Source: Candidatus Uhrbacteria bacterium RIFOXYB12_FULL_58_10 (lineage in GTDB: Bacteria > Patescibacteriota > Patescibacteriia > UBA9934 > GWF2-40-263). Taken from it: a stretch of DNA of 39,170 nt. The stretch lies in assembly GCA_943357025.1 (NCBI GenBank), contig CALRGA010000002.1:1-39170 (forward strand). The letters are read 5' to 3'. The position numbers were made by a program, and so were the translations under genes. A model generated the notes under the pieces. The model saw only the letters and a program-made list of their open reading frames with translations, was not told the origin of the DNA and did not search any database. This document shows positions 1 to 39,170 of this stretch, one piece after another (within the stretch, counting starts at the first letter, position 1; each line of letters opens with the position of its first letter).

Positions 1-526
1 CCGAGAACAATGCCGTCGGCGACGGGGCCGCGAACAGCTGGTCGCCCGGCCGCAGGTCGAACCCGCCTCCGAACGCGAACACGGAAAGGTTCGACGCGTC
101 GAGCTTCAGGAACGTCGCCCCCGTGGACGGGTCCGTCGTCTTCCGCAGCACCGAGTGGGCGCGCCCGCCGACGATCACGGACATCCCCGCGGCCGCCGGT
201 GGGTTCTCGAACCGCGTCACCATCCAGCCGTCGGACGTCAGAACCGCGCCGCTCGCGATCGGCTTCGCGAACGATCCGGCCGCATAAATCTGCGCGACGC
301 CCGGAAGGACACTTTCGCTGACGACCCGAACCGCGTCGGCGTACGTCGCCGGCGTCGACCTCGGCCGCTCCTCCGAAAGCCGCGGCGACGAGGACGCCTG
401 CCCGAGCGACACCGCGTAGTCGCTCAGATGGCTCGCCGTAAGCGCCGCCCCGATCGCCCCCGCGCCCAGGCCGAGGAGGATCGCGAGAACCGTTGTCTTG
501 ATGAGTTGGGATTGGGTTGGGGTCAT
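1..526 (-). CDS. Membrane-anchored trypsin-like (S1C/HtrA-like fold) protein, N-terminal part only; 3' end runs off the left edge
   Basis: Own translation of the minus strand from ATG 526..524: MTPTQSQLIKTTVLAILLGLGAGAIGAAL (TM helix) ...ASGAVLTSDGWMVTRFENPP...GATFLKLDASNLSVFAFGGG..LRPGDQLFA. This is colinear with the GSGF..DGY.VTN.HVV / D.AVLDV / G..V.AIG blocks of the HtrA at 19721-20971. Strong G/C third-position bias and open to position 1. Absent from the ORF track because no stop lies in the window. Confidence 0.5.
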   Translation of the reverse strand, partial: MTPTQSQLIKTTVLAILLGLGAGAIGAALTASHLSDYAVSLGQASSSPRLSEERPRSTPATYADAVRVVSESVLPGVAQIYAAGSFAKPIASGAVLTSDGWMVTRFENPPAAAGMSVIVGGRAHSVLRKTTDPSTGATFLKLDASNLSVFAFGGGFDLRPGDQLFAAPSPTALFS

Positions 527-534
527 AGAAAAGA

Positions 535-1305
535 TTACGTCCATCGCGCCGTCCCGAGAATCGTCACGAGCAGGACGACGCCCGTCATGACGTATCTTCG
601 GACGGTCGATTTCGACAGGCTCTCAACGAAACGGGCGCGCGTCAAGCCGAGGAAGAGGTATGCCGTGAGGGCGATGAGCGCCGCATTCGTGTAAAATCCG
701 GTAGGAAGATAGGTGACGGTCAGGAATATTTCCGTGACGAGCAGCGCTCCGCAGACCGCGTACAGCCTCGCCTGCGCCACGTCGACCTTGCTCGCCCACA
801 GCGTCCCGAAGATCACGAACAGCGACACGACGAAGAAGAGCGCGGAGAGCAGCCACAGCGGCGCGTACGCCGTCAGAAAGATGCGCGTCCCGAACGCGAC
901 CACGCTCACGAAGAACACGCTCGCCACGTTGAGCACGAGCGACAGGTGCTCGATGGCGTACGTCTCGTAGTTCGCCGGAAGGTGGACGTACGAGAAGACG
1001 TGCTCGGCAAAAAAGAGAAGGAACAGGGAAACGGTCACGGCGAGCGCGACCTGGGCCGGGAAATTTTCCATGAAAAGCAGGAGGCCGAAGCTGGAGACGA
1101 GGAACAGCGTCGGCGTTCCCGTCAGCATCCAGAACTGAAATGCCCTCGGAAGAAATCCAACGAGCCGTGCGAACAGCAGCGCGACGACCGCGACGGTCGC
1201 CGCCATCACCGCGAGCGGATTCAAGCGGAGAACGAAAATCGTCGCGAACCCGAGGGCCGAGGACAGGCCGATGAAGAACGGGGTGATGCGGTGGACGATG
1301 ATCAT
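535..1305 (-). CDS. Polytopic integral membrane protein (about 8 hydrophobic helices), function unknown
   Basis: ORF 535..1374 trimmed to ATG 1305 (MIIVHRITPFFIGLSS...). This gives an ATGA start/stop overlap with the upstream gene (stop 1302-1304). The sequence is almost entirely hydrophobic helices, and the N-terminal 23 codons of the track ORF are Arg/His-rich. Confidence 0.65.
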   Translation of the reverse strand: MIIVHRITPFFIGLSSALGFATIFVLRLNPLAVMAATVAVVALLFARLVGFLPRAFQFWMLTGTPTLFLVSSFGLLLFMENFPAQVALAVTVSLFLLFFAEHVFSYVHLPANYETYAIEHLSLVLNVASVFFVSVVAFGTRIFLTAYAPLWLLSALFFVVSLFVIFGTLWASKVDVAQARLYAVCGALLVTEIFLTVTYLPTGFYTNAALIALTAYLFLGLTRARFVESLSKSTVRRYVMTGVVLLVTILGTARWT

Positions 1306-1925
1306 TGCAAGTTCTCGTTCAGGGACGCGATGGCCGGGGTGATGGCCGGCATCACGATCGAGGCGATGAACCACTCGGGCGCCGCGAAGGAGCCGATGAA
1401 GAGCTCGTCCACGCGCAGGGCGATCTTCCCGCCGTCATCGAAAAGGTCGACGTTCGCCACGATGGCGCTTGCCATCGCATTGTCGCGCAACGGAAGGAAC
1501 AGTTCAATCCCCTGTCCGTCAATCCTGGCGGCCTGGGCCGAACGCTCGTCAAGCCATGTCTGTCCGCTCGTGGCAAGCGCGTCCCGCAGGGTCACGGTCA
1601 GCGTGGATTCCGGAATGTCCGCGAACGACCCCTTGAACGTCCCGCCGCTCACGTACGCCTTGAATGAAAGCCCGGGAGCGACCGTCCGGATCGGCGACGG
1701 CTTCTCGTACGCGATGCGGAAGAGAACGGGGACCCCGATGATCCCCGTCGCCGCGACGACCCAGGCGACGAACCCCCCGATCGCCACGATCGCGACGACG
1801 ACAAGAGCCGCGCACGACCGAAGCCACGGACGCTTCGACTTGCCCTTCTCCACGGCCTTCAGGATGTCGCCCTTCATGTGCGACACCTCCTCCGACATCC
1901 GCTGGTTTTTTTCGACGCGTGCCAT
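1302..1925 (-). CDS. Hypothetical single-pass membrane protein
   Basis: 207-aa ORF with a charged N-terminus, one TM helix (CAALVVVAIVAIGGFVAWVVAATGIIGV) and a soluble domain. GC3 bias fits and it is translationally coupled (ATGA) to the downstream gene. No family recognised. Confidence 0.6.
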   Translation of the reverse strand: MARVEKNQRMSEEVSHMKGDILKAVEKGKSKRPWLRSCAALVVVAIVAIGGFVAWVVAATGIIGVPVLFRIAYEKPSPIRTVAPGLSFKAYVSGGTFKGSFADIPESTLTVTLRDALATSGQTWLDERSAQAARIDGQGIELFLPLRDNAMASAIVANVDLFDDGGKIALRVDELFIGSFAAPEWFIASIVMPAITPAIASLNENLQ

Positions 1926-1931
1926 GCGGGA

Positions 1932-2384
1932 TTACGGCGCAAGCCACGCGTCGGCGGCGGCGATCTTCGTCAGCTTCGCGTAGCCCGTCGCGAGCGACCC
2001 TTCCTCCCCGCGCAGTCCGTCGCGCATCAGCGAAAGCGACACCGCGAGGCCGAGGTGAACGTCCTTGTACGACGCGGGAACGGTGATCGGCATCAGCGCC
2101 GCGAGCGCGTCCTCGACGAGCCCGAGCCTGATTCCGTCGTTTGACGCGGCAGAATACGACACGAGAAACGGCGCGATCACGGCGTGCGCGTTCGCCCGAT
2201 AGTCGGCGTCGGTAACGGCTGGCGTCGGCGAGACGTCCGACGACCTCACCCCGGCCCTCTCCTTTTGAAGGAGAGGGAGGCGTGTCGACTGGCTGAGGGT
2301 GAAAAACATCAGCGATCCGAGCGCGAGCGTCAAAATCGCGATGACGAGCGGGTAGAACGATCGGCGTTGGTGGAACAATGGCAT
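1932..2384 (-). CDS. Hypothetical single-pass membrane protein
   Basis: 150-aa ORF with an N-terminal TM helix (FYPLVIAILTLALGSLMFFTL). Lies 3 nt after the transporter stop and 6 nt before the next gene. Contains an in-frame GC-rich hairpin element (2244-2277). Confidence 0.55.
   Translation of the reverse strand: MPLFHQRRSFYPLVIAILTLALGSLMFFTLSQSTRLPLLQKERAGVRSSDVSPTPAVTDADYRANAHAVIAPFLVSYSAASNDGIRLGLVEDALAALMPITVPASYKDVHLGLAVSLSLMRDGLRGEEGSLATGYAKLTKIAAADAWLAP
2244..2277 (-). repeat. GC-rich hairpin element (family: CCCCTC(T)CCTT-loop-AAGGAG(A)GGGG + GGTGAGG-like tail), minus orientation, inside a CDS
   Basis: ccctctcctt (2255-2264) / aaggagaggg (2268-2277), 10-bp stem with a 3-nt loop. 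Flanked by cctcaccccgg, the reverse complement of the ccGGGGTGAGG tail. Same design as 18637-18671 and 26847-26879. Encodes ..LPLLQKERAGVRS.. in frame. Confidence 0.45.
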
Positions 2385-2387
2385 AGG

Positions 2388-3407
2388 CTAGGCATTATCA
2401 CCGGTTCTAAACAGATCCTCGAGCACGACCGCGACCATCGTCGCCACGGGAATCGACAGGATGGCTCCCACGAACCCCGCAAGCTTCAGGCCGACCATGA
2501 CCGCCACGATGGACGCGATCGGATTCAGTCCCGTCACCTTCTGCATGATCTTCGGCACGAGCACGTGGTTTTCAACCTGCTGGATGACGACGTACAGGAT
2601 GAGCACCGCCAGCCCGAGAACGGGCGACTGCACGAACCCGATGATGACGGCGGGAATGACGGAGAGCGTCGGCCCGACGTACGGGATGATCTCGAACAGC
2701 CCGGCCAGCACGGCGAGCAGCAGGGCGTACTTCACGCCGAGAATCGTCAGTCCGATGTACGCGCAGACGCCGACCACGAGCCCGAGGATCAGCTGCCCGC
2801 GCAGCCACGCGCCGATCTTCGACTGCATCTTCGCGATCGTCTGCAGCAGGTACGGCTGGTATTCAACCGGCGCGAAGCTGCGGAACAGCTTACGGGCCGC
2901 GTCCTCCTCGACGACCATGTAGAACGACAGCACGAGGACGACGAACAGCGCGACGAACCCCGACAGGAACCCGGCCACCTGCGAGAACAGCGCCGTCACG
3001 GACGTCACCTCGCCCGAGACCAGCGACCCGAGGAAGTTCTGCACGTCGAACAGCGTCCGTACCTTCGCGAGCCCCTGCTGCAGCACGCTCGCGAACGGCC
3101 CGGAGCCGAACAGCTGCGTCACCTGCTCGATGATCACCGGCACGATGAGCACCGTCACCGCCGCCGCGATCGTCCCGAGACCGAGATAGACGATAAGCAC
3201 CGCGAGCGAACGCGGCACCTTATTTTTCTCGAACCAGTCCGCGAACGGATCGATGAGCGCCGCGAGCAGCAGCGCGACCAGCAGCATCGCCATGATGTCC
3301 CGGACATACCAGAGAAACCACGCCGAAAGCCCGATCAGCACGACCTTCACGAAGGTCATCGTGGAGACGTTGATGGTATGGTCCTGCGGAATGAGGGGAG
3401 AGCGCAT
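2388..3407 (-). CDS. AI-2E family transporter (PerM/YhhT-like, UPF0118)
   Basis: Multi-TM protein with a family-typical pattern (..LLAALIDPFADWFEKNKVPRSLAVLIVYL.., ..AWLRGQLILGLVVGV.., ..IIPYVGPTLSVIPAVIIGF..). Track ORF 2388..3626 trimmed to ATG 3407 (MRSPLIPQ...). That start sits 9 nt downstream of a perfect extended -10, and the upstream part of the ORF would overlap the ssrA promoter and gene. Confidence 0.8.
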   Translation of the reverse strand: MRSPLIPQDHTINVSTMTFVKVVLIGLSAWFLWYVRDIMAMLLVALLLAALIDPFADWFEKNKVPRSLAVLIVYLGLGTIAAAVTVLIVPVIIEQVTQLFGSGPFASVLQQGLAKVRTLFDVQNFLGSLVSGEVTSVTALFSQVAGFLSGFVALFVVLVLSFYMVVEEDAARKLFRSFAPVEYQPYLLQTIAKMQSKIGAWLRGQLILGLVVGVCAYIGLTILGVKYALLLAVLAGLFEIIPYVGPTLSVIPAVIIGFVQSPVLGLAVLILYVVIQQVENHVLVPKIMQKVTGLNPIASIVAVMVGLKLAGFVGAILSIPVATMVAVVLEDLFRTGDNA

Positions 3408-3416
3408 AACGAGAAG

Positions 3417-3425
3417 ATTATAGCA
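3417..3425 (-). promoter_or_regulatory. Extended -10 promoter (TGcTATAAT) for the AI-2E operon, leaderless-type
   Basis: The minus strand reads tgTGcTATAATcttctcgttATG. TATAAT is exactly 9 nt from ATG 3407 and there is no SD. No good -35, but the TGn extension is present. Confidence 0.4.
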
Positions 3426-3432
3426 CAATCGA

Positions 3433-3461
3433 TTGACGGAAGACGATTTTTCTGAGATACT
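3433..3461 (+). promoter_or_regulatory. Sigma70-like promoter of ssrA
   Basis: TTGACG (3433-3438), 17 nt, GATACT (3456-3461), ending 8 nt before the mature tmRNA 5' G at 3470. Confidence 0.5.
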
Positions 3462-3469
3462 TTGCTTCC

Positions 3470-3867
3470 GGGGCTGTCCGGGGTTCGCTAGGGACAGGAG
3501 GCCAGATGAGCAAGCCGAGGTTGTGAAGATCCTCGTAAATCCTCTTTGCAAAAAGACAATTGCCAACGTCTTCGCGAAGGCCAAGAACATGATCGCATCG
3601 GCGTTCTCCGTTCCGACCTTCTCCATGGTTGTCGCCTAATAGCAACAGCCCATCCGTCCCCTGACGTCCGATAGCGGGATCCGGGTGTTATAAGCATCGG
3701 GCTGGGTGATGCCGTTTCCGTCCAGCATCACCGAGGAGGCAGGCGGGACCGTTCGCATGGGTTTTGTCCCGCTCACATCATGCGACCGTATCCAGGCGGG
3801 ACTGAGCTTGAAGAAACATCCGGCTGAGCGTCCTTACACGGGAGTTCGATTCTCCCCAGCTCCACCA
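3470..3867 (+). ncRNA. ssrA: tmRNA (transfer-messenger RNA), one-piece
   Basis: The 5' GGGGCTG pairs with the 3' CAGCTCC-ACCA, including the G3:U wobble used by AlaRS. T-arm GGGAG-TTCGATT-CTCCC at 3840-3856. Internal tag frame GCC AAC GTC ... GTT GTC GCC TAA TAG (3562-3642) with a double stop. Adjacent to smpB. Confidence 0.9.
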
Positions 3868-3898
3868 AAAAATATCCAGCGAGCGCTGGATATTTTTT
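3867..3898. terminator. Bidirectional intrinsic terminator between ssrA and smpB
   Basis: aaaaa-ATATCCAGC-gagc-GCTGGATAT-ttttt: a perfect stem flanked by an A-run and a T-run, between convergent genes. Confidence 0.6.
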
Positions 3899-3906
3899 GT
3901 TCCCTT

Positions 3907-4350
3907 CTATTCCTTCATCCGCGCCCGAATGTCCCGTTGCACGTCGCGCTTCTTCAAAACCTCGCGCTTCTCGTACTGCTTCTTTCCCTTCGCCAGCGCG
4001 AACTCGAGCTTGATGAGCGCCTGCTTGGTGTACACGGTTATCGGCACGAGCGTGAGGCCGTTCTCGTGGGTCTTGCCGATGAGCCGCCGCAGCTCGCGCT
4101 TGTGGATGAGAACCTTGCGCTCGCGGATCGGATCGTATCCCGGCTGTTCCCCGGCCGGCCCGTACTTCGAGACCGTCGCGCCCTTCAGCCACAGCTCGCC
4201 GCGGCGGATGTGCAGGAACGATCCCTGCAGCTGGATGTGCCCCGCCTTCACGCTCTTCGTCTCCGCCCCGGTCAATTTCAACCCGCCCTCGAGCTTCTCG
4301 AGGAACTCATAGTCGAACGACGCGCGCTTGTTGGTGGCGAGGGTTGGCAT
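3907..4350 (-). CDS. smpB: SsrA-binding protein SmpB
   Basis: MPTLATNKRASFDYEFLEKLEGGLKLTGAETKSVKAGHIQLQGSFLHI...LIHKRELRRLIGKTHENGLTLVPITVYTKQALIKLEFALAKGKKQYEKRE is a canonical SmpB sequence. Track ORF trimmed to ATG 4350, which is 9 nt from a -10 box. Confidence 0.9.
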   Translation of the reverse strand: MPTLATNKRASFDYEFLEKLEGGLKLTGAETKSVKAGHIQLQGSFLHIRRGELWLKGATVSKYGPAGEQPGYDPIRERKVLIHKRELRRLIGKTHENGLTLVPITVYTKQALIKLEFALAKGKKQYEKREVLKKRDVQRDIRARMKE

Positions 4351-4359
4351 AACGTGGGC

Positions 4360-4388
4360 ATCATAGCGCCGCGGAGGAGCGTTGACAA
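4360..4388 (-). promoter_or_regulatory. Sigma70-like promoter of smpB, leaderless-type
   Basis: The minus strand reads TTGTCA-17 nt-TATGAT-gcccacgtt-ATG (N9 to the start, no SD). Confidence 0.5.
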
Positions 4389-4426
4389 ACGAAAAAACCC
4401 AAGAGTTCATTTTTTATCGGCTTCCC

Positions 4427-4455
4427 TTGCCCTTTCCGCCAATCTCCGCTACTAT
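4427..4455 (+). promoter_or_regulatory. Sigma70-like promoter of infC
   Basis: TTGCCC (4427-4432), 17 nt, TACTAT (4450-4455). The start codon region (TTG 4461 / ATG 4467) lies 5-11 nt downstream, so the leader is very short. Confidence 0.45.
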
Positions 4456-4466
4456 CCTCCTTGACT

Positions 4467-5018
4467 ATGCGCATTCATCGCCATCGCAACCAAAAGCCGA
4501 AGCTCAATATTCCGACCTTTCGGATCAACGAGCAGATCGACAACCCGGAGATTCGAGTGATCGACGACAAGGACGTGCAGCTTGGGATCATTCCCACGTC
4601 GCAGGCGATGGAACTGGCGCGATCGCGCGAGCTCGATTTGGTGGAGGTTTCGCCGAAGGCGGAGCCGCCGGTGTGCAAGATTTTGGACTTCGGGCATTTC
4701 AAGTACCAGAAGGAGAAGGAAGTGCGCAAGCAGAAGGCCCAGTCGCACGAGGTGGAAATCAAGGGAATCCGGCTTTCCCTGCGCATCGGCATCGGCGACC
4801 TCGAGATTCGGCGCCAGCAGGCCAAGAAGTTCTTCGAGCGCGGCGACAAGATCAAGATCGAGCTTCGCCTCCGAGGCCGCGAAAAGGCCCACGTCGACGT
4901 CGCCAAGGGCGTGGTCAACAAGTTCGTGGAAATGATAAAGGCCGACTTCCCCATCCGCGTCGAAGCTCCGCTCCAGGTGATGGGTGGGACGATTACCATG
5001 GTGTTGGCGAGGGGATGA
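4467..5018 (+). CDS. infC: Translation initiation factor IF-3
   Basis: ..RINEQIDNPEIRVIDDKDVQLGIIPTSQAMELARSRELDLVEVSPKAEPPVCKILDFGHFKYQKEKEVRKQK...IKGIRLSLRIGIGDLEIRRQQAKKFFERGDKIKIELRLRGRE.. is typical IF-3, followed by rpmI-rplT. The start is uncertain (ATG 4467, TTG 4461); infC is known for unusual start codons. Confidence 0.9.
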   Translation: MRIHRHRNQKPKLNIPTFRINEQIDNPEIRVIDDKDVQLGIIPTSQAMELARSRELDLVEVSPKAEPPVCKILDFGHFKYQKEKEVRKQKAQSHEVEIKGIRLSLRIGIGDLEIRRQQAKKFFERGDKIKIELRLRGREKAHVDVAKGVVNKFVEMIKADFPIRVEAPLQVMGGTITMVLARG

Positions 5019-5023
5019 GGCAT

Positions 5024-5115
5024 GTGGATACGAATCAACGAATCCGCTACAAAACTACGTAAGCTACGGATTGCTACGTATCCACATTCGTAGAAATTCG
5101 TTATTTCGTATCCCC
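5024..5115 (+). repeat. AT-rich palindromic intergenic element, copy A (GTGGATACGAAT...ATTTCGTATCCCC)
   Basis: Terminal inverted repeat GGATACGAA (5026-5034) / TTCGTATCC (5106-5114). The interior is built from CTACG/TACGAAT/ATTCGTA words. The first ~48 nt align with copy C (26786..) and with the reverse complement of copy B (22943-23064). Confidence 0.6.
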
Positions 5116-5125
5116 TTCCATCTCC

Positions 5126-5154
5126 TTGACACGGTTTCCTCTTTTCCTTATACT
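5126..5154 (+). promoter_or_regulatory. Sigma70-like promoter of rpmI-rplT
   Basis: TTGACA (5126-5131), 17 nt, TATACT (5149-5154). AGGA lies 11 nt before ATG 5180. Confidence 0.5.
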
Positions 5155-5179
5155 CCCCCCGAATAGGAATATCCCTCAT

Positions 5180-5380
5180 ATGCCCAAACTCAAGCCTCAC
5201 AAGGCCCTTACCAAGCGCGTCAAGATCTCTCCCACGGGAAAGGTGCTGAAGCGCCGCAGCGGCCAGAACCACTACAACAGCCGCGTCTCGGGAAAGATCA
5301 CGCGCAAGAAGCGCCGTGACCAGTCGCTTTCCCCGGCCCACACCCGCGCCATCAAGACCCTGATTCCGGGCACTAAATAA
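5180..5380 (+). CDS. rpmI: 50S ribosomal protein L35
   Basis: MPKLKPHKALTKRVKISPTGKVLKRRSGQNHYNSRVSGKITRKKRR.. is a canonical L35 N-terminus. Track ORF 5126..5380 trimmed to ATG 5180. Conserved infC-rpmI-rplT order. Confidence 0.9.
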   Translation: MPKLKPHKALTKRVKISPTGKVLKRRSGQNHYNSRVSGKITRKKRRDQSLSPAHTRAIKTLIPGTK

Positions 5381-5387
5381 ACATCCT

Positions 5388-5735
5388 ATGCCACGTGTCA
5401 AACGAGGCGTACAACACAACAAGCGCCGCAAGAGTCTTCTGAAGAAGACGAAGGGCATGATGTGGGGTCGCAAATCCAAGATCAAGCTTGCCCGTACCGC
5501 CGAGCTCAAGGCCGGCGCCTACGCCTTCCGCGACCGACGCGCCAAAAAGCGCGTCATGCGCTCGCTCTGGCAGGTTCGGCTGAACGCCGCGGTTCGCCCG
5601 CTCGGCCTCAGCTACAGCCGTTTCATGGACGCGGTCCACAAGGCGGGAATCGAAGTCGATCGCAAGATCCTCTCGACCATCGCCAAGGACCACCCGGCCG
5701 TGTTCGAGGCCATCGTCGCCCAGGTCAAGAAATAA
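5388..5735 (+). CDS. rplT: 50S ribosomal protein L20
   Basis: MPRVKRGVQHNKRRKSLLKKTKGMMWGRKSKIKLARTAELKAGAYAFRDRRAKKR..WQVRLNAAVR..GLSYSRFM is canonical L20. Confidence 0.92.
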   Translation: MPRVKRGVQHNKRRKSLLKKTKGMMWGRKSKIKLARTAELKAGAYAFRDRRAKKRVMRSLWQVRLNAAVRPLGLSYSRFMDAVHKAGIEVDRKILSTIAKDHPAVFEAIVAQVKK

Positions 5736-5740
5736 CAGGA

Positions 5741-5777
5741 ATCGGCCGTCGTCACTTGACGAAACGGCCGATTTTTT
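5741..5777 (+). terminator. Intrinsic terminator after rplT
   Basis: ATCGGCCGT-14 nt loop-ACGGCCGAT followed by TTTTTT. Confidence 0.65.
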
Positions 5778-5784
5778 GTATAGT
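5756..5784 (+). promoter_or_regulatory. Sigma70-like promoter overlapping the rplT terminator
   Basis: TTGACG (5756-5761), 17 nt, TATAGT (5779-5784). The downstream gene has a leader of roughly 50 nt with SD GAGGAGG (5830-5836). Confidence 0.45.
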
Positions 5785-5839
5785 CCTCCTCCGCTGGACG
5801 CATTTCGCGACCACGGAAAATCTACCCCCGAGGAGGCCG

Positions 5840-6805
5840 ATGTCCAAAGATAAACCCACCCCGCCGCTCCATGCGGATCCGACCAAGCTCGCCCTCGACG
5901 ACGATCTCGACGGGATCGACGAAGTCACGGACGAACCTCCGCACTACCTCGGCCCGCCCTTGATCCCCGAGCCCGGCCTCGCGGATTCCCAAGGCGCCCC
6001 GACCAAGGTCGAAGTCACCTTCGACACGCTCAACGAGCGGACGATTCACGAGTCCGCGCTGCATTCAACCTCTGATCGGAGCCGAATCGCCTCTCAACTC
6101 GACGACACGCTCGGTCCCGCAAACGCACCCAAGGAGATTCTCATGCCACCGACCAACCCCGTTCCCACGCCCGCCGCCAAGAAGCCTCGCGGATTGCCCT
6201 ATGCCATCGCCGGCATCGTCACCGTCGTTGCCGTTCTCGTCGCCGTCGGCGTCGTCGATCCGACGAAGCGGTTCGCCGAGCGGAACGCGGACACGACGGC
6301 CTCGGCCAGGCTCTCGCTGGCCGACGAGGCTCCGGACGCGTTCGTCCCGCCGCCCGAGATCGAGACTCCCGAGCCAGTCGTCGAGCGACCCGCGTTCGAG
6401 GCGAACCCGACGACAGGATACGAGGCCGACGAGGCCGTCCAAACCGTGGCCGCCGCGCCGCCAGAGGCTCCGGTCGTCGTGGCCGTCCCGACCTCAGGCG
6501 GGACCCCGCCAACGGCGGTGGTCGTCGCCGCGGCCGTCCCGCCCGCCCCGCTCCCCGCGCCGAAGGCAACCCTCCCCGAGTCCCTGGTCGTCTCGGCCAC
6601 CGGCCTCAAGCCCGCGTGCAAGGCGGCCTGCGCCTGGGCCAACGTCGACCCGAAGGACGGCTTCCCGTACACGTTGGACGGCAAGCGTGACGTGACGTGC
6701 GGCGCCGCGACGTACAGCGTCTCCAAGTGGGAAAAGATCAAGGACGGCAAGCAGGCCTACTGCTTTACGGCCACCGGCCTCTCGGAAGAACCCGCCGGCC
6801 CCTGA
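5840..6805 (+). CDS. Hypothetical single-pass membrane protein, acidic N-terminus, Pro/Ala-rich stalk, Cys-containing C-terminal domain
   Basis: Track ORF 5462..6805 trimmed to ATG 5840 (MSKDKPTPPLH..), which is preceded by GAGGAGG; the upstream part overlaps rplT out of frame. TM helix LPYAIAGIVTVVAVLVAVGVV. C-terminal ..KPACKAACAWANVDPKDGFPYTLDGKRDVTCGAATYSVSKWEKIKDGKQAYCF. Confidence 0.65.
   Translation: MSKDKPTPPLHADPTKLALDDDLDGIDEVTDEPPHYLGPPLIPEPGLADSQGAPTKVEVTFDTLNERTIHESALHSTSDRSRIASQLDDTLGPANAPKEILMPPTNPVPTPAAKKPRGLPYAIAGIVTVVAVLVAVGVVDPTKRFAERNADTTASARLSLADEAPDAFVPPPEIETPEPVVERPAFEANPTTGYEADEAVQTVAAAPPEAPVVVAVPTSGGTPPTAVVVAAAVPPAPLPAPKATLPESLVVSATGLKPACKAACAWANVDPKDGFPYTLDGKRDVTCGAATYSVSKWEKIKDGKQAYCFTATGLSEEPAGP
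6494..6521 (+). repeat. 28-nt exact repeat (copy 1, inside a CDS)
   Basis: tcaggcgggaccccgccaacggcggtgg is identical to 10723-10750. Encodes ..SGGTPPTAVV.. in frame. Confidence 0.5.
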
Positions 6806-6816
6806 CCGGCCCCGCT

Positions 6817-6852
6817 GCCACCCAAGCTCGATGAGCGAAGGGTGGCTTTTTT
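6817..6852 (+). terminator. Intrinsic terminator
   Basis: GCCACCC-16 nt-GGGTGGC followed by TTTTTT, 12 nt after the stop at 6805. Confidence 0.6.
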
Positions 6853-6878
6853 GTTCGATGCGTGATAACCTCCCCGCT

Positions 6879-7571
6879 ATGGCAACGCGCGTGAACAAAT
6901 ACCTGGCCGACCACGGATACTGCTCGCGACGCGAGGCGGACGCGCTTATCATTGCCGGATCGGTGTTCATCAACGGCAAGCGGGCGAACCTGGGCGACAA
7001 GGCCGAGGATACGGACCGCGTGCGCATCGTGGGCCAGGCCAAGCGCGTCGCCCCGAAGAAGATCTACCTGATGCTCAACAAGCCGATCGGGACCAAGGTG
7101 ACCACCGACTGGAGGCTGAAGGAAAAGTCGGTCATGGAACTCGTCCCGAAGAAGGACCGCCTGTTCCCCATTGGCCGCCTCGACGTCAACACGGCCGGTC
7201 TCCTGCTCTTCACGAACGACGGAGACCTCGCGCTGAAACTCACCCATCCGCGCTACGCAAACGACCACGAGTACGAGGTCGTGCTCGACAAGGCAATCTC
7301 CGACGCGCACCTCGTTCGCCTCGCCGAGGGCGTCGACGTCAACGGCGAGCGCACGCCGCCCGCAATCATCCGCCGCCAGAGCCAGCGCGGATTCACCCTC
7401 ATCCAGAACGAGGGCGACAACAAGCGCATCCGCCGCATGTGCGACGCGTTCGGCTACACCGTCCAAAAGCTCACCCGCGTCCGCGTGGGAACCGTCCGCC
7501 TCGGCTTGCTCCAGCTAGGCAAGACGCGCGAGCTGACGGACGACGAGGTGAAGGAACTGAAGCGCGACTAA
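6879..7571 (+). CDS. RsuA/RluB-family rRNA pseudouridine synthase (S4 domain + catalytic domain)
   Basis: MATRVNKYLADHGYCSRREADALIIAGSVFINGK (S4-like) ... YLMLNKPIG..T......V..L......LFPIGRLDVNTAGLLLFTNDGDL..KLTHP....EYEV (catalytic GRLD motif). Track ORF trimmed to ATG 6879. Confidence 0.85.
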   Translation: MATRVNKYLADHGYCSRREADALIIAGSVFINGKRANLGDKAEDTDRVRIVGQAKRVAPKKIYLMLNKPIGTKVTTDWRLKEKSVMELVPKKDRLFPIGRLDVNTAGLLLFTNDGDLALKLTHPRYANDHEYEVVLDKAISDAHLVRLAEGVDVNGERTPPAIIRRQSQRGFTLIQNEGDNKRIRRMCDAFGYTVQKLTRVRVGTVRLGLLQLGKTRELTDDEVKELKRD

Positions 7572-7600
7572 AAAATCCTCCGAGTGATCGGAGGATTTTT
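7572..7600. terminator. Bidirectional intrinsic terminator between convergent genes
   Basis: AAAATCCTCCGA-gtga-TCGGAGGATTTT: a perfect 12-bp stem with A/T-run flanks. Confidence 0.65.
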
Positions 7601-7602
7601 CG

Positions 7603-8406
7603 TTATTTGAACAGCGCCCGATAATTCTCATCCAGAGCGTCGAGGTTCGCCATGTCCGCGTCGGAGAGGACGAAGTCAAAGACGTTCGCGTTCTCGACGA
7701 TCCGCTTCTGAGACGAGGACTTCGGGATCACGACGAGGCCGTGCTGGAGCGACCAGCGGATGAGCACCTGGGCGTTCGACTTGCCGTACGATTCCGCGAT
7801 CGCGGTGATGCGCGGGTCGAACAGCCGCTTGCCGCGGGTGAGCGGGCTGTAGGCCTCGAGCTGGATTCCCTTCGTCTGGCAGCCGTCGAGAAGCGCCTTC
7901 TGAAATCGGAACGGGCTGAACTCGACCTGGTTTACCGCCGGGACGACCGACGACGATTTCGACAGTGCGTCGATCTGCGTCGTCGTGAAATTGCTCACGC
8001 CGATCGCCCTGCACGTCCCGGCGCGATACAGCCTTTCGAGCGCCGCCCACGCCTGCCGCTTCCCGATGGGCGATGCCCAATGCAGCAGGTACAGATCGAG
8101 ATAGTCGAAACCAAGCTTCCGAAGGCTCGACCGGCACGCCGCCTCCGCGCGAAAATAGTCCGTCGGCCACAGCTTGGTCGTGACGAAGATCTCCGACCGC
8201 GGGATTCCCGACGACCGAATCGCGACGCCGACGTCCGCCTCGTTCCCGTAGAACGATGCCGTGTCGATGTGACGGTATCCGGCCTCGAGCGCCCAAAGGA
8301 CGGCTTGGATGGTCGGCTGTCCGCTTGGGATCTGGTAGACGCCAAGGCCGAGGAGCGGCATGGCGGTGCCCGTATTGAGTATGGCGGTCGATTGGAGAGA
8401 GTACAT
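7603..8406 (-). CDS. Aldo/keto reductase (DkgA/YvgN-like)
   Basis: ..LNTGTAMPLLGLGVYQ...AL.AGYRHIDTASFYGNE..VG.AI....IPR.EIFVTTKLW......A....SL.KLG.DYLDLYLLHW......W.ALE.L...G..RAIGVSNF...Q...L......PAVNQVE..P......LL..C...GI.LEAYSPL. These are AKR catalytic and fingerprint motifs. Confidence 0.88.
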   Translation of the reverse strand: MYSLQSTAILNTGTAMPLLGLGVYQIPSGQPTIQAVLWALEAGYRHIDTASFYGNEADVGVAIRSSGIPRSEIFVTTKLWPTDYFRAEAACRSSLRKLGFDYLDLYLLHWASPIGKRQAWAALERLYRAGTCRAIGVSNFTTTQIDALSKSSSVVPAVNQVEFSPFRFQKALLDGCQTKGIQLEAYSPLTRGKRLFDPRITAIAESYGKSNAQVLIRWSLQHGLVVIPKSSSQKRIVENANVFDFVLSDADMANLDALDENYRALFK

Positions 8407-8424
8407 ATCGCTTGTCGCTTGGAG

Positions 8425-9399
8425 TTATCGTCGGCCCGATCCGGACGGGATTTCCGTTCCAAAGTCCGCATTTGCCTCCTTGCCTTCCCGATTCTCCCGG
8501 ATCTTCTCCACGAGCACGGCGCGAAATTCCGCGGCCTGTTCCTCTGCGACGTCGTGCATGGTCGTTTCCAGGATGGCCGACTTTACGTCGTCAGCGTTCC
8601 ACCCGAAAAAATCCAGGAGAGGCGCGTCGTTCAGGACGAGATTGTCCACGGCGTTCGCTGCCCATTCCTCCTGGTCCGCGTACGTTTGGCTGTCATAGTA
8701 TTCCAATGCCTGCCCCGCGTTCCACGTGCCGTCGGCAACCTGCCGGAATGCATAATCCTCGGAGGACGAGAACGAAGAGGCGTCATCCGCATATATTTCG
8801 TCGGGGATCGAGTAGACGTACGTAAGCTCGTAGGAGTAATCATTCTGATCCCACGCGACCATGACGCCGTCATTTGTACCATTCGCGTCGTGCATTTCGT
8901 CGCTATGTCCTCCTACTCCGCCTAGATCCTTAAAGTCCTGATGGGCAACCTCGTGCAGAAGCGTTCCATAGTCGAGTCTGCACATAACCGAGTCCTCATC
9001 CAAAAATTCCGGATCGAGCGCGATAAAATCATTCTTCTCTGCCAGAAGGTCCTGCCGGTATGCCGATGCCTCGTGATCCTCGTCCTCCCCCGAAACAATC
9101 TTCGTCCCGACGATGGCGCGGATGAGCCCCGTGTCGCGCATACGCGCAAGGTCTTCGCGTCGCTCGTTCAATTGAGCGATGAACGTCTCCGCGTCAATGT
9201 CATCGCCGTTCGCGTCGAAGAACTGCTGGCTGCTTGCCCGAATCAGGCGCTCGACCGCGGACTGGGCCCGGTCGCCGTTCGCCATGGTCGCGTCCACCAC
9301 CGCAAGCTCGCTTGACGTCATGGGACGCGTGCCCTCGTACGGATGGCCGCATCCGATCGCCATGGCGGAACCGACGCCCAGGATCATTTTTCTCAACAT
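8425..9399 (-). CDS. Acidic secreted/lipoprotein-like hypothetical protein with an HExxH motif
   Basis: N-terminal MLRKMILGVGSAMAIGC|G is signal/lipobox-like (not canonical at position -3). LLHEVAH is a possible zincin motif. No family recognised. Confidence 0.6.
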   Translation of the reverse strand: MLRKMILGVGSAMAIGCGHPYEGTRPMTSSELAVVDATMANGDRAQSAVERLIRASSQQFFDANGDDIDAETFIAQLNERREDLARMRDTGLIRAIVGTKIVSGEDEDHEASAYRQDLLAEKNDFIALDPEFLDEDSVMCRLDYGTLLHEVAHQDFKDLGGVGGHSDEMHDANGTNDGVMVAWDQNDYSYELTYVYSIPDEIYADDASSFSSSEDYAFRQVADGTWNAGQALEYYDSQTYADQEEWAANAVDNLVLNDAPLLDFFGWNADDVKSAILETTMHDVAEEQAAEFRAVLVEKIRENREGKEANADFGTEIPSGSGRR

Positions 9400-9404
9400 A
9401 TGGG

Positions 9405-10649
9405 TTAGCGGGGAATTCTCTCCGTCCGTACCACGTCGAACGTAGGAACTCCGCCTATGTCACCCGTCATTTTCAGCACGTACCGCATGCGGCTCTCCGA
9501 CCGTTCCAGCCGCAACGACTCGGGCAGCTCACTGTACGACGGGCCGCCGATGCCGTTCTGTTCCGTGACGAGAAGATCTCCGTTTGCATTTGCCGAGAGC
9601 CTGATGGAAAATGACGGCGCCATCGTGTCCGGGAAGGTTGCCTTCAGCGCGTCCCAGACGTTCAGCGAGTGCCATCCGGTCGGGCCGTAGACGAATGATC
9701 TCGTACCAGCCTCATGACCGTTCGAATCCTCGACGTAAATCCACGCGCCATAGACGCCGACGACGTTGACCGAGAGGTCCGAAAGATTCGTCGACTCGTC
9801 GACAGAAAGCGTCAGGCGCGACGCGGTCCATTCATTGGGACCGTCGAAGAACGCAAGCTGGACGCGATTCTTATCCGTCGAATCCGGAAGAAACCGCACG
9901 CGCATCCCGCCGGGTAGCTGCGTCTCGCCGTAGTCGTCGCATCCCTTGGTCAGCCCGACGACCGCGCCGTTCGCATCGCGGTCCACGCACGCGCCGTCGA
10001 CGGCAAGCCGCGTCGGCTGCAGCCAGTAGCTCTCCGCGTCATACTGCGAGACGGGCGTTCCCGTGAACGAGAGGCTGGAGAGAATCGCCTGATGGTCGGC
10101 CGTGAGCGAGGTCGAGTCGGCGACATCTGGAAACGACAGCATGTACACGCCGCCGCGCTCAATCCAAAGCTGGTCGATGACCCCCATGCCGCCGACGATC
10201 TGCTCGACGACCGTCTTTCCGGCAACGGCTTTCGGTCCGGAGACGGACGTCGGCGTCTCCGCGTTCGCGGATACGTACTCCGCAAGCGTCGCGGCCGTCG
10301 TCCCGAGCGGGCCCGCGGCATTCTGGGAAATCGCTTCCTTCAGGTTCGCCCAGCAATGCAGAGCGACGTCATAATCATACGGCGCGGGCACTGTCTTGCC
10401 CCCGTCCACGTTCGGCTTCGTCAAGACGATCCGCGTCTCCGCGTCCTCCGACACCGTCCAGTCCGCCGGATACCGAAACGTCACGCCGCACTCGTCGCTG
10501 GCGTACGTCTTCCATCCCGACGTCACGTCCGCCTCCCGCGGATTCGCGACCGCGATTGGCTCGATGGGCTTTGCCGCACGATTTATCGCAAAGACCGATC
10601 CTACCAGCATCAGCGCGATTCCCACGGCCAGCGCAATTCTCTTCATCAT
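9405..10649 (-). CDS. Secreted hypothetical protein
   Basis: Signal peptide MMKRIALAVGIALMLVGSVFA followed by a soluble beta-rich-looking sequence (GWKTYASDECGVTFRYPADWTVSE..). Lies 5 nt upstream of the next gene. GC3 bias fits. Confidence 0.62.
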   Translation of the reverse strand: MMKRIALAVGIALMLVGSVFAINRAAKPIEPIAVANPREADVTSGWKTYASDECGVTFRYPADWTVSEDAETRIVLTKPNVDGGKTVPAPYDYDVALHCWANLKEAISQNAAGPLGTTAATLAEYVSANAETPTSVSGPKAVAGKTVVEQIVGGMGVIDQLWIERGGVYMLSFPDVADSTSLTADHQAILSSLSFTGTPVSQYDAESYWLQPTRLAVDGACVDRDANGAVVGLTKGCDDYGETQLPGGMRVRFLPDSTDKNRVQLAFFDGPNEWTASRLTLSVDESTNLSDLSVNVVGVYGAWIYVEDSNGHEAGTRSFVYGPTGWHSLNVWDALKATFPDTMAPSFSIRLSANANGDLLVTEQNGIGGPSYSELPESLRLERSESRMRYVLKMTGDIGGVPTFDVVRTERIPR

Positions 10650-10722
10650 AGAATGATTATTTTTGTCATTTTCTCACATAATCCCCAAAAGAAAAAGCGC
10701 CGCGACTGCTATCCTCCCGCCG

Positions 10723-10750
10723 TCAGGCGGGACCCCGCCAACGGCGGTGG
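10723..10750 (+). repeat. 28-nt exact repeat (copy 2, intergenic), within a nested palindrome
   Basis: tcaggcgggaccccgccaacggcggtgg is identical to 6494-6521. Here the outer arms CCGCCGT (10718-10724) / ACGGCGG (10741-10747) can pair. Lies just upstream of the tRNA promoter. Confidence 0.5.
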
Positions 10751-10759
10751 CCAGCCCCC

Positions 10760-10788
10760 TTGCCACCCTTTTCTCCCCGTGATACTAT
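10760..10788 (+). promoter_or_regulatory. Sigma70-like promoter of tRNA-Asp
   Basis: TTGCCA (10760-10765), 17 nt, TACTAT (10783-10788), 26 nt before the mature tRNA 5' end. Confidence 0.45.
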
Positions 10789-10814
10789 TTCGTCGTTCGA
10801 GAGCAGATCCTGTT

Positions 10815-10892
10815 GGACCGGTGGTGTAGCCCGGTTAACACGTCTCCCTGTCACGGAGAAGAGCGAGGGTTCGAATCCCTTCCGGTCCGCCA
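10815..10892 (+). tRNA. tRNA-Asp (anticodon GTC), CCA encoded
   Basis: Hand-folded cloverleaf: acceptor GGACCGG/CCGGTCC, D stem GTGT/ACAC, anticodon stem TCTCC/GGAGA with loop CTGTCAC, T arm GAGGG-TTCGAAT-CCCTT, discriminator G, then CCA. Confidence 0.93.
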
Positions 10893-10905
10893 GGACCTGT
10901 CATCG

Positions 10906-10946
10906 AAAAACGACCCCGTCTCGCGAGAGGCGGGGTCGTTTCGTTT
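10906..10946. terminator. Bidirectional intrinsic terminator (tRNA-Asp / ABC permease)
   Basis: 15-bp stem AAACGACCCCGTCTC-gcga-GAGGCGGGGTCGTTT, with an A-run upstream and a T-rich tract downstream. Confidence 0.65.
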
Positions 10947-10949
10947 GGG

Positions 10950-12182
10950 TTACTCGTATCGCAGCGCCTCGATCGCGTCGAGCCTTGCCGCTCGCCGCGC
11001 GGGATAATACCCGAACGCGATTCCGGTGACCGTGGCGACCGCCGCGCTGGCGGCAACTGCCGACGGCGGGACGATGAACGTCCAGACCGGAACGAAGTGA
11101 CGGATGGCAAGCGACGCCGCGAACGACCCGCCGATGCCGAGCGCGACGCCGAGGACGCCGCCGAGGAGGGTGAGCATCACCGCCTCGAGGAGGAACTGCA
11201 GGAGCACCTCGGACTCGGTGGCGCCGATCGCCTTGCGCAGGCCGATCTCGCGCGTCCGCTCCGTGACCGAGACGAGCATCATGTTCATGATCCCGATCCC
11301 GCCCACGAGCAGCGAGATCGCGGCGATCGACGAGAGCAGCGCCGTGAGCGCGAACCCGACCGCGCCGATGGTGGCCACGGCGTCGGCCTGGCTCGACACG
11401 TTGAAATCGTCCTTCGACAGGTCCTGCTCCGGATTGTCAATGTCATGCGCGTCGCGGAGGATCGCGCGCGCGTCGTCCTTGGCCTGCTCGATATCGCCCG
11501 TCGCCTTTGCCGCGATGTAATTGACGTAATCGACGCCGAGCAGCTCGCGCTGGCCCGTCGTGACCGGAATGTACACGCGCTTGTCGAGGTTCTGAAAGAA
11601 CTTGCTTCCCTGCGGGTCGAGCACCCCAACCACGCGCACGGCAAGCCTCTTCACGAGGATGCGCTGGCCGATCGGATCCTGGTCGCCGAACAGGTCGGCG
11701 GCAATCTCGCTCCCAAGCACGGCCACGCGCGCATTGTTCGTCACGTCCTCGGCCTCGACGAACCGTCCCGACGCGATCGTCGCCGGGAACACTTCGAGCT
11801 GAAGCTCGTCGACGCAGGCGATCTGCGTGAACGCGCTGTTCTCTCCCACGGAAACCGCCGCGCTCGTGATGACCACCGACGACGCGTACTCGAACGGGCC
11901 CTGCGCCACGAGCGCGGCCGCGTCCTCGAGCCGGAGCGACTGTTCGATAAACGGGGACGGCGGGCCTCCCCCGCTGTTGCCGTTGCCCGCCTCCACGAAC
12001 ATGACGTCCGAACCCAGAGCCGACACCTGGCCCAGCACGTACGCCTGCGCCCCCTGTCCGAGCGACAGCATCAAAATGACTGCCGCGATCCCGATGACGA
12101 TGCCAAGGATGGTCAGAAGCGACCGCGACGGGTTGCGGCGCAACGACTCGGACGAAATTGAAAGAAGGTCGACGAGTCTCAT
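10950..12182 (-). CDS. ABC transporter permease, MacB/FtsX family
   Basis: MRLVDLLSISSESLRRNPSRSLLTILGIVIGIAAVILMLSLGQGAQ.. (MacB_PCD N-terminus), a large extracytoplasmic domain, and a C-terminal FtsX domain (..SLLVGGIGIMNMMLVSVTERTREIGLRKAIGA...IL.QFL.EA..L...GG..G..). Confidence 0.88.
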   Translation of the reverse strand: MRLVDLLSISSESLRRNPSRSLLTILGIVIGIAAVILMLSLGQGAQAYVLGQVSALGSDVMFVEAGNGNSGGGPPSPFIEQSLRLEDAAALVAQGPFEYASSVVITSAAVSVGENSAFTQIACVDELQLEVFPATIASGRFVEAEDVTNNARVAVLGSEIAADLFGDQDPIGQRILVKRLAVRVVGVLDPQGSKFFQNLDKRVYIPVTTGQRELLGVDYVNYIAAKATGDIEQAKDDARAILRDAHDIDNPEQDLSKDDFNVSSQADAVATIGAVGFALTALLSSIAAISLLVGGIGIMNMMLVSVTERTREIGLRKAIGATESEVLLQFLLEAVMLTLLGGVLGVALGIGGSFAASLAIRHFVPVWTFIVPPSAVAASAAVATVTGIAFGYYPARRAARLDAIEALRYE

Positions 12183-12183
12183 A

Positions 12184-12858
12184 TTACAGGATCTTTCCGT
12201 CGCGGATCCGTATCCTCCGGTCGCTGTACGCCGCGGCCTCTTCCTCGTGGGTGACCATCACGACGGTCCGTCCGTTCTTCTTGCACAGGTCTCGGAGGAT
12301 TTCGAGCACCTGTTCGCTCGACTTCGTGTCGAGGTTTCCCGTCGGCTCGTCCGCGAACAGGACCGTCGGATTGTTCACGAGCGCCCGTGCGATTGCCACG
12401 CGCTGCTTTTGTCCCCCGGACAATTGCGACGGAAGAAAATCTTCGCGGTCGGACAGCCCGACGTCGGCAAGGACGGCCTTGGCACGGGCGAGACGGCTCG
12501 ACGGTTCGTCCGTCGTATACAGGAGCGGGAGCATGACGTTCTCGACGGCGGTGAGACGCGGCAGCAGATGGAACGCCTGGAACACGAACCCGATCTTCTC
12601 AAGACGGAGTTTCGCGCACTCCACGTCCGACAGCTCCGTCACGTCGCCCCCCTCGAACAGATACGTTCCGGAGGTCGGCCGGTCGAGCAGGCTCATGACG
12701 TGCATGAGCGTGGACTTTCCCGATCCGCTCGGCCCCATGAGCGACACGAACTCGCCCGCGTTCACGACAAGGTCGACGCCATGAAGAACGGGCGTTTCCA
12801 CGTCGCCGTTCACGTAGGTCTTCGTAATGCCGCGGAGCTCGACTTTCGGAACCGGCAT
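12184..12858 (-). CDS. ABC transporter ATP-binding protein (MacB/LolD-type)
   Basis: Walker A GPSGSGKST, Q-loop, signature LSGGQKQRVAIARAL, Walker B VLFADEPTGNLD, H-loop VMVTHE. Confidence 0.92.
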   Translation of the reverse strand: MPVPKVELRGITKTYVNGDVETPVLHGVDLVVNAGEFVSLMGPSGSGKSTLMHVMSLLDRPTSGTYLFEGGDVTELSDVECAKLRLEKIGFVFQAFHLLPRLTAVENVMLPLLYTTDEPSSRLARAKAVLADVGLSDREDFLPSQLSGGQKQRVAIARALVNNPTVLFADEPTGNLDTKSSEQVLEILRDLCKKNGRTVVMVTHEEEAAAYSDRRIRIRDGKIL

Positions 12859-12859
12859 A

Positions 12860-14650
12860 CTAGGGCTTCGACAGGGAAACGACCACCGTCTCGCCCTCTT
12901 CCAGTCCGCTCAGAATCTCCGTCATTCCTCCGTCCGCGCGGAGCCCGACCATAACCGTCCGTTCCTCGATCGTCCCGTCCGCGGCCTGGCGCCGAACGTA
13001 CTTGTAACCGCCCTTCGTAAGAACGGACCGGGACGGGACGGACAGCGCGTCGGCGCGCGCGGCGGCATGGACCGTGACGTTCGACGACATGCCAGGCCGA
13101 ATGAGCGAGAGGTCCTGTCCTTCCGCCAGCGTCACCTTCGCCTCGTAGAAGACGACCCCCTCGATGACCTTCTGCGCCGGATCGATCCCCGAAAGCGTCC
13201 CTGGGAAAACGCGCGCGTCGCCGAGCGCGTCGAACGTGACGTCGGACGCGTCGCCGACATGGATCTTGGAGACGTCCGATTCCGGGACGTCCATCGCGAT
13301 CTCGTATTGCGTCCCGGTCGACAGCACCGTGATCGCCGGCTGCCCGACGGCCGCGGACTCGCCCGCGTCGAACGCGACCGCCGTGACGATGCCGTCGATG
13401 GGCGAGACGATCCGCGTCTTCGCGAGGCGCGCCTCGGCGCCGGCGAGCTCGGCCTGCGCGGCGGCGATCGACGCGCGAAGCGAGGCCACGTCCACGTTGC
13501 GCGGCGCGACGACGATGCTCGCGAGCGAGGCGCTGGCGCGGGCGAGATCGGCGGAGCGAGAGGCGACGGCGGAGGCGGCGGTCGCCACGGCGCGGGTCCG
13601 CGAAACGGTCGCGGTCGCGAGCGCGTTCACGGAGGACGCGACGTCGTCGACGAGCGCGGCCTGCGCGGCGGCGAACGACTGCTTCGCGTTCGCGAGCGCG
13701 GTCCCGTCGGCGATCAGCGACGAGAGGGCCGAGGCGACGGCGGACTTGTACGCGATGGTGTCTTCGAGCGAGAGGTCGGCCGAGTCCGACACGGTCGCGT
13801 CGAGCACGCGCGCGGTTTGCAAAAGCGCCTCGGACGCGTCGCGGTACGACCGCTCGACGAGGGCGACCGCGGACGAGACGGACGAGTCGACGGTCGCGTC
13901 CGTCGCGAGAAACGCCGCCTCGGACGCGTCGCGGCTCAGCGCGGCAACCGCGAACGCGGCCGTCGCCTCCGACACGGTCTGCGACCCCTCGTTCCCAAGC
14001 ATGTCCTCGAACGTCTGGTTGTACAGATTGTTCTCGACGCCAAGCACGGTGTCCGCTTCCGAAAGCGCGTGACGCACCTCCGCGACGGCCGAGCGCGCCG
14101 ATTCCACGAGATCCTCGCGCGACGACGAGAGGGCTCGCGCCGTGTCCGTCTTCGCCCGCGCCAAATCCTGCGCCGCGCTCGTCACGGCCGCGCCCTGCAC
14201 CGCCGCGACCTGCGACTCGTCGGACTGCGCGGCAAGCAGCGCGGCCTGCGCCACCGCCACGTCGGCCTGCGCCACGGCGATTTCCTCCGAGGAAACCCCG
14301 GCCATCCTCGCGTCAAGCTCGGCCTGGGCCCGAGCGACCGAATCGCGCGCCTGCGACGCCGCGGCCGAAAGGTCGTCGGCGTTGAGCGACGCGAGCGTCT
14401 CCCCCGCCACGACCGTGTCGCCGATCGCGACCGCGACCGAGTCGACGGTTCCGGACGCGTTGAACGCGAGGCTGACGTCGTTGATCGTCTCCACGGTCCC
14501 GGTCACCTCGACCGTCTGCGCCAGCGATCCCATTCGGACGGTTGCCATCACGGGAGCCGGAACCGGCGCGGGCCGCGTGACGAAGTATCCGATCCCCGCC
14601 GCGGCGAATACGAAAGAGACAACAAGAAAGATGCGGGAACGTTTGATCAT
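12860..14650 (-). CDS. HlyD/MacA-family membrane-fusion (periplasmic adaptor) protein with a very long Ala-rich helical insert
   Basis: N-terminal TM. Lipoyl/barrel halves (..VEVTGTVETINDVSLAFNASGTVDSVAVAIGDTVVAGETLASL.. and ..RIVSPIDGIVTAVAFDAGESA..). A C-terminal beta-domain. Several hundred residues of Ala/Ser/Asp-rich helix in between. Operon with the ATPase and permease (1-nt gaps). Confidence 0.8.
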   Translation of the reverse strand: MIKRSRIFLVVSFVFAAAGIGYFVTRPAPVPAPVMATVRMGSLAQTVEVTGTVETINDVSLAFNASGTVDSVAVAIGDTVVAGETLASLNADDLSAAASQARDSVARAQAELDARMAGVSSEEIAVAQADVAVAQAALLAAQSDESQVAAVQGAAVTSAAQDLARAKTDTARALSSSREDLVESARSAVAEVRHALSEADTVLGVENNLYNQTFEDMLGNEGSQTVSEATAAFAVAALSRDASEAAFLATDATVDSSVSSAVALVERSYRDASEALLQTARVLDATVSDSADLSLEDTIAYKSAVASALSSLIADGTALANAKQSFAAAQAALVDDVASSVNALATATVSRTRAVATAASAVASRSADLARASASLASIVVAPRNVDVASLRASIAAAQAELAGAEARLAKTRIVSPIDGIVTAVAFDAGESAAVGQPAITVLSTGTQYEIAMDVPESDVSKIHVGDASDVTFDALGDARVFPGTLSGIDPAQKVIEGVVFYEAKVTLAEGQDLSLIRPGMSSNVTVHAAARADALSVPSRSVLTKGGYKYVRRQAADGTIEERTVMVGLRADGGMTEILSGLEEGETVVVSLSKP

Positions 14651-14659
14651 ATCGCGTCA

Positions 14660-14688
14660 AGTGTATCGCAGGAACGGGGTACGGTCAA
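14660..14688 (-). promoter_or_regulatory. Sigma70-like promoter of the adaptor/ABC operon, leaderless-type
   Basis: The minus strand reads TTGACC-17 nt-TACACT-tgacgcgat-ATG (N9 to ATG 14650, no SD). Confidence 0.5.
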
Positions 14689-14764
14689 TGCGGTCCGCCT
14701 TCGCTCTCTCGCGGGGATTTCTCCTTCGCCGATGCTTCGGGGGACAGGTCGGAGGACAGGAGGG

Positions 14765-14793
14765 TTGAGAGAATAGCGAGGAAAGGGTAGAGT
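14765..14793 (+). promoter_or_regulatory. Sigma70-like promoter of the ABC-F gene, leaderless-type
   Basis: TTGAGA (14765-14770), 17 nt, TAGAGT (14788-14793), gccggggtt, ATG 14803 (N9, no SD). Confidence 0.5.
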
Positions 14794-14802
14794 GCCGGGG
14801 TT

Positions 14803-16550
<1,748 letters not shown>

Positions 16551-16554
<4 letters not shown>

Positions 16555-17789
16555 TGAGAGTCGCTATCATCGGAGGCGGCGCGGCCGGGCTGATGGCCGC
16601 CGCGACGATTCACGAGGACGATCCTTCGGTCGAGATCTTTTTGATCGAGCGAAACGACGGGCTCGGGAAGAAGGTCATCATCTCGGGCGGCGGACGGTGC
16701 AACGTGACGACGGGAATCCGCGACGTGAAGGCCTTGCTCGCGAAGTATCCGCGCGGCAACAAGTTTCTGACCTCCGCGATGTACGCCTTCCCGCCCGAGG
16801 CGGTCGAGGCGTGGTTCGAGTCGCGCGGCGTCCCGCTCAAGACGCAGGCCGACCTCCGCGTGTTCCCCGTCTCCGACGACGGCCGCGACATCGTCCGCGC
16901 GTTCGACGAATTATTCGCGATGTCAAACGTGCGTGTCCTTTTGAAAACCTCCGCGACCCGCGTCGAAAAGCGCGGCGACGAATTTTTTATCTTTACGAAG
17001 GAATCGACGGAACCGCTCGTCGTCGACAAGCTCGTCCTCACGACCGGCGGGCAGGCGTACCGACACACGGGATCGACCGGAGACGGATACGCGTTCGCGA
17101 CGGCGCTTGGCCACACGATCACGGCGCTCGCCCCGAGCCTCAACGCGTTCTTCACGTCCGAGACGTGGCCGAAGGAAATCTCCGGGCTCTCGTTCGAGCG
17201 CGCGACGATTACCGCGATGCGCGACGGCCGCCCGAAGTTCTCCGGACCGTTCCTCTTCACCCACAAGGGCGTCAGCGGACCGGCCGTCTTCGCGCTGTCG
17301 TCGCTCGTCGCGTTCGAACCGTACGACGCCGCGAATCCGCTCGAGATCTCCATCGATCTCTTCCCCGACCTGACCGTCGACGATCTCCGCGCGCAGATCG
17401 AGGCCGTCGCGGCGACGAACGCGAACAAGCGGTTCGACAACGTCCTCGGCCTCCTCGTCCCGAAGTCCCTCGCCGACGTCGTCGTCGACCAGCTTGGGAT
17501 TTCGAAGACCAAGAGCGCGAACCAGGTCGCGAAAAAAGACATGGCGCGCTCGGCGGGCTGGCTCAAGGCGATTCCGCTCCACGTGGTCCAGCGCGGCGCC
17601 GGCGACGAGTTCGTCACCGCGGGAGGAGTCACGCTGTCGGAGGTCGACCCGGCGACCATGGAATCGCGCGTTTGTCCCGGACTTTACTTCGCCGGAGAGA
17701 TTTTGGACGTGGACGGGTTCACGGGCGGATTCAACCTTCAGGCGTCCTGGGCCGTCGGCCGCCTCGTCGGAAAATCTATCGGGCATTGA
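16551..17789 (+). CDS. NAD(FAD)-utilizing dehydrogenase, BaiN/RdsA (HI0933-like) family flavoprotein
   Basis: MMRVAIIGGGAAGLMAA (dinucleotide fold), ..GKKVIISGGGRCNVTT.., ..TGSTGDGY..A..LGH.., ..FTH.G.SGPA.. and C-terminal ..GLYFAGEILDVDG.TGG.NLQ.. ATGA overlap with the ABC-F stop. Confidence 0.85.
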
Positions 17790-17813
17790 CAATCGGCCTC
17801 CATTCGCCTATTC
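17785..17813 (+). promoter_or_regulatory. Sigma70-like promoter overlapping the end of the flavoprotein gene
   Basis: TTGACA (17785-17790), 17 nt, TATTCT (17808-17813). Confidence 0.45.
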
Positions 17814-17839
17814 TTTCGTTGTCCCGGTCAATTCTATCC

Positions 17840-18238
17840 GTGACATCCCGCCAACGTCCCGCCAGCGAGACTCCATTGTCCCAGTCCTCCGCAGAAAAAA
17901 CCTCCCCCGCCGTCCGTCCCACCCCGTTCGATCTCCTCGTGGACAGTCGACGTCCGCTCATCAGCCGATTCAAGGCTCGCATCCCCGCCATGCGCGCAGG
18001 GAATCCGAACGCCGAGACCGACGATCTCCTCCGCGACTACCTCTCGTGGATCGCGAACCTCACGTCCGACCTGAACGGCAAGCTCGAGCGTGCCTACGCT
18101 CTCGCAGCCGATCTCGGTCGCGACGACGCCGAGGACTGGCATGAGTCGTACACGACCGCGTTCGTGATCGATTACATCCTCCCGGGCCTCGAGACGGAAT
18201 TCGCCGCGGCCCAGAACGCAAAGGGACCCGCCAACTAG
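17840..18238 (+). CDS. Small hypothetical protein (start uncertain: GTG 17840 or ATG 17990)
   Basis: This is the C-terminal part of the otherwise spurious track ORF 16454..18238. The segment ..MRAGNPNAETDDLLRDYLSWIANLTSDLNGKLERAYALAADLGRDDAEDWHESYTTAFVIDYILPGLETEFAAAQNAKGPAN has gene-like composition and GC3 bias. A promoter lies upstream and a hairpin plus T-run downstream. No family recognised. Confidence 0.4.
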   Translation: MTSRQRPASETPLSQSSAEKTSPAVRPTPFDLLVDSRRPLISRFKARIPAMRAGNPNAETDDLLRDYLSWIANLTSDLNGKLERAYALAADLGRDDAEDWHESYTTAFVIDYILPGLETEFAAAQNAKGPAN

Positions 18239-18254
18239 CGAATCCCGCGCCCTC

Positions 18255-18296
18255 GCCATCCCCACGCTCCACGGAGCTTCGGATGGCTCTTTTTTT
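18255..18296 (+). terminator. Putative intrinsic terminator for the small plus-strand ORF
   Basis: GCCATCC (18255-18261), 19-nt loop, GGATGGC (18281-18287), followed by tcTTTTTTT. The loop is long, so only moderate support. Confidence 0.4.
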
Positions 18297-19719
18297 ATCC
18301 CGCTGCCGCCGCCACGTCGAACCCGGCTCCCTTCTCATCGCCGGTCACGACCGCGAGGTGCGCGCCCTTCTTGATCCATTTGCGGCCGCGCAGCTCGGCA
18401 ATCGCCTTTTCCGCGAATCCTTTGGACGATTTCGATTTTAAGACAAACGCCCGGACGCCCCAGCGAATGCTCGCCTGCCGCGCCTCGGCCTCCGTGGCGC
18501 AGGCCAGGAACAGCGGAACTTGAGGCCGCGCGATCATGAGCTTCGCGGCCCACGGCGCGGTCGCGTGCGACGCGACGATTCCGGAGATCAGGTCGCCCTC
18601 GGCGAACGTTCTCAGCGTCTCGCTCAGCGCCGCGATCCCCTCTCCTTCCAAAGGAGAGGGGCCAGGTGAGGTCTCCGCCACGTCGTCGAACTTCGACGCC
18701 TCGGTCTCCGCGATGATCCTTGCCATCATCGCCACCGCTTGCTTCGGATATTTTCCAGACGCGGACTCCCCCGACAGCATCACCGCGTCCGCGTGGTCGC
18801 AAACCGCGTTCGCGACGTCGGACACCTCGGCGCGCGTGGGCCGCGGGTTGCGCATCATCGAGTCGAGCATCTGCGTCGCGACGACGACGGGCTTTCCCGC
18901 GAGGCGGCATTTCTCGACGATCTCTTTCTGGCGAAGCGGCACGTCCTCGGCAGGCGTCTCCACCCCGAGGTCGCCCCGCGCCACCATCACCGCGTCCGTT
19001 GCGGCGAGGATCTCGTCGAAGTTGTCGATCGCCTCGTGCTTTTCAATCTTGACGATAATTCGAGGTGAATGCTGAAGGGGCTTAGAGGGCTGAGATGGCT
19101 TATAAGCCTTTTCAGACCTTTCAGCCTTCTCAGCCCTTGCGATCAACGATCGCAGCGTCCTCACGTCCTTCGCGCAGGTGACGAACGACAGCGCCATCCA
19201 GTCCACGCCCTGTTGAACGCCAAAAATAATATCCTCCTTGTCCTTCGCGGTGAGCGAGGAGACGCGAAGCGTCGAATCCGGAAAGTTCATCCCCTTGTGC
19301 GACGTGACCGTCCCGCCGTTCACCACCTTCGCGGTCATGAATCCGGACTTCCCGCTGACGTAGGAAACCTCGATGATCCCGTCGTCGATCATCACGCGGT
19401 CGCCCTGCTTTACGTCCTTGTGCAGCGCCGCGTACGTCACCGGCAGCGTGACCGTCTCCCCGTTCTTCAAAACGACGCCCGCGTCCGGAACGACGCCGAT
19501 TCGAATCTTCGGCCCCTGCAGGTCGCCGAGAATTGCCACCGTCTCCCCCACCTTCTTCGCCGCCGCGCGAACGGTCCGGACAAGCTTGGCGTGCCCGGCA
19601 TGCGTCCCGTGCGAAAAGTTCAGCCGCGCGACGTTCATGCCCGACTTGATCATCGCGGACAGCGTGGCAAGCGAATCCGACGCGGGGCCGATGGTACAGA
19701 CGATCTTGGTGCGCTTCAT
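18295..19719 (-). CDS. pyk: Pyruvate kinase
   Basis: [14 protein letters not shown]......L...[15 protein letters not shown]...., ..[12 protein letters not shown].., ..[41 protein letters not shown]...C...[14 protein letters not shown]...[30 protein letters not shown]. Carries two in-frame palindromic inserts (see repeats). Confidence 0.92.
18637..18671 (+). repeat. GC-rich hairpin element inside pyk (in frame)
   Basis: CCCCTCTCCTT (18637-18647), cca, AAGGAGAGGGG (18651-18661) plus the tail CCAGGTGAGG. Same family as 2244-2277 and 26847-26879. Read on the minus strand it encodes ..[12 protein letters not shown].. Confidence 0.5.
19072..19136. repeat. 9-bp-periodic imperfect palindrome inside pyk (in frame)
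   Basis: CTGAAGGGG CTTAGAGGG CTGAGATGG CTTATAAGC | CTTTTCAGA CCTTTCAGC CTTCTCAGC CC. Four 9-mers are followed by their approximate inverted complements. The centre GGCTTATAAGCC is a perfect palindrome. Encodes ..[21 protein letters not shown].. Confidence 0.5.
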
Positions 19720-19720
19720 A

Positions 19721-20971
19721 TTATTCGGCGGTTAGTTCTTCAAGCGTCACCTTCGCGTCGAACCCGTCGTCGCCGCGCGCGATCCTCAGGGTGACCGTCT
19801 CGCCCGGGTCGTATTGGCTGATGGTCGTGCCAAGCGTGTCGTGGTCGTCGAGACGCTGGCCGTTGACCGACAGGATCACGTCGCCTTCCCTCAGACCGGC
19901 CTTCTCGGCCGGCGACCCGGGAGCCACGGCCGGCTCGGTCTCGCGGTCGTAGCCGTAGGTGACGAGCACGCCGTATTCGACGGACAGATGCTCTTCCTCG
20001 GCGAGCGGCGCGTCCACCTCCAGGTAGCGGACGCCGAGCCACGGACGGACGATTCGTCCGAACTGCCGAATGTCGTCCACGATCTTCTTCGCGTCGTTGA
20101 CGGGAATCGCGAACCCGACGGACTGCCCGTCGTAGCTCACGGCCGCGTTGATCCCGATCACCTCGCCGAGCAGGTTGATGAGCGGCCCGCCCGAGTTGCC
20201 CGGGTTGATCGCCGCGTCGGTCTGGATCGCGCGCTCGATTTCCTCGTCGGACCCGTACTCGTCGCCGGCGAGCACGCTGCGGTTGATCCCCGACACGACG
20301 CCCTTCGTGACGGTGTTGCGATATTCGGAAAGGGTGTTGCCGATGGCGATGACGGTCTGGCCGATGCGGATGCGGTCGGAATCGCCGAGCGTCGCCACCG
20401 GGTATCCGTCGCCTGCCACGTCGAGCACGGCGATGTCGAGGAACGCGTCGCGCGCAACGACCGTGGCGGGTAGTTCGACGCCGTCGTTCGTGACCACGGC
20501 ATACGTCGCGTCGAGGTCGCTGACCACGTGGCGGTTCGTGACGATGTATCCGTCGTCCGACATGAAGAATCCGGAGCCGCCGCCGATCTCGACGAGCTCG
20601 CTCGGATCCGTGTCGGGAGGAAGATCGGCAGGCGGCGGCGCCCACATCGGATCGAAGAAATCGGAGTTCATCTCCTCGGCTTGCACGGCGCCCCACGTCT
20701 TGCGGATGACGACGCTCACCACCGACGGCGCGACGGCGTCGACGACGGAGATGCTCGCGCTTTCCTCCTCGATCATCTGCACGATGCGCCGGTCGGTCGC
20801 GGCGACCCCCGGCGGCGTCCCGCCCATCCGGGCCACGAGGTCCGTCCCGTTGATCGCCCCCGTCATAAGCACCGCGCCCACCGCCCCGGAAACCGAACCG
20901 ATCAACGCCGCGGCCGCGACGGCGACGACGAGGATTGTTTGGTGAATTCCCGACGGCTGTTCGGATCCCAT
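19721..20971 (-). CDS. htrA: HtrA/DegP-family serine protease (S1C) with a C-terminal PDZ domain
   Basis: N-terminal TM. Catalytic blocks [19 protein letters not shown] (His), DIAVLDV (Asp), [18 protein letters not shown] (Ser). PDZ-like ..[22 protein letters not shown]... Confidence 0.9.
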
Positions 20972-20976
20972 AGTAT

Positions 20977-21474
20977 TTATTTCTTTTTCGCGATGAGCGA
21001 GCGCAGCAGCTGCTCGAACGTCTTCACGTCGTCGAACGACCGGTAGACGGAGGCGAACCGGATGTACGCCACCTTGTCGAACGCCTTCAGCTGCTTCATG
21101 AGAATCTCCCCGATGTCCTTCGCCGTCAGCTCCCCGCGCCGCTTCTTCTGGATGTCGCGCTCAATCTTGTGCACGATCTGCCGCAGATCGGCCGCCGTAT
21201 ACGGCCGCTTCTCCAGCGCCTTCTCCAACCCCTTGATCAGCTTCTCGCGCGAATAGCTCTCCCGCCTCCCGTCCCGTTTCACCACGGTCAGGTCGAGCAG
21301 TTCCATCTCCTCCAGCGTAGAAAACCGAAACTCGCACTTCTCGCACTCGCGGCGTCGGCGAATGTTTATCCCATCGGTGGACAGCCGCGAATCGACCACC
21401 TTGGTGTCCGAATTGTTGCAGACGGGACAGCGCAGAGTGTGGGTAGTATACCTGAAAACAAAAGGACAGGGCAT
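20977..21474 (-). CDS. nrdR: Transcriptional repressor NrdR (zinc ribbon + ATP-cone)
   Basis: ..RCPVCNNSDTKVVDSRLSTDGINIRRRRECEKCEFRFSTLE..E.L.L.VVKRDGRRE.Y.REKL..G...A..KRP. The start is uncertain: ATG 21489 (2 nt after the ftsZ stop), ATG 21474, or near-cognate CTG 21435, which would give the canonical M-R-C-P-x-C N-terminus. Confidence 0.85.
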   Translation of the reverse strand: MPCPFVFRYTTHTLRCPVCNNSDTKVVDSRLSTDGINIRRRRECEKCEFRFSTLEEMELLDLTVVKRDGRRESYSREKLIKGLEKALEKRPYTAADLRQIVHKIERDIQKKRRGELTAKDIGEILMKQLKAFDKVAYIRFASVYRSFDDVKTFEQLLRSLIAKKK

Positions 21475-21491
21475 ATTCCCTGTCCACATGT

Positions 21492-22817
21492 CTACATCAT
21501 CTTCTTTCGAATGAACGCAGGGATCTCAATCTCCTCTTCCTCGGTCTGCTGCTTCGTCGGAACCGGCTGCTGGTACTGCGGTTGCGGCGTCTGATATGTC
21601 AGGGGAGCGGGTCGAGGCATGAACGGTGCCGGGGCCAGGGTCGGAACGGAGTAGGCCGGCTGCTGGACCGGGGCGGGCTGCGGAGCCATCATGGGGCGCA
21701 TCGGGGCCGGCTGCTGCTGCGGCTGCGGCATCGGCTGCGGGTAGCTTACCGGCGGCTTGAGCTGGCGGCGGGCCTGGTCATCTTCCCGCACGCGGAGCGG
21801 GGCCGGTGTCCAGGTGTTCTGGGCCGGGATCTCGACGACTCCGGGGGCGGCCATGCGGCGGTCGCGCGAGTCGAATCCGGTGGCGACGACCGTGATGCGC
21901 ACCTCCTCGCCCATGCTCTCGTCGATGTTGGCGCCGAAGATGACGCGCGCGTCCTCGTCGGCCGAGCCGGTGATGATCTTGGCGGCCTCGGCGACCTCGT
22001 GCATGCCGAGGTCGGTTCCGCCCGTGATCGTGAACAGGATGCCCTTGGCGCCGTCGATGGCAACCTCGAGGAGCGGAGAGGCGATGGCCTGCTTGGCGGC
22101 CTCAACCGCGCGGTTCTCGCCGGTGGCGCGGCCGATGCCCATGAGCGCCGAGCCGGAGTTCTGCATAATGGCCTTCACGTCGGCGAAGTCGACGTTGATG
22201 AGGCCCGGGATGGTGATGAGCTCGGAAATTCCCTGCACGCCCTGGCGGAGCACGTCGTCCACCACCTTGAACGCGTCGAGCAGCGACGTCTTCTTGTCGA
22301 TGATCTGGAGCACGCGGTCGTTCGGAATCGTGATGATCGTGTCCACGTACTGCAGGAGCTGCTGGTACCCCTCCTCGGCGATGCGTCGGCGCTGGGCGCC
22401 CTCGAACGAGAACGGCTTCGTGACAACCGCGATGGTGAGCGCGCCGATTTCCTTCGCGACCTTCGCCACCTCCGGAGTTGCTCCCGTTCCGGTTCCTCCG
22501 CCGAGCCCGCACGTCACGAACACCATGTCGGAGCCGTTGAGCACCGTGCGGATCTCGTTCAGGCTTTCTTCCGCCGCGTGTCGTCCCACTTCCGGATTCA
22601 TGCCGGCGCCGAGGCCGCGCGTGACCGTCTTGCCGATCGGAATCTTGTTCGGCGCAAGGTTCTGGTGGAGCGCCTGCACGTCCGTGTTCACCACGATGAA
22701 CTCCACGCCCTTGATCTTGTCGGAGATCATGCGGTTCACCGCCGCGCCGCCGCCCCCGCCAATGCCAACCACCTTGATCTTGGCAAACGTCTCGATGTCC
22801 GGTTTCACTTCGGCCAT
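21492..22817 (-). CDS. ftsZ: Cell division protein FtsZ
   Basis: ..[17 protein letters not shown]......[13 protein letters not shown]...........G...TRGLGAG.NPEVG..AAEES...I.......[36 protein letters not shown]. Pro/Gln-rich linker and a conserved C-terminal peptide [12 protein letters not shown]. Confidence 0.95.
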
Positions 22818-22896
22818 AATGGTGGGATCGGCGTGTTCAAGGTGAGCAAAAGTTTTATTCGGATGTTCGGAGTGCGAACACGGGGATTATGGAACT

Positions 22897-22925
22897 ACTT
22901 TAGGTTGATGGGGGCTTGGTGTCAA
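22897..22925 (-). promoter_or_regulatory. Sigma70-like promoter of ftsZ in the ftsA-ftsZ spacer
   Basis: The minus strand reads TTGACA (22925-22920), 17 nt, TAAAGT (22902-22897). Lies ~17 nt downstream of repeat copy B. The leader to ATG 22817 is roughly 70 nt. Confidence 0.5.
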
Positions 22926-22942
22926 GGAGAAAAATTGGGCTC

Positions 22943-23064
22943 GGGGATACGAATCTACAAATCGGCTACATAACTACTAATCAACTAAAAGCTACGAATT
23001 CGTACAAATTCGTAGCAATCCGTAAATGCGTAGTTACGTAGCCGATTTGTAGATTCGTATCCAC
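22943..23064 (-). repeat. AT-rich palindromic intergenic element, copy B (full length, 25-bp perfect terminal inverted repeat)
   Basis: GGATACGAATCTACAAATCGGCTAC (22945-22969) is the exact reverse complement of 23038-23062. The interior is phased CTAC.../...GTAG words around GAATTC. The reverse complement aligns with copies A and C from GTGGATACGAATC onward. Confidence 0.65.
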
Positions 23065-23079
23065 GAGCCATCCCCTTCG

Positions 23080-24342
23080 TCATGGTTTCAACGACTTCAA
23101 CATTTGTTTGAACCCTCCCGTCCACTTATCCACACCCTTGAACTTCGCGAGGATGTTTCCGAACCGTCCTCCGTCGCCGGCCGTCTTGACGTTCTGGCCC
23201 CAGAGGACCAGTCCGATGGCCGTCGACATGGCCGGATCGTGCGCGCGCTCGATCACGGACGAGATGCCGATCGGCGTTCCGAGCGACACCGGAAGGCGCA
23301 GGGTATCCTTGGCAATTTCCAGGATCCCGTGGAGCTTCGCGCATCCGCCGGTCAGCACCATGCCGGCCGGAAGCATCCCGGAGCGATCGACCTTCTTGAG
23401 TTCGCGGTCGACCATCTGGAAAATCTCCTCGACGCGCGCCTCGGTAATGTCCGCGACGAACCGCCTCCCGACGATCTCGGATTCCATCGCGCCGAAGTCG
23501 GCCAGGTCGATCTCGTCCTTCTTCGAAACCTCGTCGGGCCTGCACGTCGCGCACCGCAGCTTCACCTGCTCCGCCACCTCGAGCGACGTCCGGAGCCCGA
23601 GCGCGATGTCGTTCGTCACGTGCGCCCCGCCGACGGGAAGCACCGCCGTGTGCAGGATCTCGCCTTCCTCGAACACGGCCACGCTCGTGGTGGACGCGCC
23701 GATGTTCACGACGCACACGCCAAGCTCCTTCTGACGGTTTGTCACGACCGACTCGGCCGTCGCGAGGATCGAATAGACAAGGTCCTCGATGTCGAGACCC
23801 GTCCGATAGATGCACTTCGTCAAATTCTTGATCTGCGACGAGAGGCCCTGGATGATCAGCGCGTCCACTTCCAGGCGGATCCCGTTCATCCCCACCGCGT
23901 CCTTGATGCCGCGCTGCCCGTCGACGATGAACGTCTTCGGAATCACGTGCAGGATCTCGTAGTTGGTCGGCGTCGCGACGGTGCGAGCCGCCTCGATGGC
24001 GCGCTCGACGTCCTCCTCGCGGATCTCGCCGTCGGATCGGGACACGCCGATGACTCCGCGGCTTTCCTGCGAGATGATGTGGCTCCCGGAAATCGCGACC
24101 CAGGCGGACGCGAGCGGAAGGCCGGTCAGCCGCTCGGCCTGCTCGAGCGCCTTTGAAACCGAAGAAACCGCGTCCTCGATCCCGGTGATCGTGCCGCGGT
24201 TCACGCCCATGCTCGGAACCTCCACGGCCCCGATGACGTGCACCTGCGATTTCCCGTCGGCGGCGGAAGGAACGCCCTTCCCGACCGCGACGCGGATGGC
24301 ATGCGACCCGATGTCGAGCCCTACGTAAATGTCTTCGGCCAT
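23080..24342 (-). CDS. ftsA: Cell division protein FtsA
   Basis: MAEDIYVGLDIGSHAIRVAVG.... is an actin-like ATPase fold (..GVCVVNIGASTTSVAVFEEGEILHTAVLPVGG.HVTNDIA.., ..LPAGMVLTGG.AKL.G..E.A...L.LPV..G.P). Track ORF 23080..24528 trimmed to ATG 24342; the upstream 62 codons are Ser/Pro/Arg-rich and overlap dgkA. Confidence 0.92.
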   Translation of the reverse strand: MAEDIYVGLDIGSHAIRVAVGKGVPSAADGKSQVHVIGAVEVPSMGVNRGTITGIEDAVSSVSKALEQAERLTGLPLASAWVAISGSHIISQESRGVIGVSRSDGEIREEDVERAIEAARTVATPTNYEILHVIPKTFIVDGQRGIKDAVGMNGIRLEVDALIIQGLSSQIKNLTKCIYRTGLDIEDLVYSILATAESVVTNRQKELGVCVVNIGASTTSVAVFEEGEILHTAVLPVGGAHVTNDIALGLRTSLEVAEQVKLRCATCRPDEVSKKDEIDLADFGAMESEIVGRRFVADITEARVEEIFQMVDRELKKVDRSGMLPAGMVLTGGCAKLHGILEIAKDTLRLPVSLGTPIGISSVIERAHDPAMSTAIGLVLWGQNVKTAGDGGRFGNILAKFKGVDKWTGGFKQMLKSLKP

Positions 24343-24352
24343 AGTGGTGGAA

Positions 24353-24721
24353 TTATAGCACAGTTTTGGCGACGTACGGCCAGAAGATGACGGTTCCGAC
24401 GAGCAGCGAGACGACCGAGGCGATGAGGACGGCGCCGGCCATGATGTCCTTGATGTCGCGGACGACCGGGTGGATGCGTGGCTGAAAACTGTCGACGAGC
24501 CGTTCGAAGATGGTGTTGATGATCTCAAGCGTGAGGACGGCGCCGATCAGGAGAAGGATGATGAGAAACTGGTAGGTTGAGATTTTAAAGACGATTGAGG
24601 CGACGATCGCGCACACGGCCCCGACGACCTGGATGCGGAACGACTGCTCGGCCTTGAACACGACGGAGACGCCGCGCAGCGCGTGTCGAACGCTTGAATA
24701 CAAATCTTGTACGCGAATCAT
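24353..24721 (-). CDS. dgkA: Diacylglycerol/undecaprenol kinase (DgkA family)
   Basis: 122 aa with 3 TM helices. ..HALRG....FK.E.SFRIQ........., ..LEIINT.FE.LVD......HP..RDIKD..AGAVL.. are family motifs. ATGA overlap with the ybeY stop. Confidence 0.8.
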   Translation of the reverse strand: MIRVQDLYSSVRHALRGVSVVFKAEQSFRIQVVGAVCAIVASIVFKISTYQFLIILLLIGAVLTLEIINTIFERLVDSFQPRIHPVVRDIKDIMAGAVLIASVVSLLVGTVIFWPYVAKTVL

Positions 24722-25146
24722 ATGCGGGGATTTACTCCAAGCTTGGTCAGGATCCTCGCCTGGCGCGGGAACATCTTCTTCGCGTCCTTCGGCTCGACGT
24801 GGTCGAATCCGAACGTGTGAAGGACGCCGTGGACGATGAGGAAGACGAGTTCGTCCCGAGTGGAATGCCGCATCTCCCTCGCCTGCCGAACCGCCTGCGG
24901 GTAGCAGAGCAGAATCTCGTTGGTCGTTTCGAACGACAGAACGTCCGTCACGTAATCATGCCCGCGCCATTTCTTGTTTAATGCACGCATCGTCTTCTCG
25001 GAGACGAACGCGATCGACAACTCGACGGGCTTTTTAACCTTCAGTTCCGACGAACACTCGGCCAGCGCGGCCTCAACCAGGCGACGAGGAAGTCGCTGTC
25101 CGCCCCGAAGGATCTCCTGGTTCAGCTCGAATCCGATCAAAGCCAT
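24718..25146 (-). CDS. ybeY: rRNA maturation RNase YbeY
   Basis: ..LSIAFVSEKTMRALNKKWRGHDYVTDVLSF.......EI..CYP.A..QA.E......DEL.FL.VHGVLHTFGFDH (zinc-binding H..LH..G.DH). Track ORF trimmed to ATG 25146 (MALIGFE..). 10-nt overlap with the upstream gene. Confidence 0.88.
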   Translation of the reverse strand: MALIGFELNQEILRGGQRLPRRLVEAALAECSSELKVKKPVELSIAFVSEKTMRALNKKWRGHDYVTDVLSFETTNEILLCYPQAVRQAREMRHSTRDELVFLIVHGVLHTFGFDHVEPKDAKKMFPRQARILTKLGVNPRI

Positions 25147-26135
25147 GTCACGCTGTTCAGCATCATCTTGAACGTCTGGAGATAGTCGACCGTCGCCTTC
25201 GCGGCCGTGGTCATCTTTACCGTCATTACGGAATCCTTCGAGAACACGTAATTCGTCATCTGATCCTCGGACACGAGCATCGCGGAGCCGTTCTTGGTCG
25301 TCGTCTTCGTGACGGACCCGTCGATTTCCTGCTTCTTGTACCACGCATCGGGGGTCGTGCCTTCCGGCATCCCAAGCTTGGCGAGCGCGATCGTCACCGT
25401 CTCGCCGGACGTCGCGACGATCGTCACGAGTCCGTCCGCCGCGGCCGGCTCGACCTTCCATATGGACGGGTAGAACAGCGAGTAGCCGGTTCCCTGGTGA
25501 ACCTTCACGAGCCCGGCGGCATACAGCGTTCCCGGCGACGTTCCGGCGGGATTGTAGCGATGGTACACCTCGTTTCCATCCAGGAATCCGTCGGAGTCCG
25601 TGTCCGGAAGCCGTGAATTGGTCCCGTAGATCAATTTCTCCTCGATGTCCGTCAGGCCGTCCGAATCCGTGTCCGTTCCTGGGACGACGGCCGTCGGGAA
25701 CGGGCTTTCGACCGGCTTCGGCACCTCGACCGGCTTGGGAGTTTCCACCGGCTTTGGCGTCGGCTTCGTGGCAGGGGTCGGAGTTGGGGTTGGTTTCACG
25801 ACAACGGGAACGACGACCGGAACGGGCTCCGGCTTCGTCGCGACGATGATTCCCGTGACGGCGAGCGCGACGACGACGATTCCGCCGGCGCCAAGCGCGA
25901 TCTTTTTCTTCGTCGACATTCCCTTCTTCGGCGCGCCCGGAACCCCGGGCTTTGGCGCCACGGCCACCGGAGGAGCCGTAACGGGCCGTGCCGCCGGCGC
26001 CGGAACCGCCATCTTCTTTCCGGTCGCGCCATGACGGTATTCCGCCGGCATCACGAACATGGCGGGCTCCGAAAGAGGGGCTCCGGCCGTCGATGGCTTT
26101 TCCATCTGCTGTTGCGGGTTCGCGATGTCGGACAT
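25137..26135 (-). CDS. Single-pass membrane protein with a Pro/Thr/Lys-rich stalk and thrombospondin-type-3-like Ca-binding repeats
   Basis: TM IALGAGGIVVVALAVTGIIVA. Stalk KPTPTPTPATKPTPKPVETPKPVEVPKPVE. DTDSDGLTDIEEKLIYGTN...PDTDSDGFLDGNEVYHRYNPAG. C-terminal globular domain. Confidence 0.7.
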   Translation of the reverse strand: MSDIANPQQQMEKPSTAGAPLSEPAMFVMPAEYRHGATGKKMAVPAPAARPVTAPPVAVAPKPGVPGAPKKGMSTKKKIALGAGGIVVVALAVTGIIVATKPEPVPVVVPVVVKPTPTPTPATKPTPKPVETPKPVEVPKPVESPFPTAVVPGTDTDSDGLTDIEEKLIYGTNSRLPDTDSDGFLDGNEVYHRYNPAGTSPGTLYAAGLVKVHQGTGYSLFYPSIWKVEPAAADGLVTIVATSGETVTIALAKLGMPEGTTPDAWYKKQEIDGSVTKTTTKNGSAMLVSEDQMTNYVFSKDSVMTVKMTTAAKATVDYLQTFKMMLNSVTWL

Positions 26136-26146
26136 ATAAAAGTTCG

Positions 26147-26776
26147 TTACGGAGCCGTCGTTCCGAATAATTTGCCTGTGCCGTTCGGATTGTATCCGCC
26201 CTTTACCTCGGCGCCGTCAAGATACGTGTCGCCGTCGGTGTCGGATTTCAGCGGGTTGGTCTTGTACGTGGAAACCTCCTCCTTGTCGAACAACCCGTCG
26301 GCGTCCGTGTCGGCCGACGTCGGGCTCGTGCCGAGCTTTGCTTCCTCGGCGTCGGTGAGGCCGTCCTTGTCCCGGTCGACGGTGTCGACGGGCGGAGCCG
26401 TCGTCGCGGGAGTCGGCGTTTCCTCCGGCATCTCGTCATCCGGCGTCGTCACGGCCTTCGGCGGCGTCTTCACGACGGGAGCGACGACGGCCGGCGGCTC
26501 TTCGATCACGGCGGGCTCGACGGGAACCGCGTCCGTCTTCGAGGCCATCATGAAGTACGCGATCCCAGCGGCCGAACCGACGACCACGACGATCGCCGCG
26601 ACCACGATGACCGGCTTCCACGGGAACGAGCGGCCCGAAGACGAGCTCGAAGACGGCGCCGATTCCGGCACGACCTCTCCGACCCTGCGGACGATCTCCG
26701 ACGCGGGCGGCGGAGGCGGGGCCGCGGATTCAACACCCGCGAAGATATCCTCTGGGGGTTTGACGTTCTCGAACAT
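26147..26776 (-). CDS. Single-pass membrane protein with thrombospondin-type-3-like repeats
   Basis: Track ORF 26147..26920 trimmed to ATG 26776 (MFENVKPPEDIF..) because the upstream codons are the intergenic repeat elements. TM PVIVVAAIVVVVGSAAGIAYFMM. DRDKDGLTDAEEAKLGTSPTSADTDADGLFDKEEVSTYKTNPLKSDTDGDTYLDGAEVKGGYNPNGTG. Confidence 0.65.
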   Translation of the reverse strand: MFENVKPPEDIFAGVESAAPPPPPASEIVRRVGEVVPESAPSSSSSSGRSFPWKPVIVVAAIVVVVGSAAGIAYFMMASKTDAVPVEPAVIEEPPAVVAPVVKTPPKAVTTPDDEMPEETPTPATTAPPVDTVDRDKDGLTDAEEAKLGTSPTSADTDADGLFDKEEVSTYKTNPLKSDTDGDTYLDGAEVKGGYNPNGTGKLFGTTAP

Positions 26777-26785
26777 ATGGGGGAA

Positions 26786-26838
26786 GTGGATACGAATCAA
26801 CGAATTGGCTACGGAACTACGAATGCTACGGATTTTTT
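26786..26838 (+). repeat. AT-rich intergenic element, copy C (left half only)
   Basis: GTGGATACGAATCAACGAATTGGCTACGGAACTACGAATGCTACGGATT matches the first ~48 nt of copy A with about 6 mismatches (by eye). It ends in a T-run and lacks the right arm. Confidence 0.55.
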
Positions 26839-26846
26839 CCTCGTCT

Positions 26847-26879
26847 CCCCTCCTTCCGCAAGGAGGGGTTAGGGGGTGG
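26847..26879 (+). repeat. GC-rich hairpin element, intergenic copy, abutting a stop codon
   Basis: CCCCTCCTT (26847-26855), ccgc, AAGGAGGGG (26860-26868), plus the tail TTAGGGGGTGG. It ends 1 nt from the TAA (26880-26882) of the Cys-rich protein gene. Confidence 0.5.
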
Positions 26880-27680
26880 TTATTGGGAAAGTGTTCCTGG
26901 CCCGTACGGATTATAGCCACCCTGGATCTCGATGAGATCCGTGTACCCGTCGCCGTCGGAATCTAGGTTTGGGTCGGGTTCGACGATCGCGGGTTCGACG
27001 GGCGCCGGCTCATCGCGATCCGGCGGCCCTACCAGCTCGGCGCACATCTCTCGGTCGGCCTCGATGGTGAGCGCGGCACATGCGGCCTGGTCATCGGACG
27101 CGACCGCGGCCTCGTAGGCTGCCAGGTCGTCGCACGTCTCCTGATCCTTCCCTCGTTCCGCGCAATTAGCCGACGTCAGCGGCCCGTCTACCGCGGACGC
27201 GCAGTTCGTCTGCTTTTCGGCATCAGTGATCTTATCGCAGTATGACTTGTCCATTCCCGCAAGAGCCAGCTTGAGATAGATCGCACTCGCGCATTTCTCT
27301 GCCTTTGTCGCATCCTCGATCAACGCGCAGCTGTCCGCGTCGTTCCGCTCACGCGCAATCGTCCAAATGCACGAGTCGCGATCCTTCCCCTCCAGCTGTC
27401 CGCACACGCTTGCCGCACCGGTCGCCTTCGCAGCCAGCAAGACCTTCTTGCGACGACACTCCTCCGGATCCGGCTGCTCCGCGCATCCAACGAGCGACGC
27501 CGCAAGCTGCGTCTCAACACGATCCATGTTCTGCGTGGCAATCTCAACCTTCTGCCGGCTCCGCACGAACAGCACGGCCCCGATGATCAATGCGACCGCC
27601 AAGACCGCCGCCCCCGCAATGAGGGCGACGATCTTCCAGGGAGGACGCTGCGTTTCGGTTGATTGGTCGAAGCCGTTCAT
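26880..27680 (-). CDS. Single-pass membrane protein with periodic Cys-rich helical repeats and a C-terminal thrombospondin-type-3-like motif
   Basis: Start taken at ATG 27680 (MNGFDQS..), 5 nt after the giant gene's TGA; the track start 27701 is a TTG inside that gene. TM WKIVALIAGAAVLAVALIIGAVLFV. 14 Cys spaced ~10-25 aa apart (..DPEECRR..SVCGQL..DRDSCIW..DADSCAL..AEKCAS..KSYCDK..QTNCAS..SANCAE..QETCDD..QAACAA..REMCAE). C-terminal DSDGDGYTDLIEIQGGYNPYGPG. Confidence 0.65.
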   Translation of the reverse strand: MNGFDQSTETQRPPWKIVALIAGAAVLAVALIIGAVLFVRSRQKVEIATQNMDRVETQLAASLVGCAEQPDPEECRRKKVLLAAKATGAASVCGQLEGKDRDSCIWTIARERNDADSCALIEDATKAEKCASAIYLKLALAGMDKSYCDKITDAEKQTNCASAVDGPLTSANCAERGKDQETCDDLAAYEAAVASDDQAACAALTIEADREMCAELVGPPDRDEPAPVEPAIVEPDPNLDSDGDGYTDLIEIQGGYNPYGPGTLSQ

Positions 27681-27685
27681 AGGGT

Positions 27686-30600
27686 TCAAGGTACGGGACA
27701 ATACGTGAATGCGATGTCGTCCAATGAGATGTATCCGCCGCCGTTGAAATCAACCGTCATCGGAATGTTCATTTCCTCGCCGGTACACTCGAAGTTCGTC
27801 GGGAACGGAAGCTCGCGATTGTGTCCGCTCGTAACCGTTCCAGGCGTCAACGTCTCGTCGACGGTCAGGCCGACGGTGACGCCGAGAACTGAGTCGATAA
27901 TCGCGTCGTACATCGTGGCTACGCCAGCCTCATCCTGCGCAGAGTATGAGTATGTCCTGGTAAGACAGTCCGATATGTCGTCGTAATCCTCTCCACAATC
28001 ATCGCTTGACAAATGAGCCATGTATGAGGCGTACGCATTCGTTGAAGTGGCAGTTATGCCTGCCGTGTAGATAAGAACGTCTCCGGACCCGCGAATCGCC
28101 GCGTCAGCTCCGACGTCATTGTCAGCAGAGCAACTGTTTAACAAACCATCTGCGACCTCCTTTGTGCAGCAGTAGTAATTGTAATAATCTGTTTCATTAT
28201 CACTTTCCTTGCCGCATGCGAGCGGGAGATATGAGCCGTAGCACGAGCCGGCGTTTGTAGAGGTCGTGCAGTAATCGTTTGACCTGTCTTCGAAGACCTC
28301 ACCGTCAGAGAGAAGTACGATGATTTTTGCATCTGCTGTGGTTTGATCCAGCTGTTGGATCGCATATTTCAACCCAGCATAGAACGGCGGTCCGGAATCG
28401 ATATCTGTCCCTGCTGCGTAGCCTTCCACCGTTGTAATCAGATCATTTTCGTCATTTGAGCCAAGCTCCATGTCAATAAGGTATCCTTCATTTGCGGTAC
28501 CAGGATTATAGAGCGCCCCGAGTCGCAGAAGTCCGATTTGCAAATCGCCAGACGATAGGGAGTCATACAGAGTGCTGATCGCGCTAGCTTCGGCGGCACT
28601 TACAAGGGCAATGCGACTTTGAGTTGAAGTATCATCCGACGCAATGGTAGCCCCGTTGATATCCCTGGTCATCGTGACGGTATAATCCGTAATGAAGTAC
28701 ACAGCCACGCTCGGGGTTTCGACGTTGCTCGTGTTCACATCCGCCGTGATCTTGGTTCCCACCGTGCAAGCCGGCAAACTCAGCGAGGCCTGGTCGATTT
28801 CTTCGCTCAACGGATCATAACTGTACAGGTCGATCGAATCCGAGGCGGCGGCGCCGACCTCTTCGGTCGTGGCGAGGACAGCGGTGGTTTCGTAGGTGAA
28901 CGGACAGGATGCCTCGCAAGTGAGCGAGCAGGTCGGGGCGACGCAGGTGCCGCCGTCGCAGGCGCTCTTGTCATTTATTCTCGTGGTGTGCGCGGTACCC
29001 GTCGAATCCGGATTCATCGTGCAGTATTCCCCGTTCTGCGTCCCGCCGTTGCAGATACCCATCTTGCGACAGGTGAATCCGCTTTCACATCCGGTTGCGG
29101 TCCCTTCATCCGTCGCGTCGCACGTTCCAGCCTGATCCATGGCATGATCGTCGACCGCGCCGTCACTGTCCGCATCGATGTATGCGTTGTCAAAGCAGTA
29201 GTACGGCAGGTCGCTTCCATCGCAGTACTCGGACCCGTTTACCTCGCCGTCGCCGCAGTACTCGCCCGATGTGGTCTTGTACTGGCAGTTGGCGGTGCAG
29301 TAGTGGCAGGTGCTGTCGTAGCTGGCGTCGCACGCCGTGCCGTTGTCCGACCCGTCGTCGCACGACTCCACGCCGGAGTACACCTCGCCGTCGCCGCACA
29401 CGTTTTCCTCGCAGGAAGTCGTGCACGCGTCGGTATCGTCGTCGTTGCCGTCGTCGCATTCTTCGGTTCCGTCCACGGACCCGTTGCCGCAGTATTCCTC
29501 GCTCACGCACGAGGTCCAGTCGTCCCAGGTACACATCAGGCGCTCGGCCGTCTTGCACGTTCGGGTTCGGGTCAGGTTGTAGGTGACGGTTCCGCACTCG
29601 AACTGACAGGTCGTGCGGCCGTCGACGGCATCCCCGATATACGAATCATGATCTGTTGCCCCGTCGGGTTGATCATCCTCACACGGGATCCCCTGGTCCG
29701 AAACGTCATCACAAAACCCATCCGTGCATGAACCACTGTCACAATTGGCAGGCGTTCCGTAACATGGCGTGCCAACGTCGCTCGCTCCGGAACAGACGAT
29801 CGAGGTTCCGCACGCCGCGCTTCCGTCGGGCGCCGTGGTTCCCGTTCCGCACGTTCCCGACGAGCAGTCGTCGTCGGTCGTGCATTCCGTTCCGTCGTCG
29901 CACAACGCGCCGGCCCAGGCCGCGTAATCGCCGTCGCATTCCTCGGAACCGTTGATTTCCCCGTCGCCGCAGCTCGGGCCAGGGCTCTTGCAGTCGTACG
30001 AGCAGGTTCCGGTCGGCCTTCGCTCCCACTGGCCGTTGGAATTCGCGCAGGAATTGAGGTACGCCCAGCTGGACGTGCCGTACGTCGCGTCGGTCCCGCT
30101 CATCAGATCACTGAAATTCGTTGATTCTCCGCAGTCGCATTCCTCGCCGCCGGCAAGGTAACCGTCGCCGCAGAAGAAGGCGGAATCGGTTGAGCAGTCG
30201 TCGCCGCAGTGGCCGTACGTGCCGTTTGCATCTCCGTCGTCGCACGTCTCGCCGGTTTCTACGACGCCGTTGCCGCAGGAATAATCTACGCACGCCGCTC
30301 CATCCTCATCCTCCGATTCGGTAACCGTCCTGTACGAGGAGCAGTCGCTCTCACAGGTCGTAGAAATTGTCCCGCCGTCCGTCCCACAGTCAATTGCCTC
30401 GCAGGTTCCCGTCGAGCAGTCGTCGTCGCTCGAGCAGAGGACCCCCTCGCCGATGCCGTCTCCGTCCGTATCGCACGCCGTATCGCCGGAGACGACGTCA
30501 CCGATCTCGCACGCCTCGTAGTTGTCGCTTGTCTCGTCCGTATTTCGAATCCCGTCTCCGCAGATGGCGGAAACGCCGATTTCGTCGCCGGTACAGAATG

Positions 30601-33600
30601 CTTCCGCGCTCGATCCTTTGATGAATCCCCTCTCCAGATCAGCGGAGTCGCCGTCATAATCATACTCAAGCGTCACCGTCCCGAGGTCGGTCGGATCGAT
30701 CTCGCCGTACCAGACGTCATCCTCGTACTCAAGCGCCGCCTTCAGCTCGAACGACAGGCCGCCGACGCTTCGGTAGCCGTAGACGTGCGATTCGTCGGGA
30801 CACATGAAGGTGGCCGCGATGGAATTCCAGCAGGTGGCAGACTCGTAGTTCTCCCCGTCGCAGGCAAAAAACTCGTTCAGCGGATCGGACGGTACCGAGG
30901 AGCCTAGCGCGTTGCCGAGCCCCGATGCCCATGATGGCCAGGCGCTAAAGGAAAACGAGCTGATGAACGTACCGTCCGCGAGCTTCGGAACGGACGCCTC
31001 GCACGTCTCGTCGCCCGGGCAGGAATCGTCGGAGGTGCACGCCTGGTTGGTCGTGACCGAACACAGGCCGTTCGCCTCGCCGTAATCGTCGAGCAGGCCC
31101 GCGATGACGGTTACGTCCTGGAGGCGCTGTAGATCGCGCGTCAGCTTGGCCTTTTCCGCGTCGCAGGTCTGGCCGCTTTCGCAGTCTCCGTCCCATTCGC
31201 AGGCGATAAATTCGCCCGTGTCGGCATCCGTCTGGTAGCTTTCATCCGCGGCGGACTGGCATAGGTTGACGTCCGTGACGATGCTGTCGTTCGCGTTGAA
31301 CGACCAGTTCTCAAGAATCTGGGAGAAGATTTCCTGGGATGTCGCCTCGGCATCTTCCGTATAGGAAACGGCGACCACGTTCGAATAGATCGTGCCGAAC
31401 TTCACGTTCGTCGCGGCGACGTACGTGGTGTTTCCGTCCGTGACGGCGTTGTATCCGTCCACGGTCGTGCCCGACGGCGATCCGGTGAAACCCATTTCGT
31501 CGTACCAGGCGTACGGGGAAAGATACGTCCCGTTCGGCAGCACGCGCACGCCGATGGCGTCGGACGTTCCCTCCACCTTGAAGATGAGCTCCTGGATGAT
31601 GTCCGTCGTGTACGAGGTCACGTCGATGGGAACGTACGTTCCGTCCACAAGCGTGCCGATTTCCGGAAGATCATCCGACTCGTCGCCGGCGACGCCGTAG
31701 TCGCGGCAGTAGAAGAAGCTGAATTTCGACAGGGAATCCACGTACGGGAACCCGATCGTCGGGAGGTTGTCGCAGACGTTCGCAGTGAGAAGAAGCGTTC
31801 CGCTTACGGCGTCGTTTGCGTCCTCGAACGTGTTGGATTCGTCGAACGTCGCGGTCGAGACGACGTACTCGGTACCGGTGAGCCCGGACGCGGTCGCGGT
31901 GGACGTCTCGACATCCGTTGACTCGCTTGCTTCGGGCGTGTCGATGACGTTCGTGTTCGTCGTCGAGTCCGCCGCGACGGACGTTCCCCACGTCCAGCTC
32001 CAGCCGTACGCGGTCGTTTCCTGGATGGCCACCTCCTGGCCGCCGCGGATCGAATAGGCGCTCGCAAGAACAGAGTGCGTCTCGTCCGCCGCGGTGAAGT
32101 ATCCGATACTCGGATCGGCGATGTACGGAACGGTCAGCGAATCAACCGTTCCAAGGTCCTCGACCGTTACCGAGTCGAGCGTACAGATTTCCGGTCCGGT
32201 CGTGAACGTGCTGACGACAATGTTCGCGTCGCCTTCCAGCCCTTCCAATCTCACGGCCCCCGTCCCTGACGCGTCGATGCTCACCGCGTTCTCGGAAAGC
32301 ACGCCGGAGATCGTGTCGGCGGCATTCGTCGGATCTGCGTCTTCCACCACCACGAGCTGGTACTCTGAGTCAGCCTCAAGCGCGTCGGCGATGTTCAGCG
32401 CGACGTGGGATCCGACGGAATCGGTCATCGATTCGGTCGTAAGATCGTACGTGACGGGAATGATACAGGCGAAAGTTTTGTCCTGATCGGCGGCCGAAAG
32501 CTCGGCGTGCGCGACGGACGCGAAGATTTGGCTCACGGAACGGACAACCCAATTCCAAGCCCTGGCGATCCAGGACCGCGACGTCGATTCCGAGAACGCG
32601 AGGTACGATTGCGTGTACGTCGACGGACAGTTCAAGGCGGTAACCTCCTCGCCGTCGAGCAGTGTCAGCTCGAGATACAGGTTCTGGTGACCCTCGCCGT
32701 AGTTGAAGATGCCGTCCTCGTTCGAATCGGTCCAGGAGGACAGCGACGTGGAATCCATGACATCCGTGAAGTTGACGTAGATCGCCGTGTTTCGACACAC
32801 GTCGCCATCGCCGTCCATCGGATACTGTCCATCGACCTCCGGGCGCTCAAAGCAGCAGCCCGACGTCCCGCTTCCGTACAGCTCGGTATTGCCGCAATCC
32901 TCATCGGTAACGCTGGAGCAGATGAGCGTCAGGGCACCATCGCCGGTTTCCCCGCTATCCGACTCGGTCGCGGTAATCGTCGCGGACGCCGTTCCGTCGA
33001 CGACGTCGGACGCAGCCGATGCGCTGATCCTTGAGACACCCCAGTAACCGTAGTGTGCGTCTGTGCTGGCGGCCGCGGCATCACATTCCTCGCCGCCGGT
33101 GTCCTCGTCGCCCGTAATCACGCCGTCGCCGCAGTAGCTCGAATAATCCAGGGAAGATCCCTCGCTCAAGCCTTCCGACGAGCAGCCGTCTCCGTCATCC
33201 GTGCCGCCGTCGTCGCAGTCCTCGGATTGATCCGACCATGCGCCATCCACGCCCGTATAATCGACGCGACCGTCTCCGGAACACGGAGCGACGACCGGCA
33301 GGCAGGAACCGCCACTCGATCCGTCATCCATGTCGTCGCACAACGAACCAATTCCCGTGCAGTTTACTCCTGACAACGAGCACTCGAATGCGCAGACGTC
33401 GGCGCCCTCATACAAACATTCCGCTGAGCAGCCGTCGTCGTCGACGGTGTCGCCGTCGTCGCAGTCCTCGCCCTCCTCGGGAACGCCGCCATTTCCGCAG
33501 GTAGAGTATGATCCCTCGTCAACCACCTCGCCTCCCTCGTTCAGACAGACCGAGGAACAGCCGTCGCCGCTGAAGGAGTTATCGTCGTCGCAATCCTCGC

Positions 33601-36600
33601 CTCCTGTGTACTTCGCATAATCGATGGTTCCGTCGCCGCAGCGGGTGCCCGCCTTGCTAGAGCCGGCGTTGAGACAAACGGAGGAGCAGCCGTCCGTGTC
33701 GATCGCATTTCCGTCGTCGCACTCCTCGCCGAGCGAAGATTCGAAGCTACCGTCGCCGCACGTGGCGGGATCCGAATTTCCAACGAACAGGCAGGACGAC
33801 GAGCAGCCGGATCCGCCGTCGCATTCCTCACCGCCGGCCGTAAGGTCGCCGAAGGAATCCTCGTTCGACGTGTGCGTCACGTCCCCGTCGCCGCACACGG
33901 GGTCGTACTTGGACAGAGTCACGCCGGAGTGAAGACAGCTGGTGGAGCATCCGGCCTCGAGACGCGTGGTCAAAAGCAGCGGATCCACAGCGGAACGCAG
34001 CATTGTCGCTACGTCGTCCGTCGTTTCCGGCTTTGCGTTTGACGTCGAATCCACCGACTCCCACGCGTCCCAGTCGTATCCGGACGCGTCAAGCTGCTGG
34101 CCATCCACCTCGCAGTCGTCTGGAGAGCCGAACGGAACGGCCTGCCAGAGCGTCTGCTCGCCAATAATCGTCGCGGACGCGGCGACCGGATCGGTCACGA
34201 CGCGGTCGACCGCACAAACTTCCGTCGTGTCCTTGGTCTTGAATTTCCAGGAAAAGGCATCCTCAAAGTATCCGTTGTCATCGGAAGGATAGTTGCTGCC
34301 CGACTCGGACAGGGCCACGCCGGAAACGGACGTGACCGATCCGTCGATTACGATACGGTACCAAGTATTGGCCTCGAATTGCTTCTGGCCTTCGCCCGAA
34401 TGAACGAGATCAAGCAAGGTGGTTCCGTAGACATGGCTCACGGAGTAGTCCGAGGCCGTCCAGAGGTCGCCAGCCACGATCTCCTCGTACGCGCACAAAT
34501 CATCATGGCACGTATATATTTCCACCGTGTCCACCGAGAGATCGCTTGCCATCGCGGTATTGAACGTCGCGCTGATCGCCGCGTTCAGGCACACCGTGTC
34601 GCAGCTCGGGGTCCAGGAAACGACCTCCGGATCGGTGAAGTTGATGGTGAGCTCGCCATTGTCTTCCGGGTCGACGTCACCGTCGGGGTTGGCGGCGGTC
34701 GCCTTGATGTTGACCGGCGATCCGCTAAGGGTTTCGGCGAGCGCGGTGGCGACGTTGGCGCAGGAATAGACGGTCAATCCGCCCTCGGATGTTGTGGACG
34801 CAACGGACGCGGGAATCGACGCCAAATCCGACTCAGACGACGTCCAGGTCCAACCGTACGCCGTGCAGTTCAGAGCGACGCAATAGTCGTTTTCAGAAAG
34901 TGCCTGGCCGGAATAATTCACCCGTTCGTTCTCAGCAACCGCGGTAAACTCCGACGGCATGGCGGACACGGACCCGATCTTGCACGGTTCCGTCGACGTG
35001 GAAGTCGTGAACGTCCAGGAGTAATCGTTCGCCATGTACGCGGCCGGGGTGTCTTCCGTTTCAATCGTGTGGATGCCGGACGAAAGGAGCGTCACGGTAT
35101 ACGTGGTGCTTGGAAGGAACTCGCCATCCGCTGGGTTCCACTCGAAAAGATATGCGCTCGTAGTGCGGATCTCGCCTTCCACGACGGTTTCATCCTCCTT
35201 GGTCACCACGACTTTCGGTGCGGGATCCGTCCAATCAATCGCCTGGTCGAACGTCGCGGTCACCGCCGAGTTTACGCAGATGTCCTCGGACGCGCTTCGG
35301 AAATTCCAAGGCGCCGGCGAGGTTCCCCTGCCCGATTCGCAAAAGATACTGACCTTCGGAGTCGCCGGAATGTTACCGGTGGAGAACATCCAGGAGTAGT
35401 GAGACTCCTCGGGTTCCTTGGGACAGCTCACGGAGCATGATCCGTTGCCGCAGCATTCCTCGCCCGTTCCGCAGGTAATCGTCCCCTCTGTACAGCTTCC
35501 CACCTGGAAATTCAGGCCGTTGGAGCGGTAGCCGGAAGAATCGAGGACGTACACGGGTCCGGTGGCAGATCCGACCGGGACGGTGTCGGTGGTAACGGAC
35601 GCGTCGTACCAGCTCAGGGTCTGCGCCGAAACTTCCGAGGAGAACAAAACATCGGCCATGTCATATTTCGAGCCAAGATTGTCTCCCGAAATCACGACGC
35701 CGTCCGCCGTAACGGTTGCCGTCGACGCGGGACCGGAGCTCGGGTCGATGTTACAGATGCCCGGGCCGGGAGTTCCTCCGAGGATCGTGAACTCGACCCC
35801 TTCGCTCTCAGCGCCCGGGACGGTTCGAACTGTGACCGCGTACGACGATCCCGTCGCGACGGGATCGCCCGATCCTTCTGTCGCATAGTATTCAGCCGGA
35901 ACCTTGAACGTAATTTCCGTATCCTCCCACGTGTCGTCGCCGCACGCCTCGGGGAAATCGAAATCGCCGTACGCGATCCCCGTCGAGTCCGTGAAGATGA
36001 CGTTTCCCTTCCCCGTGCCGAAGCCCGTTCCGGTAATCGTGACGTACTGCCCCGGCGGCCCCCAGTCGTCGTGCGAGTCACAGCTGTCGCCGTCGCCGCG
36101 CCCGTCGCATTCCTCGCTGAATCCGTCCACGGCAGCACAAAGCGATCCTCCCTCGCTCCCGCTGCACCCCATCCATCCGGAAACCACCGCCGCGATAATC
36201 GGATCGCTCGACGTTTCCGAGTCGATAACCGTGAATGAAACCTTGTTGGAACCCTGGCGCAGCGAGACGCAGTCGCCGTCCGAGCCGCAGTCCTCGTCAG
36301 TGTCGCAGAACGCGTCGGATCCCGAGCAGCGCATCGTCTCGCAGGTTTCGCCGGATGCCTCCGCGCAGTCCAAGTCCGTCGAGCAAATCTCGCCCCGCAC
36401 TCCCTGGGACGTCGCGCAGACGTAATCCCCCACCCAGACCTGGGTAGAATAGGCGCGCGCGTTCAGCAGCGGAACCTGCGCGGAGATTTCCGTGTCCTTC
36501 CAGCTGAAGTATTCGGAAGCCTCGTAGTTTTCAAAGTAAACCGTGGACGTCCCTTGGTCCGTTTCTCCCGCCGAAAAGAAATTATTTCCTGACAATCCGA

Positions 36601-38371
36601 CCACGGAGCGTCCGACCCCAAACGTCGGCGAAGGCGGGCAGAGGCCCGGGCGAACGACCGAGTTGACGTCGAAGTCGTTGATCGTCGCGCCGTAATCGTC
36701 GTTCGTGTCGTCGACGTACGCCTCGGTGTGCGTCGCGTCGATTCCGGTCGTGACGCGAATCGGGCCGTCTTTCATCGAGCCGGAAACCTGCACGATGATC
36801 TGCTCGTCCGTCCAGGTGGAACCTGTCTCGCACTGGTACTCGGACGCCGTCACGGGATTCGAGTACGTTCCGTTCGTATCGACCGCGCCGAGGAACTGAA
36901 CGGAGCCAGGGGTCGTGCCGAACCCGGAACCGATGATCGAGACGATATTTCCTTCCGCGCCGTCTCCGGGCGAGACGGACGTGATCTGCGGGATGCTCGC
37001 GCAGACGCCGTCGATGACGAGTCCCGTCGTCGAGTCAATCTCTCCCGAGCAATATCCGCTCGCGCATTGCGCGTTCGACGTGCACGGCGACCCGTCGCAC
37101 GCTCCGCAGGTGTTTCCGCCGCAGTCGACTTCTTCCTCCGCAAGGTCCTCCGAGACGTCCGGAACCACGTCCTGCACGCCGTTGTTGCATGACGCCGGAT
37201 AGATTTCGACCGTCACGTCGGACGAGGTTTTCGAATGCCCGGCACAATCGACTCCTGTTGCCCGAACGGCGTGCGTTCCCGTCGCGTAGTCGGAAGAGAC
37301 GTACCATTCCGTTCCGTCCGCCGTGGAGAAGTAGTTCTCGGAGGAAAGTGCGCCCACGGTCGAATCTGTGGCCAGGGACGCGTCGTAAATTGAGTCTCCG
37401 TTGTCGATCGTAAAATAGAGGCTGGAGACGCCTGTGTCATCCAAGGTATATGCCTGAAGAGGGCGTATCTCGTTCGTAAACACGGCAGCTCCCTCCTCCG
37501 GCGCCTTCAGGTCTATTGTCGTCGGCCCCTCGGTGTCCACGTCCGATCCCGTCGTGAACGAGAACGTGCACGGGTACGTCGCGTCGCACTTGTACGACAG
37601 GTCGTTCGAGCTCTTCAGGAATGTCTCACTCAGCTCGATATCATAGTCCGTATTCGCGTCGAAGCAGCGGTCCGACACTTTATATTCAGCTCCGCAATCC
37701 TGGGTCGGAACGAACGAGATCGATTTCGACGAGGTCGCTGCGCTGCCGTCCGTCGCCTGGAACGTTCCAAGAACGTCCGTTCCCGACTTTTGGACGCGGA
37801 TTCCGCCGTTATTGATCGACTCAAGCGTTGCTCGTTGGCTGAAGAGAAACTGCAGCTGGAGATTCTTCAGGGCATACGCGCATTCCGTGTTGACGCTCGT
37901 CAGCACGAACTGGCTCGACGTCCCTCCCCCGTCGCCGTACCCTCCTCCCGTTCCGCCGCTCCCCGACGACGTGCTCGTTCCGCCAAGCGCGCCGACCAGC
38001 TGTCCGAGAATGAACTGCACGATCGCGAATGCCGACAGGATGATGACCAGCCCGACAATCGCGCTGGAGAAAAGCTTCTTCGCGCTTTTAATCTTCTCGT
38101 CGTTCCCGCCGGACGTCATGTATTTGAACCCGCCGATGAGGATCAGGATCACCGCGAGGATGCCGAGGATCGACATCACGGTTCGGATGAGCCGCGCGAT
38201 TGTGATCGTGAGTCCGTCTCCGGTCGAGAACCCGGCCTGCTCGGCAAAGGTGCTGAGGCCGGACGTCGGATCGACGACCTGGGCAAACGCGTGCGGGGCA
38301 ACCGCAAGGGCTCCTGCCGTCACGAAGACGGCGACAAGGATCGAGAGGAGGCTCTTGCGGGAAAACATCAT
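27686..38371 (-). CDS. Giant (3,561 aa) secreted/membrane-anchored multidomain surface protein: signal peptide, TrbC/VirB2-like two-helix anchor, Ig-like and IPT/TIG-like modules, Myxococcus-type cysteine-rich (DUF4215-like) repeat arrays, C-terminal vWA-like domain
   Basis: Single uninterrupted 10,686-nt ORF with gene-like GC3 bias throughout. aa 1-30 MMFSRKSLLSILVAVFVTAGALAVAPHAFA|Q. aa 55-128 ..IARLIRTVMSILGILAVILILIGGFKYMTSGGNDEKIKSAKKLFSSAIVGLVIILSAFAIVQFILGQL. IPT-like PQITSVSPGDGAEGNIVSIIGSGFG. About 13 CGDG/CGNG...E(E/D)CDDG...DGCS..C units (aa 1493-1765 and 2604-3055). vWA-like ..VAVYFITDYTVTM....KIIVLLSDGE.. Confidence 0.85.
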   Translation of the reverse strand: MMFSRKSLLSILVAVFVTAGALAVAPHAFAQVVDPTSGLSTFAEQAGFSTGDGLTITIARLIRTVMSILGILAVILILIGGFKYMTSGGNDEKIKSAKKLFSSAIVGLVIILSAFAIVQFILGQLVGALGGTSTSSGSGGTGGGYGDGGGTSSQFVLTSVNTECAYALKNLQLQFLFSQRATLESINNGGIRVQKSGTDVLGTFQATDGSAATSSKSISFVPTQDCGAEYKVSDRCFDANTDYDIELSETFLKSSNDLSYKCDATYPCTFSFTTGSDVDTEGPTTIDLKAPEEGAAVFTNEIRPLQAYTLDDTGVSSLYFTIDNGDSIYDASLATDSTVGALSSENYFSTADGTEWYVSSDYATGTHAVRATGVDCAGHSKTSSDVTVEIYPASCNNGVQDVVPDVSEDLAEEEVDCGGNTCGACDGSPCTSNAQCASGYCSGEIDSTTGLVIDGVCASIPQITSVSPGDGAEGNIVSIIGSGFGTTPGSVQFLGAVDTNGTYSNPVTASEYQCETGSTWTDEQIIVQVSGSMKDGPIRVTTGIDATHTEAYVDDTNDDYGATINDFDVNSVVRPGLCPPSPTFGVGRSVVGLSGNNFFSAGETDQGTSTVYFENYEASEYFSWKDTEISAQVPLLNARAYSTQVWVGDYVCATSQGVRGEICSTDLDCAEASGETCETMRCSGSDAFCDTDEDCGSDGDCVSLRQGSNKVSFTVIDSETSSDPIIAAVVSGWMGCSGSEGGSLCAAVDGFSEECDGRGDGDSCDSHDDWGPPGQYVTITGTGFGTGKGNVIFTDSTGIAYGDFDFPEACGDDTWEDTEITFKVPAEYYATEGSGDPVATGSSYAVTVRTVPGAESEGVEFTILGGTPGPGICNIDPSSGPASTATVTADGVVISGDNLGSKYDMADVLFSSEVSAQTLSWYDASVTTDTVPVGSATGPVYVLDSSGYRSNGLNFQVGSCTEGTITCGTGEECCGNGSCSVSCPKEPEESHYSWMFSTGNIPATPKVSIFCESGRGTSPAPWNFRSASEDICVNSAVTATFDQAIDWTDPAPKVVVTKEDETVVEGEIRTTSAYLFEWNPADGEFLPSTTYTVTLLSSGIHTIETEDTPAAYMANDYSWTFTTSTSTEPCKIGSVSAMPSEFTAVAENERVNYSGQALSENDYCVALNCTAYGWTWTSSESDLASIPASVASTTSEGGLTVYSCANVATALAETLSGSPVNIKATAANPDGDVDPEDNGELTINFTDPEVVSWTPSCDTVCLNAAISATFNTAMASDLSVDTVEIYTCHDDLCAYEEIVAGDLWTASDYSVSHVYGTTLLDLVHSGEGQKQFEANTWYRIVIDGSVTSVSGVALSESGSNYPSDDNGYFEDAFSWKFKTKDTTEVCAVDRVVTDPVAASATIIGEQTLWQAVPFGSPDDCEVDGQQLDASGYDWDAWESVDSTSNAKPETTDDVATMLRSAVDPLLLTTRLEAGCSTSCLHSGVTLSKYDPVCGDGDVTHTSNEDSFGDLTAGGEECDGGSGCSSSCLFVGNSDPATCGDGSFESSLGEECDDGNAIDTDGCSSVCLNAGSSKAGTRCGDGTIDYAKYTGGEDCDDDNSFSGDGCSSVCLNEGGEVVDEGSYSTCGNGGVPEEGEDCDDGDTVDDDGCSAECLYEGADVCAFECSLSGVNCTGIGSLCDDMDDGSSGGSCLPVVAPCSGDGRVDYTGVDGAWSDQSEDCDDGGTDDGDGCSSEGLSEGSSLDYSSYCGDGVITGDEDTGGEECDAAAASTDAHYGYWGVSRISASAASDVVDGTASATITATESDSGETGDGALTLICSSVTDEDCGNTELYGSGTSGCCFERPEVDGQYPMDGDGDVCRNTAIYVNFTDVMDSTSLSSWTDSNEDGIFNYGEGHQNLYLELTLLDGEEVTALNCPSTYTQSYLAFSESTSRSWIARAWNWVVRSVSQIFASVAHAELSAADQDKTFACIIPVTYDLTTESMTDSVGSHVALNIADALEADSEYQLVVVEDADPTNAADTISGVLSENAVSIDASGTGAVRLEGLEGDANIVVSTFTTGPEICTLDSVTVEDLGTVDSLTVPYIADPSIGYFTAADETHSVLASAYSIRGGQEVAIQETTAYGWSWTWGTSVAADSTTNTNVIDTPEASESTDVETSTATASGLTGTEYVVSTATFDESNTFEDANDAVSGTLLLTANVCDNLPTIGFPYVDSLSKFSFFYCRDYGVAGDESDDLPEIGTLVDGTYVPIDVTSYTTDIIQELIFKVEGTSDAIGVRVLPNGTYLSPYAWYDEMGFTGSPSGTTVDGYNAVTDGNTTYVAATNVKFGTIYSNVVAVSYTEDAEATSQEIFSQILENWSFNANDSIVTDVNLCQSAADESYQTDADTGEFIACEWDGDCESGQTCDAEKAKLTRDLQRLQDVTVIAGLLDDYGEANGLCSVTTNQACTSDDSCPGDETCEASVPKLADGTFISSFSFSAWPSWASGLGNALGSSVPSDPLNEFFACDGENYESATCWNSIAATFMCPDESHVYGYRSVGGLSFELKAALEYEDDVWYGEIDPTDLGTVTLEYDYDGDSADLERGFIKGSSAEAFCTGDEIGVSAICGDGIRNTDETSDNYEACEIGDVVSGDTACDTDGDGIGEGVLCSSDDDCSTGTCEAIDCGTDGGTISTTCESDCSSYRTVTESEDEDGAACVDYSCGNGVVETGETCDDGDANGTYGHCGDDCSTDSAFFCGDGYLAGGEECDCGESTNFSDLMSGTDATYGTSSWAYLNSCANSNGQWERRPTGTCSYDCKSPGPSCGDGEINGSEECDGDYAAWAGALCDDGTECTTDDDCSSGTCGTGTTAPDGSAACGTSIVCSGASDVGTPCYGTPANCDSGSCTDGFCDDVSDQGIPCEDDQPDGATDHDSYIGDAVDGRTTCQFECGTVTYNLTRTRTCKTAERLMCTWDDWTSCVSEEYCGNGSVDGTEECDDGNDDDTDACTTSCEENVCGDGEVYSGVESCDDGSDNGTACDASYDSTCHYCTANCQYKTTSGEYCGDGEVNGSEYCDGSDLPYYCFDNAYIDADSDGAVDDHAMDQAGTCDATDEGTATGCESGFTCRKMGICNGGTQNGEYCTMNPDSTGTAHTTRINDKSACDGGTCVAPTCSLTCEASCPFTYETTAVLATTEEVGAAASDSIDLYSYDPLSEEIDQASLSLPACTVGTKITADVNTSNVETPSVAVYFITDYTVTMTRDINGATIASDDTSTQSRIALVSAAEASAISTLYDSLSSGDLQIGLLRLGALYNPGTANEGYLIDMELGSNDENDLITTVEGYAAGTDIDSGPPFYAGLKYAIQQLDQTTADAKIIVLLSDGEVFEDRSNDYCTTSTNAGSCYGSYLPLACGKESDNETDYYNYYCCTKEVADGLLNSCSADNDVGADAAIRGSGDVLIYTAGITATSTNAYASYMAHLSSDDCGEDYDDISDCLTRTYSYSAQDEAGVATMYDAIIDSVLGVTVGLTVDETLTPGTVTSGHNRELPFPTNFECTGEEMNIPMTVDFNGGGYISLDDIAFTYCPVP

Positions 38372-38377
38372 AGCAGT

Positions 38378-39170
38378 TTATTCGTAGGAATCTGGAAGCA
38401 GGTGGGTGTCTCCTGGATTGGCCGTGCCGTAGCCGTCCGGGTACGTTGTTTCACAGGCTTTTTCCTGCGGTTGACCGTTGCAGCAGTAGGCAGTCCCGGC
38501 CTTCGTCCCACACATATTGGTGGAAGATCCAATGCCGTCAACGTTCGCCTTCGGTCCATCGGGCGGAAACATACAAATCTGGTACGCCGACTTCACGTTA
38601 CGCATCACAACAGGGTCGTATGCCCAGCCAAGGTCGTCGATGCTAACCATCGTCGGATGGTCGATGCTGGCGGTGGTGTACAGCGCGTCGCCATCGCCGT
38701 CCAGGAAGTCTGTCTTGCCCGTCGTGAACCAGAACTGGTACCACGGGTCGGGCCAGAGCGATACGTTGTCGGTGTTCAGCGTTGACGAGCGCATCGGGAC
38801 GGAAAAGTCGACCGTGACCGGCGCGTCGTTGGCCGCTTCCTCCTCGCGAATGTCGGGACGCATCGCCATGATGTACGGGACGACGTTGTTGATCTCGTCG
38901 GTGATCGTGTTCGTCCAGTATGCCGTGTCATCGGGCGGACCCTCACCCTCCTCGTCCTCGTCGCCGTCGAGCGAGTTCGCGGCCGCGTCCACGAGCCCGT
39001 CGAACGAGACGCCCACGGGCTCGGCCTGCGGGGCGTCGGTGAGCGAGACCGTCGCTGCCTTCGCCGTGATCGTCAGCTCGTCGTCGCTGCCGTCATCGGT
39101 CGCGGGAAGGCAGTAGATGGTGTCGCCGCACGGGTCGACGCCGCACGCCTCGGTGGGCGTGAACTCGATG
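38378..39170 (-). CDS. Surface protein with an Ig-like (SbsA/Big_5-style) module and a Cys-rich C-terminus; 5' end off the right edge
   Basis: The track ORF 38378..39016 begins at an internal GTG. My translation of the same frame stays open to the window edge (..IEFTPTEACGVDPCGDTIYCLPATDDGSDDELTITAKAATVSLTDAPQAEPVGVSFDGLVDAAANSLDGD..). C-terminal ..CMFPPDGPKANVDGIGSSTNMCGTKAGTAYCCNGQPQEKACE... The stop is 6 nt before the giant gene's ATG. Confidence 0.6.
   Translation of the reverse strand, partial: IEFTPTEACGVDPCGDTIYCLPATDDGSDDELTITAKAATVSLTDAPQAEPVGVSFDGLVDAAANSLDGDEDEEGEGPPDDTAYWTNTITDEINNVVPYIMAMRPDIREEEAANDAPVTVDFSVPMRSSTLNTDNVSLWPDPWYQFWFTTGKTDFLDGDGDALYTTASIDHPTMVSIDDLGWAYDPVVMRNVKSAYQICMFPPDGPKANVDGIGSSTNMCGTKAGTAYCCNGQPQEKACETTYPDGYGTANPGDTHLLPDSYE

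Follow-up and report, generated by a model that had tools for sequence, protein, structure and literature searches.

Gene organisation of the locus

The window analysed here, a 39,170-nt stretch of DNA from a metagenome-assembled genome (MAG), carries a giant gene whose features and neighbours are listed in Table 1. The gene starts with ATG and reads as a single uninterrupted ORF of 3,561 codons on the minus strand, and its GC3 (0.75) falls within the range of the neighbouring genes (0.74-0.89), so that a previous sequence-only reading, which had described one 10.7-kb ORF with neighbour-like third-position bias, was borne out. The encoded protein of 3,561 aa has a computed mass of 371 kDa and a pI of 4.05, and contains 170 Cys residues (4.8%), every one of them beyond residue 155. 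The CPR host considered in that reading was also confirmed, as the FtsZ encoded in the window is identical to that of GCA_943357095.1 and the nearest loci belong to Candidatus Uhrbacteria MAGs.

Upstream of the giant gene, gene U runs off the window. Its orthologue encodes a protein of 634 aa with a signal peptide, a PF18895 pilin module and two Big_5 domains, and this shorter pilin fusion lies directly upstream of the giant gene in all relatives. On the other side, D1 starts 5 nt past the stop codon of the giant gene and is followed by D2 and D3, which matched Pfam TSP3_bac (2e-10 and 5e-4); the conserved order is U - giant - D1-D2-D3 - ybeY-dgkA-ftsA-ftsZ. No T4SS machinery genes (virB4 etc.) were found beside the giant gene, either in the window or in the locus of a relative (L003), the neighbours being housekeeping or TSP3-repeat genes.

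DNA tandem repeats were not found inside the giant gene, and complete colinear ORFs of 3,000-3,700 aa were present in ~45 independent assemblies (MAGs). Because of this, a mis-assembly or chimeric join within the ORF is very unlikely. An independent assembly was also ~100% identical to the giant gene across 3.6 kb.

Table 1. Features of the giant gene and its surroundings, with coordinates in the window.
Feature	Residues (aa)	Coordinates	Strand	Basis
Gene U, 3′ part (runs off the window; upstream of giant gene)		38378..39170	(-)	orthologue synteny
Giant gene, whole (predicted modular pilin/adhesin)		27686..38371	(-)	colinear orthologues
Sec-type signal peptide (n-region MMFSRKS, h-region, AFA↓Q)	1-30	38282..38371	(-)	sequence reading
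T4SS_pilin hairpin (PF18895, VirB2/TrbC-like)	52-125	37997..38218	(-)	Pfam
Gly/Ser-rich linker	129-155	37907..37987	(-)	sequence reading; also in homologues
Big_5-like module (157-276), then Ig-like module (278-392)	157-392	37196..37903	(-)	HMM matches; conserved in homologues P0002-P0006
Cys knots (393-459, ~650-760) alternating with four IPT/TIG-like modules	393-960	35492..37195	(-)	Pfam and family HMMs
Two Big_5 (SbsA-type Ig) modules (1020-1125, 1245-1380) with spacer between	1020-1380	34232..35314	(-)	Pfam
First TIGR02232/DUF4215 Cys-rich acidic repeat array, six units	1492-1767	33071..33898	(-)	HMM matches
Family-specific region, Big_5-like at start	1840-2194	31790..32854	(-)	family alignment
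Central core, most conserved part of the protein	2195-2600	30572..31789	(-)	conservation profile
Second myxo-type Cys-repeat array, at least 5 units plus short knots	2699-3053	29213..30277	(-)	HMM matches
vWA domain, variant MIDAS	3215-3497	27881..28729	(-)	homologue alignment, PDB profiles, AlphaFold2 and Foldseek
C-terminal beta-sandwich, family-conserved ending ...F-T-Y-C-P	3498-3561	27689..27880	(-)	alignment, AlphaFold2
Strain-variable cassette, ~2.5 kb (last ~520 aa of giant gene and entire D1)		26750..29250	(-)	comparison with near-identical strain
D1, 266 aa: one TM helix, Cys-containing helical repeats, C-terminal TSP3-like repeat		26880..27680	(-)	sequence features, synteny
D2 (26147-26773) and D3 (25137-26135): single-TM, Pro-rich, bacterial TSP3 repeats		25137..26773	(-)	Pfam, synteny

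Modules of the giant protein

The signal peptide, the two hydrophobic helices around a Lys-rich loop and the Gly/Ser linker proposed in the sequence-only reading were all recovered at the N-terminus, although the VirB2-type pilin identity of the hairpin had been under-weighted there. Residue A30 and the AxA-like cleavage site are conserved in the N-terminal alignment of homologues. The helices of the hairpin (~57-84 and ~101-125) flank the loop TSGGNDEKIKSAKK, and residues 52-121 matched PF18895 (T4SS_pilin) with 38.9 bits in the whole protein and 41.9 bits in the segment, for a cut-off of 26.6; the TrbC model PF04956 matched weakly (E=0.06), and NF045849 gave 1e-8, below the cut-off of that model. 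The pattern of two helices and a loop is conserved in alignments with homologues and with a free pilin of 143 aa from a sister MAG (L064:7302-7730), to which the module is 53% identical overall and much more so in both helices. This free pilin belongs to a four-gene pilin array, beside which no T4SS genes were recognisable, and the free pilins of the sister MAG have 116-232 aa compared to the 3,561 aa of the giant protein. On sequence grounds, the hairpin is a genuine T4SS pilin module of the VirB2 type.

The stalk comprises four Big_5-like modules, one Ig-like module, four TIG modules and two myxo-type Cys-repeat arrays. Pfam Big_5 scored 43.6 bits (cut-off 23.6), with E-values of 5e-11 and 2e-7 for the two modules within aa 1020-1380, and the fourth Big_5-like module begins at ~1841; the Ig-like module showed weak Big_7/Big_13 matches. 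HMMs built from the family located TIG-like modules at 461-542, 575-635, 763-860 and 866-960, and Pfam TIG reached 37.6 bits (cut-off 20.9). The units of both arrays follow the pattern CGDG..EECDDGN..DGCS..C, for which TIGR02232 gave 55.2 bits over five stretches (cut-off 20.8) and DUF4215 2.3e-12 on a segment of the protein, and six short C.(S/T)DDDC..G.C knots were matched by a regular expression. Thus, every module named in the sequence-only reading was recovered, including its four or more IPT/TIG-like modules, its SbsA/Big_5-style modules, both arrays and the short knots, and the sequence supports its proposal of a disulfide-rich surface protein that is exported and built from multiple modules.

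The central part of the protein matched 1,257, 1,140 and 492 protein clusters at E<=1e-3, 1e-10 and 1e-30, respectively. Profile searches of PDB and Pfam revealed no homologue of the family-specific region at aa 1840-2194, and sequence-profile searches of the same databases gave no match for the central core. A search of BFVD with the core returned weak phage-lipoprotein matches and nothing else, and a word-indexed homologue search with its alignment, a search that is weak on such composition, returned none. The AlphaFold2 model of the core (pLDDT 87.5, pTM 0.88) contains two subdomains, one weakly PsbP/Mog1-like and the other made of a long helix and a beta-sheet, PsbP being the only Foldseek match at E=1e-3. 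As conservation peaks in the core, which has no assignable function, the main activity could sit there and not in the tip, and these 400 residues, highly conserved, confidently modelled and without a known match, constitute a target by themselves. The idea that aa ~2400-2560 (helix KAKLTRDLQRLQD..., ...DPLN...YGYRS...LEY) form the head of a type IV pilin or pseudopilin was also considered and found unsupported, with no pilin among the top 50 of Foldseek and an hhalign probability of 1.2% against EpsG.

The vWA-like end claimed in the sequence-only reading was recovered through homologues and structure, as the Pfam VWA models (PF00092 / PF13519) did not match the C-terminus of the giant protein itself, even at E<=1. 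In contrast, VWA or VWA_2 matched 12-13 of the 18 aligned homologous C-termini (best 1.3e-14), and a PDB profile search with the family C-terminus retrieved vWA proteins at 1e-9, with 7w6b, SpaC, PilB and Mfa5 among them. Segment-wise structure prediction, which that reading had proposed as a check, gave a vWA fold for the tip: the AlphaFold2 model of aa 3091-3561 (pLDDT 73.9, moderate confidence) had 223 Foldseek matches in the PDB at E<=0.001, all of vWA type. The best of these were PitA (3e-13), SpaC (1e-10), Mfa5 (2e-10) and PilB (6e-9), followed by integrin and anthrax-receptor vWA domains, the latter with a TMt of ~0.7. As modelled, the C-terminus is a vWA domain closest to those of pilus-tip adhesins. 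The MIDAS is intact in the family consensus (DLSGSM...GTPT...LLSDG), whereas the giant protein shows D3229-Y-T-V-T, has lost the loop Thr (GPPFY) and retains the D of LLSDG; metal-dependent ligand binding by this protein is therefore uncertain, as its MIDAS is altered to DxTxT without the loop Thr.

Distribution of the family and variation of the tip

The same end-to-end layout was detected in dozens of species-level MAGs, mainly of Uhrbacteria and Magasanikbacteria, and at least 11 species-representative MAGs covered 98-99% of the query; a full-length alignment was achieved with 20 proteins. When full-length proteins were counted as clusters at 50% identity, the pilin module was present in 86 of 89 clusters, and the pilin, vWA and C-terminal domains occurred together in 44 of them, so that the full architecture does recur. 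Other members of the family carry a C-type lectin or fn3 in place of the vWA domain. The word-indexed search, with the weakness mentioned above, returned one match for the C-terminus and ten for the N-terminus, and no useful match came from PDB sequences when the whole protein was the query. Public databases have labelled these proteins since the GW2011 genomes as 'hypothetical protein', 'cysteine-rich repeat protein' or 'VWA domain-containing protein'. The singular chimeric architecture proposed in the sequence-only reading is thus the usual layout in a large family of orthologues with a conserved chromosomal position, whereas its other claim held, as no characterised family with the complete domain order was found in the literature searched. 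The giant protein belongs to a widespread unstudied family.

When the locus was compared to that of a near-identical strain (L001), the flanks were ~100% identical, whereas identity within the cassette was 31-85%, with a GC content of 0.57 vs. 0.614. The C-terminal alleles of the two strains are homologous (46% identity) and both have vWA adhesin-type folds. An exact database look-up of the giant protein returned no identical entry because the public allele diverges in this C-terminal cassette, and a metagenome scan for the tip alleles of more near-identical strains gave best matches of only 43-45% identity. D1-like genes are generally found alongside the family; co-occurrence of D1 with vWA (16/16 vs. 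13/24, p=0.001) is confounded by the TSP3 and TM features that D2 and D3 share, and is given no weight here. The joint difference of the tip and the downstream gene between strains was not visible to the sequence-only reading.

A predicted attachment fibre and its anchoring

Based on its sequence, the giant gene probably encodes a cell-surface attachment fibre of Candidatus Uhrbacteria (Patescibacteria/CPR) with a 'modular VirB2-type pilin' build. By analogy to modular pilins, but on a VirB2-type pilin, the fibre would most likely be membrane- or pilus-anchored. After Sec export and cleavage of the signal peptide, the hairpin would insert into the membrane so that its Lys-rich loop faces the cytoplasm and its two ends lie outside, as for VirB2/TrbC, and from this topology the acidic, Cys-rich remainder would be extracytoplasmic, where it would fold oxidatively. 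If extended, the fibre would reach in the order of 100 nm, its distal vWA domain is predicted to bind a ligand on a host cell or surface, and swapping the cassette of tip plus D1 would change the binding specificity. The hairpin may be either a plain membrane anchor or a module that co-polymerises with the small PF18895 pilins of the lineage, co-assembly being plausible because of its identity to a free-standing small pilin.

The Patescibacteria have a monoderm-type T4SS with VirB2-like pilins, which was essential in Southlakia, the one system tested (PMC12102498, PMC12857230), and a survey detected no PrgB-like adhesin for the Patescibacteria T4SS (PMC12102498). The giant protein resembles their VirB2/TrbC-like pilins (PF18895) in its signal peptide, its two hydrophobic helices and its basic loop, but the known ones have ~100-230 aa and are often arrayed near virB4 (PMC12102498), whereas here the module bears a C-terminal extension of ~3,400 aa and has housekeeping neighbours. 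The modular type IV pilin PilB of Streptococcus sanguinis (7b7p; PMC8179133) is also a vWA adhesin in which a functional module is grafted on a pilin module, and it was among the best profile and structural matches of the tip. However, PilB is a type IV pilin of 426 aa with a class III signal peptide, handled by a prepilin peptidase and the T4P machinery, whereas the giant protein carries the Sec-type signal AFA↓Q and a VirB2-type hairpin, and its stalk is eight times larger. The prepilin motif G↓F/M-x4-E was absent from its N-terminus on sequence reading, and whole-protein and segment scans gave no match to Pfam N_methyl or T2SSG; the PilB-type plan of pilin (aa 52-125) and vWA (aa 3215-3497) is present by analogy only.

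Other known systems share some traits with the giant protein. In the pilus-tip adhesins PitA (7w6b), SpaC (6m3y) and Mfa5 (6to1), as in the giant protein, beta-sandwich domains flank a vWA domain at the distal end of the fibre, but PitA and SpaC are attached through LPXTG and sortase and Mfa5 through strand exchange, whereas the giant protein has an N-terminal anchor and ends in ...DIAFTYCPVP, with no LPXTG motif at its C-terminus. Giant non-fimbrial adhesins such as SiiE and LapA/RTX are likewise very large, acidic, multi-Ig fibres whose ligand-binding modules lie towards the distal end; however, these are secreted by a T1SS, carry RTX repeats and secretion signals at the C-terminus and have few Cys or none, in contrast to a Sec signal and 4.8% Cys, and no RTX / HemolysinCabind match was obtained in whole-protein or segment Pfam scans. 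The Myxococcus-type repeat proteins (TIGR02232 / DUF4215) share the repeat type of the two arrays, but this is a building block only, and no characterised repeat protein has the architecture of the giant protein.

A possible, though clearly less favoured, alternative is that the protein is a true polymerising minor pilin, the PF18895 module being pulled out of the membrane by the Patescibacteria T4SS and built into, or placed at the tip of, a VirB2-like pilus of small pilins. Such a pilus would display a stalk of 3,400 aa and a vWA tip, as a T4SS counterpart of S. sanguinis PilB and PilC. The close similarity to a free pilin encoded in an array argues for this option, but that array lacks a recognisable T4SS gene alongside, and the giant locus itself is unlinked to virB4 or other T4SS genes in the window and in L003. 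The second pilin fusion directly upstream in all relatives and the presence of PilB among the structural neighbours of the tip (PMC8179133) are also consistent with it, as is a T4SS literature with VirB2-like pilins and no adhesin (PMC12102498); however, a 340-kDa appendage on a VirB2-type subunit would be unprecedented and would have to be accommodated sterically within a helical pilus, and a pilus of this type has never been visualised in Uhrbacteria. This alternative refines the mode of anchoring and does not contradict the role as an adhesin.

It is unlikely that the protein is instead a structural envelope or S-layer-like component, a static spacer or coat organising the cell surface, whose vWA, lectin or fn3 ends would serve for self-association or contact with the cell wall and not for host recognition. 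S-layer and envelope proteins commonly contain Big_5 (SbsA-type) and TIG modules, the gene occupies a conserved, housekeeping-like position near the division genes ftsA and ftsZ, and the TSP3-repeat membrane proteins encoded downstream might act as its partners in the envelope. Nevertheless, replacement of the tip between strains and its swapping across the family (vWA, C-type lectin, fn3) are what diversifying pressure typically does to ligand-recognition modules, and not to structural lattices; adhesins give the best structural matches, and a single-copy monomer of 3,561 aa with an N-terminal membrane hairpin is unlike the known S-layer subunits.

The joint exchange of ~520 C-terminal aa and the adjoining gene between strains that are otherwise ~100% identical is a signature of polymorphic toxin loci; on the CDI or Rhs model, the effector would be the variable C-terminus, and D1, which varies with it, would be the immunity protein or partner. 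The likeness is limited to this pattern of co-variation and such a role is highly improbable, as the two tip alleles are homologous adhesin-type vWA folds, Pfam found neither toxin nor pre-toxin domains in the C-terminus, D1 is anchored in the membrane and is extracytoplasmic, rich in Cys and TSP3-bearing, unlike a small cytoplasmic immunity protein, and D1-like genes accompany the family in general. Finally, an artefact of wrongly joined internal repeats, or a pseudogene still open by chance, might be conceived for a repetitive protein from a MAG, but its likelihood is negligible given the absence of DNA-level tandem repeats, the neighbour-like GC3, the match to an independent assembly and the dozens of independently assembled, colinear, full-length orthologues.

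The preferred reading, an anchored attachment fibre, bears on how CPR/Patescibacteria recognise and hold their hosts, which is largely obscure beyond the cultivated Saccharibacteria. T4SS and VirB2-like pilins are widespread in Patescibacteria, but the literature names neither a substrate nor an adhesin for them. More speculatively, the family might represent the first 'modular VirB2-type pilins', with giant stalks and exchangeable tips, and the missing adhesins of the essential, functionally unexplained Patescibacteria T4SS/pilus, in which the cassette of tip plus D1 would set the host cells that can be attached. By fusing a VirB2-type pilin module to a disulfide-rich stalk of ~3,400 aa with an adhesin-type tip, the family also carries the concept of the modular pilin beyond type IV pili, to another pilin superfamily. 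Conserved in Uhrbacteria, Magasanikbacteria and relatives, the family provides testable candidates for an attachment organelle and, given the variation of the tip among strains and family members, for host-range determinants.

A giant chromosomal gene and its modules

The sequence-only reading had described a giant surface-protein gene built from several named modules, and this observation was confirmed: in a window with a G+C content of about 62%, the gene is one ORF of 3,561 codons with a GC3 of 0.75, like that of its neighbours (0.74-0.89), and the modules were matched (see the table). The product has 371 kDa and a pI of 4.05, with 596 Asp+Glu against 112 Lys+Arg, and contains 170 Cys residues, none of them within residues 1-155. 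No DNA repeat array was found in the gene with Tandem Repeats Finder. As the window also encodes ybeY, dgkA, ftsA, ftsZ, nrdR, htrA, pyruvate kinase, a MacB-type ABC system, IF-3, tmRNA and tRNA-Asp, the giant gene is chromosomal and lies among housekeeping genes. The FtsZ of the window is identical to that of NCBI contig CALRGB010000001.1 (GCA_943357095.1, 195.7 kb), on which the product annotated for the giant gene has 3,597 aa, and the nearest loci among species-representative genomes belong to Candidatus Uhrbacteria MAGs (Patescibacteria/Parcubacteria group).

Coordinates of the giant gene, the modules of its product and other features of the window
Feature	Residues (aa)	Window (nt)	Strand	Remark
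tmRNA		3470-3867	plus	Rfam, 132.8 bits
Giant gene		27686..38371	minus	single ORF, 3,561 codons
Upstream gene, 3' part		38378-39170	minus	continues past window end
Signal peptide	1-30			Sec-type, AFA|Q
T4SS_pilin	52-121			PF18895, Pfam match exceeding gathering score
Gly/Ser linker	129-155
Big_5-like module	157-276
Ig-like module	278-392			Cys knot next
TIG-like modules (4)	461-542, 575-635, 763-860, 866-960
Big_5 modules (2)	1020-1125, 1245-1380
TIGR02232/DUF4215 repeats, array 1	1492-1767			six units
Central core	2195-2600	30572-31789	minus	most conserved part of the family
TIGR02232/DUF4215 repeats, array 2	2699-3053

The pilin region shows a Lys-rich loop between two hydrophobic helices; TrbC and the mycoplasma ICE pilin-like family NF045849 were matched weakly at this N-terminus. 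With a VirB2-like topology of this hairpin, the whole protein beyond residue ~125 would lie outside the cytoplasm.

Regarding other features of the window, the tag peptide predicted by ARAGORN for the tmRNA is unusually long (ANVFAKAKNMIASAFSVPTFSMVVA). The same program called a tRNA-Ala(cgc) at 13387-13467 (plus), within a HlyD-like ORF (12860-14650), but this call was not confirmed by Rfam and is probably a false positive. Genes for a MacB-type permease carrying MacB_PCD and FtsX domains, for an ABC ATPase and for a HlyD-like adaptor of 596 aa are grouped at 10950-14650 (minus), the genome being presumably that of a monoderm CPR bacterium.

Recurrence of the layout and gene neighbourhood

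This architecture is no unique chimera, as the layout recurs in other genomes. A pattern scan with the N-terminal alignment (A1), using one genome per species, detected at least 478 relatives; about 45 of the 79 loci kept held a complete ORF of 3,000-3,700 aa, with query coverage of 98-99% in 11 loci and of 80-96% in many others. Twenty proteins could be aligned colinearly over their full length, identity being 30-55% in bins of 50 aa. When residues 1840-2600 were searched exhaustively with HMMER against 1.84 billion representatives, 1,257 clusters were matched at E<=1e-3 and 492 at E<=1e-30, the full-length matches being mostly proteins of 3,000-4,200 aa matched at the same relative position. 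The pilin region was present in 86 of the 89 full-length representatives and was accompanied by both the vWA domain and the C-terminal domain in 44 of them; members without vWA end otherwise, for example in two C-type lectin domains or an fn3 array. In the source databases these proteins go under the names 'hypothetical protein', 'cysteine-rich repeat protein', 'VWA/VWFA domain-containing protein' or 'IPT/TIG domain-containing protein', and a literature search found no paper describing the family. The giant gene is a member of a widespread, conserved and uncharacterised CPR family.

About 30 TPA MAG records titled 'uncultured Gammaproteobacteria' hold a Patescibacteria-type locus with the same synteny (L009, L013-L015, L025-L027 and others), and these organism labels look wrong.

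Residues 1840-2600 gave no match in Pfam or PDB sequences, even with family profiles, and residues 2251-2550 are among the best-conserved stretches in the 20-protein alignment. The central core was modelled confidently by AlphaFold2 from 21 homologous segments (pLDDT 87.5, pTM 0.88). In the Foldseek search of this model, only one subdomain gave a similarity, a weak PsbP/Mog1-like one (E=1e-3), and a viral library search gave nothing convincing. No structural or sequence relative of the core was thus convincing.

The gene directly upstream is conserved in 66 related loci, and its orthologue in a relative (L003:8090-9994) encodes a protein of 634 aa in which a signal peptide and a PF18895 pilin module are combined with two Big_5 domains. 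Since this orthologue carries the pilin module, the upstream and giant genes, with 6 nt between them, constitute a tandem pair of pilin fusions, which is kept in those 66 loci. On the other side, D1 starts 5 nt past the stop codon of the giant gene and is followed by D2 and D3 (25137-27680 for the three, minus); in each product, a single N-terminal TM helix is followed by a spacer rich in Pro or Cys and, at the C-terminus, by a D.D.DG..D..E...G.NP motif, a bacterial TSP3-type repeat. The order giant gene, D1-D2-D3, ybeY-dgkA-ftsA-ftsZ is kept in relatives.

The vWA tip and its variation between strains

The VWA models gave no matches to the giant protein of the window. When homologous C-termini were aligned, their consensus was VDVVFVTDLSGSM...GTPT...KIIVLLSDG, and Pfam VWA or VWA_2 matched 12-13 of the 18 aligned C-termini (best 1.3e-14); the PDB matches of the C-terminal family profile were 7w6b, SpaC, PilB and Mfa5. 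The AlphaFold2 model of residues 3091-3561 (pLDDT 73.9) had 223 matches in the PDB at E<=0.001, the best ones all being pilus-tip adhesins (PitA 3e-13, SpaC 1e-10, Mfa5 2e-10, PilB 6e-9), followed by integrin beta I-like and anthrax-receptor vWA domains. The vWA fold of the tip is established. The MIDAS of the window's protein and of its closest relatives is DYTVT, and the loop Thr has been lost; metal-dependent binding by the tip is less certain than its fold.

The extreme C-terminus (residues 3552-3561; 27689-27720, minus) is conserved in the family as ...F-T-Y-C-P-x(1-2), with a nearly invariant Cys, and may serve in cross-linking or docking. In P0001, a 496-aa protein encoded on a 2,620-bp ENA contig, an MreB-like N-terminus is fused to a third allele of the vWA tip; this short contig is probably chimeric or misassembled.

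In a comparison with the locus of the near-identical strain (L001, GCA_943357095.1), identity of the window is ~100% between 32747 and ~29300 and also below ~26700, and in the block between (~26750-29250) it falls to 31-85% with many indels. This block, which spans the C-terminal ~520 residues of the giant protein and the whole of D1 (61% amino-acid identity between alleles), has a G+C of 0.57 vs. 0.614 in the remaining giant gene, and the two giant proteins differ in length by 36 residues, all of them within this block. The mosaic is so sharp that it points to recombination having replaced one allele of this tip-plus-D1 cassette by another, and not to local mutation. No further near-identical strains were found in a metagenome scan. 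Within the family, the distal end appears to be exchangeable.

A putative surface fibre

The facts fit a surface fibre whose N-terminus would be anchored through a VirB2-type hairpin and whose far end would display an adhesin-type domain. As functional analogues, modular pilins (PilB, PMC8179133) and pilus-tip adhesins come closest, although the giant protein has neither the class III signal peptide of the former nor the LPXTG motif of the latter, and it is far larger than any described PF18895 pilin. Overall, it is most likely a giant adhesin or a modular pilin that is built on another pilin superfamily; the readings as a structural envelope protein, as part of a polymorphic-toxin-like system or as an assembly artefact are less well supported.

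No T4SS machinery gene adjoins the giant gene in the neighbourhoods of the window and L003. In a sister MAG, an array of four small PF18895 pilins is encoded elsewhere in the genome (L064:6229-8572), one of them 53% identical to the N-terminal 150 residues of the giant protein, and no recognisable T4SS gene was seen beside this array. Its first pilin (232 aa) carries a short Cys-rich C-terminal extension and is possibly a 'mini' modular pilin.

The T4SS of Patescibacteria is reported to be essential in Southlakia (PMC12102498, PMC12857230). As a monoderm-type T4SS with VirB2-like pilins has been reported in Patescibacteria and a PrgB-like adhesin was not found (PMC12102498), we infer that the giant-protein family is a candidate for the missing adhesin of this system.

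Follow-up and report, generated by a model that had tools for sequence, protein, structure and literature searches.

A giant protein of 3,561 amino acids begins with a helical hairpin that is, as judged by sequence, a genuine member of the T4SS_pilin family (PF18895; VirB2-like, of monoderm and Patescibacterial T4SS). This hairpin-giant fusion is real, old and conserved as an orthologous family, and together with a second pilin-fused protein it is conserved in more than 100 related lineages. No description of a hairpin-giant fusion paired with a pilin-fused partner was found in the literature searched.

The giant comes from an uncultured freshwater bacterium of Uhrbacteria type (CPR). In the stretch of DNA analyzed here (the window, 39,170 nucleotides), its parts follow one another in the order signal peptide, T4SS_pilin hairpin, Gly/Ser linker, Ig-like/TIG/Big_5 domains, Cys-rich acidic repeats and vWA-type C-terminal domain (Table 1). 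The segment that an earlier note had singled out as a pilin-like two-helix module, 37982..38281 (-), is exactly aa 31-130 of this open reading frame, and the hairpin peptide quoted in that note is present.

Table 1. The giant, its parts and the adjoining genes in the window
Feature	Position	Strand	Details
Giant ORF	27686..38371	(-)	3,561 aa, ATG start
Signal peptide, Sec-type	38282..38371	(-)	aa 1-30; basic n-region MMFSRKS, hydrophobic core, AFA↓Q; by reading and hydropathy
PF18895 T4SS_pilin match	38009..38218	(-)	aa 52-121; core of the finding
Helix 1	38117..38215	(-)	aa 53-85; amphipathic start IARLIR, hydrophobic core aa 64-82, conserved end GGF.YMT
Basic loop region	38075..38123	(-)	aa 83-99 (KYMTSGGNDEKIKSAKK); turn TSGGN aa 86-90
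Helix 2	37988..38101	(-)	aa 91-128; hydrophobic core aa 100-126
Gly/Ser-rich flexible linker	37907..37993	(-)	aa 127-155; hairpin to first ectodomain
First IPT/TIG Ig-like domain	36749..36991	(-)	aa 461-541; more TIG matches after
Big_5 bacterial Ig-like domain	35003..35293	(-)	aa 1027-1123; second copy after
Cys-rich acidic repeats (TIGR02232 myxo_disulf_rpt / DUF4215)	33212..33784	(-)	~aa 1530-1720, boundaries approximate
vWA-type domain and conserved terminal beta-domain	27689..28714	(-)	~aa 3220-3561
Partner gene, 3' end	38378..39170	(-)	263 codons, runs off the window; directly upstream of giant
Small single-pass membrane protein	26880..27701	(-)	first gene downstream of giant; Cys-rich ectodomain, C-terminal TSP3-like Ca-binding motif; homologue after giant in L076
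Small single-pass membrane protein	26147..26920	(-)	TSP3_bac repeats; homologues after giant in L058, L085
Small single-pass membrane protein	25137..26135	(-)	Pro-rich spacer and TSP3-like repeats; homologues after giant in L003, L058, L085

Hydropathy, charge and AlphaFold2 agree with the layout claimed in the earlier note, a signal peptide followed by a helix, a K-rich loop and a second helix. Beyond the signal peptide, the N-terminus exceeds a Kyte-Doolittle value of 1.6 only at the two helix cores, and the loop carries 5 K vs 2 D/E. The AlphaFold2 model, built from a 19-sequence alignment, consists of two long helices (aa 53-85 and 91-128) joined by a 5-residue turn, with a mean pLDDT of 83.7; the loop shows the family's T-S/A-G-G motif, whose T and G are identical in all 19 aligned modules. 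Across 66 orthologues the hairpin is conserved at 48-54%, the ectodomain at 37-44% and the signal peptide at 27%, and the motifs IAR.IR, GGF..MT..G and AK stand out within the hairpin. Linkers equivalent to the Gly/Ser linker of the giant are present in P0019-P0028. From hydropathy, charge and domain types, with a signal peptide and two helices preceding the ectodomain, we infer that the basic loop is cytoplasmic and the C-terminal ~3,400 aa lie outside, as the note had supposed, because the ectodomain is acidic and Cys-rich and contains Ig-like domains and a vWA-type end.

The giant contains 170 Cys and 590 D+E vs 103 K+R, and the ectodomain is made up exclusively of extracytoplasmic domain types (TIG, Big_5, disulfide-rich acidic repeats and the vWA-type end). 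Among 11 aligned orthologues, 8 matched VWA_2 and 7 matched VWA at this end, the window copy itself being without a match. Searched against PDB, the C-terminal profile of the orthologues matched the vWA of collagen VI (1.7e-11) and also GBS104, Streptococcus sanguinis PilB and Mfa5. The orthologues have a MIDAS (consensus DxSxS ... T ... D) of the form DLSGS / GTPT / L(T/S)DG; that of the window copy is degenerate (DYTVT, with the GTPT threonine absent and LSDGE kept), and it is therefore doubtful that this copy binds ligands in a metal-dependent way. As the vWA matches include pilus-tip adhesins, the giant is best read as an adhesin.

Family assignment bore out the earlier note for one pilin profile and not for the other. 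PF18895 matched aa 1-155 at 44.4 bits (E 1.8e-11, model positions 3-71 of 71) and the whole protein at 38.9 bits, against a cut-off of 26.6, whereas PF04956 (TrbC/VirB2) gave a weak, full-length alignment that stayed below its gathering score (17.7 vs 27.9 bits, E 0.004). About one in four of the closest relatives within the family has both Pfam matches, and many close members have a precomputed PF04956 match. The Mbov_0395-family model NF045849 scored 40.3 bits for aa 1-155 alone and 34.5 for the whole protein (cut-off 40). In a database of 5.8 billion proteins, stand-alone pilins match the module at up to E 1e-24, and the likeness goes well beyond chance. Such pilins are usually small, as the note held: the best 120 of 3,784 module-profile matches are all 109-167 aa, whereas the chain of the giant continues far past helix 2. 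Over the 70-residue core, mean identity is 0.48 between giants and stand-alone pilins, 0.45 between giants and partners, 0.53 among giants and 0.62 among stand-alone pilins. A profile search of PDB sequences with the hairpin found no pilin, and Foldseek against PDB returned nothing at E<=0.001, the Aeropyrum pernix conjugation pilus ranking first (E 1.5). Direct reading of aa 1-60 revealed no class III signal peptide or prepilin-peptidase motif; G↓F/M...E is absent and the signal is of the ordinary Sec type. The name 'pilin' for PF18895 proteins, filament formation included, is itself inferential. Arrays of VirB2-like pilins are reported to adjoin virB4 and to be essential in Southlakia (PMC12102498; PMC10633639). 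Two outcomes would speak against a pilin-type anchor, namely the lack of any pilin profile match and a predicted cytoplasmic C-terminus; both were looked for, and instead PF18895 matched and the C-terminus is predicted outside.

Could an assembly or frameshift error have joined a short pilin gene to the giant gene downstream of it? We consider this virtually impossible, and an artefactual fusion is ruled out by two lines of evidence. Contigs from three independent freshwater/lake metagenome runs cover the junction region (37400-38900) without indels, and the continuous ORF was found again in ~70 other GTDB genomes, mostly Uhrbacteria, with identical architecture in 141 of 147 representative proteins. 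These data also uphold the note's fusion of the module to ~3,400 extracellular residues. The orthologues are colinear with the giant and 37-59% identical across ~3,400 aa; P0146, a protein of 3,525 aa, is 78% identical to it. At E<=1e-30 the giant is matched by 139 representative clusters, mostly of 3,000-4,000 aa, and of the 147 representatives newly retrieved within the 150 best matches, 84 have at least 3,000 aa.

The partner gene ends with its stop codon 6 nt ahead of the ATG of the giant, and at ~80 loci a module-bearing partner, of roughly 620 aa, lies directly upstream of the giant. All 7 aligned full-length partner homologues (533-992 aa) carry the same N-terminal T4SS_pilin module; at Uhrbacteria loci the partner genes encode about 600-690 aa. 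The window partner is 43% identical to those of L004 and L005, with which it has the motifs CG.D.YCLP and NSLDG in common. In relatives, a YqeY gene one step upstream of the partner bears a weaker hairpin copy, detected at 25-43 bits by our own HMM; a Pfam search of this hairpin did not find a pilin match. The cassette is surrounded by housekeeping genes. No VirB4, VirB6, VirD4 or other recognizable T4SS gene was found in the 39-kb window, and no T4SS gene was found within ±10 kb of the cassette at 80 related loci, where VirB4 was tested with one query.

We tentatively propose that a membrane-embedded pilin-type hairpin serves both as the foot of a giant surface adhesin and as a lateral packing module. 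The Sec signal peptide would be cleaved, helix 1 would re-enter the membrane, the TSGGN...K loop would be kept in the cytoplasm and helix 2 would act as an internal export signal; from these last two features it would follow that the ~3,400-residue acidic, disulfide-rich chain passes to the outside and remains attached through the hairpin. In the cytoplasmic membrane, hairpins may then pack the giant together with its partner, and possibly with free pilins, into a hetero-oligomeric base, a role we propose because the hairpin is conserved like stand-alone pilins and because the partner has the module and relatives carry the weaker YqeY copy. Such a complex would project a long Ca2+-stabilized fibre with a tip that binds host or substrate, from a cell that is presumably episymbiotic. 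The YqeY-hairpin fusion cannot leave the membrane, because the YqeY domain is cytoplasmic; this fusion, and the finding of no VirB4-like gene near any cassette, favour a membrane-resident role. The strong conservation of the hairpin could, however, stem from the demands of membrane insertion or of export instead of from packing.

A possible if doubtful reading is that the giant, like its partner, is a modular minor pilin that a T4SS extracts from the membrane into a VirB2-like pilus, probably as a priming or tip subunit. The module of the giant falls in the stand-alone range by core identity (0.48, compared with 0.62 among stand-alone pilins). The F-pilus structure has both ends of the pilin exposed at the surface of the filament; the 3,400 C-terminal residues would accordingly project outward, giving the pilus a host-binding adhesin of its own. 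That role appears vacant, since a survey paper found a PrgB-type adhesin in no Patescibacteria, and the vWA end matches pilus-tip adhesins that include the modular type IV pilin PilB. In one Uhrbacteria assembly (L055 and L089) the cassette coexists with an array of six stand-alone pilin genes. Consistent with incorporation, the basic helix-loop-helix turn faces the lumen in solved conjugative pili, where pilin binds lipid 1:1 (PMC12037004). Against this, recognizable T4SS genes do not accompany the cassette in the window or at the related loci, a Patescibacterial T4SS pilus has not yet been observed and the YqeY-hairpin fusion cannot be extruded. A five-start pilin lattice moreover has no room for an appendage of 3,400 aa on every subunit, which would limit incorporation to a few copies of the giant at best.

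It is unlikely that the hairpin is just a convenient two-helix anchor or export device of cell-wall-poor CPR bacteria with no pilin-type interaction left. The module is indeed borne by many unrelated ectodomains of 458-1,172 aa (P0023-P0028), its occurrence as 5-9 or more tandem copies within single polypeptides suggests a versatile membrane building block, and the housekeeping neighbourhood fits as well. However, conservation goes beyond hydrophobicity: the loop T and G are invariant, IAR.IR and AK are common to free pilins, and the hairpin is better conserved than ectodomain or signal peptide. That two genes in a row, and perhaps a third, carry it speaks for a shared interaction. By analogy with the C-terminal trimming of TrbC and TrhA pilins, the giant might instead be a precursor that is cut after helix 2 (A-L-G↓G here, A-T-G in relatives) into a pilin of normal size and a free or non-covalently attached giant, which we judge very unlikely. 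Such C-terminal cleavage is documented for the conjugative pilin TrhA, the end of helix 2 has a conserved L..A followed by small residues, and at related loci a gene for signal peptidase I (S26) is present four genes upstream. Yet the cleavage is only putative, helix 2 is hydrophobic over ~27 residues, far more than the core of a cleavable signal peptide, and the S26 gene may be a housekeeping LepB in conserved gene order.

Among known systems, the giant's module recalls the Patescibacterial PF18895 pilins of the same phylum, such as the Southlakia epibionticum array (PMC10633639; PMC12102498): both have a signal peptide, a helix, a TSGG(N/D)..K loop and a second helix, at 46-66% identity. These stand-alone pilins have 110-170 aa, end right after helix 2 and occur in tandem arrays, often near virB4, whereas the giant has ~3,400 extra residues and one module per gene, and is encoded among housekeeping genes beside a second fused gene. 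Like TrbC, VirB2, TraA and TrhA of Gram-negative T4SS (PF04956), it has a signal peptide and then a helical hairpin whose connecting loop is basic, but its Pfam score is sub-threshold and solved pilins match it significantly in neither sequence nor fold; cyclization or short C-terminal trimming of the TrbC/TrhA style would be impossible for its extension unless cleaved. For the Mbov_0395 family of Mycoplasma ICEs and Bacillota plasmids its profile score is borderline, at the cut-off for the N-terminal piece alone, and its best plasmid match is of this type, a pilin-like conjugal transfer protein encoded 4 kb upstream of a VirB4-like ATPase; unlike the giant, however, these proteins are small, stand-alone and located within conjugation clusters.

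Adhesive modules grafted onto pilin modules are known from Streptococcus sanguinis PilB (PMC8179133), which the vWA profile of the orthologues matches. PilB differs in that its pilin class depends on type IV pilus machinery and has a class III signal peptide and just one N-terminal helix, and its graft measures a few hundred residues; judged by these pilin parts, which are not homologous, the likeness is one of analogy. The giant also resembles the giant Ig-repeat adhesins of monoderms, such as the 7,651-aa adhesin of Mobiluncus mulieris (PMC10619420), which likewise have a very long extracellular stalk of many domains that ends in an adhesive part. Adhesins of the Mobiluncus type are attached to the cell wall by sortase through LPXTG, whereas the giant would be held by an N-terminal pilin-type membrane hairpin.

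Direct translation of the giant reproduces exactly the peptide quoted in the earlier note, within a single open reading frame. The chain opens with an ordinary signal peptide of Sec type, 30 residues long (MMFSRKS, hydrophobic core, AFA/Q), and hydropathy over the first 190 residues picks out only two further strongly hydrophobic stretches, aa 64-82 and aa 100-126. Between these lies KYMTSGGNDEKIKSAKK, with 5 Lys against 2 acidic residues, and a Gly/Ser linker occupies aa 127-155. AlphaFold2, given an alignment of 19 modules, predicted two long helices (aa 53-85 and 91-128) separated by a five-residue turn, with a mean pLDDT of 83.7. The order of signal peptide, helix, K-rich loop and helix originally read by eye is borne out by hydropathy, charge and this predicted hairpin.

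Coordinates of the giant, its partner and other features in the window and at related loci
Feature	Position	Strand	Basis or remark
Giant ORF	27686..38371	minus	ATG start, 3,561 codons, single ORF
Module stretch, aa 31-130 of giant	37982..38281	minus	direct translation
Partner 3' end, truncated at window edge	38378..39170	minus	homology to full-length partners
Long YqeY proteins, upstream of partner, outside window	L004:785-1561; L015:3721-4512; L021:7040-7804; L036:3246-4049		
tmRNA	3470-3867	plus	adjoins smpB
smpB	3907-4410	minus	adjoins tmRNA

The earlier note had likened this N-terminus both to TrbC/VirB2 pilins and to small T4SS pilins, and only the second likeness held in profile comparisons: T4SS_pilin (PF18895) matched aa 52-121 across model positions 3-71 of 71 at 44.4 bits (gathering score 26.6), whereas TrbC/VirB2 (PF04956) aligned end to end at 17.7 bits, below its gathering score of 27.9. 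By profile and layout we therefore assign the module to PF18895; membership of PF04956 is not demonstrable at this score. The NCBIfam Mbov_0395 pilin-like conjugal transfer family scored 40.3 bits with the N-terminal piece and 34.5 with the whole giant, against a cut-off of 40. When the module alone was searched, the nearest matches were stand-alone pilins, 117-199 aa long and 46-63% identical; two of the 'short' matches, P0001 and P0009, are fused proteins in truncated form. A profile built on the module found 3,784 proteins, labelled in their sources as pilins of Uhrbacteria, Magasanikbacteria, Kerfeldbacteria and other Patescibacteria. The best 120 of the 3,784 are all 109-167 aa long, in agreement with the usual size claimed for such pilins (~100-150 aa), and roughly a quarter of these 120 also carry a precomputed PF04956 match.

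Against PDB sequences the module profile found no pilin, only spurious repeat matches to designed 'Pizza' proteins. Foldseek of the predicted hairpin against the PDB gave nothing significant (top match an archaeal conjugation pilus, E 1.5), a result that decides nothing because two-helix hairpins are too simple to discriminate. A tblastn search of plasmids with the module produced a sole near-significant match (E 0.04), a 'pilin-like conjugal transfer protein' of 151 aa encoded by a Pontibacillus megaplasmid. Its gene precedes those of a VirB4-like ATPase and a cell-wall hydrolase by 4 kb; marginal as it is, this one match is informative and ties the module independently to a T4SS. VirB2-like pilins are widespread in Patescibacteria, where they have been detected with PF18895 among other pilin profiles, often lie in arrays of 2-11 genes near virB4, and are essential in Southlakia epibionticum (PMC12102498, PMC10633639, PMC12857230). 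Two usual traits of PF18895 proteins, small size and an array or T4SS context, are missing from the giant's module.

Could the fusion be an artefact? We discount an assembly chimera almost entirely: positions 37400-38900 are spanned without indels by contigs of three metagenome runs, independent of one another and from freshwater or lakes, and the architecture recurs in related loci and in representative proteins. A HMMER scan with giant aa 31-330 over 1.84 billion representative proteins returned 34,341 matches at E<=1e-3, 3,822 at E<=1e-10 and 139 at E<=1e-30. Among the best 150 matches, 147 representatives were newly returned, 84 of them at least 3,000 aa long (maximum 4,017) and 141 with a single module starting at about residue 42; the closest, P0146, has 3,525 aa and is 78% identical to the giant. 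Searching with aa 1-700 brought up orthologues, P0019-P0022, along with further long proteins (458-1,172 aa) in which PF18895 is joined to Big_5 or TIG domains. The fusion of a pilin module to a giant ectodomain is real and old.

The module also opens the partner, the gene immediately upstream: all seven full-length partner homologues examined (533-992 aa) begin with it, and at Uhrbacteria loci with the cassette (partner, giant and the small TSP3 membrane proteins downstream) the partner gene encodes ~600-690 aa. The partner's TAA stop at 38378-38380 lies 6 nt from the giant's ATG at 38371, a spacing that suggests translational coupling. At related loci the two genes are as a rule 3-6 nt apart or overlap slightly. 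A search for RNA-seq runs turned up none. With the partner's C-terminal region as query, a scan of one genome per GTDB species yielded 346 relatives; the best 80 of the 346 loci are mostly from Candidatus Uhrbacteria and the remainder from Magasanik-, Falkow- and Komeilibacteria, and since none exceeds 67% identity, the window's own species is absent from the matches. At essentially all sufficiently long loci a giant ORF follows within a few bases of the partner and begins with a module scoring 85-117 bits, and related giants are colinear with that of the window (37-59% identity over ~3,400 residues). Both the fusion and the partner-giant pairing are conserved.

The conserved gene order runs signal peptidase I, HisRS, S21, YqeY, partner, giant and small TSP3-repeat membrane proteins; the window holds the partner 3' end, the giant, three small TSP3/single-pass proteins, YbeY, DAGK, FtsA, FtsZ, NrdR, HtrA and pyruvate kinase. 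The three small single-pass membrane proteins (25137-27701, minus strand) have Pro-/Cys-rich spacers and C-terminal TSP3-type Ca-binding repeats, with homologues at L003, L058, L076 and L085, and because similar genes trail giants in other lineages they probably belong to the cassette. Four genes ahead of the partner at L001, L003 and L005, loci of distant lineages, stands the signal-peptidase-I (Peptidase_S26) gene. The S26-type peptidases include RP4 TraF, by which the TrbC pilin is matured; the position of the S26 gene here may be mere housekeeping synteny (LepB-HisS-S21-YqeY). Many cassette-bearing GTDB records (L008, L017, L018, L022, L026 and others), which are TPA assemblies, are titled 'uncultured Gammaproteobacteria bacterium', titles that look like placeholder or wrong taxonomy.

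Elsewhere in the window, an ARAGORN call of tRNA-Ala(CGC) at 13387-13467 falls inside an HlyD-like ORF (12860-14650), is absent from Rfam tRNA matches at the gathering threshold, and is likely a false positive. Mechanical ORF calling gave 2388-3626, which overlaps the tmRNA; the real product of this ORF, an AI-2E-family transporter, starts further downstream. In the 247-aa ORF containing YbeY (24718-25461) the Pfam domain covers only aa 127-241, and the true start is probably internal, as the N-terminal portion, rich in Arg and Asp, overlaps the gene before it.

The long C-terminal part of the giant had been placed outside the cell, and its composition agrees. Pfam and NCBIfam recognise Ig-like domains (Big_7/Big_13-like, three TIG and two Big_5) and cysteine-rich acidic repeats (TIGR02232/DUF4215), and the ectodomain has 170 Cys and 590 D+E against 103 K+R. 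These domain types, the Cys content and the acidity show the C-terminal part to be extracytoplasmic and led us to reject a cytoplasmic location; they fit an extracellular, probably Ca2+-binding fibre. Orthologues aligned to the C-terminal 350 residues carry a VWA_2 match in 8 of 11 cases, and their profile matches vWA domains among solved structures (collagen VI at 1.7e-11) as well as the pilus or fimbrial tip adhesins GBS104, Mfa5 and PilB, the modular type IV pilin of S. sanguinis. The window giant's own vWA-type end (27689-28714) has no Pfam vWA match, and its MIDAS motif is degenerate, reading DYTVT and missing the threonine of GTPT. In most orthologues DLSGS/GTPT/DG is retained; P0146, the nearest relative, likewise reads D-Y-T-N-T.

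Variants of the hairpin occur in other settings. At Uhrbacteria loci the YqeY (GatB/YqeY-domain) protein has ~255 aa instead of ~147 aa, and its C-terminal extension comprises a hydrophobic segment ending A-x-A and then a hairpin with ...GGF.YMT(A/S)..RD..H..A... This C-terminus scores 25-43 bits with the HMM we built from the module, and the likeness stays tentative because Pfam PF18895 does not match it. If it is real, the hairpin is present in three genes in a row, in one of which it is tied to a cytoplasmic domain. Six 'poly-pilins' (P0163, P0169, P0196, P0245, P0283 and P0291; 455-1,147 aa) string together 5 to at least 9 tandem T4SS_pilin hairpins with linkers of 15-40 residues, P0245 with an additional C-terminal domain; each is either a pilin array fused into one chain or a multi-pass membrane protein of pilin units.

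How might the hairpin work in the giant? Nothing else in the first 700 residues is as well conserved: across 66 orthologues the hairpin keeps 48-54% identity, the ectodomain 37-44% and the signal peptide 27%. The hairpin shares the motifs IAR.IR, GGF..MT..G and AK with free pilins, and its identity to free pilins (0.48) is about the same as to partner modules (0.45). All of this argues against a merely greasy anchor, and we consider a purely generic anchor improbable. We favour, at somewhat short of an even chance, a membrane-resident complex: the signal peptide would be cleaved, the hairpin would sit N-out/C-out with its loop in the cytoplasm and helix 2 acting as export signal, and pilin-type hairpins would pack giant, partner and perhaps free pilins together, with a vWA-tipped fibre projecting outward. 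Besides the conservation of the hairpin, the YqeY copy speaks for this complex, since a hairpin joined to a cytoplasmic domain, if real, would be unable to leave the membrane. Cleavage of the giant after helix 2 seems very improbable.

The main rival, which we regard as rather unlikely, is that a T4SS pilus truly incorporates the giant, as one of its minor subunits or at its tip. In its favour, solved conjugative pili expose the pilin termini at their surface, and the Patescibacterial T4SS is without a known adhesin; however, no genomic tie links the cassette to T4SS genes, and incorporation would be possible for only a few copies per filament. The genes of the 39,170-nt window include no VirB4, VirB6 or VirD4, and phmmer over all ORFs of the fetched loci, 1.5 Mb in total, detected no VirB4 within 10 kb of the cassettes, a weak negative from a single distant Bacillota query. 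The stand-alone pilins nearest the giant's module sit in eight-gene arrays, and one Uhrbacteria assembly has a cassette (L055) and, separate from it, stand-alone pilins in a six-gene array (L089). It is unlikely, too, that partner (~620 aa) and giant (~3,500 aa) are modular conjugative-type minor pilins that nucleate or cap a VirB2-type T4SS pilus with a host-binding tip. Were this so, they would supply the adhesin that Patescibacterial T4SS surveys failed to find, and would be the first large functional modules grafted on a VirB2-class pilin, a parallel to modular type IV pilins.

The lifestyle generally ascribed to Patescibacteria is attachment to host cells. The T4SS and VirB2-like pilins are essential in the one Patescibacterial species tested, and no adhesin has been tied to the system; a conserved surface family of 3,000-4,000 residues with a constant partner, both starting with the same pilin module, is a concrete and testable attachment candidate, whether these proteins form membrane-rooted fibres that pilin-type packing keeps together or giant subunits that a pilus displays. 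The VirB2-type hairpin emerges as a reusable building block, found stand-alone, in tandem poly-hairpins and at the foot of giant proteins, which bears on the evolution of monoderm-type T4SS pilins and on annotation, because small size cannot be assumed for a protein labelled 'pilin'. Databases already contain the architecture, in proteins left unnamed or called 'hypothetical'; a JGI record even bears the name 'Bacterial Ig-like domain/Type IV secretion system pilin'. No mention of large ectodomains joined to pilin modules is made in the survey of Patescibacterial T4SS, which detected no adhesins, in the Southlakia study or in a recent T4SS review (PMC12102498, PMC10633639, PMC12857230). In design the giant is like the modular type IV pilins, which join a pilin module to a vWA adhesin, but the class of pilin is unrelated.
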